DNA from: an uncultured Alphaproteobacteria bacterium
Lineage (GTDB): Bacteria; Pseudomonadota; Alphaproteobacteria; Rhizobiales; Xanthobacteraceae
Reading direction: 5' to 3'
DNA length: 64,000 nt
Assembly: GCA_963769365.1 (NCBI GenBank)
Contig: CAVYLU010000025.1
Location: 19,970-83,969, forward strand
The translations under genes and the position numbers were made by a program. Below, one piece after another: positions 1-64,000 of the stretch (the first letter of the stretch is position 1; each line of letters starts with the position of its first letter). A model generated the notes under the pieces. The model was not told where the DNA came from, did not search any database, and saw only the letters and a program-made list of their open reading frames with translations.

Positions 1-211
1 TTCCAACTCCCAAAAGGTATGAGCCCAGCGAAAACGGCATGGTTACCTCTGCAGTTTTGCCCAAAGGCGAACGCTCCAATCGCAGCAGAGTTTCCGCAGC
101 ATGCGCTTTCCGGATCGATTCTAACGGCCGTTTGAACGGCGCCCCTCCGCGCCTAGGGAACCTCTGTTTCCGCGATGTGTTGGCCTCGCGTTACGAGGAA
201 GGAGGAAACGG

Positions 212-538
212 ATGATGAGATTGAAACTTATGAGCGCGGCAGCGATTCTTTCGGGCCTGGTTGCAACTTCTGCAATCGCTCAGGAGGCGACCCAGGAGCC
301 CGGCGCGCTAGGTCAGGCGCATCCATTTGTCGATTACCTTACCGGTGGCTATGGCGCGCGCGGCACTTCGCGCGGGCAGTATGGCAGCTATGACGGCGAC
401 TACGGTCCCGGCTATGTAGCCGTTGTCCCCGGCGCAGCGATCGTGACCGCACCTGAAACCTATGCCTACTACAGCGGCGGCTGTGAGCCGAGCACCTGGT
501 ATGTGGGCGAGGACGGGTTGCGGCACTTCTGCCGGTAA
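212..538 (+). CDS. small secreted Gly/Tyr-rich protein (hypothetical)
   Basis: ATG at 212 is preceded by GGAGGA. Signal-peptide-like N-terminus MMRLKLMSAAAILSGLVATSAIAQ. No family recognised. Confidence 0.55.
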   Translation: MMRLKLMSAAAILSGLVATSAIAQEATQEPGALGQAHPFVDYLTGGYGARGTSRGQYGSYDGDYGPGYVAVVPGAAIVTAPETYAYYSGGCEPSTWYVGEDGLRHFCR

Positions 539-857
539 CGCGGCCCCGCCGGTGGGCGAAAGCGAATGCGGGCAATGCAGGGCCCGCCTCATCGCTCGAT
601 CATGCCGGTTCGACAAATCTTCTTTTGTGGGAGCATGACGCCGTAGAGCGGCGCCAAGCCCGCCACCCGCTTAAAGGAGCAAATGAATCGGCCTGAAAAT
701 GTTTCGCCGGGCGTTAGAAGTGTTGGTGCTGGCTTGAGCCCCCCGGTGAAACTGGCTTTGAGTTCCGACCGGGAGTTTCATACTTGCCGACGACAAGCGC
801 CATTTTCTGGTGGAACGGCGCCGCGATTGAGGCGTTTCCCACTCAGAGGAGATGGAC

Positions 858-1142
858 ATGAGAAAACTGTCACTGACATTACTCGCCGGCGCCGGGGCCC
901 TCATAGCCTCGAGCGCATATGCGGCTGACGAGATTCCACTCGGAGACAGCCCGCCCCTGCTCCACCAGGTAGGGGTAGTCTGTAGGGGCGACGGCCAATG
1001 CTGGCTTGCACGGGACGGTCGTCGCGCAACCATTACGGACGGGTACTATGTGTCCCCGCGATATTATGACGACAATGATCGCGGCTACTATTGGCGGCCG
1101 GGTGATGGACCGGGATTTCGCTTCGGCATCAGTCCAGACTAG
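858..1142 (+). CDS. small secreted protein (hypothetical)
   Basis: ORF 852..1142. The second ATG (858) has better spacing to AGGAG. Signal peptide MRKLSLTLLAGAGALIASSAYA; mature part is Tyr/Asp/Gly-rich. Confidence 0.5.
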   Translation: MRKLSLTLLAGAGALIASSAYAADEIPLGDSPPLLHQVGVVCRGDGQCWLARDGRRATITDGYYVSPRYYDDNDRGYYWRPGDGPGFRFGISPD

Positions 1143-1542
1143 TTGACGCCTGCTGAGCCGCGCTTTCCGGCCGGCGCGACGGCCTCCAGCGGACTGGCTG
1201 AAGAAAATCCAATCACGATCAATGCCCACCGAGCGGTTCTATTCTGTATTCCGTCCGGTGGGCAGTTGTGGAGTGGACGCAATTGCCGCGGTGCGGCAGA
1301 GCGGCGGCGCTCGCCGGCCAATTGAATTTGCGCGACGAACAGAAAATGTTGCATCTAAGTCTTAAGGAAGGGAAACGGGTCGACGGCCAGCTCACCGAGC
1401 TCGCCAACCGGCAGGTAAATGCGAACGCGCTAGCCGCCTGAAAAGCGTCTGCTCCCCGTCCGGAAAGAGCGGGAAATCCCCTTTCGACATCTCAAATGCA
1501 AAATATGCAAATCCCGGCGATTCCTGATAGCACTGCGCAGCC

Positions 1543-2277
1543 ATGAATCAGGATATGGACCAGGATTCTTCGCAAAGCCCGCCCGCCATCCGGGCTGCCG
1601 CATTTTCCGTGCATGTCTTCACGGCGCTCGGCGCGGGCGTCGCCCTGATCGCCATGCTCGAGGCCGTGCGCGAGCACTGGGCCGCCATGTTTGCCTGGCT
1701 CGGGGTGGCGCTCATCATTGATGCGCTCGATGGCCCGATCGCGCGTCGGCTCGATGTCGTGCGCATGCAGCCGAACTGGTCGGGCGAGGTGCTCGATCTC
1801 GTGGTCGATTTCGTCACTTACGTCTTTGTGCCGGCCTATGCGATCACCGCCAGCGGCTTGCTGCTGCCGTTGGCGGCTCCGCTGCTCGGCATCGGCATCG
1901 CCGTGTCGGGCGCGCTGTATTTCGCCGACCGCCGAATGAAAACAGCGGATAATCATTTTCGTGGCTTTCCGGGCTTGTGGAATGTCGCGGCGTTCTACCT
2001 GTTTCTGATTCATCCGGCTCCGGCGCTTGGAAGCCTCGGGACGCTCATCTTGATAGCGCTGACGTTTGTTCCCTTTCGCTTCGTGCATCCGATCCGCGTG
2101 ACGCGCCTGCGCCGGCTCACCTTGACGCTGGTCGCGCTCTGGGGAGCGTTGGCGATCGATGTGCTGGTGAATGATTTCGACGTCGGCTTGCCCGTCACCG
2201 TCACGCTGTGCGCGATCGCCCTTTATGTCGTGGGCAGCGACGCCGCGATCCGACTGTTGAGGTCACTTAAGGCATGA
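1543..2277 (+). CDS. pcs: phosphatidylcholine synthase (CDP-alcohol phosphatidyltransferase family)
   Basis: Motif DALDGPIARRLDV...GEVLDLVVDFVTY (DGxxAR..G..D..D). Overall similarity to rhizobial Pcs (AFSVH.FTA., NWSG, FPGLWN, VHPIRV); multi-TM. Confidence 0.85.
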   Translation: MNQDMDQDSSQSPPAIRAAAFSVHVFTALGAGVALIAMLEAVREHWAAMFAWLGVALIIDALDGPIARRLDVVRMQPNWSGEVLDLVVDFVTYVFVPAYAITASGLLLPLAAPLLGIGIAVSGALYFADRRMKTADNHFRGFPGLWNVAAFYLFLIHPAPALGSLGTLILIALTFVPFRFVHPIRVTRLRRLTLTLVALWGALAIDVLVNDFDVGLPVTVTLCAIALYVVGSDAAIRLLRSLKA

Positions 2278-2999
2278 TCGAATTGTTGTTTAGCGCGGAG
2301 GCATGGGCGGCGCTGTTGACCCTGACGGCGCTGGAAATCGTGCTCGGCATCGATAACGTCATTTTCCTCTCGGTCATTGTCTCGCGCATCCCGGAAGCAC
2401 AGGCCAGACGCGCCCGGCAGATTGGGCTGGCGCTGGCGCTGATCTTCCGCATCCTGCTGCTCAGCCTCCTGGTATGGCTGATCGGTCTGACCCAGGCCGT
2501 GCTGACCCTAAAGGGCATGGACTTCTCGTGGCGCGACATCATCCTGATCGGCGGCGGGCTGTTCTTGATCGCGAAGGCGACCCACGAAATTCACGGCGAA
2601 ATGGAGGCGCGCGAGGAAGCGGGCGATCGCGCATCAGGACGGAGCGCCTTCTTCTGGGTGATCGTGCAGATCATCATCATCGACATGGTATTCTCGCTCA
2701 ACTCCATCATCACCGCGATCGGCATGGCGCAGGATCTTGCGATCATGATCGCGGCCGTCGTGATCGCCTGCCTCATCATGTACGTGTCGTCGGGCCCGGT
2801 TGCGAAATTCGTCGTGGAGCACCCGACCACAAAAATGCTGGCGCTGGCGTTTCTGGTGCTGATCGGCGTGGCGCTGGTCGCCGACGGATTCCAGTTTCAC
2901 ATTCCGCGCGGCTACATCTACTTCGCGATCGCGTTCTCGGCGGCTGTCGAGTTCTTCAACGTGCTTGCCAAACGCAATCGCAAAAAGGCTCCGAATTAA
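2274..2999 (+). CDS. TerC family integral membrane protein
   Basis: N-terminus LLTLTALEIVLGIDNVIFLSVIV is typical of TerC/YoaE. Start overlaps the pcs stop (ATGA). Confidence 0.85.
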   Translation: MIELLFSAEAWAALLTLTALEIVLGIDNVIFLSVIVSRIPEAQARRARQIGLALALIFRILLLSLLVWLIGLTQAVLTLKGMDFSWRDIILIGGGLFLIAKATHEIHGEMEAREEAGDRASGRSAFFWVIVQIIIIDMVFSLNSIITAIGMAQDLAIMIAAVVIACLIMYVSSGPVAKFVVEHPTTKMLALAFLVLIGVALVADGFQFHIPRGYIYFAIAFSAAVEFFNVLAKRNRKKAPN

Positions 3000-3083
3000 A
3001 CCCGCCTATGGTCAGCCGAGTTGACAAGGCGGCCTCAATCGCTTTCGCTTGGTCTCAGCGGGAATCCGGAGGGAGAAGTCGAT

Positions 3084-4058
3084 ATGACCAAGGCCGTGCG
3101 CGTGCACAAGGTGGGAGGTCCGGAGGCCCTGGTTTACGAGGCGATAGACCTGCCGGCGCCGGGACCGGGCGAGATTCGCATCCGCCAGCACGCCGTCGGC
3201 CTGAATTTCATCGACGTCTATTACCGCACCGGCCTCTACAAGGCGCCGGGACTGCCGTTCATCGCCGGCAACGAAGCGTCCGGCGAGGTCGTCGCCGTCG
3301 GGCCCGGCGTCACCAATTTTCACCCGGGCGATCGCGTCGCCTATTATTTCAATCTCGGCGGCTATGCCACCGAGCGCAACATCCCTGCGGACAAGCTGGT
3401 CAAGCTGCCCGACCACATCACCTACGAGCAGGGCGCGGTCTTGATGCTCAAGGGGCTGACGGTCTGGTATCTCCTGCACAAGACATTCAAAGTCGAGCCG
3501 CACCATCGGGTGCTGATCCATGCCGCCGCCGGTGGCATCGGCTTACTGGCGTGCCAGTGGGCGAGGGCGCTCGGCGCCCATGTGATCGGCACTGTCGGCT
3601 CCAAGGCGAAGGTCGATCTCGCGCTCGCCAATGGTTGCGATCACGTCATCCTCTATGACGAGGAAGATTTTGTCGCGCGTGTCAAGCAGATCAGCCGCAA
3701 CGAACTGTGCGACGTCGTCTATGACGGCGTCGGCAAGTCGACGTTTCCGGGCTCGCTGTCTTGCCTCAGGCCGCGCGGCATGTTCGTCTCTTTCGGCAAC
3801 GCCTCAGGCCCGGTGCCGCCGTTTGCTATCGCCGAACTCAACAACCACGGCTCGCTGTTTGCGACCCGTCCGAAACTCAACGACTATATCGGCAAGCGCT
3901 CCGAACTTCTGGAAGGCGCTGACACATTATTTGCCGCCGTCATCAACGGCAAACTGCACGTGCCGATCAACCACGCCTATGCGCTGAAGGACGCGGCAAG
4001 GGCCCATATCGACCTCGAAAGCCGCAATACCACGGGCGCTTCGATCCTCAAGCCGTAG
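3084..4058 (+). CDS. qor: NADPH:quinone oxidoreductase (zeta-crystallin type MDR)
   Basis: Internal ATG at 3084 follows GGAGGG. MTKAVRVHKVGGPEALVYE...; NAD(P)-binding AAAGGIGLLACQWA. Confidence 0.85.
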   Translation: MTKAVRVHKVGGPEALVYEAIDLPAPGPGEIRIRQHAVGLNFIDVYYRTGLYKAPGLPFIAGNEASGEVVAVGPGVTNFHPGDRVAYYFNLGGYATERNIPADKLVKLPDHITYEQGAVLMLKGLTVWYLLHKTFKVEPHHRVLIHAAAGGIGLLACQWARALGAHVIGTVGSKAKVDLALANGCDHVILYDEEDFVARVKQISRNELCDVVYDGVGKSTFPGSLSCLRPRGMFVSFGNASGPVPPFAIAELNNHGSLFATRPKLNDYIGKRSELLEGADTLFAAVINGKLHVPINHAYALKDAARAHIDLESRNTTGASILKP

Positions 4059-4083
4059 GGGTTACCGCCGGCGGCGCGCCTCC

Positions 4084-4230
4084 TCGTCATTGCGAGGAGC
4101 GAAGCGACGACCCGCCGTCGCTCGCTATGCGAGCTATGGCGGGCTTGGAGTCCGCCGAAGCGCCCTTGTGCGTGGGCGGAAGCAATCCAGTATGCCGCAC
4201 GATGGATTGCTTCGCTGCGCTCGCAATGAC
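4084..4230. repeat. REP-like nested inverted-repeat element (intergenic)
   Basis: Outer arms are cgtcattgcgaggagcgaagcgacga (4084-4109) and atggattgcttcgctgcgctcgcaatgacg (4201-4230). Inner arms are gaagcaatcca (4178-4188) and tggattgcttc (4202-4212). The motif type is common in Bradyrhizobiaceae intergenic DNA. Confidence 0.6.
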
Positions 4231-4241
4231 GACTTTGGTAG

Positions 4242-5438
4242 CTACGCCACGCGCCGGGCGGCGCCCGCTTTGGTCAGGATCGCATCAAGGCGCTCGATCA
4301 TCAGAAGGATCTCTTCCCGTGTGACGTTGAGCGCCGGCATGAATCGCAGCGCCTCGGGCTGCGGCGCGTTCAGCAGCACGCCCGCCTCGAACGCTTCCGC
4401 AGCAATCGAAGCGCTGATCGGCAATTTCAGATCGAGCGCCAGCAATAGTCCGCGGCCCCTGACATCGCCGAGGCCATGCCGCGCGGACAGCTTTTGCAGC
4501 TCACTCTCCAGAAACAAACCGGCATCGACGGCCGCTTTCAGGAATTCGCGTTGGCTGACCTGTTCGAGCACCGCAAGTCCGGCCGCGCACATCAGCGGAT
4601 TGCCGTTGAACGTGCCTCCCTGGTCGCCATGCTCGAAACACGAGGCTTTTTTGGTTGCAAGCAACGCTGCGAGCGGCACGCCGCCGCCGATGCCTTTTCC
4701 GAGCGTCATGATGTCGGGCTCTATTTCCGCATGCTGGTAGTGGAATAGCTTTCCGGTGCGGCCCATGCCGGTCTGGATCTCGTCGAAGATCAAAAGCAGG
4801 CCATGGGCTTCGGTCAGCGCCCGCAACTCCTTCAGGAATTGATCGGTGGCGGCCCAGACGCCGGCTTCGCCCTGGATCGGCTCGAGCATCACCGCAACGG
4901 TCTTCTCCGAGATCAGCCGCTTGACGGACGCGAGATCGTTCAGCTTTGCCTTTGGAAAGCCCGGTACCTTCGGCTCGAACAGCGGCTCGAACGCCTTCTT
5001 GCCCGAGGCCGACATGGTCGCAAGCGTGCGGCCGTGGAAACCGCCCTCGAAGGTGATGATCTCGTAGGCGCTGCCCTTATGCAGCGCGCCGTATTTGCGG
5101 GCGAGTTTGATGGCGCCTTCATTGGCCTCGCCGCCGGAATTGGCGAAGAACACCTGGTCGAAGCAACTCTTGTCGACCAGCGCCTTGGCGAGCTTCAGGC
5201 TGACCGCGTTGTAGTAAGCGGGGCTTGGCGTAATCAACAGTTTGGCTTGCGCGGCAAGCGCCTCGGCGATCGCGGGCGGCGAATGGCCGAGGCAGTTCAC
5301 CGCCCAGCCCTGGATGAAATCGAGATAGCGCTTGCCGGTATCGTCCCACAGCCATGAACCTTCGCCTTTCACGAAAACGGCGGGCGGGCGCGCGGTGATC
5401 TCCATCAGCGCGTCGAACGGATGGGCGGCGTTGGTCAT
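4242..5438 (-). CDS. class-III PLP aminotransferase (acetylornithine aminotransferase-like)
   Basis: 398 aa. Motifs [42 protein letters not shown] and the PLP-lysine context [12 protein letters not shown]. Confidence 0.85.
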
Positions 5439-5485
5439 GTCGTGCTCCTTGAGGCGTTGGGTTGATAAGGACGGCCGAAACGCAA

Positions 5486-5516
5486 GAAGGCCGCACTTTT
5501 TTCGGGTGCGGCCTTC
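5486..5516 (-). terminator. GC-rich hairpin, putative terminator after the 67-aa gene
   Basis: gaaggccgcac / gtgcggccttc gives an 11-bp perfect stem with a 9-nt T-rich loop. On the minus strand it is followed by ttgcgtttcgg. Confidence 0.45.
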
Positions 5517-5697
5517 TCGAAAACGTGGCTGATTTTCTTAAGTGTTCAGCGGTGTCGTCGGACATGGCGCAACCCGTCATCGTCGCGGGTGCGACGACGG
5601 AAGATGGCGCGGCGGTTGGTCCGATTCAGGATCATGGCGGACGCCCATACAGCCGAACGGCGGGCGTTGTCAAGCAGATCAAGAGTCGGACAGCGTC

Positions 5698-5901
5698 CTA
5701 ATTTGACGTCGGCTCATACCACACCGTTACAACGATGCAGGGATGCGTCCCCTCATTCGGCCTCTCAGCTACCGCCGTGACCACTGTTTCCGTTTTGATG
5801 ATGGTCGCCGAACCGAGACCGTTCAGCCACGCATTAATTTGCTCTTCGATCACGCGCGCCGTCGCGTCCATAAAGATTTTGACCTTCAGCGGTTTTGGCA
5901 T
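5698..5901 (-). CDS. small conserved hypothetical protein (67 aa)
   Basis: Clean ORF between rimO and the hairpin at 5486. Composition looks coding; no family recognised. Confidence 0.5.
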   Translation of the reverse strand: MPKPLKVKIFMDATARVIEEQINAWLNGLGSATIIKTETVVTAVAERPNEGTHPCIVVTVWYEPTSN

Positions 5902-5972
5902 TTTGCTGCTCGCTCGCTCTGACAGGCTTCTGCCAAAGCCTGTCGGTTACAGTCTCAAACGAACTGGGCCAC

Positions 5973-7298
5973 CTAAAACCCCGCGACGCCGCCGTGCAGG
6001 TCGTATTCGTCTGCGCGCTCGATCTTCGCGGTGACGATCTCGCCGATCCTCAGCGGACGGCGGCTGGAGAGGTAGACCGCGCCGTCGATCTCGGGCGCGT
6101 CCGCTTTCGAGCGGCCCTTTGCCACCGTCGGGCCGACCTCGTCGATGATCACCTGCTGCCGTGTGCCCACTTTACGCTTGAGCCGGCGCGCCGAAATTTT
6201 CTGCTGCCGCGCCATCAGCGCGTTCCAGCGTTCCTGCTTGACGTCATCGGGCACGGCGCCGGCAAGTGCGTTCGACGCCGCGCCCTTAACCGGCTCATAT
6301 TTAAAGCAGCCGACGCGGTCGATCTCGGCTTCCTCGAGCCAGTCCAGGAGATAGGCAAAATCGGAATCGGTCTCACCGGGAAAGCCGACGATGAACGTCG
6401 AACGCAAGGTGAGATCGGGGCATTGCTCGCGCCACGCCTTGATCCGCGCCAGCGTCTTGTCCTGTGCCGCCGGACGTTTCATCATTTTAAGGATTTCCGG
6501 ACTCGCATGCTGAAAGGGGATATCGAGATAAGGCAAAACCTTGGCCTCGATCATCAAGCCGATGATTTCATCGACATGCGGGTAGGGGTAGACATATTGC
6601 AGCCGAACCCAGGCGCCGAGCTCGCCGAGCTCCTTGGCGAGATCAAAGAATTTCGCCCGGACCTCGCGATCCTTCCACGGACTTTCGGCATATTTCAGAT
6701 CGACGCCATAGGCCGAGGTGTCCTGCGAGATCACCAGCAATTCCCTGACGCCGGCATCGACCAGCCGCTCCGCCTCGCGCAGCACGTCGCCGGCCGGGCG
6801 CGACACCAGATCGCCGCGCAGTTTTGGAATGATGCAAAAGGTGCAACGGTTATTGCAGCCTTCGGAAATCTTCAAATACGCGTAATGCCGCGGCGTCAGC
6901 TTGATCCCCTGCGGCGGCACCAGATCGAGATGCGGATCATGAGCGGGGGGCAGCGCGCGATGCACGGCATCGAGCACGCTCTCATATTGCTGCGGCCCGG
7001 TGATCGACAATACGCCCGGATAGGCCTGCTCGATCTGTTCGGGTTCCGCGCCCATGCAACCGGTAACGATAACCTTGCCGTTTTCCGCCATGGCTTGCCC
7101 GATGGCGCCGAGCGACTCCGCTTTGGCGCTGTCGAGGAAGCCGCAGGTGTTGACGATGACGAGGTCGGCGCCGTCGTGCTTGCGTGCAAGCTCATAGCCT
7201 TCCGCGCGCAGCCGCGTGATGATGCGCTCGGAATCCACTAGCGCCTTGGGGCACCCGAGCGAAACAAAGCTGACTTTGGGCGCGGCGGCCTGCTGCAT
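5973..7298 (-). CDS. rimO: ribosomal protein S12 methylthiotransferase
   Basis: MTTase N-domain [16 protein letters not shown], radical-SAM motif [11 protein letters not shown], and a C-terminal TRAM-like region. ATG at 7298 is preferred over the upstream GTG at 7325. Confidence 0.9.
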
Positions 7299-7411
7299 AT
7301 TTTCATCTGCCTGATTAATCCGCACGAGCTAGTCCCAATTGCTCATAATTACAAGGCTTTGAGCTAGCCCGTGACGTGCTATGGATGCGGTTGCCGGGTT
7401 GTGAGTGATCG

Positions 7412-8002
7412 ATGAGCGCCGAACCGTCGCCCAAAATCGTGATTGTCGACGAGAGCCCGATCCGCGCCGCCATCCTCGAGGAGGGGTTGCGCGAGGCGGG
7501 CTATACCGGTGTCGTCCACATCAGCGAGATGCAGAGCCTCTTGACGCGGATCTACGCGCTCGATCCCGACATCATCCTGATCGACCTGGAAAACCCCAGC
7601 CGCGACGTGCTGGAACAGATGTTCCAGGTCAGCCGGGCGGTGCGGCGGCCGATCGCGATGTTCGTCGATCAGAGCGATGCGGCCTCGATCCAGGCCTCCG
7701 TCGACGCCGGCGTCTCCGCCTACATCGTCGATGGATTGAAGAAGGAACGGATCAAGCCGATCCTCGATCTCTGCGTTTCCCGCTTCAACGCCTTTGCGAA
7801 ACTGCAGGACGAACTCGATCGCACCAAATCCGCGCTTGAGGACCGCAAGGTGATCGATCGCGCCAAGGGCATTTTGATGAAATTGAAGGGCCTCACCGAA
7901 GATGAGGCCTATGTGCTGCTGCGCTCCACCGCCATGCGAGAGAAAAAGAAGATCAGCGAGATCGCGCAATCGATCATCACCGCGTCGGAGATGCTGAAAT
8001 GA
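7412..8002 (+). CDS. nasT: ANTAR-domain response-regulator-like antiterminator
   Basis: REC-like N-domain (IVIVDESPIRAAIL..) plus a C-terminal ANTAR domain (LEDRKVIDRAKGILMK..GLTEDEAYVLLRSTAMREKKKISEIA). Confidence 0.85.
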   Translation: MSAEPSPKIVIVDESPIRAAILEEGLREAGYTGVVHISEMQSLLTRIYALDPDIILIDLENPSRDVLEQMFQVSRAVRRPIAMFVDQSDAASIQASVDAGVSAYIVDGLKKERIKPILDLCVSRFNAFAKLQDELDRTKSALEDRKVIDRAKGILMKLKGLTEDEAYVLLRSTAMREKKKISEIAQSIITASEMLK

Positions 8003-9168
8003 GCGCGCCGATCTGCATAGGCTTCATTCCGCTGGTCGATGCTTCCGCGCTCATTATTGCCGTCGACAAGGGATTTACCGCCGCCGAAGGGCTCGATGTG
8101 ACATTGGTGCGGGAAGTCTCCTGGTCCAACGTCCGCGACAAGCTCAACATCGGCCTGTTCGATGCCGCGCATCTGTTGGCGCCGGTTGCCATCGCCTCAA
8201 GCTTGGGGCTCGGCCATGTCAAGGTGCCGATCGTTGCGCCCTTCAATCTCGGCATCAATGGCAATGCCATCACGGTGTCGCCGGCGCTGCATTCGGCGAT
8301 CGCGGCAGAGCTTGAAGGCGACCGTTACGATCCGATGGCAACGGCGCTTGCGCTTTCGCGCGTCGTTGCAAAACGGCGCAAAAGTGATGCCGAGCCGCTC
8401 ACCTTCGGCATGACCTTTCCGTTCTCGACGCATAATTACCAGTTGCGGTTCTGGATGGCCGCAGGCGGCGTCGATCCGGACGAGGACGTGCGCCTGGTGG
8501 TGCTGCCGCCGCCCTACATGGTCGACAGCCTCGCCAACGGACAGGTCGATGCGTTCTGCGTCGGCGCGCCCTGGAATTCGATCGCGGTCGATCGCGGCGT
8601 CGGCCACATCCTGCATTTCGTCTCTGACATCCTGGTGTGCGCGGCGGAGAAGGTGCTCGCGATCCGGCAGAGCTGGTCGGAGAAAAATCCCGAGATCGTA
8701 GCTAGCCTGATCCGCGCCGCGGTTCGCGCCGCTGACTTCATCGAACAGCCGCAAAACCGCACCGAGGTGGCGCGAATGCTGGCGCACCCGGAGCGGATCG
8801 GGGTCGATGCGGAAGTGATCTTGCGCACCCTCGACGGCCGCCTGAAGATTTCACCTGACGGGACGATCCGCGAGAGCGGCCGCTATCTGCTGGTCGGAAG
8901 GGAAGGGGCCTCGCGGCCCGATCCCGTTCAGGCCGCCTGGCTCTATGCGCAGATGGTCCGCTGGGGCCAGACCTCGGTCAGTCCGGAGGCGCTCAAGACG
9001 GCAAGAGCGGTGTTCCGGCCGGATCTCTACGACGCGGCGCTTGGCATGGGCGGAGTTGCCGAGCGTGGCGCGTCCGGTTCGATCGGCGCCTTCGCAGGCC
9101 CCGCGTTCAACCCGGACGATGTCGCGGGATATCTGGCTTCATTTACGGTGCAGCGACGGCCGCGTTAG
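7999..9168 (+). CDS. nasS: nitrate/nitrite sensor protein, NrtA-like periplasmic-binding fold without signal peptide
   Basis: Start overlaps the nasT stop (ATGA). NMT1/NrtA-like sequence (IGFIPLVDASALIIA..., FCVGAPWNS). Gene order matches nasT-nasS of Paracoccus and Bradyrhizobium. Confidence 0.8.
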   Translation: MSAPICIGFIPLVDASALIIAVDKGFTAAEGLDVTLVREVSWSNVRDKLNIGLFDAAHLLAPVAIASSLGLGHVKVPIVAPFNLGINGNAITVSPALHSAIAAELEGDRYDPMATALALSRVVAKRRKSDAEPLTFGMTFPFSTHNYQLRFWMAAGGVDPDEDVRLVVLPPPYMVDSLANGQVDAFCVGAPWNSIAVDRGVGHILHFVSDILVCAAEKVLAIRQSWSEKNPEIVASLIRAAVRAADFIEQPQNRTEVARMLAHPERIGVDAEVILRTLDGRLKISPDGTIRESGRYLLVGREGASRPDPVQAAWLYAQMVRWGQTSVSPEALKTARAVFRPDLYDAALGMGGVAERGASGSIGAFAGPAFNPDDVAGYLASFTVQRRPR

Positions 9169-9325
9169 CTCGGCCAAACCGCGCCTGTCCAGATATTAGG
9201 CACCTTGATTCGAAGCTTATTCTTTGCGCTTTTTGCCTTTCAAAAAGCATGAACTCTTATCCGTTTGATGCATCGCAATATACCTATCATATTGTTTGCA
9301 AACGATTTTACAAGGATTGCTGCGC

Positions 9326-9340
9326 TGGCACATAATTTGA
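9326..9340 (+). promoter_or_regulatory. candidate sigma-54 (-24/-12) promoter
   Basis: TGGCAC-ataat-TTGA compared with consensus TGGCAC-N5-TTGC. Spacing is correct but the -12 element is GA, not GC. It lies about 160 nt upstream of the FNT/nirA operon. Confidence 0.35.
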
Positions 9341-9349
9341 ATAGGAGAT

Positions 9350-9500
9350 TGCGGGCCAGCCGCCGGTGATGACCGCTGGCCATCGTCCAAGATGGATTTC
9401 CGCAGCAACGAGGCTGATCGGATCGCTCGCAATGCCGGGTGACCGCACGTTCTTTTTTCCCTCGTTGTGACCACGCGCGCGTGGCAGCTGGAGCCTCAAG
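9350..9500 (+). promoter_or_regulatory. structured 5' leader of the FNT-nirA operon (possible NasT target)
   Basis: Hairpins ggccagc/gctggcc (9354-9381), ccatc-gtccaa-gatgg (9380-9395), caacgagg/cctcgttg (9406-9467, enclosing a T6 run) and ccacg-cgcg-cgtgg (9471-9484). SD GGAG at 9490. Confidence 0.35.
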
Positions 9501-10334
9501 ATGGATTACGCAAAACCTGCAGACGTTGTCGCCTCGATGGTCGATGCCGGCATCAAGAAGCTGGCGCTGGGACCCAAGGATCTCATGATCCGCGGTGCGC
9601 TTTCCGGTGCGCTGCTCGGTGCGGCGACGGCACTTGCCTTTACCGGAGCGGTGACCACCGGCCAGCCGATCGTCGGCGCGCTGATCTTTCCCGTCAGTCT
9701 CGTGATGATCGTGCTGCTCGGCCTCGAGCTCGTTACCGGGAGCTTTGCGCTGGTGCCGCTGGCGCGTTTCGAAGGCAAAGCGACCTGGAATGCCGTCATC
9801 GCCAACTGGTCCTGGGTTTTTGTCGCCAACCTGCTCGGCAGCATCGCGTTCGGCGCGTTGCTTGCGATCTCTCTGACCAACATGGGCAAGGCCGATGTCG
9901 CTGGCGTCGCGGCGCGTATCGTTGCCGCCGCCGAGGCCAAGACCGTTGGCAACGCCGCGCTCGGCACCGCCGGGATGGTCAGCGTGTTTGTCAAGGGCAT
10001 TCTCTGCAACTGGCTGGTGTGTCTCGGCGTCGTCATGGCGATGACGTCAACCTCGACGATCGGAAAGATCGCCGCAACCTGGCTGCCGATCTTCCTGTTC
10101 TTCGCGCTCGGCTTCGAGCATGCCGTCGTCAATATGTTCATCATCCCGACCGGCATGCTGCTCGGCGCCAAGGTCAGCGTCTGGGACTGGTGGGTGTGGA
10201 ATCAGATTCCGGTCACGCTCGGCAATCTGGTCGGCGGCTTCGTCTTCACGGGGCTAGCGCTCTACACGACCTTCAAGCCGGCAGAGCAGCCCGCCCCGGC
10301 GACGTCGGTCGTCGTCCAGGCCGCAGCGGAATAG
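9501..10334 (+). CDS. formate/nitrite transporter family channel (NirC-like)
   Basis: 277 aa, six-TM FNT pattern (GALSGALLG.., LELVTGS, FVANLLGS, GILCNWLVCLGV, FEHAVVNMF). Confidence 0.85.
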   Translation: MDYAKPADVVASMVDAGIKKLALGPKDLMIRGALSGALLGAATALAFTGAVTTGQPIVGALIFPVSLVMIVLLGLELVTGSFALVPLARFEGKATWNAVIANWSWVFVANLLGSIAFGALLAISLTNMGKADVAGVAARIVAAAEAKTVGNAALGTAGMVSVFVKGILCNWLVCLGVVMAMTSTSTIGKIAATWLPIFLFFALGFEHAVVNMFIIPTGMLLGAKVSVWDWWVWNQIPVTLGNLVGGFVFTGLALYTTFKPAEQPAPATSVVVQAAAE

Positions 10335-10345
10335 TCGTTGTCATC

Positions 10346-12136
10346 ATGAAACTCGAAGCACCAACCGCCACCGATTTCAGCGACGAGCAGAAGCGCTACT
10401 TGGAAGGCTTCATGTCAGGCCTCCAGGTCGCCCGCGTCGGGCGCAATCTCGGCGTGGCGGGCGGAACGGCCGACAAGGCAAACGCGGAGCCGACCGGACC
10501 CGATGCCGCGCATATCAAGGCACAGGACAAGATCGCTGCGTCGGGCAGGAAACTCGCCGACCAGGAAAAGTTCAAGCGCGAACAGCATCCGTTCGATGCC
10601 TATGAGCGCTTGAAAGACCAGGCGAGGCACAACGCGCCGCCGTCGCCGGCGGATAATTTCCGCTGGCGTTATTACGGGTTGTTTTATGTGGCGCCGGCGC
10701 AGGACTCCTTCATGTGCCGCCTGCGGATGCCGAACAGCATCCTGAAGCACTGGCAATTCTCGGCCCTTGCCGGTCTCGCCGAGAGTTTTGGCGGTGGCTA
10801 CACCCACGTGACGACCCGCGCCAATATCCAGATCAGGGAGATCCCGCCCAGGCACAATGTCGCCCTGATCGAGGGCATCCAGGACATCGGCCTGTGCTCG
10901 CGCGGCGCCGGCGCGGACAACATCCGCAACGTCACGGGCACGCCGACCGCCGGCATCGATCCCCAGGAATTGATCGACACCAGGCCGTATACGCGAGAGT
11001 GGCACTACCACATCCTCAACGACCGTTCGCTCTACGGTTTGCCGCGCAAGTTCAACGTCGCCTTCGACGGCGCCGGCAAGATCGCCGTGCTCGAGGATAC
11101 CAACGACATCGCCTTTTCGGCGGTCGAGGTGAAGGACGGCTTTGGCGTTGCGCCCGGCATCTGGTTCCGCTTGGGCGTGGGCGGCATCACCGGTCACAAG
11201 GATTTCGCCAAGGCGACCGGCATCATCGTCAAGCCGGAAGAGGCGACCATGGTGGCGGATGCGATCGTGCGGGTGTTCATCGACACCGGCGACCGCACCA
11301 ACCGCCTCAAGGCGCGCCTCAAATACGTGCTCGACGGCATGGGCGTCGACAAGTTCATGACGTCGGTCGAGGACAAGCTCGGCCGCAAGCTCGCGCGCGC
11401 GCCGGCGGACGCGATCGCGCCGCGGCCGGCCTTCGACCGCATGGCGCATATCGGCGTCCACCAGCAGAAGCAGCAAGGCTTGAACTGGATCGGTGTCGTG
11501 CTGCCGCTCGGCAAGCTCACGGGCGATCAGATGCGCGGGCTTGCCAAGATCGCGCAAGACCTCGGCGACGGCGAGATCAGGCTGACGGTCTGGCAGAATC
11601 TTCTGATCTCCGGCGTGCGTGACGAGAACGTGGCGCTGGCAAGTGCCGCGATCGACAAGCTCGGCCTGGCGGTCAAGGCCTCGCAGATCCGCGCCGGGCT
11701 AATCGCCTGCACCGGCAATACCGGTTGCAAATTCGCGGCCTCCGACACCAAGCGCCACGCCGCTGAGATCGGCGATTGGTGCGAAAGGCGCGTCAATGTC
11801 GACAGCCCGCTCAACATCCATCTCACCGGCTGCCATCATTCCTGTGCCCAGCACTACATCAGCGACATCGGCTTGCTCGCGGCGAAAGTGCCGGGGGCAA
11901 CCGAGGACGATGCGGTGGAGGGCTATCACCTCTTTGCCGGCGGCGGGTTTGGACCCGATGCCGAGATCGGGCAGGAGGTCTATCGCGACGTCAAGGCGGA
12001 AGACACGCCGAAGACGGTGGAGCGTCTGCTCAAGGCATATCTGACCAATCGTGCCTCGGCCAATGAGACGTTCCTCGCCTTCGCTCGCCGCCACGACGGC
12101 GAGACCTTGCGCAAATTGGCCGAAGCGGAGGCATGA
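10346..12136 (+). CDS. nirA: ferredoxin-type assimilatory nitrite reductase (siroheme/4Fe-4S)
   Basis: Internal ATG at 10346 within ORF 9467..12136; the upstream part overlaps the FNT gene out of frame. Cys cluster CTGNTGCKFA...LTGCHHSCAQHYI; NiR/SiR repeat architecture. Confidence 0.85.
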   Translation: MKLEAPTATDFSDEQKRYLEGFMSGLQVARVGRNLGVAGGTADKANAEPTGPDAAHIKAQDKIAASGRKLADQEKFKREQHPFDAYERLKDQARHNAPPSPADNFRWRYYGLFYVAPAQDSFMCRLRMPNSILKHWQFSALAGLAESFGGGYTHVTTRANIQIREIPPRHNVALIEGIQDIGLCSRGAGADNIRNVTGTPTAGIDPQELIDTRPYTREWHYHILNDRSLYGLPRKFNVAFDGAGKIAVLEDTNDIAFSAVEVKDGFGVAPGIWFRLGVGGITGHKDFAKATGIIVKPEEATMVADAIVRVFIDTGDRTNRLKARLKYVLDGMGVDKFMTSVEDKLGRKLARAPADAIAPRPAFDRMAHIGVHQQKQQGLNWIGVVLPLGKLTGDQMRGLAKIAQDLGDGEIRLTVWQNLLISGVRDENVALASAAIDKLGLAVKASQIRAGLIACTGNTGCKFAASDTKRHAAEIGDWCERRVNVDSPLNIHLTGCHHSCAQHYISDIGLLAAKVPGATEDDAVEGYHLFAGGGFGPDAEIGQEVYRDVKAEDTPKTVERLLKAYLTNRASANETFLAFARRHDGETLRKLAEAEA

Positions 12137-13743
12137 CCGTGAACCAGATGACCACCCCGCCGCGGATCGAGATCATTCCGGCCAGTGCGCCATTCTCGGA
12201 GACCCAGCGCCTGTGGCTGAACGGTTTTTTGGTCGGAATGCTCGGGCTCGACGGAACGACGCCGCTGTCACCGGAGCAGACCAGCGCGATGCTGGGGCCG
12301 ACCGCCGGCGGCGATGATGGCGAAACGCCGTGGCACGACCAGACCATCCCGATTGCGGACCGCATGAAGCTAGCGGAAGGCCGTCCCTTGCGGCGGCGGA
12401 TGATGGCGGCGATGGCGCAGCAGGATTGCGGCCAGTGCGGCTATAATTGCAACGATTATTCCGACGCGATCGCAGGCAAAGGCGAGGCGCGGCTCAACCT
12501 CTGCGTCCCCGGCGGCAAGGAAACCGCACGGATGCTGAAGTCGCTGTATGAGGAGCTCGACAAGACGCCTGCCGCCGCGTCATCCGCGTCCGTTGCGGCA
12601 GCCGTTGCGGTATCCACCACGACGGCCGAACCCGGCCGTTCCCGCGACAATCCGGTAGCGGCAACCTTCGTGTCGCGCCACCTGCTCAACAAGCAAGGCT
12701 CGGAGAAAGAAACCTGGCACATCGACTTTGATCTCTCTGGCGCCGGCCTTGACTATGTCGTCGGCGACAGTTTTGGCATTTTTGCCAAGAACCATATCGG
12801 CCTGGTCGATCAGATCATCGCGCTGCTCGGCGCCTCCCACACCACGGAAGTGAGAGGCAAGACGTTGCGCGATGTGTTGTCGGAGGATGTTTCGCTGGCG
12901 CCCGCGCCGGACTCGCTGTTCGAGCTGTTCTCCTACCTCACCGGCGGCGCGCAGCGCGAGAAGGCGCGCGCGCTGGCGCAGGGCGAGGACCCCGACGGTG
13001 ACGCCGCCACGCTTGACGTCATGGCGGTGCTGCAGAAATTCGCCAATGTGCGCCCGCACCCCGAAGCGTTCGTCGAAGCGCTGGAGCCCCTGCAGCCGCG
13101 GCTTTACTCGATTTCGTCGTCGCACAATGCGACGCCCGGAAAACTGTCGCTGACCGTCGATTGCGTCCGCTACGTGGTGGGAAAACGCAAGCGCCTGGGA
13201 CTTGCCTCGACCTTCCTTGCCGAACGCATCAACCCGGGTGACGAAGTGAAGGTCTATGTGCAGAAGGCCCATGGCTTTGCGTTGCCGCCGGACCCGAAGA
13301 CGCCGATCATCATGATCGGGCCCGGCACCGGCATCGCGCCGTTCCGCGCCTTCCTGCTCGACCGCAAGGCGACCGGCGCGCAGGGAAAGAACTGGCTGTT
13401 CTTCGGTCATCAGCGCAGCGATTGCGATTTCTTCTATTCCGACGAACTCAACGCCATGAAGACATCGGGCCTATTGACGCGGTTGTCGCTGGCGTGGTCG
13501 CGCGACGGCACCAAGAAATTCTACGTGCAGGACCGCATGCGCGAAGTCGGCCGCGAATTGTGGACGTGGCTCGCCGAGGGCGCCAATATCTACATCTGCG
13601 GCGATGCCAAGCGGATGGCCAAGGATGTCGAACGCACACTCGTCGATATCGTCGCCCAGTTCGGGGCGCGTTCCACCGACGAGGCTGTGAGCTTCGTCGG
13701 GGAACTCAAGAAGAAGGGACGATTCCAGCAGGACGTTTATTGA
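12133..13743 (+). CDS. CysJ-like FAD/NADPH oxidoreductase lacking a flavodoxin domain, with a Cys-rich N-domain
   Basis: Start overlaps the nirA stop (ATGA). RLYSISSS (FAD), GPGTGIAPFRAF and YICGDAKRMAKDV (NADPH), C-terminus QQDVY. N-domain carries CGQCGYNC-X17-C. Confidence 0.8.
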   Translation: MTVNQMTTPPRIEIIPASAPFSETQRLWLNGFLVGMLGLDGTTPLSPEQTSAMLGPTAGGDDGETPWHDQTIPIADRMKLAEGRPLRRRMMAAMAQQDCGQCGYNCNDYSDAIAGKGEARLNLCVPGGKETARMLKSLYEELDKTPAAASSASVAAAVAVSTTTAEPGRSRDNPVAATFVSRHLLNKQGSEKETWHIDFDLSGAGLDYVVGDSFGIFAKNHIGLVDQIIALLGASHTTEVRGKTLRDVLSEDVSLAPAPDSLFELFSYLTGGAQREKARALAQGEDPDGDAATLDVMAVLQKFANVRPHPEAFVEALEPLQPRLYSISSSHNATPGKLSLTVDCVRYVVGKRKRLGLASTFLAERINPGDEVKVYVQKAHGFALPPDPKTPIIMIGPGTGIAPFRAFLLDRKATGAQGKNWLFFGHQRSDCDFFYSDELNAMKTSGLLTRLSLAWSRDGTKKFYVQDRMREVGRELWTWLAEGANIYICGDAKRMAKDVERTLVDIVAQFGARSTDEAVSFVGELKKKGRFQQDVY

Positions 13744-13919
13744 GTGCTTCCAATCTGCTTCAAATGCAGTCGAATAAAATTCTCGTTCGACTCCGGCGCA
13801 GAGAATTTTTGACTGGGAACGGAATCTATTGAAGGATTCCTATCGCTATTTCCGACGCCGCCTTGCATCCCGCTGTGAACAGTATTCCTTTGCTAGCGAT
13901 GGGGCGTTGGAGATCGACC

Positions 13920-14072
13920 ATGCGCGAGCTATCGGCGGAAGCCCGGATACACTTTTACGCGCGCGCCTTGTCCCGGCGAACCGGTGCGGGAATTCACACA
14001 GCCGCGCTCTACGGCGCGCTGGCGATCATTGCCGGCGTGGTGTTCGGCACGCTGTCGGTGCATCCGTTCTAA
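13920..14072 (+). CDS. possible small membrane protein (50 aa)
   Basis: ATG at 13920 lies 7 nt after GGAG. C-terminal hydrophobic helix ALYGALAIIAGVVFGTL. Weak support. Confidence 0.3.
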   Translation: MRELSAEARIHFYARALSRRTGAGIHTAALYGALAIIAGVVFGTLSVHPF

Positions 14073-14085
14073 GTTTGCAGGAATC

Positions 14086-14184
14086 GTAGGGTGGGCAAAG
14101 CGAAGCGTGCCCACCTTCCATTTTCGCCCAACATTTGAATTCTGGTTTGGTGGGCACGGCGCAAGTGCGCCTTGCCCACCCTAC
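14086..14184. repeat. REP-like element with two hairpin copies
   Basis: Hairpins ggtgggca-N10-tgcccacc (14092-14115) and ggtgggca-N16-tgcccacc (14149-14180). Outer inverted arms are gtagggtggg and cccaccctac. Confidence 0.6.
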
Positions 14185-14188
14185 AATT

Positions 14189-14959
14189 CTAAGCCGCTCG
14201 CTTGAACGGCGCCACGTCAATCCCGTTTTCCTTCAATGCCTGACGTACGCCGCGCGCGATATCAACCGCGCCGGGCGTGTCGCCGTGGATGCAGACGGTG
14301 TCGGTGCGCATCTTGATCACCTTGCCGGTGACCGAGACCACCGCGCCGTCCTGCACCATCCGCACCACGCGCTGCGCGATCTCTTTTGCATCGTGAAGAA
14401 CCGCACCGGGCTTCTTGCGCGAGACCAGCGAGCCATCGTCCTCATAGGCGCGATCGGCAAATACTTCGTGCACCATCGGCAGGTTGGCGCGTTCGCCGGC
14501 CTTCACTAGAATTGAATTGGCGAGCACGACGAACACCAGATTGGGATCGACCGCCTTGATGGCGTTTGCAATCGCCTGCGCGGTCGGCTCATCCTCGCAG
14601 GCGACATTGGAGAGCGCGCCATGCGCCTTGACGTGGGTGACCTTGTGGCCGGCCGCGATCGCGATCGCCTGCAGTGCGCCGATCTGGTAGGCGACCAGGT
14701 TTTCGATCTCGGAAGCCTTCATGCCGGGAAACGGCCGGCGGCCAAAGCCGTGCAGGTCGCGGTAACCGGGATGGGCGCCGATGCTGACGCCGCGCGCCTT
14801 CGCAAGCTCCACCGTCTTGCGCATGATATCGGCATCGCCGGCATGATAGCCGCAGGCGATGTTGACCGAGGTCGCAAGCTCGATCATGGCGGCATCGTTG
14901 CCCATTTCCCAGGGACCAAAACTTTCGCCGAGATCGCAGTTGAGATCGATAGTCGTCAT
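14189..14959 (-). CDS. pxpA: 5-oxoprolinase subunit A (LamB/YcsF family)
   Basis: [15 protein letters not shown]..., [20 protein letters not shown] at 14959 matches the family N-terminus. Confidence 0.9.
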
Positions 14960-15000
14960 GATGGTTGTCCGCTTTTGGCTCGAGGGGCTGTCTTGACTGC

Positions 15001-16023
15001 TTATTGCCACGTCGCGGCGTCGACCGCGCTGACGGCGTGGCCGGCGACATTAGCATGCTGCAGCGCCTCGATGTTGAGATCAAAGTTTTCGATTCCGCGC
15101 AGGCGGTCGGGCAGGCTGTGCAACAGGGTTGCGAACCTTCGCGCTTCCGCCTCCGCTCCCGCCATACCGACCGCCTTGAACCGGAAGCCGGTTCCAGGTG
15201 GGATTTGCGCGAAACGGCCGAAGTCGGCCGAAATCACGGTGGCGATCTTGGGGTATCCGCCGCTGGTGCCGCGGTCCGGCATCAGCACGATCGGCGCGCC
15301 GTTGCCGGGCACCTGGATGCTGCCGTTCACGGTGCCGTCGGAGACGATGTTGTGGCCGTGCAAATGCCTGATGACGGGGCCTTCCAGCCGGTAACCCATG
15401 CGATCGCTGGTTGCCGAAATCTTCCATTCACTGCCGAGGAAGAGCTTTTTGGCATCGTCAGAAAATTCATCGTCTTGCGGCCCCAGCACGACACGGATCG
15501 GTCCCTTCTCGGCAGCGGGAAGCTCGATACGCTGTTCGGCCGCGCCGCCTGCCGCCACCGTCTGCAATTCATCGCCGGCCTGCAACGGGCGCGGATAGGG
15601 ACTGCCGAGGCCTGCGCGCGCATTCACCGCCAGGCTTCCGAACATCGGCTCGCCCGCAATGCCGCCCTCGATCGCGAGATAGCTGAATGCGCCGCCGCGG
15701 GCAAAGCCGAGCGTCAGCGTCTCGCCATCTGCGAGTGTTGTCGACGTATCGATGGCGACCACACGTCCGGCGATATCGGCGTTGCGCGAAGCGCCCGCAA
15801 GCGCGATCCGCACCGCACCGCCGCGCGCGGTGAACGCCGCACCAAACGGGCCGATCTCGACGCCAGCGGCAAGCGACGCGTTGCCGACCAGCGTATTGGC
15901 GGCCGCAAGCGCGAGCCGATCCACCGCGCCGCTTGGGGTCAGACCGTAACGCTGCGAACCCTGCCGGCCGCCGTCCTGGACAGAGCTTGCCGGCCCGATC
16001 GAAGCCACGACAAGCTTGCTCAT
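15001..16023 (-). CDS. pxpC: 5-oxoprolinase subunit C (KipA / allophanate hydrolase subunit 2 family)
   Basis: 340 aa. SVQDGGR.G....G...SGA.D and [10 protein letters not shown] motifs. Overlaps the pxpB stop. Confidence 0.85.
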
Positions 16024-16763
16024 GACGCCATCAATTCGGCGACGATCTCGCCACTTTCGGCGGCCCGATCCTGCTCCGCAAACGTCTTGGCGTCGACCGG
16101 GACAAACGCAACGCGATCACCGGGCTCCAGCAGAAAGATGGGATCGCGGTGCAACTGATAGGTTCGCACGGCGGTGCGGCCCAACAGATGCCAGCCGCTG
16201 GGGCCGGCGAGACACTGCACGCCGGCCTGGACGCCGCCGATCGAGATGGTGCCGGCAGGCGTCAGCAGCCGCGGATCTTGCCGTCGCGGCATGTACAGGA
16301 ATTTGTCCAGTCCGCTGAGATAAGACCATCCCGGCGTGAAGCCGATCATGGCGACGCGATAGTCGCAGGCAACATGTCGCGCCACAACCTCCTCGGGTGT
16401 GGTTTGGAGCGCTCTGGCGACCGCTTCGAGATCGATGCCATGCTCGCCGCCATAGGCGACCGGAATGCGCCAGCGCCGGGATTTCATTGTCGGCGAAAGC
16501 GGGCGTTTTGCCAGCGAGAGGAGCCTCTCGCCCAAGGCATCGAAGCCGATTTGGACGGGATCATAATGCACAAGTAGCGACCGATAGGTCGGCACGGTCT
16601 CGATGACGCCCGAAACCGGCGCGCCATTTAGGGCGCGATCGAGCGCCAGCACGCGCTGGTTGGCGGCATCGTCGATATCGCGGGAAAATTCCACCGTGAT
16701 GGCGGCATCGCCACTCGGCAAAAGGCGGGGCGGGGAAAGGGTTACGGCCATGGCCTCATGCAC
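16020..16763 (-). CDS. pxpB: 5-oxoprolinase subunit B (KipI family)
   Basis: 247 aa; LPSGDAAITVEF..., TVPTYRSLLVHYDP, GFTPGWSYL. The start could be 16751. Confidence 0.85.
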   Translation of the reverse strand: MHEAMAVTLSPPRLLPSGDAAITVEFSRDIDDAANQRVLALDRALNGAPVSGVIETVPTYRSLLVHYDPVQIGFDALGERLLSLAKRPLSPTMKSRRWRIPVAYGGEHGIDLEAVARALQTTPEEVVARHVACDYRVAMIGFTPGWSYLSGLDKFLYMPRRQDPRLLTPAGTISIGGVQAGVQCLAGPSGWHLLGRTAVRTYQLHRDPIFLLEPGDRVAFVPVDAKTFAEQDRAAESGEIVAELMAS

Positions 16764-16965
16764 TTCTTCATGGCCCTCAAGCTAACTCATTTTGTTGCGG
16801 AGCGGAATTCGCTTCGCATAAAATGGCCCTGCAAATTCAATAAATTAATCAACGGGTGACCGATAAGATGATCCGACGAATCCCGCCACGCATGGCCGCC
16901 CTTGACGCGCTCGTCCCGCGCCGCAAGATGCGAGCCGCCAATCCCTCCCGGAGCCAGCTTTCCAG

Positions 16966-17664
16966 ATGTCCCTGACCCCCGACGCCATCGAGACGCTTTC
17001 GCGCATCTCCACCGCCACCATCACCACGGTTCTGCTCAAGAAGGGACTGCGAAACGTCTGGATGCGCGGGACCAAGCCGCTGCGGCCCGGACAGAAGCGG
17101 CTGGTCGGGCCGGCCTTCACGTTACGCTTCGTGCCGGCGCGCGAGGATCTGGCGACGCCGGAATCATGGTCGTCGCCGATATCCACCCGCACGGCGATCG
17201 AGGCGATGCCGGCGGGCTGCATCGCCGTGGTCGACGCCATGGGCATCACCAATGCCGGCATCTTCGGCGATATCTTGTGCGCACGGATGGTCAAGCGCGG
17301 GGTCGCGGCGCTGATCACCGACGGCGTAGTGCGCGACGTCGAGGGCGTGCTCGGCACCGGCCTTCCGGTCTGGTGCGACGGGTTTGCCGCGCCGCCTTCG
17401 GTCGCGGGCCTTACCTTTGTCGGCTGGGGCGAGCCGATCGGCTGCGGCGGCGTCGCGGTATTTCCGAACGACATCGTTGTCACCGACGAGGACGGCGCGG
17501 TGCTGATCCCGCAAGCGCAGCTCGACCATATCCTGACTGAGGGGCCGGAGCAGGAACGGATGGAAGCCTGGATCGTCAACGAAGTGAACAACGGTGCTGC
17601 GTTGCCCGGCCTCTATCCCATGAATGCCGAGACCAAGGCGCGTTACGCGGCTTCCAAGAAATAA
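16966..17664 (+). CDS. RraA-family protein (ribonuclease E inhibitor RraA / HMG-aldolase-like)
   Basis: LSRISTATITTVLLKKGL..., GDILCARMVKRGVAALITDGVVRD are typical of the RraA/MenG-like fold. Confidence 0.8.
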   Translation: MSLTPDAIETLSRISTATITTVLLKKGLRNVWMRGTKPLRPGQKRLVGPAFTLRFVPAREDLATPESWSSPISTRTAIEAMPAGCIAVVDAMGITNAGIFGDILCARMVKRGVAALITDGVVRDVEGVLGTGLPVWCDGFAAPPSVAGLTFVGWGEPIGCGGVAVFPNDIVVTDEDGAVLIPQAQLDHILTEGPEQERMEAWIVNEVNNGAALPGLYPMNAETKARYAASKK

Positions 17665-17708
17665 CCGGCCAATCGACAGCGCAAATAACACGGAAAGGGA
17701 GACGACCC

Positions 17709-18116
17709 ATGGATATCCATCTCGCCGGCTCGCGGCCGACGCGCCGCGCACCGAAGGAATATTTCACCGGTACGGTCTGGCAGGATCCGATCATCGCAAC
17801 CGCAGCACCGGCGCGGCTAGCCTCGAATCGCGTATCCTTCGAGCCGGGTGCGCGAACGGCATGGCATACGCATCCCCTTGGACAAACGCTTTATGTGATC
17901 TCGGGCGTCGGCCGGGTTCAGGCCAAGGGCGGACCCGTCAGAGAAATCCGGCCGGGCGATGTCGTCTGGATTCCGCCGAACGAAAAACATTGGCACGGGG
18001 CCTCGCCGACCAACGGCATGACCCACATTGCGATGCAGGAATCGCACAATGACAGTTACGTCACCTGGATGGAGTACGTGTCCGACGCGGAATATTCCGC
18101 AAAGCTGGGAGAATAG
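17709..18116 (+). CDS. cupin domain protein
   Basis: FEPGARTAWHTHPLGQTLYVISGVG...GDVVWIPPNEKHWHGA (two-motif cupin signature). Confidence 0.75.
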   Translation: MDIHLAGSRPTRRAPKEYFTGTVWQDPIIATAAPARLASNRVSFEPGARTAWHTHPLGQTLYVISGVGRVQAKGGPVREIRPGDVVWIPPNEKHWHGASPTNGMTHIAMQESHNDSYVTWMEYVSDAEYSAKLGE

Positions 18117-18204
18117 CCGGGGTCTCGTGACGGCCGGCATTAACAGGATGTACTTGGGAGTGGCTCTGTTGAGCCGCTTCACGGGCTCAAGGTAGAATAC
18201 TCCG

Positions 18205-18663
18205 GTGATCAGGCTCCGTGACGCTCGACCGAACGAGTTGCCAAGTTTGAGTGAACTGTGCCTCCGCTCAAAAGCTGTTTGGGGGTACGAGGACGCATTC
18301 ATGACTGCGTGTCAAATGGAATTGACGCTGCGTCCAGACGAACTCCAGTCCACCCACCTCCAAGTGGCCGAACGCGAAACGGCCGTTGCTGGGCTGGCTC
18401 AGGTCAAAGTCACCGACGTCGATGCGGACCTGTTGAAACTCTTTGTCGAGCCTGCGCTCCTGAGATCAGGGGTTGGTCGCCTGCTGTTCGGGTGGGCAAT
18501 CGCTACCGCCCGAGCTCTTGGCGCTATTCGCATGATCATTGAGGCCGATCCCGGCGCGACTCCCTTTTACGAACGCATGGGCGCGCGCCATGCGGGCTTC
18601 GCTCGCTCCCAATCGATTGCCGGACGAATGCTCCCGCGCCTGCAGATGGATTTGGAAAAATAG
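18205..18663 (+). CDS. GNAT family N-acetyltransferase
   Basis: GTG start. Acetyl-CoA motif-A-like LRSGVGRLLFGWAIATARALGA and FYERMGA. Confidence 0.7.
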   Translation: MIRLRDARPNELPSLSELCLRSKAVWGYEDAFMTACQMELTLRPDELQSTHLQVAERETAVAGLAQVKVTDVDADLLKLFVEPALLRSGVGRLLFGWAIATARALGAIRMIIEADPGATPFYERMGARHAGFARSQSIAGRMLPRLQMDLEK

Positions 18664-18727
18664 GCAAGTTACCGCGATGGCGGTTCGACGGTGGCCTCCT
18701 GCGGTCAGTCGTTCGCGTCGTTGCCGA

Positions 18728-19084
18728 TCAGATCCGCTGCGCTACCCAGGTGCCCGAGCACAAGGCGGCGCGCCAGGTGCCCGATCCGGACGCACCGGCG
18801 AGATGACCGAAGCCGACAGCCCGCTTGATTCCGCTGATCAGGGTGACGCTGATACTGCCGGCTTCGGCAACGCGGCCTGAAGCGGCGACCATCGCGTTGT
18901 TCGAGACGACCTGGCCGTTGCTGATTCCGATCGAGACGCTGGTGCCGGCGTTGCAGGCCGAGTTCGACGAAGCGATCTGGACGCTCCAGTTACCGTCGAA
19001 TGTCGCGGCCGTGGCCGGTGTGGCGGCCGGCAGACCCAGAAGAAGAATGCGGCTGGCGAAAATTAGCTTCTTGAAATGTCCCAT
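18728..19084 (-). CDS. small secreted protein (hypothetical)
   Basis: ATG at 19084 gives signal peptide MGHFKKLIFASRILLLGLPAATPATA. The mature part has 2 Cys. Confidence 0.55.
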   Translation of the reverse strand: MGHFKKLIFASRILLLGLPAATPATAATFDGNWSVQIASSNSACNAGTSVSIGISNGQVVSNNAMVAASGRVAEAGSISVTLISGIKRAVGFGHLAGASGSGTWRAALCSGTWVAQRI

Positions 19085-19321
19085 GACGTGCCCCCTGCTG
19101 TTCGGACAGGGCAACATCACACGGCGCGTCGCCGGAGAATGTGATGGGAGTCACGCGTGAGAGTCACTCTTTGGGAGTCACTCGGGCACCGTGAAAGCGA
19201 CCCGGTGAACCGATTGCGGTCCGGACACGACGTGACGCCGCGCACACTTCCGAGCCGAGGCGCAGCCAAAACGCCCCGCCGCCAGAGCGGGGCGTTTCTG
19301 CTTGGGGACGCTGCCGGCGTG

Positions 19322-20158
19322 CTAATTCACGCGGGTCCAGGTCTGGCCACCGCAGAACATGCCGCCAAACGCGCAACCTTGGACGCGCAGGGTATCGGTG
19401 CCCTTCATCGCAATCGTCGAATCGTAGGTAGAGCCGGAGTTCGGATCGAGGATCCGCCCGCTCCACATGGAATCCTTGCCGGGCTTCATGTTGATCAGAA
19501 CCTGCTCGCCGTTCTTGTTCGATTTCGTGTCGACCGAGTAGCCGCAGAGATTGGCGCCGCATTGCTCGATCCGGACCTTGCCTTCCTTCTCCTCCGTCAA
19601 CCAGATGCCGAGTGGTGAATTCGGGTCATGAATTGCGGCGGGCGCGGGAGGGGCGGGAAGGGCTGCGGCCGCCGGCGGCAGTGGCGGAGGAACGGCGGCG
19701 ACGGCCGGGGCCGGCGCAGGCCTTGGCGGGGGAGCCGCATCCTGCTGAAGCGGTGGCGCGGGAGCCGGAAGCGGAGGCAGTGGCGGCAACGGAGGCGGCG
19801 CTGCAGCGGTATCTGCCGGCGCGTTGTTGGCGGTCGTGGTCGCAGGCTCCGGCAGCGGTGGCGGGATTGCCGCCGCGGGCGGAGGCGCCGCCTGCTCAGC
19901 CGGCGCGGGAGCCGGGCTCGGCGTTTGCGGATCGGCCTTCGCGTCTTGCGGGGTCTGTTGCTTGCGCGACTTGTCGCTGTCCTGATCGCCGCGTGCGCGC
20001 TTGGCTCGCCGTCCGGTGTTGTCGTAGACACCAGGGATGGAAATGGTGCCACGGTCTGGATCGATACGAATCGTGTGGCCGCCATATTCGAAGGTGTATT
20101 GAGCCTGTGCGGCGGTGCTCGCCAGCACAAACGCGGCGATAGCCAACAGCTTCTTCAT
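19322..20158 (-). CDS. secreted proline-rich protein with a DUF2147-like C-terminal domain
   Basis: Signal peptide MKKLLAIAAFVLASTAAQA, a long PPPLPP/APAPA low-complexity linker, and a C-terminal GIWLTEEKEGKVRIEQCGANLCG...GRILDPNSGSTY...CGGQTWTRV. Confidence 0.75.
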   Translation of the reverse strand: MKKLLAIAAFVLASTAAQAQYTFEYGGHTIRIDPDRGTISIPGVYDNTGRRAKRARGDQDSDKSRKQQTPQDAKADPQTPSPAPAPAEQAAPPPAAAIPPPLPEPATTTANNAPADTAAAPPPLPPLPPLPAPAPPLQQDAAPPPRPAPAPAVAAVPPPLPPAAAALPAPPAPAAIHDPNSPLGIWLTEEKEGKVRIEQCGANLCGYSVDTKSNKNGEQVLINMKPGKDSMWSGRILDPNSGSTYDSTIAMKGTDTLRVQGCAFGGMFCGGQTWTRVN

Positions 20159-20443
20159 CTTGAACCTCCTGAGCGCAGATCCCTGTCGGACCCTAGGCGT
20201 CAGCCGTTTTGCGCAACGTGATCCAGATCACTTTCAATCAATAAGTCGCAAGCTGGCCGGATTGGTTGAACACGGCTTCGCCAGCCAGTTTAAGGGCGGA
20301 CCTCTGCCGCGGTCAATTTCGGGAATTGCGCGCTTTCTGCGATAAAACCACTTATTGGAACCAGCACCATGTCTTCTCTGCGAAGGCATTCGATGACAGC
20401 CTATCGCGCCGGCCGGCCGCGGGCGAGTTGGAGAACCGAAACC

Positions 20444-20961
20444 GTGACCATCTCAATGCACCAATCATCGGTCGGAGTTTTCGTGCCGTTCCTTGCCAAT
20501 TTGTCCGGCCTTTTGGATCGTGCGGCGGCCCATGCGGAGCTGCGAAAGATCGATCCCGCAATCCTGCTCAACATGCGGCTCTATCCGAACATGTACAATC
20601 TTACGCGGCAGGTCGGCGAGGCCAACCGTCACGCCGTCGTCGCTTGCGCGCTTCTCGCCGGCCGCGACGCCTGCGCCTTTTCCGAAGCCGAACCCGATAT
20701 CGCCGAGCTGAAGTCGCGCATCGCTGCTGCGGTCAAGTTCATTGAAGGCTTGCCGCGAGATGCGATCGACGGTGCCGCCGACCGTGAGGTCAGTTTCAGA
20801 TTTAGGAGCGGCATGGAACGAAGATTTACCGGGCGGTCGCTGCTGCTGACCTTCAGCGTGCCGCAGTTCTTTTTCACGTCACCACGGCTTACGACATCCT
20901 GCGGCACGCAGGCGTTGATCTCGCCAAGAAGGACTTTTTGGGAGCGCCGCGACAGGTTTGA
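20444..20961 (+). pseudogene. DUF1993-like gene with an apparent -1 frameshift near 20876
   Basis: The frame-1 product ends aberrantly (..FSVPQFFFTSPRLTTSCG..). From 20878 the next frame reads VTTAYDILRHAGVDLAKKDFLGAPRQV*, the expected family C-terminus. Confidence 0.6.
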
Positions 20962-21112
20962 GCGGCGGGCGGCTAGAACTAGAGCGGGATGAAATTAGGT
21001 TGGTGGCTGCGAGATGGGCCGCTTTTTCTCGTACCCCGGACGCGGCGCGGTAGCGGTGCGCTGCTGGGCCGGCGCCTTCTTTACCTTGCATGGGGTTGTT
21101 TTCGCAATTTTG

Positions 21113-21153
21113 GGTCCCGGCTCAGCGGTGCAGCGCCCGCCGCGTCCGGGACA
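21113..21153. repeat. REP-like hairpin
   Basis: gtcccgg (21114-21120) pairs with ccgggac (21146-21152) around gctcagcggtgcagcgcccgccgcg. The motif type recurs in Bradyrhizobiaceae intergenic regions. Confidence 0.45.
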
Positions 21154-21222
21154 CGAGACCGTTAATGCTTCGCGCTGCGACGAGGCGATTCAACTCCAAG
21201 CCATCATGCTCTCTAGGCGCCG

Positions 21223-21657
21223 TTATTTCTGAAGCACGAGGGCTGCGGTGCTTCGTCCGGCCATTTCGCTCTTGAGCTCTTCGAATCGCCGCCGAGCTTC
21301 GCTCTCGCGATCGTCCACCAGCCTGATCGCGGCATCTCTGGTGATCGGACCCGTGACGACAGCCACGGAATTTTCCCCGATCGTCTCATCGACGTAATAG
21401 GCGCCGTCGTCGGCGAGGCGAACCGACCATTTCAAGCGAATGGCCGCAATCGGGCCAGGCCCGATTTTCGAATAGCCGTCGGCCTCCTGCGGCACCGGGG
21501 TAACGGGGTTATCCTCGATGCCGGCCTTGTCTGTCTCGCGATGGGATTGCTGGTAATCAAAAATGCTCGCGATCGCCGCGAGCACGTGATTGGTTGGGTC
21601 ACTTTGACTCAAGATTTCATTCTCCCCTTGTTCGCGCGAAGCGGGGCGCGACGCCAC
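21223..21657 (-). CDS. hypothetical protein (144 aa)
   Basis: Clean ORF with coding-like composition; no motif recognised. Confidence 0.5.
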   Translation of the reverse strand: MASRPASREQGENEILSQSDPTNHVLAAIASIFDYQQSHRETDKAGIEDNPVTPVPQEADGYSKIGPGPIAAIRLKWSVRLADDGAYYVDETIGENSVAVVTGPITRDAAIRLVDDRESEARRRFEELKSEMAGRSTAALVLQK

Positions 21658-21709
21658 ATCTCGGCCCAGACTCCATTCGCTATCCCGAATGCGGCTGAGT
21701 TTTGGCTAT

Positions 21710-23134
21710 TTATGCGCAAACTGGCGGCAGTTTTTGCCGCCAGGGGCGCTCCTGCTCGAGCTGTCCCGCCAAACGAAACAACGCCGCCTCACCGCCAAAG
21801 CGCGCGGAAAACATCATGCCGAGCGGTAATCCCGCGCTATTCCATGCCAGCGGCATCGACATCGACGGCTGTCCCGACATATTGAACATGCTGGTTCCGG
21901 GCATGTAGCGCCGCAGGATCGGAGCGATGTGCGACAGATCCTCCGACATCGAATTGAGCTCGCCGATGCGCAGCGGCGGCAGGCAAAGCGTCGGACACAG
22001 GAACACGTCGCAGCTCTGGAAGAACGCGGCGAGGGCGCGGGAGATATTGAACGCGCCGAGCTGGGCCGCGACGTAATCGGTCGCACTTGTCTTTTTTGCG
22101 TTATGCGCGCTCGCGAGCGTCAGACACTCGAAATCCTTGTCGGTCATGGGGCGGCCGAAGCGTTGCTCGGCAACCCGCACATTCAGCGCGGTGTTGGCGC
22201 TGACGATGGTTGCCATCACCACCGCTGGATCGGCGGCGAGCGCCGGCGCGCGCTCCTCGACGTGATGACCGAGCTTCGCCAGCAGGTGGGCGACGTCGCG
22301 AACCGCCCCGGCAATCTCGCGATCGATGGCATCGCCATAAGGCGACTTGTCGGTAAAGGCGATGCGCAACTGTTCGGGATCGCGCCCGACTTCCTCCGCG
22401 TAAGGCCGCTCCGGCGGCGGCGCGACGTAAGGGCTCGACATTTCAGGCCCCTGGATCGCGTCCAGCATCACGGCGCTGTCGCGCACGCTTAGGCTGATCA
22501 CATGACCGGTGGAAAATCCGCTCCAGCCTTCGCCGCGATCGGGGCCGATCGGATTGCGCGCCCGCGTCGGCTTCAATCCAAACACGCCGGAGGCGGAGGC
22601 GGGAATCCGGATCGAGCCGCCGCCATCGCTGGCATGCGCGACCGGGAGAATGCGCGCGGCCACCGCCGCACCCGCACCGCCGGATGAACCACCGGAGGAA
22701 TGCGCGAGATTCCAGGGATTGCGGGTCGGACCGAACAGGCGCGGTTCCGTGGTCGGCATCAACCCGAATTCCGGAGTTGAGCTTTTTCCGAAGATGGCGA
22801 CGCCGGTAGCAAGAAAGCGCTGGGCCAGGGTGCCGGTATGATCGGCGACATTATCCTTGTAAATGCTTGCGCCCGATGTGGTCCGCGTTCCCTCAAGGAG
22901 TTCGAGGTCTTTCAGGAGGAACGGCACGCCGGTGAACGGACCGGCGGGAAGCCCGCTGTCGATCTGCCGCTCGGCATGGTCGTAGTGTTTCACGACCACC
23001 GCGTTGATGTCTCGGTCGACCTTCGCCGTGCGGGCGATCGCCTCGTGCAAAAGCTCGCGGGCGCTGACCTGTCTGTTGCGGACGAGATCGGCGAGGCCGA
23101 CCGCGTCATAGCTGCCATATTCCTTAAAGGCCAT
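21710..23134 (-). CDS. amidase (amidase-signature family)
   Basis: 474 aa. AS signature GGSSGGAGAAVAA...ASDGGGSIRIPAS. Confidence 0.9.
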   Translation of the reverse strand: MAFKEYGSYDAVGLADLVRNRQVSARELLHEAIARTAKVDRDINAVVVKHYDHAERQIDSGLPAGPFTGVPFLLKDLELLEGTRTTSGASIYKDNVADHTGTLAQRFLATGVAIFGKSSTPEFGLMPTTEPRLFGPTRNPWNLAHSSGGSSGGAGAAVAARILPVAHASDGGGSIRIPASASGVFGLKPTRARNPIGPDRGEGWSGFSTGHVISLSVRDSAVMLDAIQGPEMSSPYVAPPPERPYAEEVGRDPEQLRIAFTDKSPYGDAIDREIAGAVRDVAHLLAKLGHHVEERAPALAADPAVVMATIVSANTALNVRVAEQRFGRPMTDKDFECLTLASAHNAKKTSATDYVAAQLGAFNISRALAAFFQSCDVFLCPTLCLPPLRIGELNSMSEDLSHIAPILRRYMPGTSMFNMSGQPSMSMPLAWNSAGLPLGMMFSARFGGEAALFRLAGQLEQERPWRQKLPPVCA

Positions 23135-23203
23135 GATGATACCCGCTGACGTGAAACGTCGAAGCCGACTGTCGGCCGCTTTTTAAGGCTAGCACACCAG
23201 AAA

Positions 23204-24205
23204 TCAGCCGAGCACGTCTGGATTTATGACGTTCTGACGGATCGGTGCGCCGTCGAGCGCGCTCAGGATGTTGCGCGCGGTCTGCTCGCTCATGCGGTCG
23301 ACGGCTTCCCGCGTCACGCCCGCGACATGCGGCGCCATGATGACATTGGGGAGCGCGAACAGCGAATGACCCATCGCCGGTGGTTCCTGCTCGAAAACGT
23401 CAAGGCCTGCGCCGGCAAGCTGTCCCGACACCAGTGCCTCATGCAACGCTTTCTCCTCGACGATACCGCCGCGGGCGGTATTGATCAGATAGGCCGACGG
23501 CTTCATCTGCTTGAGACGCGCCGCGTTGAACATGGCCACCGTCTCCGCTGTCTTCGGGCAATGGATGCTGACGAAGTCGGCGCGCGGCAGCGCGGCATCG
23601 AGATCGCCGGCTGGTTCGCAGCCGGCCGCCGTGATTTCCGAGGCCACCTTGTAGGGATCGTAAATCAGGACGTTCATTTCCATGGCGAGGCAGCGCTTGG
23701 CAGTGCGTGTGCCGATGCGGCCGAAGCCCACGATCAGCACCGTCTTGCCGAACAGATCGAAGGGCAGTTTGCCGAGCCGGGACGCCCACTGACCTTGCTT
23801 GACGATGGAATGCATTTCGACCGCGCGCTTGGCGAGCATCAGCATCATGAACAGGGCTTGTTCGGCGACCGATGGAGAATTGGCGGTGCCGGCGACCATC
23901 AGCGGCACCTTGCGACGGGACAGCGCCGGCACGTCGACAGCGTCGTAGCCGACGCCGATCCGGGTCACGACCTTCATGTCCTGGGAGGCTTCGAGCTCGG
24001 TCTCGCCAAAACCGGTCGAGCCGAGCGCCACGCCGTGGACCGGCGCCTGCGCCTTCAGCATGGCCTCGAAATCCTTGGCCGAGATCATATTGGGGAATTC
24101 GATGAGTTCGATATCTTCCCGCTCGTTGAGGAGAGCGCGTCCCTGCTGCGACATCGATTCAGTGACGAGTATTTTCTTCTTGTTGGTCGCCATTTCCTGA
24201 CCCAT
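23204..24205 (-). CDS. D-isomer-specific 2-hydroxyacid dehydrogenase family protein
   Basis: NAD fold GFGRIGTRTAKR, catalytic region NTARGGIVEE...APHVAG. The start could be 24193. Confidence 0.85.
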   Translation of the reverse strand: MGQEMATNKKKILVTESMSQQGRALLNEREDIELIEFPNMISAKDFEAMLKAQAPVHGVALGSTGFGETELEASQDMKVVTRIGVGYDAVDVPALSRRKVPLMVAGTANSPSVAEQALFMMLMLAKRAVEMHSIVKQGQWASRLGKLPFDLFGKTVLIVGFGRIGTRTAKRCLAMEMNVLIYDPYKVASEITAAGCEPAGDLDAALPRADFVSIHCPKTAETVAMFNAARLKQMKPSAYLINTARGGIVEEKALHEALVSGQLAGAGLDVFEQEPPAMGHSLFALPNVIMAPHVAGVTREAVDRMSEQTARNILSALDGAPIRQNVINPDVLG

Positions 24206-24238
24206 TTCCTAACACTGGCGTTTTCTTTTCTGCGGTCG

Positions 24239-25339
24239 TCAAATGACGACGCCGGTCACCTCGTTTAGCAGGTGCATGTTATTGAGGTCTATGGCCAAGC
24301 GGAACGGGCCGCCATCGCGGGCGCCGGCGTTGGGATTGACCCGCCCGCAGACCTGGGTCCCATCCAGCGTAAAGTAAACCAGCGTCTCCATTCCCATCGG
24401 CTCGGTCACGTCAAGCACGGCATCGAAGCTCTCGACACCCGATTCCGGATGCGGCCTGGTTTCCGCGATATGCTCGGGCCGGATGCCCAGCAGCAATTTG
24501 TCGGTCCGCGCCACGCTCCGATATTGCGCCGCGCGCGCCGGCGGCAGTGGAAAGGCGATCCGGTCGTTGAGACGGATATCGAGCTTGCCGCCGGCATCCT
24601 CGAGCCGGCAGGGCAGGAAATTCATCGCCGGCGAGCCGATGAAGCCCGCCACGAAGCGTGTCTGCGGGTGGTGGTAGAGGTCGTTAGGCGTGCCGATCTG
24701 CTCGATGCGGCCTTTGTTCATCACCACGACGCGGTCGGCCAACGTCATCGCCTCGACCTGGTCGTGGGTCACGTAGACCGTGGTCGTGCGCACTTTCTGG
24801 TGCACCTTCTTGATTTCGATCCGCATCTGCACGCGGAGCTTGGCGTCGAGGTTGGAGAGCGGTTCATCGAACAGAAACACTTTCGGGTTGCGCACGATGG
24901 CGCGACCCATCGCCACGCGCTGGCGCTGGCCGCCGGAGAGTTGCTTCGGCTTGCGGTCGATCAAATCGGTGATGTCGAGCATACGCGCGGCCTCGGTCAC
25001 CCGGCTTTTGATCTCGGCCTTCGGATAGTGTTTCAGCCGCAAGCCGAACGACATGTTCTCCGCGACCGTCATATGCGGATAGAGCGCGTAGTTCTGGAAT
25101 ACCATCGCGATGTCGCGATCCTTCGGCGGAACGTCATTGACGACGTCACCGCCGATCATGATGTCCCCGTCGGTGATGTCCTCTAACCCTGCGATCATCC
25201 GCAGCGTCGTCGATTTGCCGCAACCGGACGGTCCGACAAGCACGACGAACTCATGATCGGCGATATCGAGATCGATGCCGCGCACCGCCTCGACCTCGTC
25301 GTAACGCTTGACAACCTTACGCAACGTAACGTCAGCCAT
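24239..25339 (-). CDS. sugar-type ABC transporter ATP-binding protein (MalK/UgpC-like)
   Basis: Walker [10 protein letters not shown], signature [14 protein letters not shown], Walker B FLFDEPLS, and a C-terminal TOBE-like domain. Confidence 0.9.
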
Positions 25340-25345
25340 GAAATC

Positions 25346-26257
25346 TCAGCCCTTCGTCGCGCCGGCGGTCAGGCCGGCGATGTAATAGTCCATCAGGAAT
25401 GCGTAGATGATCAGCGGCGGGGCGGCACCGAGCAGCGCGCCGGTCATGATCTGTCCCCAGTTGAATACGTCGCCCTTGACCAGGGAGGTGATGATGCCGA
25501 CCGGCAGCACCAGCTGGTCGGTCGAGGTCGTGAACACCAGCGGGTAAAGGTACTGCGCCCAGGATACCGTGAAGGCAAAGATGGTCGCGGCAATCAGGCC
25601 GGGTAGCGCAACCGGGATGAAGATGCGCGTTAGCGTCTGGAACCAGGACGCGCCGTCGATGATGGCGGCCTCATCCAGCTCCTTCGGGATCGACGCAAAG
25701 TAACCGATCATGATCCAGGTGCAGAACGGCACCGTGAGCGTCGGGTAGATGAACAGCAGGACGTACCAGCGGTTGATCAGCTGGATTCCTGTCCAGTCGC
25801 CGATCACGGCGAACATCTTGAACAACGGCAAGAACAGCAGCGTATCCGGGATGAGATAGGTCAGGAATACGCCGGTCGCCAGCGTCGCCGAACCCCAGAA
25901 CCTCATCCGTGACAGCGCAAAGGCGGCAGGCACGCTTATCAGCATGGTGATGGTCACCACGAAAATCGAGACCAATGCCGAGTTCCGGAAGAAGATCAGG
26001 AACTGGTTCGACGTCAATAGTTCGATGTAGTTCGACAGCGTCGGATGGAACACCCACCAGGGGTTGGTCGCCGCCGAAATCTCCGCGCTGCTCTTGAGCG
26101 AGGTGATCAGCATATAGAGCGGCGGCACCAGCGAGAAGATCGCAAACAGCGTGAGAAAAAAGTATGACCATCGCAGCGCCCAGGTACGGTCGCGGCTCAT
26201 GCTGCCGTACTTGACGTTGCGCCTCGGCGCCCCCTTGTCGATCGCGATCGTGCTCAT
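25346..26257 (-). CDS. carbohydrate ABC transporter permease
   Basis: Six-TM protein with EAA-loop-like PKELDEAAIIDGAS. Confidence 0.85.
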   Translation of the reverse strand: MSTIAIDKGAPRRNVKYGSMSRDRTWALRWSYFFLTLFAIFSLVPPLYMLITSLKSSAEISAATNPWWVFHPTLSNYIELLTSNQFLIFFRNSALVSIFVVTITMLISVPAAFALSRMRFWGSATLATGVFLTYLIPDTLLFLPLFKMFAVIGDWTGIQLINRWYVLLFIYPTLTVPFCTWIMIGYFASIPKELDEAAIIDGASWFQTLTRIFIPVALPGLIAATIFAFTVSWAQYLYPLVFTTSTDQLVLPVGIITSLVKGDVFNWGQIMTGALLGAAPPLIIYAFLMDYYIAGLTAGATKG

Positions 26258-27195
26258 CAGGCTTCATTCCCGCGTTTGTTGACGTCGCGCAGGATGAAGA
26301 TCGCCGCGATCGCAAGGATCGGCACCATGAATAGCGAGACGCTGGCGCCGAGCGGGATATCGCTGCCCTCGATACCGACGCGAAACGCCCAGGTGGCGAA
26401 GATATGGGTGTGGTCGAGCGGGCCGCCGGCGGTCAGGATTTGGGTGATATCAAAATTCGCGAAGGTGACGATCAGCGAGAACAAGGTCGTGATCGCGATG
26501 ATGTTGCGCATCATCGGCAGCGTAACGTACCAGATGCGCTGCCACCAGTTGGCGCCGTCGATCGCGGCGGCCTCGTAGAGCTGCTCCGGCACCGATTTCA
26601 GCGACGCCAGGTACAAAATCATGAAGAAGGGCGCGCCAAACCAGATGTTGACCAGAATGATGGTAAAACGGGCCCAGTTGGGTTCGCCAGTCCAGGGGAT
26701 CGGTCCGATGCCGAAAAACGAAAGGGTGTAGTTGAAGGCACTGTAGGAAGGGTCGAACAGCCACAGCCATGCCAGCGTGCTCATCGCCGGCGGAATCACC
26801 CAGGGCACCAGCAGCATGCCGCGCCATTTGCGCTGGCCCTTGGCGGGGATGTTGTGAACGAAATGGGCGACGATGAAGCCGATCAGCGCCTTGAAGATGA
26901 CGGCGGTGATCGCAAAAATACAGGATTGCTTCACCACCAGCCAGAACGTCTCGCGCTTGAACAGGAATTCGAAATTGCCCAGCCCCACAAACTTCGACAT
27001 CGACTTGTTGAGTGTCGCCAGATGCAGCGAATAGAACGCGGGATAGAGGACGAGGATCGAAATCAGCAGGATCAGCGGCAGCGTCATCAGAAATGCCGTG
27101 GTCGATTTGCGCCTGAGCGAGGCCCTTAGACTGGAGCGCTTGCGTGGGCTCGCCTCGCGGACAAGGTTGCCTTGCTGAAATGCGACGTCGACCAT
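26257..27195 (-). CDS. carbohydrate ABC transporter permease
   Basis: ATG at 27195 (MVDVAFQQ...). EAA loop PEQLYEAAAIDGANWWQR. Confidence 0.85.
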   Translation of the reverse strand: MVDVAFQQGNLVREASPRKRSSLRASLRRKSTTAFLMTLPLILLISILVLYPAFYSLHLATLNKSMSKFVGLGNFEFLFKRETFWLVVKQSCIFAITAVIFKALIGFIVAHFVHNIPAKGQRKWRGMLLVPWVIPPAMSTLAWLWLFDPSYSAFNYTLSFFGIGPIPWTGEPNWARFTIILVNIWFGAPFFMILYLASLKSVPEQLYEAAAIDGANWWQRIWYVTLPMMRNIIAITTLFSLIVTFANFDITQILTAGGPLDHTHIFATWAFRVGIEGSDIPLGASVSLFMVPILAIAAIFILRDVNKRGNEA

Positions 27196-27338
27196 GATGC
27201 ATGTCCCTCTCGATATCCCTCTTGGGATAATTCGTCCGCGAAGCCGGCAAATGCCGGCTTCGCGGTCAGGTGTATGCCGAAGCGGATACGCCGGGTCTCC
27301 CGCGAGCAAGCGGGCTCAAGGCGCAATCCCCCAAAGCC

Positions 27339-28679
27339 TCAGGTCCGCATGAAGCCTTCACACTCGCCTTCCGCCCACGCCAGCGTCTGCTCCATCGATT
27401 CGCCCTGGTAGTAACGCAGGCACATCTTGGTCAGCGTCGCCTGTGCGTAGATTTGCTGGGCGATCTTGGGCGGCGCAGGCGACGTAGCGATCGACAGCGT
27501 CTGGTGCTTATAGGGGTCCGGGTAGCTGAAGAGCGTGCCCTTCGGCGGCCCTTCCTCCTGCCACACCTTCAGCGTCGTCAGTTTCTCGAACGACGGCAGG
27601 TCATATCCGCCGCTGGCGACAACCAGCTTTTCGATCGAGGACGGCTTCGACAGATGCACGAGCAGGCTCTTGGCGGATTCCTTGTTCTTGGAGAAATTCC
27701 AGACACTCCAGAAGAAAGGCAGGAACGGCGCGAAACGACCCTTCGGCCCGGACGGGAAGCCATGGGTCCAGCATTGCTCGGCGACCTGCGGTGCGTCGCG
27801 CTTGGCAACCGCCCAGGCGCTCGGCGGATTCATGATCAGCGCGCCCTTGCCGGACACCAGCCACTTGTTGTTGGAAGCGTCGTCCCATGCAGCAACGTCC
27901 GGCGGCAGGAAGGCGATCAGCTTCTTGTAATAGTCCAGCGCCTGGCGCACCGCGTCGGTCTTGACCGTCAGGTTGCCCTTGGCATCGACGAGCTGTGCGC
28001 CGTATGACTGGAAGATCGCGCCGCAGGTATCGACGCTGTCGGTGGTCTCACCGAGCCCGATGCCGAAGGGGAATCCGCCCTTCTGGCAGGCTTCCGCCGC
28101 CTTCAGGAAGGTATCCAGCGTCCAATTGTCTGCCTTGGGCGGCGAGCCTGCCGGATACATTTCCTGCACGTCGATCCCGGCGTACTTCTTCATCAGGTCG
28201 ATGCGGGAGCAGGGACCCTTGATCTGGCTCCCGATCGTGGCGGGAACGCCGAGCCACTTGCCTTCGGATTGGCCGAGATATTTGACGGTGCCGTTCACCT
28301 CGCCATTCTCGGCGATGATCGGGCCCATAATGTCGTTGACGGGCTCGAGCAGTTCCGAGTTGGCATGCGCCCACCATGTCGGAATCGCAAGGATGTCGTG
28401 ACCGGACTTGGCCTGGGCTTCCGCGGCAATCGTCAGCAGGTTCTTGTTGCCCTGGCTCGTGATGTAGTCGATCGAAACCTCGACCTTCTCCTTCTCGGCC
28501 CACTCATTGACGAGATCGGTCGAGGCCTTGTTGGCGCCGGGAACCCAGTGATCCCAAAAGCCCATCGTCAGCTTGCCGGCCGCGTGGGCGGTTCGAACGT
28601 AGGGCGCTGTGATCAGCGCTGCGGACGACAGGGCGGTGGCGGCTACGAATTGTCGGCGAGTGAGCTTTCTCCGTGACAT
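27339..28679 (-). CDS. ABC transporter extracellular solute-binding protein (family 1) with a Tat-type signal
   Basis: ATG at 28679 follows GAGGAA. MSRRKLTRRQFVAATALSSAALITAPYVRTAHA. Confidence 0.85.
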   Translation of the reverse strand: MSRRKLTRRQFVAATALSSAALITAPYVRTAHAAGKLTMGFWDHWVPGANKASTDLVNEWAEKEKVEVSIDYITSQGNKNLLTIAAEAQAKSGHDILAIPTWWAHANSELLEPVNDIMGPIIAENGEVNGTVKYLGQSEGKWLGVPATIGSQIKGPCSRIDLMKKYAGIDVQEMYPAGSPPKADNWTLDTFLKAAEACQKGGFPFGIGLGETTDSVDTCGAIFQSYGAQLVDAKGNLTVKTDAVRQALDYYKKLIAFLPPDVAAWDDASNNKWLVSGKGALIMNPPSAWAVAKRDAPQVAEQCWTHGFPSGPKGRFAPFLPFFWSVWNFSKNKESAKSLLVHLSKPSSIEKLVVASGGYDLPSFEKLTTLKVWQEEGPPKGTLFSYPDPYKHQTLSIATSPAPPKIAQQIYAQATLTKMCLRYYQGESMEQTLAWAEGECEGFMRT

Positions 28680-29172
28680 GGCGTTTCCTCTTTTATGAGC
28701 CAAGATTTTGCTTGGTATTTTTCAGCCTCCGCTTGGGCTCACGCCGATTGCGCGCACGCGTGCGAGCCCTGCGGGGATATCGTTGTGTGATCAGAGCAGA
28801 ATTGATAGCTTCTGTCGAGAAATCAGGTGGGTAGGCTCCTAGAACTAACGTTTACAAAAACGGCCTGCGGCAAATTTTCGCGCGCAATAGACGATCTGGA
28901 CGTGTGCCGATATTGCGCCGCACACGTTGATCTTCCGGCGCCGCGGTCGGGCGGTTGCGCAATCCCGCCGCAGTCCGCGCGCAATTTGCGTTGCAATTTG
29001 CGTGAAAGGGTTCGTGTCACAAGCTTTTCTTGAGCTTTTTTGATCCTGGACGAAACCGCGCCGCGGTAGACGTGGCTCACGTCGAAACGCTAAAGTCACG
29101 ACTCGCCAGCACGCTGCAGCCCGCCAGAAAACTTCCATTCCAAACAATCAGACCGACCACGGAGATTAAATT

Positions 29173-29895
29173 ATGAGCAGCCCGACACCGACAGCGCGAG
29201 CGAGATTGCGTTTTGCGCTTGGGGCCGTGGTTGCGATGCTGCTTGGCGCACCTGCGATGGTCGACGCCCAAGTGGTCCAGGGCGTAGAGAAAGGGGCCCG
29301 CGAAGGCAACAAGGCCGCGGGCCCGGTCGGTGGCGTCCTGGGAGGCGCGATCGGCGGCGTCGTCGGCGTGGTCACCGGCGTGACGGGGGTCCTCACCGGA
29401 AAGGGTGGACAGCAGGCGCCAGCGCCCAACGACGCCAAGAAGGAGAGCAAGGACAACACGAAGGCGGCTAAGACACCCAAGGGAACGAAAGTCGCCAAAC
29501 AAACGCCGGCGGTGCTCACCCAGCAGGGCACGCCGGCGCTGACCGCCGAGCAGATCGTCACCAACAGCGATGCCAATATCGACCGGATCAAGGCCGAATT
29601 AAATCTGACGCCCGAACAGGAAAAGAACTGGCCCGCTTTCTCGAGCGCGATGCATTACCTCGGCCACAATGGCGCCGACCGCCTCAACTTGCGAATTGCT
29701 CGTGCCAAGCGCGACCCGCCGGACGACATCATCGAGCAGATGCGCAACGAGGCTCAATTCCTCAACGACCGCGCCATCGATCAACGCAGCGTCGCCGACG
29801 CGGCCGAGCCGCTGTACTCGAGCCTCGACGACAAGCAGAAACAAATGTTCATCGAGGAAATGGTGCGCTTGAGCCACGAGCGCGGACTCGACTAA
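29173..29895 (+). CDS. periplasmic protein with a glycine-zipper segment and a Spy/CpxP-like helical C-domain
   Basis: Signal peptide, GGVLGGAIGGVVGVVTGVTGV, a Lys-rich linker, then LTPEQEKNWPAF...LDDKQKQMFIEEM, which resembles LTxxQ motifs. Confidence 0.6.
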   Translation: MSSPTPTARARLRFALGAVVAMLLGAPAMVDAQVVQGVEKGAREGNKAAGPVGGVLGGAIGGVVGVVTGVTGVLTGKGGQQAPAPNDAKKESKDNTKAAKTPKGTKVAKQTPAVLTQQGTPALTAEQIVTNSDANIDRIKAELNLTPEQEKNWPAFSSAMHYLGHNGADRLNLRIARAKRDPPDDIIEQMRNEAQFLNDRAIDQRSVADAAEPLYSSLDDKQKQMFIEEMVRLSHERGLD

Positions 29896-30276
29896 GGCGT
29901 TCTCCGCTGCAGTGGAACCATGATCGCCTATCCCATGGCCTCGTGGCTCGAGACGCGCGCAGCCAAGTTTGCGCAGGCCGGGCATACCTGCCTGCATGCC
30001 GCGCAGCGCCAAGGCGCCGGCGGCGAATAGCCGGGCACCCGTGCCCTGGGGTAGGTTGAAGGGCAGAGACCCGGCTATCCTGCCGCAGCGGCGCGGCTCT
30101 TTCATTCGTCACGCAATGATGAAGAAAAACCGGCCGACTCACGCCCGAGTGATGGCTCTCTCGCGGCCTTGTCGGGAACTCGTGCAAAACGTGTGCTCGT
30201 TGAACAGGCGAAAATCGACCAACGACGCGATGGCCGATTTGCCGCCACCAAACAGCTGAGATCGGGCCCGATCCAC

Positions 30277-30352
30277 GTCTTGGCGTCGAAGTCTTGGCGT
30301 CGAAGTCTTGGTGTCTCGGTCTTGGCTTTCTCGCGTTCAGGTCTTGGCGAAA
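30277..30352. repeat. 14-bp tandem repeat array (gtcttggcgtcgaa-like, about 5 units)
   Basis: Units begin at 30277, 30291, 30305, 30319 and 30341. The last unit overlaps the stop and final codons (..AKT*) of the VOC gene on the minus strand. Confidence 0.7.
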
Positions 30353-30738
30353 TTCAATTCAACTCCAACGCCATCGGGATCGTAGAGGAAGAATTGGGTG
30401 TCGCCTGTGCGCGGCACGGTGCTCTCGCGGAATTTGACATTCTTCGACTGTAGCCGCTTGCGCATGCCTTCGACGTCGGTGGCGGCAAAGGCGATATGGT
30501 CGAAGCGGCCGGTGTCAGCGTATTTCTTCTCGGTGCCGCGCACCACAATGCCTTCACGCGGCTTGCGCGTGCCCATCAGGTGCACTGTGGCGGTGCCGCC
30601 CGAATAGAGCCAGTAGCCGGGAAAATCGAGCGGCGGCCGGTCGCCGACCTCCAGTCCAAGCACGTCGACATAGAAACTCTTGGTGCGCTCGAGATCCTGG
30701 GGTTCGATGGTGTAGTGCTGCAGTCCGCCAAGTGGCAT
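30337..30738 (-). CDS. VOC family protein (glyoxalase/extradiol dioxygenase fold)
   Basis: 133 aa; LQHYTIEPQDLERTKSFYVDVLGL..., HIAFAATDVEGM..., LYDPDGVGVELNF. Confidence 0.8.
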   Translation of the reverse strand: MPLGGLQHYTIEPQDLERTKSFYVDVLGLEVGDRPPLDFPGYWLYSGGTATVHLMGTRKPREGIVVRGTEKKYADTGRFDHIAFAATDVEGMRKRLQSKNVKFRESTVPRTGDTQFFLYDPDGVGVELNFAKT

Positions 30739-30753
30739 GGTTGTTCTCCTTGA

Positions 30754-31953
30754 TTAGACGAATGTGAGGTCGGCTTCGACGCCCATCATCCAGGCGCCGA
30801 CGGTTTCGAAATGTCTGATCTGCCCCTGCAGTTGCTGGGTTACAGTGTGGATATCGCGGAAGCGGCGCTCGAGCGGGTGGTTCTCGAAGATCGCGGTGGC
30901 GCCGGCCGCGTTATAGGCGAAGTCGACCGCCTCACGCGCCTTGTGGATGGCATGGGTCGCGGCCATGCGCACAGTGATGCGCTGCTCGACCGTGATCGAG
31001 GCCCCGGCGCACAGATGTTTCCAGATATCAGCCATCGACTGCAGCACGAAGCCGCGCGCGGCGCGCAGATTGACTTCGGCTTGCGCAAGGCCGGATTGCA
31101 CCACGGCATTTTCGCGCAGCGGGCTCTTGGTGCCGCGCGCCACCTTGTTGCGCGCGACATCGACAAAACAGTCGAGCGCGCCGCGCGCGATGCCGCAAGC
31201 GACGCCGGCGAAGCCGACCTGATAGCAGGTGCCGGAGCCCATCCGATAGAGCGGGCCGCTCTCGCGGCATTCCCGGTCGAACTCGCGCGTAATCGAGTGA
31301 TCCGAGCGAACGAAGAAATCGTTCAGCGCGAACTGGTCGCTGGCGGTACCGCGCAAGCCCACCGTGTTCCAGATGTCGGTCCATTCGACGTCCTCGGCGC
31401 GCACCAGCATGGTGCGCTCCTCCGGAACGCCGTTGGCTTCGAGTTTAGACGAGCCGTCGGCCTTGAAGATCGGGCAGTGCGCGCCGAGCCAGCTGGCGTG
31501 ACGGCCGCCGGAAGCGAATGCCCACACCCCGGTGACTTTATATCCGCCGTCGCATTCGATTGCCTTGACCTTGGGGCCGGGGCCCCAGGCGAGCACCGCG
31601 CGCGGATCGTTGCCGAAGATCGCACGCGCCACCGGCAGGTCGAGATAGGCCGCCGACATCGCGCAACCGCCGGCCTGGCTGAGGCACCAGGCGGTCGAAC
31701 CGTCGGCGCGTGCGATGGCCTCGATCACATGGAAGAAGGTAACGGGATCGGTCTCGATCCCGTTCGAAGAGCGCGGCAGCAAGAGGCGGAATAGTTCCGC
31801 CTCATGCAGCTTGTCGAGCAGGGCTGGCGGCAGACGACGGCTGCGCTCGATCTCGTCGGAGGCGGCTGCGACCGCTGCGCTGACCGCCTCGGCGCGCGCG
31901 ATCACGCTCCGGTCACCGGCAAGGTCTGCGGAATTCGCGGCCAGCGTCTCCAC
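30754..31953 (-). CDS. acyl-CoA dehydrogenase-fold flavoprotein (possibly a flavin-dependent hydroxylase)
   Basis: 399 aa with three-domain ACAD-like sequence. It lies in an operon with an MFS transporter and a VOC protein. Confidence 0.75.
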   Translation of the reverse strand: METLAANSADLAGDRSVIARAEAVSAAVAAASDEIERSRRLPPALLDKLHEAELFRLLLPRSSNGIETDPVTFFHVIEAIARADGSTAWCLSQAGGCAMSAAYLDLPVARAIFGNDPRAVLAWGPGPKVKAIECDGGYKVTGVWAFASGGRHASWLGAHCPIFKADGSSKLEANGVPEERTMLVRAEDVEWTDIWNTVGLRGTASDQFALNDFFVRSDHSITREFDRECRESGPLYRMGSGTCYQVGFAGVACGIARGALDCFVDVARNKVARGTKSPLRENAVVQSGLAQAEVNLRAARGFVLQSMADIWKHLCAGASITVEQRITVRMAATHAIHKAREAVDFAYNAAGATAIFENHPLERRFRDIHTVTQQLQGQIRHFETVGAWMMGVEADLTFV

Positions 31954-31957
31954 GGAC

Positions 31958-33364
31958 TTACGCCTGCCGGACCCTGGCCGTCGTCGCCAGATCGGTTGTA
32001 ACCGCCAGCTCGCGGTCGATCTCCTCGATCGACTTGCCTCTGGTCTCGATGCCGAAGAAATAATAGACGCACCCCGCCATCAGGAACCAGCAACCGAGAT
32101 AGACGAAGGCCATCGGGATTTGCGGCAACGGCACGTCGGGCTTGAGGTAGTTATTTGAACCGACGATCAGCGCGAGCCCGAGCGGGCCGATGATCTTGCC
32201 GATACCGCCGAAGCCATAGGCCGAGCCCATGCCCGATGTTCGCAGATGCGAGGGCCAGACCTCCGCCGCATAGGGACCGACGATGGCAAAGCCGCCGTCG
32301 GCGAAGAAGAAGGCCACCGCCAGGATCAGCCAAAAAGCCGACACGCCAAACAGCGTGGCGTCGTAGTACTGGCCTGCTACGATGGTGAGGACACCAGCGC
32401 CGAGGCCAAGCAGGCCGCCGGCCTTGCGCCGTCCCATCAGTTCGGAGAAGTACGAGAACGACAGCCGCCCGATAAAGCCGCACACGGTAAGCAGGATCAT
32501 CATCTTGGAGGCTTCCTGCGGCGTGACTTTCAACAACAGCACGAACAGCGACGGCGCCCATAATGTGATGCCGTAGACTCCGGTCTGCGCGCCGGCGTTG
32601 CCGAGCCAGGAGACGATCAGGCTGCGCGGATATTTGAAGAGGTCGAGCCAGTTGCTCCTGATGATCGGGCCGGCGTCGGCCGCCGTCGGCAATGGGAGCG
32701 CGGATGGCTCCATCTGCAGCGCCCAGGCCAGCGACTTCCGCGCCTCCTCATAACGGCCCTGACGGCACAGCCAACGAGGCGACTCCGGTACCCAGAGCCG
32801 GACCAGCAGCACCAGCAGCGCGGGCAGCACGCCGATCGCAAACAATAGCCGCCACTCCCCTGCGCCGACCTGAGCACCGATGACTGCGCCGAGCCCGACG
32901 CCCAGCGGGATCACGCAGGTGACGATGCCGCCGACCCACCCGCGCTTGGAGGAGGGCATGAACTCCTGCACCAGCGGCAGATCCACACAATAGAGGCCGC
33001 CGACGCCGGTGCCGACAAAGAAGCGCATGATCGCCAGATAAACCCAGCCATTGTCCGGAGTGAAATAGAGCAGGCCGGTTGCGATCGAGAAGTTCAGCAC
33101 GGTGCCGATAAACACCTTGCGGCGGCCGATGCGGTCGGCAAGCCAGCCCCAGACATAGGCGCCGATGATGGCGCCGACACCCGAACTCAGCAGCACGATG
33201 GCCGATTGACCGAAGGTGAGCTTCCAGGGCCCGATCAAAAACGCCAACACAAAGGCGATCAGGAAGTAGTCGAAGAATTCAAGGGCGTCGCCAATGATGG
33301 CGGCCGTGAGAATCCTGATCTGGTTTCCGGTCAAATTGGTCCGGCGATCGAGCAACTCGAACAT
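31958..33364 (-). CDS. MFS transporter (metabolite/sugar:H+ symporter type)
   Basis: 468 aa, 12 TM. Motifs GWLADRIGRRK and PESPRWL. Confidence 0.85.
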   Translation of the reverse strand: MFELLDRRTNLTGNQIRILTAAIIGDALEFFDYFLIAFVLAFLIGPWKLTFGQSAIVLLSSGVGAIIGAYVWGWLADRIGRRKVFIGTVLNFSIATGLLYFTPDNGWVYLAIMRFFVGTGVGGLYCVDLPLVQEFMPSSKRGWVGGIVTCVIPLGVGLGAVIGAQVGAGEWRLLFAIGVLPALLVLLVRLWVPESPRWLCRQGRYEEARKSLAWALQMEPSALPLPTAADAGPIIRSNWLDLFKYPRSLIVSWLGNAGAQTGVYGITLWAPSLFVLLLKVTPQEASKMMILLTVCGFIGRLSFSYFSELMGRRKAGGLLGLGAGVLTIVAGQYYDATLFGVSAFWLILAVAFFFADGGFAIVGPYAAEVWPSHLRTSGMGSAYGFGGIGKIIGPLGLALIVGSNNYLKPDVPLPQIPMAFVYLGCWFLMAGCVYYFFGIETRGKSIEEIDRELAVTTDLATTARVRQA

Positions 33365-33718
33365 GGCGTTTCCCCTTGGCGCCTGTTCGTTTTTTTGGGC
33401 GGCCGTCGCGCCATCGCACCGCCTGAACCGGAAGGCTACCCTGCCGACGCCGCGAACGGCAAGCCCAGCGGGACGCGGGGCAGGTGCGCCACATGCGCGT
33501 TCGCGAGGGGGGCCGGAACGGCCTTGAAATCGCCGCGACTGAAAATTGCATGCGCCGATTGACGCGCGCCAAGATCGCGATTGCGGTTGCGCTTTGCATC
33601 CATTCGCAGTGCGGGGAGCGTAAAGGCACCCGATTTATTAAATGTTTGCAGCTATGGTGCTGAATTCTGGATTCGCCACACCGGCGTCGACACACACACC
33701 ACGGCCCGGCAGAATTCG

Positions 33719-33970
33719 ATGGAAGAACGACGCAAGCATCCGCGGACCGAGATCAACCAGCCCGGCTATGTTTGCTCCGGCGGTTCGGTGATGAGCTGCG
33801 TGGTGCGAAATATCTCGGCCGAGGGTGCGGCCATCGACGTCGAAAACCCGGCCTTCGTTCCCGAGTGCTTTCGTCTGGTGATCGCCAACGAACCGTCCGA
33901 CGTGCGCGAGTGCAGGATCGCCTGGATCCAGAAAAACCGGATCGGCCTGACCTTCGTCGATGAGACGTGA
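33719..33970 (+). CDS. PilZ domain protein (83 aa)
   Basis: ATG at 33719. ERRKHPRTEI...VRNISAEGAAIDV matches PilZ RxxxR...D/NxSxxG. Confidence 0.7.
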   Translation: MEERRKHPRTEINQPGYVCSGGSVMSCVVRNISAEGAAIDVENPAFVPECFRLVIANEPSDVRECRIAWIQKNRIGLTFVDET

Positions 33971-33988
33971 GCTTGCGGCGGTGCGGGC

Positions 33989-34630
33989 TTAGCGCGCCAA
34001 CAACGGCTTGATCTTTGCTTCCAGCTCCTCGAACGACATCGCGCCCCTCAACCTCTCGCCATTGACGAAGAAATAGGGCGTCGCGTCGACCTTCAACTGC
34101 TCATAGGCGAATTTTTGATCGGCCGACAGCTTGTCGAGCAGCGTCTGGTCTTTCACGCAAGCAGCGACCGCTTCATCGCTCATTCCAAAATGCTGGCCGA
34201 TGTCGTTCATGGTCTCAAGCGTATTCTCCAAGAGGCCTTCCTGCCGCTTGAACAGCATGTCGACGGCCTCGAAATATTTCGGCACATCGCCGCCCGCGGC
34301 GCAGCGCGCCAACATCGATCCCGACGCGGCCTTGATGTCGAGCGGGAATTCGCGGGACACGAACCGCACCTTGCCGGCATCGATATATCTCGACTTCAGC
34401 ATCGGGAACACGTTTTGCTCGAATGCCGCGCAGTGCGGGCAGGTGAGGGAAGAGAACTCCACGATCGTCACCGGCGCGTTGACGGGGCCGAGCGCCATGT
34501 CGGGCAGGGATACCGGCTGCGCCGCCAGCGCCGCGTCCTGCGGCATGGCGCGATCGGTCAGGGCACTGCAGGGGAAAGCGGTGAGCAGGCCGAGAAACGC
34601 GGCGGCAACGATGCGGCGGATGACGGTCAA
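33989..34630 (-). CDS. DsbA-family thiol:disulfide oxidoreductase
   Basis: Active site FSSLTCPHCAAF. TTG start at 34630 (GGAG 7 nt upstream) gives a signal-like N-terminus LTVIRRIVAAAFLGLLTAFP. The longer ORF to 34903 is unlikely. Confidence 0.75.
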   Translation of the reverse strand: MTVIRRIVAAAFLGLLTAFPCSALTDRAMPQDAALAAQPVSLPDMALGPVNAPVTIVEFSSLTCPHCAAFEQNVFPMLKSRYIDAGKVRFVSREFPLDIKAASGSMLARCAAGGDVPKYFEAVDMLFKRQEGLLENTLETMNDIGQHFGMSDEAVAACVKDQTLLDKLSADQKFAYEQLKVDATPYFFVNGERLRGAMSFEELEAKIKPLLAR

Positions 34631-34833
34631 CAGCGTGCTCCAAAATCGGGCCTCGATACGCGGGTCAAATATAGCGCTCGCTAGCCCGAAACCGACGGCC
34701 TGGCAATCCCGCGCGGCAACGCCAGAAAGAACGCCAAGAAAAACACCAACGCTACTAAAAACGCCATTGAAAAAGCCGGCTGCGCTTTGTGGAGCAGCCG
34801 GCTTTGAAACAGATGCGGAATATTGGCGGCGGC

Positions 34834-34980
34834 TCAGGCCCAGGCGGTGCCGAGGTCGATGCCGGCGGTCATCAGAGACAATGACGCAACCAGGCCGATG
34901 CACGAGAACAGCGCGATAATCTTGAGAGACTGATCGGCAGCAGCGATCTCTGGAACCGAAACGATGGAAATCATGGTCAT
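34834..34980 (-). CDS. possible small membrane protein (48 aa)
   Basis: MTMISIVSVPEIAAADQSLKIIALFSCIGLVASLSLMTAGIDLGTAWA. Below the ORF-track cutoff and with a weak SD. Confidence 0.35.
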   Translation of the reverse strand: MTMISIVSVPEIAAADQSLKIIALFSCIGLVASLSLMTAGIDLGTAWA

Positions 34981-35140
34981 GGCGGCCCCTATTGGTTGGT
35001 GCAGAAGTCCATTCAGGCCGGGAGCTTGTACGCCTGATATGTTGATGGGCGATTGCCAGGCATCGTTAATTAAATGCTAAAATGCGCCTTGATCGGTAAC
35101 GACGGGCTGACGGAGGGTAGGGGGCCGAGACGAGCTAAAA

Positions 35141-35341
35141 TCAGCGCCGCGTACCCACGACCCTGGCGATCGTGCTCGCTGTCGTCGCCGCGCGGTCGGA
35201 AGCGCGTTGCGCCGCCAGGCGATCCCTGGCGCGCTCCTCGATCAGAAGAGCGATCAATGCCAGCCGCTTGTTTTCGTCGACAGCCTCGGCAAGCAATTGC
35301 TGATAGCGACGATAATCGAACCCCGCGTCCTGCGAACGCAT
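35141..35341 (-). CDS. small hypothetical protein (66 aa)
   Basis: ATG at 35341 follows a G-rich SD. Helical MRSQDAGFDYRRYQQLLAEAVDENKRLALIALLIEERARDRL. Confidence 0.4.
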   Translation of the reverse strand: MRSQDAGFDYRRYQQLLAEAVDENKRLALIALLIEERARDRLAAQRASDRAATTASTIARVVGTRR

Positions 35342-35568
35342 GTAACGCCCCCCAGCGAACGCACACTGCACCCGGGGCGAACTGTTTCGCACCTTGCGAG
35401 CCGGCACAATAGCGCTGCGTCGTCTTGGGGCGCTTGAACCGAAATTAGCTGTGGGTTTCGTCATTGGGCGGCGCGCAAGCGCGCGCTCCGCCCGACTGTG
35501 AACCAGCTCACATCCCTTAATGGGCCTTGCGGGCTATACCGAAGCCCGTGCAAATACGGGTGGCCAAC

Positions 35569-35781
35569 ATGAAGAACAGGGTCGACTTCCTAACCATTGT
35601 AACTGCGATCTGCGTCGCGGCTTATGTCGCCATCATGCTCGACCATGTCGCCGATGTTGATCTCGGCTTCTCAGGCGAGCAAATCCGCAACACCGCCGTG
35701 ATCGCCGCAAGCGTCATGGCCATGCTGATGGCCATCGATTTCTTCGGCAAAAAGTCGAGCAAGACCGACCAGCCGCGATAG
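35569..35781 (+). CDS. small two-TM membrane protein (70 aa)
   Basis: MKNRVDFLTIVTAICVAAYVAIML...AVIAASVMAMLMAIDFF. Confidence 0.4.
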   Translation: MKNRVDFLTIVTAICVAAYVAIMLDHVADVDLGFSGEQIRNTAVIAASVMAMLMAIDFFGKKSSKTDQPR

Positions 35782-36201
35782 CCGGCGTGTTCCGGCCGGG
35801 GTAACCTCGAAGGCGCTATTTGCGCCGCGGCGTCTCACTTTGCCGGCGGCGATCTCCAACCGTTGCCTTGTCCCACCGAGATGCGACCAGTTATATCGTC
35901 GCTGCCATCATCGGAAAGTCGCCAGGCAACCGAACCAAAATATGCGGTGAGCGCCAAGCTGGTCACGATAAGAAACGCCAGGGAAAGCCAACTCATTGCC
36001 ATAACTCCGCAACCCCTCAATTTTTGAGCACCAGCATCTTTCGCTGATTCGGAAAATGCAGGCACACTGACAGAAGCGTGCTTTTCCCCAACAGAGGTGC
36101 GCGATCAGGCGGCGTGCAGGTCGGCAACTCGTTACCGCTTGCGGACGGCTCTGCCCGGCAGCGTTCTTGTCGGAGATATCGGCTCCCACATCGCGGCAGG
36201 C

Positions 36202-36500
36202 TCAGCGCCGCGGTGATCTGGTCGGGGTCGCCGAGGGTGCGGGTACCGGTTGTGCCGCGGGTGCCGTTTGTGCCGCTTCTGCCGGGGGAGCGACGTAATA
36301 GGGGTTATTGAAGCACATCAGGCCGTGGCCGTGGTCCCTTGCTTGCACTGCTCCATCGATGTGAAAAAGCATTCGATGCGGCTGCCATCCGCTCCGTATA
36401 CTTCCATGCAAACAGGATAGCTCGGATCGTACCTTTGAGCCGATGCCGGCGATGCGGCGAAGATCATTGCTATCCCAAGGATCGAAACGAGCCCGCGCAT
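36202..36500 (-). pseudogene. DUF3551-like small secreted protein, apparently frameshifted near 36320
   Basis: Frame A: signal peptide + YPVCMEVYGADGSRIECFFTSMEQCKQGTTATA*. The adjacent frame continues ..LMCFNNPYYVAPP.., the expected C..NPYY end of the family. Confidence 0.45.
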
Positions 36501-36723
36501 TAAATCCCCCCGTCGGAGCTTGGATGTCCTATCGAATACAGTCAGCGCCGTTAGACAAGTTACAAAACGCTAATCAATCGTTGGATGCGGCTAGCCGCTA
36601 ACTCCCGTCCAAACGGCCGCTGGATCGCCCAGGAGCTGGCCGTCCAGTCGGGTTGCCGGGCTGAGGGCCGGTTGAAAAGGGTCGGGGCGGGGCCAACCAA
36701 CCGCAGCCGCACCGGCAAGCCCG

Positions 36724-37491
36724 TCAACTGAAGAAACCATGTCGCAGTAAATCAACGCCCGCGGCAATGACCGCAATCAACACCAGCTTCTTGAATGTGT
36801 CAGGCGCAATTTTATCGCGCATATGTTGTCCGACGTACATGCCGAGCACGACTGGCAACATCGCAGCCGTCGAGACTGAAACGTCAAGCCAATTGAACTG
36901 GCGGCTGGCCGTCAGAAGAATTGCCAGCAAGCCGGCGGAAACGACGAGATATAGCGATGCTTCCTTTGTGAACGCCTTTCCGCGCAGTCCCTTTGCAAGC
37001 AGAAATATGAAAACAAGCGGTCCCGGCATCGCTGCGATGCCTCCCAGAATTCCGCCGAAAAATCCGAATGTGATGCCGGTTGGTAAAACCAAGCGAGACT
37101 GAAGCTGCAGCTTCGGCGCGAGCAGCGTGACGCCACCAACACCCATAAGCACCAGGCCTGCGATAGTCTTTGCAACGTTCGCATCGAGCGCCAACAGGAC
37201 TCGAACTCCAAGGAAGACGCCGGGAATCATGCCGAGAATCACCGGCGTCAATTGCATGAGGCACCGTCCAGTCTTTCCGCCCTCCAGCGCCTGCGGCAAG
37301 TTGCTGAAGATCAAAGGCATGCTCAGTAGCATGGCCGCTGATTTGATATCGATGAACAGCGACAGCAGCGGCAGCGCGACGACTGGCATGCCGACCCCGA
37401 TTATCCCCTTCAGGAGGCCGGCGACGATCAGGCTGCAAACCACGGCAGCAATGATACTTGCGCGCTCGAAATAAAGGATGCGGATCAACAC
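36724..37491 (-). CDS. TauE/SafE (DUF81) family sulfite-exporter-like membrane protein
   Basis: 255 aa, about 8 TM. GLLKGIIGVGMPVVALPLL and GFFGGILGGIAAMPGP repeats. GTG start is uncertain. Confidence 0.8.
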   Translation of the reverse strand: MLIRILYFERASIIAAVVCSLIVAGLLKGIIGVGMPVVALPLLSLFIDIKSAAMLLSMPLIFSNLPQALEGGKTGRCLMQLTPVILGMIPGVFLGVRVLLALDANVAKTIAGLVLMGVGGVTLLAPKLQLQSRLVLPTGITFGFFGGILGGIAAMPGPLVFIFLLAKGLRGKAFTKEASLYLVVSAGLLAILLTASRQFNWLDVSVSTAAMLPVVLGMYVGQHMRDKIAPDTFKKLVLIAVIAAGVDLLRHGFFS

Positions 37492-37597
37492 AGCGCATTC
37501 TTGGCTCGGAGGTTCGCAATTGTCTCGCGCGAACAGTTCGGCTCATGCCGAACTGTTATCGATTGATATGCTTCCGGTATCAGCGGTAGGGTCAAGG

Positions 37598-38335
37598 ATG
37601 GTCGCGGCGGCAAATCTGGTGGAAGTGGCCGCTCTCGTGGGTGACACTGCGCGAGCGACGATGCTTAACGCCCTTATGGGCGGCCAGTCGCTGACGGCCA
37701 CCGAGCTTGCTTACTGCGCCAATGTTTCTCGCTCGACGGCGAGCGGCCACCTGGGCAAGCTGGTTGCCGCGCGGCTTTTGACTGTCACTCACAAGCGCCG
37801 CTTCAGCTATTACCGGATCGCGTCCCCGCTGGTCGCGACAATGCTGGAGAGCATCAAGGTCGTCGCCGCCATAGAGGTGCCACCCCGCCGTCAGCCGCGG
37901 TCAGCAAACGATGATGCACTCCGTTTTGCCCGGAGTTGCTACGATCACCTGGCTGGTCAGGTAGGAGTTGCGGTTACCGATGCGCTTGTGGCCATGGGGC
38001 ACATCGTGCTCACCGATGAAGGCGGTCAGGTCACGTCTTCGGGCGGGCGTTTCCTTTCCGCGTTCGGCGCTGATCTGAGGCCGCGGACTCGGCGGATTTT
38101 CTGCCAGCCTTGTCTCGACTGGAGCGAGCGTCGTTATCATCTCAAGGGACTCGTCGGAGCTCGGATTTTGGATCGTCTATTCGAGCTCGGATGGCTCAAA
38201 TGTGTGTCGGGCAGCCGTGCACTCCAACTAACGTCGTCTGGAAGGGCGGGCTTGTCCGAAATCTTCCGGATCGAGATCAACAACGAGGGTGTGCCAGCCG
38301 GTCGATTATGCGATCCACGACGGCTGACAGCTTAG
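37598..38335 (+). CDS. ArsR-family winged-helix transcriptional regulator with a C-terminal extension
   Basis: ALVGDTARATMLNALMGGQSLTATELAYCANVSRSTASGHLGKLVAARLL. Divergent from the TauE gene. The start is uncertain (37568 or 37598). Confidence 0.7.
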   Translation: MVAAANLVEVAALVGDTARATMLNALMGGQSLTATELAYCANVSRSTASGHLGKLVAARLLTVTHKRRFSYYRIASPLVATMLESIKVVAAIEVPPRRQPRSANDDALRFARSCYDHLAGQVGVAVTDALVAMGHIVLTDEGGQVTSSGGRFLSAFGADLRPRTRRIFCQPCLDWSERRYHLKGLVGARILDRLFELGWLKCVSGSRALQLTSSGRAGLSEIFRIEINNEGVPAGRLCDPRRLTA

Positions 38336-38416
38336 GCTAAGCGAAGCGTCATCTCGCGCAAATGCGGCAGGCCTTGGTGGAATGCGCCGATGCGCGCCCA
38401 ACACGTTCGGCACGAG

Positions 38417-38504
38417 GTTGTCACCCCCTGGACAACCAGTTCGGTGCCAGCTTGTCACCCATGTCTTAGGTACCAAGAGTTAGCTATGTCTCCGGGCTAG
38501 ACAA
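38417..38504. repeat. tcacccatgtct-type repeat, copy 1
   Basis: gttgtc-N8-gacaac hairpin followed by tcacccatgtcttaggtaccaagagttagctatgtctccgggctagacaa. It aligns with copy 2 at 40605-40658. Confidence 0.5.
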
Positions 38505-38563
38505 TCACGTCAAGGCAAGTGGCACGGATCGGTGCATTCATCAGGGATATCCTCTTAATCGCC

Positions 38564-38604
38564 GCAATCGAAATTCAAGTTAGCCACAATCGAAATTCAA
38601 GTTA
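38564..38604. repeat. 18-bp direct repeat x2 (caatcgaaattcaagtta)
   Basis: Copies at 38565-38582 and 38587-38604 (22-bp period), in an AT-richer intergenic region upstream of the membrane paralog A gene. Confidence 0.6.
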
Positions 38605-38835
38605 TGCCTGCGGTACAGCGATTTCTTCAATGAACGGTTGCTTCTTTTATTCTAGCATTTGGAGATTGCGATGAACTCGATTTCGAACGTTTCCATCCGC
38701 GCCATTCCGGAAACCGGGCTGCGCCGGTCGTAGTTGACAGTCCTTCGTGGTGCTCCTGTCGACATTTTGTGGCGGAAATCCTTGAGGCCGCGGGCTGTAT
38801 CAGGCCAGCGGGATCAAGGTTTGAGTTTTTTCATT

Positions 38836-38862
38836 TTCGCAAAGTAGATTTCGCAAAGTAGA
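38836..38862. repeat. 13-bp tandem direct repeat (ttcgcaaagtaga) abutting a start codon
   Basis: Units at 38836-38848 and 38850-38862; ATG at 38864. No SD is visible. Confidence 0.6.
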
Positions 38863-38863
38863 A

Positions 38864-40582
38864 ATGATGGTTTCAGCGTCTTTGTTCGGTCTTGTTGACG
38901 TTTTCTCGAAACGCCATCAAGAGTGCCGGATCTCCACGAAAGAACCCTCAAGCGGCGATCTCCTGCACAACTCGCCGGGTGCGGCATTCGCTGGCGCTTT
39001 TTTGGGTTGTTTAGCAACTTCGTATCTGAGCGCCTTGGGCGTTGATCCAGCAATCGCCTCCGCGCTCGCGACGACCCTCTTATGTGGTCAGGCACTCATC
39101 CTCCAGACAACAAGTTTGCCTTCGGATGAATTATTCACCGCGATTTTTGGCGGCGCGTTTGGCGGGATGACGCCGCTCCTCTGGTTCAGCAACAATGCGT
39201 CCGATCCGCCGCTTCTACAGCTGAGCATCCTGGCGACTTCCCTTGCGGCTGCCTGCGGTTTTGCTTTCTGCATTGTTGCCGTGATCGACACCCGGACAGA
39301 GCGCCCGCTTGCGTTTGGCTACGGAGGAAGGTCGGGCGCGATCGCAGCCTTGGCTTGCCTTATCTTCGTGGAGTTAGCGTCGCTCGCTGGCGCGGATAAC
39401 ACACTTTTCCGCGCCGTACGTGCCGATATCCTCGATGCAAATCCGACGTCAGCGGCTTTGGCATTTGCCGCATGCCTGATTGGGACGTTTGCCGTCTTAC
39501 TCCCGCTGCGGGGACAAAGCCTCAAGTCCGCGACAACGGCAGAACGAGTCTTTCTCGCCGCGACGATAGCGCTCATTGGTTTGACTGGCCTGCACCTGAG
39601 CGGTCTCAACGACGCCGGCACCATGGATGGTTTCTACGCGGGGTGCTTCTTGGGCATGGCGACACCCGAACGGCTGAACGGGCGGATGGAGGCTGTGTTG
39701 GCGGCAGCGGTGCTTGCCGCCCTGTTGGTTCACGTCAAGAGGCTCTTGCCTGGCGTCGGCGGCAGCCTTGGTTTGGCGGCGTTCCTCACGGTGGCCGTGT
39801 TCGCTGTGCTGCGCCAGATAACAGTCTTCGTGGCGCGGGCAATTCCAGGTCGTAACGAAAATTTGGAAACGGTGACCCAGCCGGTTGCGGATGATCGTAT
39901 CGCGGTCGGAGTCAGTCCTTGGTTCGAGCCTCAGGCGCCTTCCACGGAGGGGATGGTGGGATGTCGCACGCGCGCCACCGCGAACGCGATCCTGGCATCG
40001 CTCGCGATGGGCTGTCTTGTGCTGCCGGTTCTCCTCGGGCCGGAAGGACCAATCTTGAATATGGCGGCATCAATGCAGGTCGCCGGAGGCTCGGCGTTGA
40101 TTTCAGAGCAGCCGGTTTTGTTCCAGGCAAAACCTCAGACGGTTGATGATGCTATTCCGTTCGTCACGTCGTCCCTCGAGGCCAATAAAGTCGACGTGAC
40201 GATCACGCAGGATCCTTCGGTCGCCGACCGAGGTATCAACGGCCAGGCGCAACCCGAGGATCGGGCTGATACGGCAAAGCCAGCGGCATCGGAAGCTGCG
40301 GCGCCGCCAACCACCCAACGTGATATCAACGGCGTCCCCGATGACGTGAGAAAATCCGTGATCTTTCGTGAATTCCTGCAGTGGCGCGCCGCCCATTCTG
40401 CCGGAATTGCCGAGCCTTCACAGCACCCGCTCAAAAAGAAGCGTAATTCTTCGCGGATTGTCGGACCGCTCGCAACCGCGGCAGCGGGCCAGGTGCAATC
40501 GGAAGGCAGTCGGCCTCGTCGCGTGATACCAGCTTCGGGGAGCGTGCCCGTCGCTCCGCCCTCCCGTCCGATCCATCGTTGA
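38864..40582 (+). CDS. polytopic membrane protein of unknown family, paralog A (572 aa)
   Basis: About 9-10 TM N-domain with recurring G-rich motifs (AFAGAFLGC, FGGAFGGMT, GYGGRSGAIA, YAGCFLGM, LPGVGGSLGLAAF). It has an extra TM, a disordered Pro/Ala-rich tail and the FREFLQWRAA motif. Clear paralog of 49953..51839. Confidence 0.7.
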   Translation: MMVSASLFGLVDVFSKRHQECRISTKEPSSGDLLHNSPGAAFAGAFLGCLATSYLSALGVDPAIASALATTLLCGQALILQTTSLPSDELFTAIFGGAFGGMTPLLWFSNNASDPPLLQLSILATSLAAACGFAFCIVAVIDTRTERPLAFGYGGRSGAIAALACLIFVELASLAGADNTLFRAVRADILDANPTSAALAFAACLIGTFAVLLPLRGQSLKSATTAERVFLAATIALIGLTGLHLSGLNDAGTMDGFYAGCFLGMATPERLNGRMEAVLAAAVLAALLVHVKRLLPGVGGSLGLAAFLTVAVFAVLRQITVFVARAIPGRNENLETVTQPVADDRIAVGVSPWFEPQAPSTEGMVGCRTRATANAILASLAMGCLVLPVLLGPEGPILNMAASMQVAGGSALISEQPVLFQAKPQTVDDAIPFVTSSLEANKVDVTITQDPSVADRGINGQAQPEDRADTAKPAASEAAAPPTTQRDINGVPDDVRKSVIFREFLQWRAAHSAGIAEPSQHPLKKKRNSSRIVGPLATAAAGQVQSEGSRPRRVIPASGSVPVAPPSRPIHR

Positions 40583-40604
40583 GGCTCAGTCCCATAACCG
40601 ATGC

Positions 40605-40658
40605 TCACCCATGTCTCAGCTACGCCCTGTTACCTATCTCTCCGGGCCGGACAAAAGG
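40605..40658. repeat. tcacccatgtct-type repeat, copy 2
   Basis: tcacccatgtctcagctacgccctgttacctatctctccgggccggacaaaagg, 23 nt after the paralog A stop. Confidence 0.5.
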
Positions 40659-40975
40659 AGATGCTGGCGGGCCACGAACGACGATGATGAGCAATATTGC
40701 GTCGCCGTAGCGCTATGACAGCGGAGCCCATCACACGCCGGAACCCGAGAATATACGACTGCCTGCGACCTGGCGCGCTGCGCCCACAAGGGGGCCGTTT
40801 CAGATGTCGCGGTCGTCCCCTGTGAGCCCCGATGGACAGGGCGCCGAACAATGCAAGGATTCGGTGTCATGTCCGTTCTTGAAGGCAGGGCGCTAAACCG
40901 ACGCGTTTGACCATCTCGGACGTCACTTGAGCTATTCGGCTCCAGCCAGAACTAGCAAGTGCTATCTGGGCAGCA

Positions 40976-41827
40976 TTATTCGGGAAACGTACCAAATATA
41001 TAGACCGCCGCACGCAGCAGATCCGGACGTTGACCGATTGCCGCGAACCATTTCAGATAGATGTCGAGGATTTGGGGGCTGCTGTAGAGTTGCGAGAGCC
41101 CTTTATTGACAGCAATCCGAAATGCCCAGTCGCCGAGTGGGAGGGCGATGGCATAGGGTTCGTAAGACAGGTTCTCCGGAAGCATCTTGTAGGTTGACCC
41201 ATCGGCATTCTGGGCGCCGATCAGCAAAAGCTTGTCGCTGGCAAACCCGTCGACCGCGCCGCTTTCCAGCCCTGCCATACCCTCTCGCCGGTCCTTGACC
41301 CGAACCAACGAAGTTTGAAGCTGACGTCGCTGCAATTCCTTTATAAGCGCGGTTTCGTTTGTCGTGCCGGCGATCACGGCAATCTTCTTGCCGCCGATGT
41401 CTCCGACGCTGAAAATTCCGGAATCTGTTCGAACCAACAAACCGGTATTTTCCATGAAAATAAAGCTCGAAAAGTCAACGTTCGCCATCCGCTCAAAGGA
41501 CACGGTAGTTGAGCCGCATTCCATGTCGGCCAGGCCGGTGACAACTGCATCGAACCGGGTTTGAGTGTCGACAGGAACCCACGCGATCGTCAGTTTGGCG
41601 TCTAGTTGCAGCTCGAGCGAGTGGACGACAAATTTGCAGAGGTCGACCGTATAGCCGTCCGGTTGCCCTTGCGGATTCACAAAGGAAAAGGGCTTTGCGT
41701 CAGATCGGTACGCGAGCTTTACAACCTTGGTTTCGCCAATCTGTTTTAGCCGTCCTTCCAAGGTTTGAGCCGAGGCGAAATCGTTGGCGCAGGCAAGTGC
41801 GACCACGAACAGAAAGGCGTAGCGCAT
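40976..41827 (-). CDS. amino-acid ABC transporter substrate-binding protein (family 3), orphan
   Basis: ATG at 41827 follows GGGAGAAAG. Signal MRYAFLFVVALACANDFASA; KLAYRSDAKPFSF..GQPDGYTVDLC, GSTTVSFER. No permease or ATPase is adjacent. Confidence 0.8.
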   Translation of the reverse strand: MRYAFLFVVALACANDFASAQTLEGRLKQIGETKVVKLAYRSDAKPFSFVNPQGQPDGYTVDLCKFVVHSLELQLDAKLTIAWVPVDTQTRFDAVVTGLADMECGSTTVSFERMANVDFSSFIFMENTGLLVRTDSGIFSVGDIGGKKIAVIAGTTNETALIKELQRRQLQTSLVRVKDRREGMAGLESGAVDGFASDKLLLIGAQNADGSTYKMLPENLSYEPYAIALPLGDWAFRIAVNKGLSQLYSSPQILDIYLKWFAAIGQRPDLLRAAVYIFGTFPE

Positions 41828-42161
41828 GTTGCTTTCTCCCAGAACGAATGCACTGTCTGCGGCCCGATACAACCGCAACCATGTCGCGACGAAGGCTAGC
41901 ACGGCGCTGCCAACGAGTTCCGAATCTGGCACGTTTGCGACATGCGGACCGCATCGAACGTCCGCTCTCTGGGGTAACCCGGAAGACATGTGCTCATGCT
42001 GAGTTCTTCTCAGTTTGCCGAGTAGGCCCAGGGAATTTTACCCTGAGCCTCTCACAGGTAGGGTCGAGGACTGGCGCGCCGGCAGGCCGCTCGACCGTGC
42101 CACGTTTCCAGTCCCCTCCACGTCGCACGCAGCATGCGGATGTCCCGCGCTGCGCGCCCCC

Positions 42162-42356
42162 AACCTGCAGCTTGCAGAACTCCTCCCGAAGCCGCTTGTC
42201 CACAGCCCCGAGCAGCCAGTCATGTCGCTTGTAGGCGCCGATCAAGATCACCAGATCGTCAGCAAATCTCGCATATTCGATGTAGGTGTACTTGCCATTG
42301 CGCGTGACCTCCCGCGCCCGCTCCAACATCTTGTCCACCTCATAATCTGGAAACAC
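42162..42356 (-). pseudogene. group II intron-type reverse transcriptase fragment (RT domain 5-7 only)
   Basis: ..YEVDKMLERAREVTRNGKYTYIEYARFADDLVILIGAYKRHDWLLGAVDKRLREEFCKLQV (Y/F-ADD box). There is a stop 5 codons upstream, and similarity is lost after KLQV. Confidence 0.6.
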
Positions 42357-43148
42357 TGGACGAATTGATCAGGTTAAACTTTGACTCAGATCAAAAGCGC
42401 AGGTGGGATAAGAGCCGCAAGCTTGATCGTTCCGTCCAGAACCATCCCACGTGTCGCAAGAAGCAGGCCAATGCACCAAGTGAAACCCGGCTAAGAAGAA
42501 AGCGTCCACTAAACAGCGGTGCAATAGAACTCCGACGTGAGCTGGCACGCGCGTCCAATCACTCAAATACCTCCGAAATATTGGAGGTCCGAAGTTTCGG
42601 AGGTGAGAGAGTGTTTTGCTGAAAGCCAAGTTTGCTTAAGCATGATGTCCGCTGCGGGTCCGGGCTGTATGAAAACGTCCACGCGCGGAGAATGCGCAGA
42701 ATTGTTTTCTCTCTTTTCTTCTTTCGACGGTGCCTACCAGAGTGGTTCTTTTCTTATTCAACGTAATCGAGACAAACGTTCTACGCAAAAGTTCGAGGTC
42801 GGAGTTTTCACACAGCCTGGGTCATCAAGAGACCTCGGCATGCATTTGGGCTAGGTCCGTTCATCCCTCAACAGCGGACGTACGGGGACGGCGGCACTAT
42901 GTCCGAAAAGTGCCTTTCGCTGCGGACCATGATTCTGTGGTGCATCGGAGGGGACACCGAGATATTATTGAAGGCCCGTTCGTCCGACTCCATCGCAAGG
43001 CGCTGCGCCTCGCAGGCGCGCGGGTTCGCTTGGTTGGTGCCAAGGCAAGTTCGATAGCCCGTCGTGGACTCCTCGTATTGCTGGCGAGCTTTGACGTGGG
43101 CAGTTGATTCCGGCTTGAACCGGCGCGCCGTAGGCGCATATTCTGAGA

Positions 43149-43358
43149 ATGACGACAATCGTCCAATGCGATTGCGGTGCTGAATACAAACGCACTGAAA
43201 CAAAGTTCTTGGTACCGCACACCGGTCACGCACCCTGTAAAGTCTGCGGGGCTACGCTAAAGTCATGGCTGGGAACCACCCACGTTCCCACATTCGAGTT
43301 GGTTAAACGTCCAGACGGAAAGCCTAAAACCTACGGAGACAATTGCGAAGATTATTAG
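43149..43358 (+). CDS. small zinc-ribbon protein (69 aa)
   Basis: CDC...CKVC four-Cys arrangement (MTTIVQCDCGAEYKRTE...HAPCKVCGATL). Confidence 0.5.
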   Translation: MTTIVQCDCGAEYKRTETKFLVPHTGHAPCKVCGATLKSWLGTTHVPTFELVKRPDGKPKTYGDNCEDY

Positions 43359-43497
43359 CGACATTGGCATGAAGGGTATGCCAAGCGAATAGGGCCGAGC
43401 GCCCGTCACCGTCGGGACATGTCGCGGACGAAGCACTGAAACCAGCGAGCGCGGGCAGTCTTGTCAAGCGTGGGCTGAGGGCGAAGCGGAGTATCAG

Positions 43498-43755
43498 ATG
43501 ACTTCGAAGAAATGGGACGATCCCCAGCTTGATGCGGCTCAATTCGCGATCGATAGGTTTTTGAACGCGAAACAAAACGTCAGCGAGCAAATGGCTGCGA
43601 TATACCAGTCCATCCAAGATGGAAGCGCTACCGACGAAGACCGGAAGAGATTAAAAGGTCTCCGCGAGCAATACATCGCGCTTAGCAAAGAAGTGGAGGA
43701 TGTGATGGGGAGACTGTTGGTCGGAAAACAACTGCCTCACCCGAAATTGGTCTGA
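43498..43755 (+). CDS. small helical hypothetical protein (85 aa)
   Basis: ORF in the lower-GC region with coiled-coil-like sequence; no family recognised. Confidence 0.4.
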   Translation: MTSKKWDDPQLDAAQFAIDRFLNAKQNVSEQMAAIYQSIQDGSATDEDRKRLKGLREQYIALSKEVEDVMGRLLVGKQLPHPKLV

Positions 43756-43770
43756 TGAGGCGAAGCGGAA

Positions 43771-43935
43771 ATGACCAGGACGCCACGAGCGCCTTGGACC
43801 CCGGAGCAGGACAAAGAGCTCCGAGCGCTCGTCCTGAGTGCGAACAGCGTCGACCCCATTGCTCAGGCTCTAAACCGGACCATTTTTGCGGTACGCCGCC
43901 GGGCAAGCCGTTTGGAGAAGACGAAGGGGAAATAG
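43771..43935 (+). CDS. possible Myb/SANT-like small DNA-binding protein (54 aa)
   Basis: MTRTPRAPWTPEQDKELRALVLSANSVDPIAQALNRTIFAVRRRASRLEKTKGK (W-x2-E/D-D..L... pattern). Below the ORF-track cutoff. Confidence 0.4.
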   Translation: MTRTPRAPWTPEQDKELRALVLSANSVDPIAQALNRTIFAVRRRASRLEKTKGK

Positions 43936-44017
43936 CCGGAGCGCGCGATTTGTCTCGCTATCGCAGCCCAACAAGCGCAGCCTTTGCCCCGTGGAGCACC
44001 TCGATAGGGGGTCGGTC

Positions 44018-44227
44018 GTGAACGGCAATATATTCAACAGCAAAGGCGTCCATGTCGGCGTGGTCACGGGCGCCGCGGTCTTCGGCCTCAAAGGTCAAAA
44101 GCTTTACGATCTTAGGGGTTCGGACATTTACAAGTTGAATGGCGACCTAGTTGGTCATTTGTCGGATGCGCGCGGCAAGGAGAAGCGTTTGGACAAAACG
44201 ACCGACAAGCTGTTCCCGGAAGGTTAG
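44018..44227 (+). CDS. small hypothetical protein with internal G-x-x-(L/I)Y-x-L-x-G repeats (69 aa)
   Basis: GTG at 44018 lies 7 nt after AGGGGG. VNGNIFNSKGVHVGVVTGAAVFGLKGQKLYDLRGSDIYKLNGDLVGHL. Confidence 0.4.
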   Translation: MNGNIFNSKGVHVGVVTGAAVFGLKGQKLYDLRGSDIYKLNGDLVGHLSDARGKEKRLDKTTDKLFPEG

Positions 44228-44314
44228 GCGCGGTCTGCTGATTTGCTGATTCCCCGCTGGGGAACTTTGTGCGTTTGCGCGGGTGCTGGCCATGGCAGTC
44301 TGGAGGAGAGTGCG

Positions 44315-44617
44315 ATGACTAAGACAACGACCTTCGAACACGGCGGCAGGGTTTACGAAATTCGCGCGATACCGACGTTAAACGGCTGGATGGTTCGCAT
44401 TTTCATCGACGGCATCGCGGCAAATGGCTTCACTTATTCGGTCAACTCCGAAATCTATCAGGACGCTGCTCTCAACCGAGTGCCAGAAGATTTGGTGGTC
44501 GGCCTGATGGAAACAGCGGAGCGTGATTTTCGGCGGGGCCTTTTGCAGGAATTGATGACGGCTGAAAAGGCTACTGACGACGATATCGCGGCGGAACTCG
44601 ATAAATTCAAACCATGA
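44315..44617 (+). CDS. hypothetical protein (100 aa)
   Basis: ATG at 44315 follows GGAGGAGAG. A hairpin follows at 44640. Confidence 0.5.
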   Translation: MTKTTTFEHGGRVYEIRAIPTLNGWMVRIFIDGIAANGFTYSVNSEIYQDAALNRVPEDLVVGLMETAERDFRRGLLQELMTAEKATDDDIAAELDKFKP

Positions 44618-44639
44618 GAGCGCCCCCGTTAGCAAGTCG

Positions 44640-44665
44640 TTGGCGCTGTCGCGCGAGCGCCAACG
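44640..44665 (+). terminator. hairpin downstream of the 44315..44617 gene
   Basis: gttggcgct-gtcgcgcg-agcgccaac gives a 9-bp perfect stem. There is no U-tract, so terminator function is uncertain. Confidence 0.35.
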
Positions 44666-45235
44666 CTCGCTCCCACTCAGCCATGCCTTGAACCGCGCGG
44701 TTCGTTGAAATCTGGACCCGCTCAAATGCCATGTGGGCCAAGGCATGATTCGATTCCGATCAGGCACCGCGGCACATTGGCGAGCCGGGCTCCCGAGCGG
44801 ACGTGGATTATCCTCAAAATAGTTGATGTCGGCTGCCAATGATTTTGCGGCCCCAGTGGCATTTACTTCTCTCTCGGGCATCCCCACATAGTGACCGTGA
44901 CCCAATGGCAAAAATCTAGCTTTACGCGGGAGCCGCCGAAGACGAAGGCTGAGCTGCGCCAGATGCTGCGTCCGCAACACGCAGCCCAGCGCGGAGAACG
45001 GGTCGAAGCGCCCGAAGGCCAAAAATGATCGCCGCTAGGGCGGCCTACGTCGATTAGATTTGCTTGGGCTATAAGATAACCGCCCCGGGATTTTCGCGCG
45101 TCCACGGCCAAGCAGCAAGTCGCTGACTAGTTGATCCCGCGCGATCCTAACTGATTCCGGCAGTCGGACGATCTGTTCGGTCGGCCGTCGGACTTTGCCG
45201 CGCGTTCCAGCAGTTCACCTCATAGGAGAGGGATC

Positions 45236-47179
45236 ATGCACAACAATTCTCTGTTCAATGCTTTCGCTCGGTCCTTTGAGGTTCGAAGCGAAACCGACAT
45301 GTCGATGGCGGAATATCTGGAATCGTGTCGAGGCGATCCGATGCGATATGCCAATGCGGCCGAGCGCCTGCTAGCTGCGATCGGTGAGCCTCAAATGATT
45401 GATACGGCCAAGGACGCCCGCCTTGGCCGTATTTTTTTGAACAGGACCATGCGCGGCTATCCGGCCTTCGCCGGATTCTATGGCATGGAAGAAACCATCG
45501 AGCGCATCGTCGGCTTCTTCCGGCACGCAGCTCAAGGTCTGGAAGAGCGGAAACAGATTCTCTATCTGCTGGGGCCGGTGGGCGGTGGAAAATCGTCGCT
45601 GGCGGAGCGGCTGAAATCGTTGATGGAAGTCCATCCCATCTACGTGCTGAAGGCCGGCGACGAACTCAGTCCAGTGTTCGAGAGCCCCCTGAGTTTGTTC
45701 GATCCGGAATCGCTGGGGCCGATGATTGAAGAAAAGTACGGCATTCCGCGCCGTCGCCTCCATGGACTGATGAGTCCGTGGTGCTACAAACGGCTGGAAG
45801 CATTCGGCGGCGACATTTCACGATTCCGGGTCGCCAAAATCCAGCCCTCGCGCTTGCGGCAGATCGCGGTCGCGAAAACCGAGCCTGGCGACGAGAACAA
45901 TCAGGACATCTCCTCGCTGGTCGGCAAGGTCGACATTCGCAAGCTGGAGACCTTCGCCCAGAACGACCCTGATGCCTATAGCTATTCCGGCGGCTTGAAT
46001 CGCTCCAACCAGGGCGTCCTCGAATTCGTCGAGATGTTCAAGGCGCCGATCAAGATGCTGCACCCGCTGTTAACGGCGACCCAGGAAGGTAACTACATCG
46101 GTACCGAGAATATCGGGGCCATTCCATTCACCGGTGTCATTCTCGCGCATTCGAACGAAGCCGAATGGCAAAGCTTCAAGGCCAACAAAAAAAACGAAGC
46201 CTTCATCGATCGCATCTGCGTGATCAAGGTGCCGTACTGCTTGCGGGCGACCGAGGAGCAGAAGATCTATGAGAAACTTATCCAGGGATCGGAACTCGCT
46301 TCCGCGCCGTGTGCGCCGGCAACCCTGGAAACGCTCGCGCGCTTCTCGGTGATGTCACGTCTTCGCAAGCACGAAAACTCTACCCTGTTCGCGAAAATGC
46401 GGGTCTATGACGGTGAAAGCCTCAAGGAATCCGGTCCGAAGGCCCGCAGCGTCCAGGAATACAAGGATGCTGCCGGCGTCGACGAAGGCATGGCCGGCGT
46501 CTCGACGCGCTTTGCATTCAAGGTCCTAGCCGCGACCTACAATCACGATACCGCGGAACTTGGCGCCGATCCCGTCCATCTAATGTATGTGCTCGAGCAT
46601 TCGATCCGCCGTGAGCAGGTTCCTGAGGAAGTCGAAAATCGTTATCTCGAATTCATCAAGGCCGAGCTCGTGCCGCGCTATGCGGAATTCATCGGCCACG
46701 AGATCCAGAAAGCCTATCTGGAATCCTATTCGGACTACGGTCAAAACCTGTTCGATCGCTACGTGGATTATGCCGATGCCTGGATCGAAGATCAGGACTT
46801 CAAGGACCCCGATACCGGCCAGATGCTCAATCGCAACCTTCTCAACCAGGAACTGACCAAGATCGAGAAGCCTGCGGGCGTCACCAACCCGAAGGAGTTC
46901 CGCAACGAGGTCGTCAAGTTCTCGCTGCGGTCGAGGGTACAGAACAGCGGCAAAAACCCGTCCTGGACCAGCTATGAAAAGATTCGAGAAGTCATCGAGA
47001 AACGGATATTTTCGCAGGTCGAAGACCTTCTTCCGGTTATCTCGTTTGGCTCGAAAAAGGACGGCGATACCGAAAAGAAGCATGGCGAGTTTGTCGCGCG
47101 CATGGTGGGACGCGGCTATACCGAGCGTCAGGTTCGCCGCCTCGTCGAATGGTACATGCGGGTGAAGCAAGCCGGCTGA
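45236..47179 (+). CDS. prkA: PrkA-family serine protein kinase (AAA+ type)
   Basis: 647 aa. Walker A LLGPVGGGKSSLAERLK; high similarity along its length to PrkA/YeaG (GLNRSNQGVLEFVEMFKAPIKMLHPLLTATQEGNY...). Confidence 0.9.
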   Translation: MHNNSLFNAFARSFEVRSETDMSMAEYLESCRGDPMRYANAAERLLAAIGEPQMIDTAKDARLGRIFLNRTMRGYPAFAGFYGMEETIERIVGFFRHAAQGLEERKQILYLLGPVGGGKSSLAERLKSLMEVHPIYVLKAGDELSPVFESPLSLFDPESLGPMIEEKYGIPRRRLHGLMSPWCYKRLEAFGGDISRFRVAKIQPSRLRQIAVAKTEPGDENNQDISSLVGKVDIRKLETFAQNDPDAYSYSGGLNRSNQGVLEFVEMFKAPIKMLHPLLTATQEGNYIGTENIGAIPFTGVILAHSNEAEWQSFKANKKNEAFIDRICVIKVPYCLRATEEQKIYEKLIQGSELASAPCAPATLETLARFSVMSRLRKHENSTLFAKMRVYDGESLKESGPKARSVQEYKDAAGVDEGMAGVSTRFAFKVLAATYNHDTAELGADPVHLMYVLEHSIRREQVPEEVENRYLEFIKAELVPRYAEFIGHEIQKAYLESYSDYGQNLFDRYVDYADAWIEDQDFKDPDTGQMLNRNLLNQELTKIEKPAGVTNPKEFRNEVVKFSLRSRVQNSGKNPSWTSYEKIREVIEKRIFSQVEDLLPVISFGSKKDGDTEKKHGEFVARMVGRGYTERQVRRLVEWYMRVKQAG

Positions 47180-47192
47180 GGCAAATGCAAGG

Positions 47193-47222
47193 GTGGCTAT
47201 TCACATCGTCGATCGGCGCCTC
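47193..47222 (+). pseudogene. stub of yeaH (DUF444/UPF0229) start: V-A-I-H-I-V-D-R-R-L
   Basis: A GTG 14 nt after the prkA stop reads (M)AIHIVDRRL, resembling the YeaH N-terminus (..FIDRRLN..). Similarity ends at about 47223. Confidence 0.35.
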
Positions 47223-47281
47223 GGAGCGATTGCACACGGATCTGAAGATAGCTCTCCCGGGTCTCGAGGAGGACCAACGTC

Positions 47282-48451
47282 GTGAAGCGGGACTTCGACC
47301 TCATCGTCTATGGCGCGACGGGTTACACCGGCCGTCTCATCGCCGAATATCTGGCGACGTCCTATCGCGGCGACGATGCTCCGTCCTGGGCGATCGCGGG
47401 ACGCTCGACCGACAAGCTCCAGAAGGTGCGTGCCAAGATCGGCGCGTCGGACGATCTGCCTTTGGTGAAGGCGGACGCCGCCGAGTCGGCCAGCCTACGT
47501 TCGATGTGCGAGCGTGCGGCCGTGATTATCACGACGGTCGGGCCTTATCAGCTCCACGGTCCCGAGCTTGTGGCGGCCTGCGCGGCCACGGGCACGGCTT
47601 ATGTTGATCTGTGCGGCGAACCGGCTTGGATGCGGCGCATGATCGACGCCCATCACGAAGAGGCGAAACGGACCGGCGCGCGCATCGTCTTCTCCTGCGG
47701 CTTCGATTCCATCCCGTTCGATCTCGGCGTGCTCACATTGCAGGAGAAGGCGCGCGAGAAATTCGGACGCCCGGCGCGGCGGGTCAAAGCCCGCCTGCGC
47801 AAGGTGAAAGGCGGCATGTCTGGCGGCACCGCGGCGAGCGCTCGGGCGACGTTGGCCGCCGCCGCGCGCGACCCGGCCCTGATCCGGCTGCTGACCGATC
47901 CCTTCGCGTTGACGCCGGGGTTCACCGGGCCGTCTCAGCCGTCGGGCCTCATCCCCGAATACGACCCGAGCATGAACGTGTGGCTCGTGCCGTTCCCAAT
48001 GGCGCCGATCAACACCAAGAACGTGCACCGCACGAATTTCCTGTTAGGTCATCCCTACGGCACGGACTTCGTCTACGACGAGATGATGGTCGCGCCGGGA
48101 TTTGGGGAAATCGCTCGCGTGACGACGGAGACGTTCGCCACGATGGTTTCCTTGTTCGGGACCGGCGGTCTCAAACCCGGCGCAGGCCCGACTCGGGAAG
48201 AGCGCGAAAAGGGCTTCTACGACATCCTCTTCCTGGGCGAGCTGCCGGATGGCGGACGGGTCGAGGCGGTAGTCACGGGCGACCGCGATCCGGGCTACGG
48301 CTCGACCAGCAAGATGATCGCCGAGAGCGCTCTCTGCCTCGTGCGCGACGTGCAGGGCGAGGGCGGCACCTGGACGCCGGGCGCGCTGATGGGTCCGGCG
48401 TTGCGCAAGCGTCTGAAGGAACGCGCCGGCCTCACCTTCAGCGCGCGTTGA
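47282..48451 (+). CDS. saccharopine dehydrogenase-like NAD(P)-binding oxidoreductase
   Basis: GTG start. DLIVYGATGYTGRLIAEYL Rossmann motif; 389 aa, typical of the family. Confidence 0.8.
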   Translation: MKRDFDLIVYGATGYTGRLIAEYLATSYRGDDAPSWAIAGRSTDKLQKVRAKIGASDDLPLVKADAAESASLRSMCERAAVIITTVGPYQLHGPELVAACAATGTAYVDLCGEPAWMRRMIDAHHEEAKRTGARIVFSCGFDSIPFDLGVLTLQEKAREKFGRPARRVKARLRKVKGGMSGGTAASARATLAAAARDPALIRLLTDPFALTPGFTGPSQPSGLIPEYDPSMNVWLVPFPMAPINTKNVHRTNFLLGHPYGTDFVYDEMMVAPGFGEIARVTTETFATMVSLFGTGGLKPGAGPTREEREKGFYDILFLGELPDGGRVEAVVTGDRDPGYGSTSKMIAESALCLVRDVQGEGGTWTPGALMGPALRKRLKERAGLTFSAR

Positions 48452-48836
48452 GGTAACGCTCAGAACGGCAGCGGCGTGCTGGATTACGTGGATCGTAACC
48501 AGCGAAAGCGCGGCTTGGCGAGCGCGAGCCTCAAATCCAGTTCAATAGCCGCTTCTCTAATCGGCCATTCGGGGTCAAGCACTTTCAGACTATCCACCAC
48601 TGCAATGTCGATGTCGCTTGCGGGCTCTTGCTTCTCTTCGGAATCGGCACCAGGGCCCTTCCACCATGGGGTTCGAAGACGAGGCGGAACAATCTGTTAG
48701 TCGGCCTTGCCGTCCGACGAACGGCAGGTCCAAGCGGACATGCGAACTCACCTCATCCATCGTCCCGCGAGGGACATCTTTCCACTGCTCGGTGGAATCT
48801 CGGTTTTCTCCTATCGAGTTTGATTCTGAACAGTTT

Positions 48837-49055
48837 TCATGCTGCTGCCACGGCTTGCTCGCGGGTCCAGCGGAACTCGGTGCCGTCAACCCATATCCTG
48901 TGCATGATCACGGCCAGCCGGCGTGCCAGGGCCACGATCGCCTTCTTCATTCCGCGGCGCCTGGCGATCTGCATGGCCCAGGCCTTGAGCCATGACCATT
49001 TCTTCGAACGCATCATGCTCTGCGCAGCTTCGTAGAGCATCACCCGCATCATGTG
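48837..49055 (-). mobile_element. IS110-family transposase, C-terminal fragment only
   Basis: ..MLYEAAQSMMRSKKWSWLKAWAMQIARRRGMKKAIVALARRLAVIMHRIWVDGTEF.. is the typical IS110 C-terminus. The N-terminal DEDD domain is absent. Confidence 0.7.
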
Positions 49056-49070
49056 AAGAAAAGTCCGCCA

Positions 49071-49580
49071 TCCCTGGTCGTAGTCCCGACCATTGGCTTT
49101 AAAATGCTCTATGGCTTCGTGGTCGTGCGGCTCGATCGCAGAGACCTCGTCTGGATCAACGTCACCACAAATCCGACCGCCGAATGGGTTGCACGTCAAA
49201 TAACGGAGGCATTTCCTTGGACTGAGGCTCCACACTACATGATCCGGGACCGGGATCGCATCTATAGCGCCGTCGTCACACGCCGGCTGCGTGCCATGGG
49301 AATTCGCGACAGGCCGACCGCACCAGCCTCGCCCTGGCAGAATGGCTTTGCCGAACGGGTGATCGGATCGATCCGACGCGAGTGTCTGGATCATGTGGTG
49401 ATCAGGGGCGAGGCGCATTTGTGTCGGGTCCTGAAATCCTACGCCGACTACTACAATGGCGTCAGAACGCATCGATCTTTGAACAAGGATGCGCCGGTTT
49501 CTCGCCCAATTCAGCGGACCGGTGTCATCAGTTCACGCGCCATCCTGGGCGGACTCCGTCACCACTACGCCCGTGTCTAG
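49071..49580 (+). mobile_element. DDE integrase-core (rve) transposase fragment, N-terminally truncated
   Basis: SLVVVPTIGFKMLYGFVVVRLDRRDLVWINVTTNPTAEWVARQ...SPWQNGFAERVIGSIRRECLDH...YNGVRTHRSL...GGLRHHYARV. The HTH region is missing. Confidence 0.75.
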
Positions 49581-49952
49581 GTTTTCGGTACACACAGCCG
49601 ACGGGCGTCGCGCAAACTTTGAAAAGCGGTGGCTCCTGACGGATTTTTTTTGGCGAACCCAATTTTCATGTCAAGCGGTGCCGGGTCGCGGGTGATAGGT
49701 CAGGCTTGCCGTCCGCGGCTCGTTGCCGGCAATTCGATCACCAGCCGCGGACCGCCGACGCTCCCGCACGTTTTGGCAGGGCAGGCGCTTCAGCAGTGCG
49801 GGTGGCGTTTGGCAGAACGAACCCAATTTTGACGCGACATCGATATCCACAATGGTAGCAGGCTCAGACGACCCAGCGACCCTTGCACTCGCGCGCATTG
49901 CGTCGGAAGCGGAAATCGAATCGTCGCAGGTTAGGACGTCAGAAAGGCAAGG

Positions 49953-51839
49953 CTAGAGGGATGGCGCGCTGGCGGTGGCGGATGCCGGCGCCACTTGCTC
50001 AATCGCGGCGCGCGTCGTGTTACCGAGATGAGGCCGGCGTGGACGCACCACCGGCGACGTGGTCGGCGTTGCCTGCGCAGCTGACGACGGGTGCGTGGAT
50101 CGCGACTGAGAGTTTGTTGCTGCGGGCGTCGGGATGGCGGCTGGTTGCCGCAAACGATGATGGCTCTTGGCTGCGTTTTGCCGGGCAGTTGGGACAACGC
50201 CCGACACGCGCGCGGCTCGCCATTGCAGAAACTCGCGAAAGAGCGCTGAGTGAGTGACGTCATCCTCGGCCTTTTGAGTCTCGCCGAGGGCAGGTTCACG
50301 AGCGGCGATAACTTCTGATGTGACCGGTGGCGCGGTCTTGGGCTCTTCGGAGCCCGCGGCCCGCTCGTCGACAGCCGCACTGGATAATCTCAGCCCCGCA
50401 GGGCTAGCGGCGCTGATCTCCGATGGATTTTCGCTCGACGTGTTTTGACCGGACGCCGTCGATCCGGGGCTAGCCTCGGCGGTGCCGAGCGGCGTCGCGG
50501 CATCGATTGCGCCGCTCCGCACTTCAGCCTGCGGCGCGGCGGGATCCGGCGTCACCTCGTCGACGACCGACACTGATGCGGTCGCAACCGAGATTGATTT
50601 TTTCGATGGCCATACCAATCCGCCAATCACCGCGGCGGCCACCGCGAGACTTGCGATAGCAGCTGCTGGCCGCCATGATATTTCACTCCAAGTGCTTCTT
50701 CGCCTCTCAAACTGAGGATTCGCTACGCTATGCCCGGCTCGGCTGCGAACGGTAGACAGTTGGGTCATGTTCTCACTCCTGTTGATAGGGAGGACGAAGC
50801 GTGTGAATTGTTTCAAGGTGACCAATACTGCCACCGTGACGAAAGCGGCGAGGCCAAGGCCACCACCGATGCCGGGCAAGAATATCCTGGCCTGAATGAT
50901 CAGGCTTGCAAGAACGACCGCCCCTAACACCGTCTCGATCCATCCTTTCAGCCGCTCACGCGACGACATTCCCAAGAAACATCCCGCATAATAGGCGTCC
51001 AACAGCCGCGCGTCGGTCGGGCTAATCCGATGAACTACAATCAAACCTAGCAATGCAATCGCGGAAGCAACAAACGTCTTGTCGGCCAAGTCGGCGGCCG
51101 CAACGCGCTCTCGCCGCAGCACCAGCAAACTCACCATCGTTCCTGTGAGGCAGGCAGCAATAATAGGGGCGAGCGAGCCAAGATTAACGTCGGTCAGATC
51201 CGCACGTGCGGCATGAAAGAGTCTGTCGTCCGCGCCACATAAAATGGCCAACTGGACGAAGAACACGCAAGCGACCGTCGCTATGGCCCCTGATCTTCCG
51301 CCGTAGCCATTGGCAAACCGGCGGTCAGAGTAGGCGTCGAAGACTGCAACAGCGCTAAACGCGAGGCCGCAAACGATCGATAGTGAGATGAACAACGCCC
51401 CGGCCAACACAATCGGATGATCTGATCCAATGCCGCTCAGCCAAAGGACCGACGTCATGCCCCCAAAGGCGCCGCCATAGACGGCCGGGACGAATTCGCG
51501 CGTCAACAGGATTGTTGACCGCGCGACCAGGAGCTGTCCTCCTAACAGCGTCGTCACCAACGCAGACGCAATCTCTGGGACAACCCCGAAAGCACTGAGA
51601 TGAAGCGTTGCCAAGCAACCGAGAAAGGCGCCGGCAAAAGCGGCAGGCGCGGCCCTTTTTGAAGCGGCGCTCATGCAGGGATCGACTGCGGGAACCGCCA
51701 GCTCCAGTCGTGCCCCCTCAGAGGAAACCACCGGTAGACCACGCAAAGCGCTTGATCCAACCGGGCTGAGCCAATTGCCGATCAAGATCGGGAGCTGAAC
51801 TTTCTCGGTAACGCCTGCTCCGTTCGTACTCATATACAA
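49953..51839 (-). CDS. polytopic membrane protein of unknown family, paralog B (628 aa)
   Basis: Collinear with paralog A: AAFAGAFLGCLAT, YGGAFGGMTS, GYGGRSGAIA, YAGCFLGMSS, LPGIGGGLGLAAF, an extra TM, a disordered tail and LFREFLQWRAA. The start is uncertain (51839 or an internal Met near 51674). Confidence 0.7.
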   Translation of the reverse strand: MYMSTNGAGVTEKVQLPILIGNWLSPVGSSALRGLPVVSSEGARLELAVPAVDPCMSAASKRAAPAAFAGAFLGCLATLHLSAFGVVPEIASALVTTLLGGQLLVARSTILLTREFVPAVYGGAFGGMTSVLWLSGIGSDHPIVLAGALFISLSIVCGLAFSAVAVFDAYSDRRFANGYGGRSGAIATVACVFFVQLAILCGADDRLFHAARADLTDVNLGSLAPIIAACLTGTMVSLLVLRRERVAAADLADKTFVASAIALLGLIVVHRISPTDARLLDAYYAGCFLGMSSRERLKGWIETVLGAVVLASLIIQARIFLPGIGGGLGLAAFVTVAVLVTLKQFTRFVLPINRSENMTQLSTVRSRAGHSVANPQFERRRSTWSEISWRPAAAIASLAVAAAVIGGLVWPSKKSISVATASVSVVDEVTPDPAAPQAEVRSGAIDAATPLGTAEASPGSTASGQNTSSENPSEISAASPAGLRLSSAAVDERAAGSEEPKTAPPVTSEVIAAREPALGETQKAEDDVTHSALFREFLQWRAARVSGVVPTARQNAAKSHHRLRQPAAIPTPAATNSQSRSTHPSSAAQATPTTSPVVRPRRPHLGNTTRAAIEQVAPASATASAPSL

Positions 51840-52249
51840 ATAGCCTTAAACGCGTCACAACAATCACACCAACGTCAAAATCGTGGCGGCGACAACGATG
51901 TCGTACAGGCCCAAACCGATCAAAAGTCGGCTCCCATTTGCGCGCGCTTGCGCGCCGATATGGCTATTCCTCTAGGCGAGTCGCGCGCAACCTTCCATGA
52001 AAACACGTCGCCATCAATCCACACCCGAAGGAAAACCTGTACGAAAAATTGCAATGCGCCATAACCGCAACACCGCCTCAGTCCCAAAGCCCGTAGCGAT
52101 CGCATCTGGATGCATCACCGGCGCCTTCGCATACAAAGCGCCCAATCAAGCGGCGAACGCGAGCTTTGGCGCATCCGCGGTTCCCTCTTCGACGCGATAC
52201 GAACATGCCTTCGGTGGACCCTTGCCGGCTCTGGCCAGGAGGACATCGC

Positions 52250-53080
52250 CTAGATGTTGACAAAATGCCATGACCAATAACAAAGATTGTGCTTCTCTAA
52301 TCCAGAATGCATCATTCTCATTTTCAAATGCCACGCGCTGGCGGCAGAAAGCAGCCATGGCACGGCATATGCCGACCGCGTAGTCGCATTTTGCAGGCCG
52401 TTAGCCGGCATCGAGTTGGCGGCTGCAGCGTCGGCAGTGTCCTCTGGGCGCGTGTTGAATGCGATTGTCGCGCCAGGTGCTGCCTTATGGACGGCGTTGA
52501 CCACCATCTCGAACAGGGCCAGGCTTTTTGGCGGAATCGTGAGGCCGCCGCCGATCACCACGCAGTCATAGGCGACCCCCTTCAGTGCTTTTTCCAGCAT
52601 TGCGCGCCCGGCGTCATCGGGTGTGATCATGCAAGTGTCGCCTTGCCAACCGCGTTCTCCGATCTTCGCAATGGCGACGGCAATGCTTGCGCATATCTTT
52701 ACGGGCACTTTGGGCTCGTACGCCTGAGCAGGCTTGGGCACGACGTGCCGTGGGTGAAGGCGTGAGGTCTTGCCCGAGAGCCGGATGCGGGGAATCTGCA
52801 CGTCCGGTTCGTATGCGTGGGGGCTGGGCTTGAGCAGAGTTGTAATCGCGGCGGCGCTTTCGCCAGCCGCCCCCATCGATCGTAGCAGCCCGTCTTTAGG
52901 TGTCCACGGAGGCCCCAGAGCGCTCATTTTCTTCACCTTTAGCTTCCCCTTTTCCGCTGAACATTTTCTTGCTTTCTTCAGCTTTTTGCTTTTTTTCAGC
53001 GCGTCCGCCTGACTGCGATAAGCTTGGGCCAGGTTCGATAGACTGTGCGAGGCTTCTTCGTCAGGTGTGGCAAGCGCCAT
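52250..53080 (-). CDS. hypothetical, possibly chimeric ORF (276 aa)
   Basis: Lys-rich helical N-terminus, a PPWTPKDGLL Myb-like motif, then a domain YDCVVIGGGL..LFEMVVNAVHKAAPGATIAFNTRPEDTADAA. The C-terminal 40 aa look non-coding. Confidence 0.35.
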   Translation of the reverse strand: MALATPDEEASHSLSNLAQAYRSQADALKKSKKLKKARKCSAEKGKLKVKKMSALGPPWTPKDGLLRSMGAAGESAAAITTLLKPSPHAYEPDVQIPRIRLSGKTSRLHPRHVVPKPAQAYEPKVPVKICASIAVAIAKIGERGWQGDTCMITPDDAGRAMLEKALKGVAYDCVVIGGGLTIPPKSLALFEMVVNAVHKAAPGATIAFNTRPEDTADAAAANSMPANGLQNATTRSAYAVPWLLSAASAWHLKMRMMHSGLEKHNLCYWSWHFVNI

Positions 53081-53473
53081 TCGGCTCCTGGCTGCCTACT
53101 AAACAATCTTGCATAAGTTTTCGTTCGCGCTTCAATCAACAAGCATGGTCCTTGAGGAGCCACCGGGCGTAACACCGCTCGCCGTTCTTCATCCACAGGT
53201 TGTCCCTGTCGGCGGTACCGGCAGGGGTTTGCATTTGGGGTGGAGATTCTCATTTTGCGGAAGAGACTCTTTTTCCGCGAGGGCGAACCCGCCAAAGATG
53301 GATGGCCCCCGGGCGGCGTCGAAAGCATGTCCCGCTTGGGTCGAGAAACGATCTTTAAGACCGACCGCTCTTGGCGCAAAGCGGCCATCCGCCGAAATAG
53401 CGACGTCGCCTAAGTGGTGCCAATTGCGGACATCTCGAAAGCTCGCAGGAAATTAATTAGGAGGGTTCTTTCC

Positions 53474-53842
53474 ATGATTGAAGGGATCAGCGCGGTCACA
53501 CTGGGCACCCACGAAATGCCGCGAGCTGTCCGGTTCTACCGCTCGCTAGGGTTTGAGGTCCTGCATGGCGGCGATGAGTCGTCATTCACCAGCTTTCGAG
53601 CAGGGACGAGCTATCTCAATCTCATCGCCCAGCCTGCCGGGCGGCGCTGGTGTTGGTGGGGCCGGGTAATCTTATACGTTGCCGATGTTGACGCACTTTA
53701 CGACCGTGCACTCGCAGCGGGATACCAACCAGCTACCGCGCCCCGCGACGCCGAATGGGGTGAGCGCTTCTTCCATCTGACTGACCCCGACGGTCACGAA
53801 CTCAGCTTCGCTCGGCCTTTGCTCCCGGTTTCTGTCCAATAA
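53474..53842 (+). CDS. VOC family protein (glyoxalase/bleomycin-resistance fold)
   Basis: ATG at 53474 follows AGGAGGG. ISAVTLGTHEMPRAVRFYRSLGFEV...FHLTDPDGHELSF. Confidence 0.8.
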   Translation: MIEGISAVTLGTHEMPRAVRFYRSLGFEVLHGGDESSFTSFRAGTSYLNLIAQPAGRRWCWWGRVILYVADVDALYDRALAAGYQPATAPRDAEWGERFFHLTDPDGHELSFARPLLPVSVQ

Positions 53843-53924
53843 CAGCTCGAAGCGGCTTGCCGTTTCAAGAGGCGCTGGGAGAGCGTATGGTGCTCCGATT
53901 ATCCGCTGAACCTGGGAGGCAATC

Positions 53925-54678
53925 ATGCAGTTCAGGACAATCGGGCTACTGTTGCTCGGCGCGATGGCGCTGCCTGCCGCCGGGACCGCGCAGACCACCC
54001 CCGCTCCACCGGCAATTACACGAACAGTGATCGCCGCAACCAAACTGTCGACCGTCACAGAGGTGCCGCTCCATTTCAAAGCGGTGAGCATCACTCTTCA
54101 GCTGGACACGAAGAGCGGCGTCTCGGCGGCCAACGGCATCCTCTACCAGATGTCCGGATCGACCGAGGTCGCGCTCGATGGCGAGGCTAAAACGCTCAAC
54201 GCCGGCGAGGGGCTGTTTATCGCCGGCGGAAAGACCGCGACGCTAACGGCGGGCAGGGGAGGGCCGTCAATTCTTCTCCACTTCTTCCTTGTCCCCGCTG
54301 TCGACGTGGGTCGGCCTGTTGAGGCGGCACCTGCCGCCGTCACAGAATTATATCGCACAGCGAATCCGATCCCCGACCTGAAGCCAGGCGGTTATGATCT
54401 CAATCTCACACGAGTTCATATTTCCGGCGCAGATGCCCTCCAACCCGCCACACCATCGGTCAGGAGCGGCTCTGTACTATATTATTTCCGGCACCGGAGC
54501 GAATACGGTCGACGGTAAGACGGAAGCACGAGGACCAGGTTCCCTGATTTATGAACCGTACGCCCTCGTGCACCAATGGGGAAACCCAGGCAACGAGCCG
54601 TTGATATTCCTGGCTTTCAACATCAATCCGGAAGGAGTGGCAGCCGTGCTTCCGGGCGCACCAGCAAAGAATCAATAG
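53925..54678 (+). pseudogene. secreted bicupin-like protein split by a frameshift near 54414-54422
   Basis: ORF 53925..54518 (signal peptide plus first cupin) and ORF 54394..54678 (FPAQMPSNPPHHRSGAALYYIISG...LVHQWGNPG) overlap. Reading ..YDLNLTRV then switching frame restores a second cupin. Confidence 0.6.
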
Positions 54679-54772
54679 CTAACCGCAAGCGGCCACCGCA
54701 TCCGGAGCACCGTTCGAATCCACCTGAATTGGCGCATTTAAATCATGGTGGCAACGACCGATCGCAGTCACC

Positions 54773-55585
54773 GTGTTCTGCGGAACCGGCTTTCTCGGCC
54801 GGCGCATCGTTCGGCATCTGCGCTCTCACGGATTTCCTGTTCGGACCGCGTCAAGGCACCCGGATCGGGGGCACAGACTGTTTGGCCCTGATAATCCGCA
54901 GCTTCAATCCGTAGGAGCCAACATTCACGACGAACGGTCAGTCGCGGATGCGCTTGCCGGCGCCTACGGCGTTGTAAATGCGGTTACCCTTTACGTCGAG
55001 TACGGACAGGAGACTTTTCATTCTGTTCACGTCGAATTTGCCCAACGGGTAGCGGCTCAAGCACTCCGTGCCGGTGTCGATCGGCTCATTCACATTTCAG
55101 GAATCGACGCCGATACGGCCTCACAATCACGGTACATCCGAAAGCGCGGCGAAGGCGAACTGGCGGTCCAGGCCGCCTTCGGCGATGCTCTTTTCGTCCG
55201 CCCGGCAGTGATGTTCGGACCGGACGATGCGTTTCTCACTACCATCCTCAGGCTCCTGCGCCAGCTTCCGATCTATCCGATGTTCGGCCGCGGCCTGACC
55301 AGATTGCAGCCGGCCTATGTGGAGGATGTTGTGGAGGCGATTGGCCGGACCATGCAGCGAGCGGTGACGCCTTCAACGATCTTCGAGTTCGGTGGCCCGC
55401 GCGTCTACTCTTACGAGGAGTTTCTTGGGGCCGTTGCGCACCAGGCTGGACTTGCGCCCCGACTGATTCCAATCCCGTTTGCTGTTTGGCATGCGGATGA
55501 TCTCGTGATCCTGTGCAGAAAGGGCAAAGCCGATGAGGCATTGCATCGACCGCGCGAGATCATTGGCAAGATGAAGCGCACGTAG
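54773..55585 (+). CDS. NDUFA9/NmrA-like NAD(P)-binding SDR, probably truncated at both ends
   Basis: CGTGFLGRRIV Rossmann motif starts at residue 3 of the GTG ORF. In-frame upstream codons (..RPIAVTV) lack a start, and the C-terminus diverges after PFAVWHA. Confidence 0.6.
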   Translation: MFCGTGFLGRRIVRHLRSHGFPVRTASRHPDRGHRLFGPDNPQLQSVGANIHDERSVADALAGAYGVVNAVTLYVEYGQETFHSVHVEFAQRVAAQALRAGVDRLIHISGIDADTASQSRYIRKRGEGELAVQAAFGDALFVRPAVMFGPDDAFLTTILRLLRQLPIYPMFGRGLTRLQPAYVEDVVEAIGRTMQRAVTPSTIFEFGGPRVYSYEEFLGAVAHQAGLAPRLIPIPFAVWHADDLVILCRKGKADEALHRPREIIGKMKRT

Positions 55586-55772
55586 CGGCATGTGCATGAT
55601 GTGTGCACCGAGAGGTCAAAGAAAATCAAAAGACAAGCGAAGGGCGGAATTGAACGCGCCTCAGCGCTCTCAACGGCGGACTTACATATCGAGAGCTGTG
55701 ATCAAGTTCAGCGGGTCGGAAAGTGGGCGATGCCAACTTTGCTAGCTTCCAATTGGTTAATCGCCCGCAAGC

Positions 55773-56216
55773 TCACAGCCACCCCACGCGCCGGAATCGC
55801 CAATATAGCGCCGCGCACGCAATCAAGATCGCGCTCATTACAGCGAAATAGCCGTATTCCCATTGCAGTTCGGGCATGTTCTTGAAGTTCATCCCGTAGA
55901 TGCCGGCAATCGCAGTCGGGACCGCGATGATGGCAAGCCATGAGGCGAGTTTTTTCGAGACCGCGGTCTCCTGTGCCTGGCCGACCAGCAGGCTCGCCTC
56001 AAAGGCAAAGGCAAGAACCTCCCGAAGCGAGTCGATCTGCTCCTGAACCGTCCGGACATGGTCTGTGGCATCGCGGAAGAGCGGCTGCATCGTGGACCGC
56101 ACCATTGGCAGCTTGTCATGCTCGAGCCTGCGGCAGACCTCCACCAAGGGTCCCACGGCGTTTCGCAGGCGCAGCAGGTCGCGCCGCAGCAGATAGAGCC
56201 GCTCGATCTGCGCCGC
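55773..56216 (-). pseudogene. CorA-family Mg2+/Co2+ transporter, C-terminal fragment
   Basis: ..QIERLYLLRRDLLRLRNAVGPLVEV...AIAGIYGMNFKNMPEL.. (GMN motif, 2 TM). About 180 N-terminal residues are missing. Confidence 0.75.
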
Positions 56217-56249
56217 GTCATCGCGCTTGCGAGCACTTGCGCTTCCGCT

Positions 56250-56651
56250 AACGAATGGGTTCCCGTCATTGATAAATTGAAGACTGACTGCCCAAACAGA
56301 CGCGAAGCGTATCTGTTATTCTCCGGTCTTCGTGCTGAGAACAATCTTCCCGGCATAGGGCCAGCCTATTTTACAAAACTGATCTTCTTTGTTCGCCCGA
56401 CTCTGGGCGGATACATTATGGATCAATGGACAGCGCGATCAATCAATCTGCTCTATGGCAAAACAATCCAACTTACCCAAGGCCCAAGTGTCGCTGAGAA
56501 CGATCCTGAAATTTACGAGGATTTCTGCCGCAAAATCGAAGACGTTGGGGAGCGATTGCGGTGTTCTCCCGATGAAGCGGAGAGAGCGCTTTTCAGTTCC
56601 GGCGGAAGACGTCCGGGATATTGGCGTAGTTACGTCAGATGCCATGGATAG
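56250..56651 (+). pseudogene. C-terminal fragment of an OGG-fold/HhH-like protein (tentative)
   Basis: ..NLPGIGPAYFTKLIFFVRP..GYIMDQWTARSINLL... resembles the family annotated as 8-oxoguanine DNA glycosylase OGG fold protein. The upstream part of ORF 56058.. is antisense to the CorA fragment. Confidence 0.4.
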
Positions 56652-56667
56652 GCGTCGTTTGCGACTG

Positions 56668-56695
56668 TCACCCATGTCTCAGTCGGGTCAAAAGG
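56668..56695. repeat. tcacccatgtct-type repeat, short copy 3
   Basis: tcacccatgtctcagtcgggtcaaaagg keeps both ends of the 54-bp copy 2 with the middle missing. It lies 17 nt after the stop at 56651. Confidence 0.45.
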
Positions 56696-57525
56696 CGAAA
56701 TACTCGCTGCGAGCAGATGTTTTCCGCTGTTCACCCAACAACGGACATCGCTCAATAGGGTCGGCATGTCCGTTCGGTGCCACTCGCGTCTTTTGGCGTT
56801 GCAGAAAACAAAGCGATCACAAGGTGCAGAGTGCCGCGGTGCCGGTCGTCGTGGTGAAACTGCGACACCTTATCGGTCTGCGAGCATGCAACCTTTTTAC
56901 CTTGTCCCTTGGGAATGAGCCGATCGGATGCTTCCCAGGTGCGAACAGCCGAGCAACGCATCAACATCTAACCCGACCGCCGCAATAACGCATGCTTGGA
57001 CCGGCAGACGCCGCCCAGCTCCTCCGGTAGCGAGCGCCTAAACGGCGTAGACTCACAAAGGCGGCATCACAACTGATTTGGTCGGATTGCCAACATTCCG
57101 GCTCTTTTGCTGCCGATGCGAGCGATGGCTCGTTCTTGAGCCGCTTCACCGTCGGCCCACTTGCTGGATCGGCCCGACCCCAATCACACACCTCACCCGC
57201 CGCTCAAATCCCCATAGCGCTTGCGGCACCGCTCTACGTCCCTTAAGCGCGGTTACCTTCCTTGGAGGCTTTCGGACGCCGGCCGCCGAACGCGCCGCGA
57301 GGTCCTTCAAGCGGCCGGCATCCGAAACCCTTCACAGAAGCGGACTTTGGCGACCGCAATTCAGCGGATGTTCAGCTGTCCGAATTCGGCATCATTCAGC
57401 AGATGAGCGACAGTCAGACTATTTCCTCGGGTTGCCGCAATTTGATAACATGCCGTCAGCACTCCGAACGACAGGAGATCGAGAGGGGCTTGCCTTCACC
57501 TTTGCTCCGACATGGGAGAGAATCC

Positions 57526-59028
57526 GTGAGTAACAGTCCCCTTGATCTGAAAACAACTCAACACGTGAGCAATCGCGTCGGACGCCGCGATGTGCTGAGC
57601 GGCAGTTCATTGCTCGCTGCTTCGGTACTGATGGGCGGACCATTTGTGCCTGCAACCAGCGAGCCGGCCAATGCTCAGGCGGCGGCTGCAACGTCTAGCG
57701 CTGTCCCTGCGGATTTGATCGGCGACATCGCGACCAGTGCCTATATCTACGCCTATCCGCTCATTTTCATGGAAATGACGCGCCGGATCGGCACCAATGT
57801 CGCCAACATCAGGACGTTCGCCAGGGCGCCGATGAACCAGTTTGCAAATGTGCCAGCATTTCCTGACGCCACTTTCACGGATGTAACGCGGCCGAACGTC
57901 GACACGCTCTATTCGCTAATGTGGTTCGACGTATCGCAGGAGCCGCTGCTGATCAGCGTGCCGGATTCGGGCGGCCGCTTCTATCTGCTCCAGATGTGCG
58001 ACATGTGGACTGACGTGTTCGACAGCCCGGGCAAGCGAACGACCGGGACCAGCGGGCAGGTGCTGGCGATCGCCGGGCCAGGCTGGCAAGGCCAGCTTCC
58101 TGCGGAAGCTACGCTCATTCATAGCCCCACGGCGATCGGCTGGATCATCGGACGTACCCAGACCAACGGCAAGGCCGACTACGACGCGGTGCATAAATTC
58201 CAGGCCGGACTGATCGCCACGCCGCTCAGCCAATGGGGCAAGCCGTACCAGCCACCGGCCGGCAGCATCAATCCCGATTGGGACATGGCCACACCGCCCA
58301 TCGCGCAGGTGGAAAAGCTTAGTCCAGCTGCATATTTCTCGCTCTTCGCAGAACTCACCGCGCTCAACCCGCCGCATGCGAACGATTACCCGATCCTCCA
58401 CCAGATGCGGCGCATCGGGATCGAGCCGGGCAAGCCCTTCGCGTTCGATAGGGTATCACCGGAGATTCAGCGCGCTCTGACCGAAGCTGGGCCTGCCGCG
58501 CTGAACACCATCAAGGCAAGGCTTGCGAAAGCAGGCGTCGCCAAGACAGGATGGCGTACCAATCTCACCGCAATTGGCACTTACGGCGCGGATTATTTGA
58601 ACCGGGCGGGGATCGCTTATGCCGGTATCGGTGCCAACACGATCGAAGACGCCGTCTATCCGACGGCGTTCACCGATGCTGAGGGCAAGCCGTTCAGCAG
58701 CGACAGCCGTTACGTCCTGCATTTCAACAAGGACCAGATACCGCCGGTACGCGCCTTCTGGTCGCTCACGATGTACAACGAAAAGCAGCTCCTCGCGGCC
58801 AATCCGATCGACCGCTTTGCCATTGGCGATCGCGACAAGCTCGCATTCAATCCCGACGGCTCGCTCGATCTCTACATTCAACGCGAGTCGCCCGGCAGGG
58901 ACAAAGAGTCGAATTGGCTGCCGGCCCCGGCGAGTGGTTCCTTCACGATGAACATGCGACTCTATTGGCCGAAGCCTGAGGTGCTCGACGGCACCTGGTC
59001 ACCTCCGGGGGTGACGCAGGTGAAATGA
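57526..59028 (+). CDS. DUF1254/DUF1214 domain protein with a Tat-like signal
   Basis: GTG at 57526 lies 5 nt after GGGAGAG. RRDVLSGSSLLAAS; YIYAYPLIFMEMTRR, FYLLQMCDMWTDVF, WLPAP..GSFTMNMRLYWPK. Confidence 0.8.
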   Translation: MSNSPLDLKTTQHVSNRVGRRDVLSGSSLLAASVLMGGPFVPATSEPANAQAAAATSSAVPADLIGDIATSAYIYAYPLIFMEMTRRIGTNVANIRTFARAPMNQFANVPAFPDATFTDVTRPNVDTLYSLMWFDVSQEPLLISVPDSGGRFYLLQMCDMWTDVFDSPGKRTTGTSGQVLAIAGPGWQGQLPAEATLIHSPTAIGWIIGRTQTNGKADYDAVHKFQAGLIATPLSQWGKPYQPPAGSINPDWDMATPPIAQVEKLSPAAYFSLFAELTALNPPHANDYPILHQMRRIGIEPGKPFAFDRVSPEIQRALTEAGPAALNTIKARLAKAGVAKTGWRTNLTAIGTYGADYLNRAGIAYAGIGANTIEDAVYPTAFTDAEGKPFSSDSRYVLHFNKDQIPPVRAFWSLTMYNEKQLLAANPIDRFAIGDRDKLAFNPDGSLDLYIQRESPGRDKESNWLPAPASGSFTMNMRLYWPKPEVLDGTWSPPGVTQVK

Positions 59029-59668
59029 GGTTCTGTGCCGAGACCGACGACATGGCCGAGTTGGCGACTGGCGCCAATCCGAACGGCAGCGGATCACCAT
59101 CGCGGAGGTCAGCTAAGGGTCTTGGTTGCGTGATAACGCTCGTTTTCACGCAGCCAGGGTCAAAAACGGTCCTGACGCCATTGAAATGGGATGTCTGCGT
59201 TACCCCCGATAGCGACCAAACTGCGGACACCGCGCGGGAGGTCCGTTTCGTGCCTGAAGAACATTCTTCCCTCCTCCAACTAGCTGATCTGATAGGATAA
59301 CGGTCAGCATTCGGGCTCGCCAGGACGATACGTTTTGACCCCGGTCCCGCCTCTCGGCTTGGGGCGCATTGACGGGCCGTGTCCATGGTGTTCATCATAT
59401 CTGGCCGGCATCGCTACTTAGCCGCGCTAACCTGTTGGAGTGGCAGCCATGACGGAGAAATTCGTAAGGGGATTTGTCATAGTGGCTTTGGTTGTCATGG
59501 TGATGCTTGCCTACGCCCAGAAGCATGAGGGGTGCTTACGCGGGCGCTCGCTCGAAACCTTCAAGCCGTGCGGATCAGTTGGCGTTGATATTTAGCGCTA
59601 GCTCGATTTAGCGGCACTTCTAAGTTCGATCGAAGTGGCTCCTGTATTGACCACTTAATCGGAGAGTT

Positions 59669-60010
59669 TTGATGAGAACCTTCAAGCCGTTGGTGCTGTT
59701 AACACTTCTCGTTGCACAACCGGCCTCGACACAGGCTGCGGATTTAAACGGAGCTTGGACGATCGACGCCTCGGCCTGCGGTAAGGTGTTTACCAAGGAG
59801 AATAACCAGCTTGCGTTCAAGCAAGATGCTGATCTCTACGCGGGCGGTCTAATCGTCCGGGGAAAGCAAATAACCGGAACATTTCAAGAGTGCGCTGTCA
59901 AATCGTTGCATGATGACGGACCGACTTGCGTCTATCCTCTCCACCGGAATAGCCGTTGTCGCTTTGATTGGGTCTCTTCGTCGGGGGCAGATGATTTTCG
60001 CGTGAAATAA
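59669..60010 (+). CDS. small secreted protein, C-terminus possibly corrupted
   Basis: Signal MMRTFKPLVLLTLLVAQPASTQA followed by DLNGAWTIDASACGKVF... The last 30 aa are Arg/Cys-rich and overlap the convergent ORF 59932..60336. Confidence 0.4.
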   Translation: MMRTFKPLVLLTLLVAQPASTQAADLNGAWTIDASACGKVFTKENNQLAFKQDADLYAGGLIVRGKQITGTFQECAVKSLHDDGPTCVYPLHRNSRCRFDWVSSSGADDFRVK

Positions 60011-60336
60011 ACAATTGCACTATCAATGAACAAAGGTTGGCTAATGTCGCAGACAGGATCATCTCCGCTGTCAGAAGCTAGTGTCGATTGCCGAAGTTTT
60101 CGCAGTATTTCATCAGCTTCACTTATTTTTTCACGCCATTTTGCTTCAACGCCGTAGGCCTTGAAGCTTTCCATCTGCGGCAAATAATGGAAGAGCGCCA
60201 CAATAACAAACAGCCCAGCAACCAACGATCCGGCTGCAACATGGTCTATCAAAGCTAATCCTACGGCAATCAAAAGAAGGATCGCTGCACAGCAGATCAG
60301 TATCCACCGCACAATAAAATTCCAAATTGAGGACAT
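59932..60336 (-). CDS. two-TM membrane protein (134 aa, hypothetical)
   Basis: MSSIWNFIVRWILICCAAILLLIAVGLALIDHVAAGSLVAGLFVIVALF.. followed by a charged helical tail. AT-richer codon usage. Confidence 0.45.
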   Translation of the reverse strand: MSSIWNFIVRWILICCAAILLLIAVGLALIDHVAAGSLVAGLFVIVALFHYLPQMESFKAYGVEAKWREKISEADEILRKLRQSTLASDSGDDPVCDISQPLFIDSAIVYFTRKSSAPDEETQSKRQRLFRWRG

Positions 60337-61293
60337 TCAGTCTTGCCTCCTTCACGGTGTCAGCAACTGCTCTCGATGTTGGGCGTAATGCGAGCGCTGA
60401 ACCATAGCAAGCCGGCGCCCAAGCCCGGGCCGCGCCGCAAGCGCGCAAAGGCTTACAGGATCGTGCGGCGAGCGGCGTCGGGCCACGTCAACCGCGCTGG
60501 TCCGTGGTCCGGCACGGTCCCGCCTAACATCTTGCCTCCAGGCCCCAAGGACCGGACCGTGCTTTACGAATCCAGCCGTTCAATCAGGTGCCACAGGCTC
60601 CGATCCCGTGCCGTCGAGCCTGGTACCACCCCGTCTCCCTGGATGACTCCCAGATCGTCCGGAAAGACGCCGCCCATGCGTTCGCCGGACAAATTCAAAC
60701 CCTCATTTTGGGTCGCCGTTGGTCACTATCGAAGACCGTCCGTCGCATGCGACTCCGCGCGCCGATCGTTACCCCCGTAGTTACCCTTAATCAAATTTGT
60801 CATAACGATCGCCGCAGCCTAGGAGCACCTAAGTCATTGATCTATTGGCGGAAGGAGTGGGATATCAATCATGGCAAGAAACCCATGCGCCGCAGCAAAT
60901 TCATCGATCGCGATAGACTCAGGGTTTGGTCAAGGGTATGGCACCTGTCTGAAGGGGCGCCAGCCAGCGGGAGAGGGGCGCCTGCGCGGTGTTTTTGAGG
61001 GAGCGGCACCCCTCTTGCGCCCGCCAGCGGGGCGCCTCTCAGCGGACGCCGTAAGGACTCGACTTGCCGCCTTCTGCCGCCGGGGGCAGCGTGTCGGACG
61101 CCCGCCTTTTCCTGATTCGTCCTCCTTAAGGAGAACCCGCCAGTGACGCGACCCGCCATGAATGGAGCCCCCGACCAAATCCAAGCGGTGAAGCAAATGT
61201 TGGCAGGAGGTCTTATCCACGCTGACGATCCTGGCATGAGTAGCGGTCGCCGCCATGGTAATGCGCTCACCCTCAAAATGTTTACTTCTGATG

Positions 61294-61494
61294 TCAGTTT
61301 GGGACCCAAGTATAACCTTTCTGTCCCTCTTTCATAACGTAGTATCCTTTTCCGGTGCCGTCGCCCCAGGATATAAAGGTCTGCCCGCCATTTGAGCCAT
61401 AGCCAATTCCGAGGCCGGGGGCACCTCCCGAAACGAGGTCAAGTTCGTTCGTGGTCAACTCATCGCGCGTTTCTTTAGTCCTTTGCAAGATCAT
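61294..61494 (-). CDS. double-glycine-leader peptide B (66 aa; putative class II microcin/bacteriocin-like precursor)
   Basis: AAGGAG-N6-ATG. Leader MILQRTKETRDELTTNELDLVSGG; core APGLGIGYGSNGGQTFISWGDGTGKGYYVMKEGQKGYTWVPN. Confidence 0.6.
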   Translation of the reverse strand: MILQRTKETRDELTTNELDLVSGGAPGLGIGYGSNGGQTFISWGDGTGKGYYVMKEGQKGYTWVPN

Positions 61495-61517
61495 CTCTTT
61501 CTCCTTCAGGTTGATGT

Positions 61518-61700
61518 TTAGTTCGGGACCCACGTAAGACCATTCTTTCCTTCCGTCATCACCCAGGTTCCGCCGTTGTCTGCCCATTGTATTTTGGCCA
61601 TCCCCTTCGATGAGTGTGAATAGTCAATTCCGATGTTGGGGGAGCCTCCTGACGCAAGGCCGAGTTCGTCGATTGTCAGTTCATCGTTGCGTTTTTCCAT
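61518..61700 (-). CDS. double-glycine-leader peptide A (60 aa; paralog of peptide B)
   Basis: AAGGGA-N6-ATG at 61700. Leader MEKRNDELTIDELGLASGG; core SPNIGIDYSHSSKGMAKIQWADNGGTWVMTEGKNGLTWVPN. Confidence 0.6.
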   Translation of the reverse strand: MEKRNDELTIDELGLASGGSPNIGIDYSHSSKGMAKIQWADNGGTWVMTEGKNGLTWVPN

Positions 61701-61780
61701 GGTCTGTCCCTTCAAGGTTGATGCTCACGCCTCCTACGGTGAAGCGCACGGGTATCAATCAGAGAAAGGGGATCGCTACC

Positions 61781-61794
61781 GTGATCTGGATCAC
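61781..61794. promoter_or_regulatory. perfect 14-bp palindrome upstream of the peptide operon
   Basis: GTGATC-TG-GATCAC, about 80-95 nt upstream of the peptide A start codon. Candidate operator. Confidence 0.3.
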
Positions 61795-62711
61795 GCGGCC
61801 CGCTTCGAGCTCACATCCGGCCAAGCGTGCGACGGCCAAAGTCCACGCCGATCCATGAACTGGAGCGGTACATGCGGTGTCGGGACTGCTCGGAGGTTAG
61901 GGGTTATCCCTATAAGCGCAGCCATCTGATAGCGCTGCGGACAACGAAAATATCAGCGAGCGATCCGCCCTCAACGTGGTGGCCGGGCGAACGATGAAAC
62001 CGATACCAAGAAGGCCAACCCGCACGAGCGTCGCGCTCGTCGCAACGGCTGCTTTTTTAATGGCTTCCCCGGTTTTCGCGGCGGAGAACCGGCATCCCGC
62101 GCATTGTTGGTCTTCCCCTGAACCGACCTGAGGTGGCGTATTCAGTGCCCGTTTCGGAGCGGCACCATTGTGAACTGAGTTGCCCTGGTCTCGCAAGGCG
62201 ACAAAGCCTGCTTGCTCCGAGCGCGGCGGCTAGGAAGGTGCGTCTGTGCCCAGTTTGGTCCCAAAGGCAAACGCTCCTGAGAGGTGAGGTTTGACCGGGA
62301 CTGAACCACTTTAGGCAAGGGTGAGTAAGCATAACGATTTCTCCGCCATTCTACGCTCCGCGGCGCTCTATGGTGAGCGACCAATCGTAGCCACAAAATG
62401 CGCCATGATCTCACCAATGCCATTCCTGATTGGCCGCTTCTGGCGCGAAGCGGCCGTTCAGCCGAGATGCCAACTTCAGCTAAGTGCCGATAGTGTTGCA
62501 AAAGTCGTTTTGCTGAAGGTGTCAAAAATTCTGAGGGCCGTAGGCGCGGTTTTCGTGTAGAAACCTGACGGACCTCATCGCCTCACGATAAACTCATTGG
62601 CGACTTCGGTAACGCGACTGAGGTTATCCGAATCGTCGATCGCTTCGCGTTTTAAGGTTTCACTAAAAATGCGGACTGATGCAACTTTCGACTTATCTGC
62701 CAGTACCTCCA

Positions 62712-63098
62712 TTAGCTCTCCCGGAAGACGGCCTCGATGTTGTTGCCGTCTGGATCCAGAACGAACGCCGCGAAGTAGCCAAGGGGATAGTTGCCGGAGC
62801 GGAGCCCCGAGCCACCATTATCTTGGCCGCCAGAAGAAATCGCAGCGCGGTGAAAGTCCTCGACCTCGCCGCGGCTGCCCGCTCGAAAGGCGGTGTGCTG
62901 CTTCGTTCCATGTGGGTGAAACACATCGATCCAGAAAATCGGGTAGCTCACGCCATAGCCGACCCCGCCAAGTCCCGGATCGTTGCCGCCGCGGGCCACG
63001 GCGAAGGTTTTGGTGATGCGCGCTATCGGCTTAAGCCCTACAAATTGTCCGAAACTGGACAGAAGCATGCGGCGCGCGGCAAATCCACTTAGCACCAC
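62712..63098 (-). CDS. VOC family protein (glyoxalase-like), start uncertain
   Basis: C-terminal half is typical (..HTAFRAGSRGEVEDFHRAAISSGG...YFAAFVLDPDGNNIEAVF). GTG at 63098 gives about 128 aa; ATG at 63068 is an alternative. Confidence 0.55.
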   Translation of the reverse strand: MVLSGFAARRMLLSSFGQFVGLKPIARITKTFAVARGGNDPGLGGVGYGVSYPIFWIDVFHPHGTKQHTAFRAGSRGEVEDFHRAAISSGGQDNGGSGLRSGNYPLGYFAAFVLDPDGNNIEAVFRES

Positions 63099-63205
63099 CG
63101 ATTGCCGGAACGGCTGAATCCAACTAGCTTCTGCACAGTGCCGGGGCCTGCAGACCGGGCGCGCAATGTTCCTCGTCGCCAACAACGCAATGTCGGGAGG
63201 GCAAT

Positions 63206-64000
63206 ATGGGGCGGAGATACCAAAGTATCCTCGAAACAATCGGGAATACACCGGTAGTGCGAATAAATCGTTTGGCACCGCAGGGCGTGAACCTGTTCGT
63301 AAAAATTGAAGCCTTCAACCCACTCGGTTCGGTGAAGGATCGATTGGCTCTCGGGGTGATCGAGGCCGCCGAAAAGTCGGGAGAGCTCAAGCCCGGCCAG
63401 ACGGTCATAGAGGCGACCAGCGGGAATACCGGGATTGGCCTTGCCATGGTTTGTGCGGCCAAGGGGTACCCGCTTGTGGTCACCATGGCGGAGCCATTCA
63501 GCGTCGAGCGACGCAAGCTCATGCGCTTCCTCGGAGCGAAAGTCATCGTAACTCCCGCCGCCGAACGAGCTGTGGGCATGATCACCAAGACCATCGAGCT
63601 TGCCAGGGCGCATGGCTGGTTCATGACCCGGCAGTTTGAGAACGAAGCAAATCCCGATTTTCATTCGCGCACAACGGCGCGCGAGATAATCGACGATTTT
63701 GCCGGACAGCGGCTGGATTATTGGGTTACTGGTTACGGAACTGGCGGAACACTAAAGGGCGTCGCGCGGGTGCTTACCAAAGAGCGTCCCGAAACGAAGA
63801 TTATAGTTTGCGAGCCGGGAGATGCGCAGCTGCTGGGAAGTGGCATCGCGCAGTCGCGGAACTCGGACGGTACACCGGCGGCACCACATCCGACATTCAA
63901 GCCTCATCCAATGCAAGGCTGGACGCCGGATTTTATCCCCAAGCTCACCGACGATGCCGTCGACATGAAAGTTATCGATCGCATCCTGCCGATCTCTGGC
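63206..64000 (+). CDS. cysK: cysteine synthase A (O-acetylserine sulfhydrylase), 3' end outside the window
   Basis: ATG at 63206 lies 5 nt after GGAGGG. NPLGSVKDRLA (PLP lysine), TSGNTGIGLAMV, GTGGTLKG. No stop before the window end. Confidence 0.9.
   Translation, partial: MGRRYQSILETIGNTPVVRINRLAPQGVNLFVKIEAFNPLGSVKDRLALGVIEAAEKSGELKPGQTVIEATSGNTGIGLAMVCAAKGYPLVVTMAEPFSVERRKLMRFLGAKVIVTPAAERAVGMITKTIELARAHGWFMTRQFENEANPDFHSRTTAREIIDDFAGQRLDYWVTGYGTGGTLKGVARVLTKERPETKIIVCEPGDAQLLGSGIAQSRNSDGTPAAPHPTFKPHPMQGWTPDFIPKLTDDAVDMKVIDRILPISG

Follow-up and report, generated by a model that had tools for sequence, protein, structure and literature searches.

Two paralogous double-glycine-leader peptide genes on a putative mobile cassette with a CRP-type promoter box

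Two small genes, here called pepA and pepB, are located next to each other on the minus strand of the 64-kb window (the whole stretch of DNA that was analysed), and raise the question of what kind of peptides they encode, and how these would leave the cell when no exporter is found nearby. The evidence supports pepA and pepB as paralogous precursors with a double-glycine leader, the cores of which form a family not recognised before. In the model that we favour, with modest confidence, they would constitute a mobile operon controlled by a CRP-family regulator, and the exported peptides would be unmodified.

Genes, leaders and cores

pepA (61518–61700, minus strand) starts with the ATG at 61700 and encodes 60 aa followed by a stop codon ending at 61518, and pepB (61294–61494, minus strand) encodes 66 aa between the ATG at 61494 and a stop codon ending at 61294. 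Both neighbouring mini-genes, and the gap of 23 nt between them, are present as in the original prediction. A strong Shine-Dalgarno sequence had been assigned to each gene, and pepB does have one (AAGGAG, 61501–61506, minus strand, with a spacer of 6 nt to the ATG), but that of pepA is moderate (GAAGGG, 61708–61713, minus strand, 7 nt spacer); both sites were read from the sequence. The RBS region of pepA is duplicated together with the gene (repeat D5), and the full precursors are 53% identical. Their masses are 6.5 and 7.1 kDa, that is below 10 kDa, and those of the cores 4.4 kDa. The surrounding DNA, described before as decayed and of lower GC, has a local GC content of 56–58% compared to 60–64% in the left half of the window, but this drop is not dramatic.

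The leader of pepA (61644–61700, minus strand) consists of 19 aa, MEKRNDELTIDELGLASGG, with cleavage predicted after GG, and that of pepB (61423–61494, minus strand) of 24 aa, MILQRTKETRDELTTNELDLVSGG, where the consensus positions were checked. Both obey the double-glycine rule as claimed, with Gly at -1 and -2, Ala (pepA) or Val (pepB) at -4, Leu at -7, Glu at -8 and Leu at -12, and fit the pattern ...ELTxxELxLxSGG. The consensus positions are invariant or nearly so among 24 family members, and the length of 19–24 aa falls within the 15–30 aa of the GG-leader definition. pepB scores 14.0 bits against the bacteriocin_sig model TIGR01847 (cutoff 15.7), which is only 15 positions long, and pepA has no match to this model, showing instead a weak match of the leader to the CCRG-2 RiPP model. 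The leader domains NHLP (TIGR03793) and Nif11 (TIGR03798) gave no match in an NCBIfam scan at E up to 10, and no GG-leader ORFs other than pepA and pepB were found within the window. The leaders are under strong purifying selection as estimated from their dN/dS of 0.04–0.28.

The predicted mature peptide of pepA (core at 61521–61643, minus strand) has 41 aa, starts with SPNIGIDY and has a monoisotopic mass of 4446.1 Da, and that of pepB (61297–61422, minus strand) has 42 aa, starts with APGLGIGY and has a mass of 4397.1 Da. The cores are free of Cys, clearly paralogous and share the C-terminus TWVPN, in agreement with the earlier description. They are hydrophilic (GRAVY -0.6), near neutral, and rich in Gly and aromatic residues. 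Between lineages the core dN/dS is 0.13–0.64, and by this measure the cores are constrained, whereas it is about 1 between tandem paralogues, the leaders of which are identical or highly conserved. Taken together, pepA and pepB are on the sequence evidence genuine coding genes under selection, with a conserved double-glycine junction.

The fold of the pepB core was modelled with AlphaFold2 run on the 24-sequence family alignment, giving a pLDDT of 85–91 across residues 31–66 and strands at residues 31–35, 38–44, 50–55 and 62–65. The predicted fold is a four-stranded beta-meander, and from the pepB model the pepA core should fold in the same way. A Foldseek search of the model against the PDB did no better than E of about 2, and all matches were generic beta-meander, SH3 or propeller-blade ones. 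When PDB sequences were searched with the family profile no match was significant, the best bacteriocin being leucocin A (E = 1), and neither Pfam nor NCBIfam has a match to the cores. The core profile weakly matches repeats of giant proteins (E 1e-4 to 1e-6), which are Fn3-like or ChitinaseA_N units; kinship to Fn3 was considered and rejected, and the matches are taken as a common beta-hairpin pattern and not as homology.

A rare family and its cassette

The core family was not recognised when the genes were first noted, and it is rare, with 23 clusters, mostly metagenomic, found among 5.8 billion by profile search. HMMER, run exhaustively on 1.84 billion representatives, gave about ten clusters of 60–70 aa that have this junction and core motif in common, and pepB as the sole query of an indexed protein search retrieved its own cluster only. 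The GG junction is retained throughout the 24-member family alignment, as expected for a functional leader, and there are no leaderless homologues; one 34-aa fragment spans the core alone. An orthologue of pepA (P0017) is 97% identical. Searching 72,556 plasmids with tblastn gave no match. JGI labels four of the family clusters as 'bacteriocin-like protein', and 'bacteriocin' is a name that annotation pipelines already give to the exporter discussed below and to some members of the family. GG-leader cores of the hydrophobic or amphipathic kind that is typical of class II bacteriocins occur together with family members.

A degenerate leader pattern has 55 genome matches, mostly in Bradyrhizobium, Nitrobacter and alphaproteobacterial MAGs. 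The original prediction was not aware of GG-leader toxins or signals described for Bradyrhizobium-type alphaproteobacteria; this agrees with the literature, where our search found no paper describing these GG-leader peptides or their exporter, but the peptides themselves are not unusual there.

A conserved cassette of 551 bp (61257–61807, minus strand) contains the promoter box, the 5'UTR, pepA, pepB and a 3' tail of about 35 nt, and is wider than the span 61294–61800 reported earlier. It is the sole stretch common to the window and three metagenome contigs (97% identity), with unrelated flanks. A second cassette of the family, 709 bp long, recurs with 99% identity between two flanks that are unrelated, and both cassettes contain peptide genes alone. 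The best explanation of these sequence comparisons is that pepA and pepB form a two-gene operon within a small mobile cassette. Terminal repeats, whether inverted or direct, and attC-like sites are not visible at the ends of the cassette, and no tRNA genes, which could mark an island, are present in the window. Rfam gave no match on 60500–62500 at E up to 1, and nothing relevant on the 5'UTRs of other peptide loci. A structured leader RNA was dropped because RNAalifold gave only -0.35 kcal/mol on the family 5'UTR, without covariation.

Promoter box and exporter

A CRP-type palindromic box, GTGATCCAGATCAC (GTGA-N6-TCAC), is located at 61781–61794 with its centre 87 nt upstream of the pepA ATG. 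About 30 nt downstream of the box centre is a putative -10-like element, TGATAC (61752–61757, minus strand), which would place the centre at about -42 from the predicted transcriptional start, near 61745 on the minus strand. The box fits a CRP/FNR-dependent class II promoter by its palindrome, its spacing of 6 and its predicted position close to the -41.5 of this class, and is found at the class II distance from the -10-like element if the predicted start is used. A scan for σ70 promoters and terminators around the cassette gave nothing informative. CgrA, a CRP homologue of the alphaproteobacterium Rhodospirillum centenum, footprints on TGTGA-N6-TCACA, with half-sites and spacing identical to those found here, but the same paper describes no tie of this cGMP-CRP protein to exported peptides (PMC4681086).

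The window contains four boxes compared to 0.61 expected, and none of 100 shuffles gave four. The second GTGA-N6-TCAC box (19141–19154) is centred 63 nt upstream of the ATG at 19084 (minus strand) of a gene for a 118-aa signal-peptide protein, which from its promoter is a probable member of the pepA/pepB regulon. The third (20218–20231), identical in sequence to the peptide box, is centred 66 nt upstream of the ATG at 20158 (minus strand) of a gene for a 278-aa secreted Pro-rich protein, and the fourth (35498–35511) 64 nt upstream of the ATG at 35569 (plus strand) of a gene for a 70-aa membrane protein with two TM segments. The exact box is present at most 200 nt upstream of 34 of the 98 GG-leader ORFs, where at most 2.7 would be expected. 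All boxed ORFs are found in alphaproteobacterial-type loci, with none among the gammaproteobacterial, cyanobacterial and Firmicute matches. The box precedes independent family members and also many GG-leader peptides with unrelated cores in Bradyrhizobium and Nitrobacter, and in tandem pairs it is found on the first gene only. Box-anchored comparison of 28 distinct promoters reveals an nnTAnn element about 20–24 nt after the box. One family copy is located between comEC and lexA (loci L005–L008), and has no box within 200 nt.

That the exporter is missing from the window is borne out by screening all six frames for the motifs Walker A, LSGGQ and C39, which gave one ABC-motif ORF of 368 aa and no C39 motif. 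No exporter was found among the window ORFs scanned with Pfam either, some of which are without any Pfam match. Bradyrhizobium chromosomes encode a complete NHLM-type exporter, consisting of HlyD (297 bits to TIGR03794, cutoff 156), a C39-peptidase ABC protein (ABC1, 1061 bits to TIGR03796, cutoff 853) with the catalytic Cys, His and Asp retained, and a second ABC protein (ABC2). GG-leader mini-genes, a part of which are boxed, border these operons, and cNMP-signalling genes adjoin the exporter. In one locus (L013) a boxed peptide with a near-identical leader is encoded directly downstream of NHLM ABC1 and ABC2, and the exporter scores 865 bits to TIGR03797 (cutoff 709). The exporters of L013 and Bradyrhizobium exceed the cutoffs of the three equivalog models (TIGR03794, TIGR03796 and TIGR03797) that define NHLM systems.

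JYMT SZCCT0180, which carries an exporter locus (L073), also has unlinked GG-leader peptides, and the same is true for other SZCCT strains. An unlinked exporter is the usual organisation in the clade, and the exporter-free window is therefore no anomaly; pepA and pepB seem to belong to a genus-wide set of dispersed peptide genes, which are probably served by one distant export pump. Many precursors per exporter are found in NHLM systems as well, but the precursors described here have a short class-II-type leader instead of a long NHLP/Nif11 domain, and linked modification enzymes are absent. Near the L073 exporter a Crp-family protein is encoded (17431–18126) with an atypical recognition helix, SRPKINE, unlike the RETVGR of CRP. 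Within the window, the ORFs tested include no gene of the Crp family.

In the proposed model a CRP/FNR-family regulator, possibly responding to a cyclic nucleotide, would bind the box at about -42 and activate the class II promoter, and the bicistronic mRNA would give the two precursors of 6.5 and 7.1 kDa. An exporter encoded elsewhere in the genome should recognise the amphipathic ELTxDELxLVSGG leader. It would be an NHLM-type type I secretion system with a C39-peptidase ABC protein, a second ABC protein, an HlyD adaptor and an outer-membrane channel, and would cut after GG to free cores of 41 and 42 aa, which might then form four-stranded beta-meanders. Modification of the cores is probably not to be expected, with Cys absent and no maturase gene adjoining any family locus examined. 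The pepA/pepB pair would be one of many Bradyrhizobium peptide cassettes with a common box, leader type and exporter. More tentatively, and less likely than not, Bradyrhizobium, Nitrobacter and related alphaproteobacteria might possess an undescribed regulon under cyclic-nucleotide and CRP-family control, in which many small mobile cassettes of box, GG-leader and variable core, dispersed over the chromosome, feed one NHLM-type C39 exporter, with the pepA/pepB family as a new class of secreted, independently folding beta-meander mini-proteins. In such a regulon the pair would be either an immunity-free type of bacteriocin or a new kind of extracellular effector.

Possible functions of the mature peptides

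Our best guess, falling a little short of an even chance and the least certain step, is that the mature peptides antagonise related soil bacteria in a bacteriocin- or microcin-like role. The core dN/dS of about 1 between tandem paralogues with conserved leaders points to this, as do the rarity of the family and the differing genomic contexts of the cassette, but the hydrophilic and near-neutral cores are unlike typical membrane-active bacteriocins. The lack of an immunity gene nearby, already noted for the window, extends to the family in the loci examined, where no small membrane protein recurs beside its members, and since an immunity gene is consistently missing from the mobile cassette, toxin activity must be proposed with caution.

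Class II microcins are defined as ribosomal peptides below 10 kDa with a double-glycine signal of 15–24 aa, exported by a C39 ABC protein, an MFP and an outer-membrane channel (PMC9746304). pepA and pepB agree with this class (microcins V/colicin V, L, N, PDI and S) in precursor size and GG signal, and the leader consensus, LxxxELxxIxGG, is alike, but the core is similar to none of them, the host is an alphaproteobacterium, and linked immunity, PCAT and MFP genes are absent from the 64-kb window. The likely exporter would be of the two-ABC NHLM type and not CvaAB, and the core of pepA and pepB is predicted to be a neutral, hydrophilic beta-meander. Class IIb two-peptide bacteriocins are helical GxxxG peptides, whereas pepA and pepB should be paralogous beta peptides according to the model. 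Streptococcal Blp/Com systems are Gram-positive, with promoters that are direct repeats bound by response regulators, and with immunity genes accompanying the peptides. The 'cocktail' regulons of these streptococci likewise have multiple and often tandem GG-leader cassettes with one promoter element and one PCAT (see PMC12943804).

The immunity-free cassettes would also suit non-toxic structural or adhesive peptides, secreted by the same PCAT route for a biofilm matrix or surface assembly, like EbfG1-4/PteB of Synechococcus elongatus PCC 7942. This precedent consists of several small, paralogous and co-transcribed GG-motif proteins, again without an immunity gene, that are secreted by a C39-peptidase transporter of the kind proposed here, expressed under an extracellular cue, and required for biofilm formation and not for killing (PMC4997328). 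The cores, being hydrophilic, rich in Gly and aromatic residues and predicted to be all-beta, are consistent with such a role, and the products of the other boxed genes in the window are secreted or belong to the envelope, which points to a programme for the envelope or the secretome. The EbfG proteins are unrelated in sequence, function in biofilm formation of a cyanobacterium, and have genes that adjoin their own transporter, unlike pepA and pepB. A very rare and patchy family (23 clusters) moving as a cassette would be unusual for a structural component, and the core dN/dS of about 1 between paralogues suits an arms race better; a structural role is in our view unlikely.

Peptide pheromones also use a GG leader and PCAT export, and extracellular signalling peptides processed like ComC, BlpC and plantaricin A of Gram-positives would agree with the apparent signal-responsive control of the CRP-type promoter and with the cNMP-signalling genes beside the exporter. 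Signalling is however improbable, with no sensor kinase or receptor gene linked in any of the examined loci and a folded beta domain of 41–42 aa that is large for a pheromone, and the many different, fast-diverging cores in one regulon are hard to fit with specific signal-receptor pairs.

The precursors found here recall the prochlorosins, which are likewise dispersed and combine a conserved leader with variable cores. pepA and pepB might in a similar way be RiPP precursors, with cores that are modified by enzymes from other loci, as happens in NHLP/Nif11 systems; going by the NCBIfam names, the TIGR03794, TIGR03796 and TIGR03797 exporters are defined around modified NHLP/Nif11 peptides, and the weak CCRG-2 match of the pepA leader points the same way. 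This is quite improbable, as the cores lack Cys and should fold alone as an ordinary beta-sheet, no maturase gene adjoins any family or exporter locus examined, and the leader of 19–24 aa matches neither of the NHLP/Nif11 models, which describe domains of about 70–80 aa. Decaying remnants or chance ORFs with a fortuitous GG motif, which the few long ORFs and lower GC in the surrounding 5 kb and the missing Pfam matches could suggest, are effectively refuted by a family in which the junction is invariant and conservation extends down to about 35% identity, by purifying selection on the coding sequence, by conserved RBSs and promoter box, and by the intact cassette at 97% identity in another genomic context.

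The preferred reading of exported, possibly antagonistic peptides bears on bradyrhizobia, which are dominant among soil bacteria and serve as the principal inoculants of soybean, the performance of which is limited by competition with resident strains. No characterised ribosomal peptide antagonist or secreted peptide system of bradyrhizobia was found in the searchable literature. The findings supply a testable model in the form of a promoter box, a leader, an exporter, exact masses of the predicted products and a catalogue of cores under common control. If toxins, the peptides would bring a new fold to the bacteriocins, from a phylum that has been neglected, and if not, they would enlarge the small set of non-toxin uses of double-glycine export. 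The common box is a simple mining handle for small exported peptides that are missed or mis-called by gene callers, as is the case for pepB, which is called as a 97-aa ORF overlapping pepA. The exact pepA protein is already recorded in NCBI/ENA, from the same 117.5-kb contig.

The peptide genes and their family

The original prediction of two adjacent mini-genes with double-glycine (GG) leaders on the minus strand is confirmed by the leader positions, by the ORF listing and by strand reading of 61000–62200. pepA extends from an ATG at 61700 to a stop at 61518 and encodes 60 aa, MEKRNDELTIDELGLASGG/SPNIGIDYSHSSKGMAKIQWADNGGTWVMTEGKNGLTWVPN, and pepB from an ATG at 61494 to a stop at 61294 encodes 66 aa, MILQRTKETRDELTTNELDLVSGG/APGLGIGYGSNGGQTFISWGDGTGKGYYVMKEGQKGYTWVPN, the slash marking the predicted cleavage point. 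The genes are spaced by 23 nt, pepB is preceded by a strong ribosomal binding site (AAGGAG, 6 nt spacer) and pepA by a moderate one (GAAGGG, 7 nt spacer), and the gene callers' version of pepB is a 97-aa ORF overlapping pepA. Both leaders obey the double-glycine rule, with G at -1/-2, A or V at -4, L at -7, E at -8 and L at -12, and no other leaders of this type were found in a six-frame scan of the window. The precursors are 53% identical, and their cores are Cys-free, hydrophilic (GRAVY -0.6) and near neutral. The surroundings were described as decayed and lower in GC, and indeed the region 59000–64000 has a GC content of 56–58% against 60–64% elsewhere in the window and few long ORFs, the largest of which (62712–63278, 63089–63664 and 59932–60336) gave no Pfam match, which is consistent with an accessory region that is variable or in decay. 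The amidase of the window is identical to WP_422283936.1, and Bradyrhizobium is the genus of every named member of the PrkA cluster.

A Pfam search with the two peptides gave nothing, and in NCBIfam all leader matches were below threshold (pepB to TIGR01847 with 14.0 bits, cutoff 15.7, and pepA weakly to the CCRG-2 leader). The peptides are not NHLP or Nif11 precursors either, since their leader is short and neither the NHLP nor the Nif11 model was matched. When 1.84 billion representatives were searched exhaustively by HMMER with a profile of the two paralogues, 15 matches were obtained, about 10 of them peptides of 60–70 aa with the same ...ELTIDELxLVSGG junction and the core motif GIGIxY..DG..I.W.D..G.G.W.M..G..G..W.P. 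The ten-sequence profile found 23 clusters among 5.8 billion, nearly all from JGI or ENA metagenomes; four are labelled "bacteriocin-like protein" by JGI, and the two with NCBI names both belong to one Bradyrhizobium sp. MAG.

In the alignment of 24 family sequences the GG junction is almost invariant down to about 35% identity, and between lineages dN/dS (Nei-Gojobori) is 0.04–0.28 in the leader and 0.13–0.64 in the core, showing that pepA and pepB are both coding genes under selection and that their GG junction is conserved. For the cores of tandem paralogues dN/dS is about 1.0 (1.05 for pepA and pepB, 0.99 for the pair in L065, one of the comparison loci L001–L073). The L065 genes, at 1372–1575 and 1631–1828, have 72-nt leaders that are 100% identical, synonymous sites included, while their cores differ with dS about 0.59 and dN about 0.58. 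This is the pattern of a conserved leader ahead of a rapidly diversifying core, and it points to gene conversion of the leader or to an exchange of cores behind an unchanging leader.

With the family alignment, AlphaFold2 predicts a four-stranded beta-meander for pepB residues 31–66 (pLDDT 85–91) and a short helix of low confidence for the leader. The family is thus rare, and its beta fold is predicted with confidence. Foldseek against the PDB gave nothing better than E about 2, and a profile search of PDB sequences no significant match. Weak HMMER profile matches in giant proteins map to Fn3-like or ChitinaseA_N repeats; they were read as a common hairpin pattern and homology was set aside.

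Promoter box, putative regulon and cassettes

A CRP-type palindrome, the peptide box GTGATCCAGATCAC, is located at 61781–61794, and independent family members have the same type, (T)GTGA-N6-TCAC(A), 85–135 nt upstream of the ATG, some of them with two palindromes about 38 nt apart. Such boxes number four in the window, where 0.61 would be expected, and a count of four was never reached in 100 shuffles. Among all comparison loci, 34 of the 98 GG-leader ORFs are preceded by an exact box at no more than 200 nt (at most 2.7 expected), near-duplicate loci included; the distinct boxed promoters number 28. The boxes are restricted to alphaproteobacterial-type loci among those compared, and are found ahead of the first gene in a cluster and absent ahead of the second, which fits operons. 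The family thus has a conserved CRP-type box in common with many other GG-leader peptides of the clade.

In box-anchored promoters GTGAY-N4-RTCAC is followed after about 20 nt by a -10-like nnTAnn element (TGATAC at 61752–61757 in the window), a spacing that would put the centre of the box at about -40 to -42, as in class II CRP/FNR-dependent promoters. In another alphaproteobacterium, Rhodospirillum centenum, the cGMP-dependent CRP homologue CgrA gives a footprint on TGTGA-N6-TCACA (PMC4681086).

The other three boxes of the window are intergenic. The box at 19141–19154 is centred 63 nt ahead of the start codon for a 118-aa protein with a signal peptide (18728–19084, minus strand), that at 20218–20231, identical in sequence to the peptide box, 66 nt upstream of a 278-aa secreted Pro-rich protein (19322–20158, minus strand), and that at 35498–35511 64 nt upstream of a 70-aa protein with two TM segments (35569–35781, plus strand). 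The three genes are probably further, co-regulated members of the regulon, and an immunity function of the 70-aa protein is a remote possibility.

The 98%-identical relative of pepB occurs on three metagenome contigs, which share with the window only the cassette at 61257–61807 (97% identity), starting 13 nt upstream of the palindrome, with unrelated flanks. Another family member, P0012, lies in a unit of 709 bp that occurs with 99% identity in two places whose flanks are unrelated; the unit also holds a second, unrelated GG-leader gene. By these comparisons a small cassette is present in differing genomic contexts; no terminal repeats of the cassette were seen. Tandem pairs are found in L065 and in the Bradyrhizobium MAG L004, where a cluster of four peptide genes is followed by a resolvase and an integrase fragment, and the member in L066 adjoins an IS transposase. 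Ahead of the cluster in L004, on the opposite strand, is a gene (5306–5698, minus) matching Rap1a (PF18602), a family of type VI effector immunity proteins, which may be an immunity-like neighbour or be there by coincidence. A single copy, P0020 (L005 7062–7250, also in L006–L008), is inserted in a conserved series of housekeeping genes, gltX-glnS-comEC-[peptide]-lexA-moeA-moaC-trpCDG, with comEC and lexA as its neighbours. As the 200 nt ahead of it contain no GTGA-N6-TCAC box, this copy is either regulated differently or silent.

Exporter candidate and activity

No exporter was predicted near the two genes, and this holds for the whole family, as no family locus has an adjoining exporter, maturase or recurrent small membrane protein. 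The leader was searched for with a degenerate DNA pattern for EL[T/A][I/T][D/N]EL..[V/A]SGG, which carries about 39 bits so that about one chance match is expected. It gave 55 places in 185,579 species genomes, mostly in Bradyrhizobium, Nitrobacter and alphaproteobacterial MAGs. Many unrelated cores follow these leaders (hydrophobic 30-mers, helical 45-mers, Gly-rich peptides and a beta-rich 39-mer of Nitrobacter), and none is of the pepA/pepB type. An adjacent ABC ORF with a C39 motif was found at one of these loci only (Moraxella), and within the 8 kb taken per locus almost none from Bradyrhizobium or Nitrobacter has an ABC-motif ORF, with two exceptions. Unlinked exporters are thus usual in this clade, which explains why one is missing from the window.

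In L013 a boxed peptide with the leader ...LELTIDELQEVSGG is located directly downstream of two NHLM-type ABC genes, ABC1 (593 bits, partial at the locus edge) and ABC2 (TIGR03797, 865 bits, cutoff 709). Several Bradyrhizobium genomes, including JYMT SZCCT0180, which also has unlinked GG-leader peptides, and other SZCCT strains, encode homologues of ABC2 (71–79% identity) that are annotated as "NHLP bacteriocin export ABC transporter". The Bradyrhizobium loci L071 and L073 have operons of the order HlyD (TIGR03794, 297 bits, cutoff 156), C39 ABC (TIGR03796, 1061 bits, cutoff 853) and ABC2, with the catalytic Cys, His and Asp of the C39 domain kept. Seven GG-leader mini-genes flank these operons, some with upstream boxes, and the double-box spacing in L073 is that of the pepA/pepB family. 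By gene content, the genus has a complete NHLM-type exporter, and peptides with this type of leader and box are encoded alongside it.

A 181-aa cNMP-binding protein (12923–13468) follows ABC2 in L071, and in L073 the exporter has next to it a cNMP-binding patatin (13453–15306), a CHASE2 nucleotide cyclase (15321–17435) and a cNMP_binding + HTH_Crp_2 regulator (17428–18126), which suggests cNMP control of the peptide regulon. The regulator is not assigned to the box, because its recognition helix SRPKINE differs from the RETVGR of CRP.

In the mechanism we propose, a CRP-family protein would activate the pepA promoter via the box, pepA and pepB would be transcribed bicistronically, and an unlinked NHLM exporter would cleave the precursors after GG and export the cores, giving unmodified products of 4446.1 and 4397.1 Da. 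The pair would work like class II microcin and other GG-leader precursors, and the original interpretation is upheld, toxin activity left aside. The mature peptides may be bacteriocins, a role favoured by the types of leader and exporter, the rarity of the family, the cassette in unrelated contexts, the diversifying cores and the co-occurrence of classic bacteriocin-like cores, but the beta core is hydrophilic and neutral and no cassette contains an immunity gene, a defining component of class II microcin systems (PMC9746304); in lacking linked immunity the pair departs from a canonical microcin system. As the EbfG/PteB system (PMC4997328) demonstrates, GG-motif peptides exported by a C39 transporter can instead serve biofilm formation.

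Double-glycine exported peptides are already known as a kind. The core family with its fold, not demonstrably part of any named one, is new, as are the self-contained promoter-plus-peptide cassette and the CRP-type box by which numerous unlinked peptide genes of Bradyrhizobium and Nitrobacter are connected. A literature search turned up no description of such peptides or of the regulon for this clade, which is weak evidence of absence as the literature coverage is incomplete. The regulon-level picture, which is wholly computational, is of more value than the pair itself.

Other GG-leader genes of the clade

Unrelated mini-genes with GG or GA leaders often accompany family members (L001 3838–4008, minus; L067 605–778; L069 1221–1394; L004 6432–6620 and 6682–6846). 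One with its own box reads ...LDKVSGG/LVVISIIGILIGQLLPK..., and others ...LAAISGG/LSSAFASAIKAIGDGAAQVARKG, ...LEAVSAG/LLATTLSNLANMRHEML... and ...LEGVVGA/TDLLGFISDCLRTM... In Nitrobacter and relatives (L028, L030, L032, L037, L043 and L057) there are tandem GG-leader pairs, such as TVHTEVRKTTLIDVNGKGILAIGTVSIDGGPALPSAEWIPLK followed by EVMAQGTVIKISMDKGTLTVGYISTGGGPTLPYAKWQPK, with beta-rich cores of 39–42 aa ending in ...W-x-P-K and a box ahead of the first gene only; these could be remote analogues of the pepA/pepB family.

In Bradyrhizobium, many GG-leader genes whose cores are unrelated have a common, conserved 5'UTR motif, ...GGCGGGAATRGTCCC..., about 30–60 nt upstream of the ATG, between the -10-like element and the ribosomal binding site (L012, L016, L017, L020, L027, L031, L039, L040, L049 and L063), with a related form, GGAGGGAATGGTTC, in Nitrobacter. 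The motif is absent from the pepA/pepB family and matches no Rfam family. In the alphaproteobacterial MAG locus L031 a group II intron (1882–2021 and 3280–3382; Rfam RF02003, 101 bits, and RF00029, 42 bits) is located about 1.3 kb downstream of a boxed GG-leader peptide gene, another sign that the peptide genes sit amid DNA rich in mobile elements.
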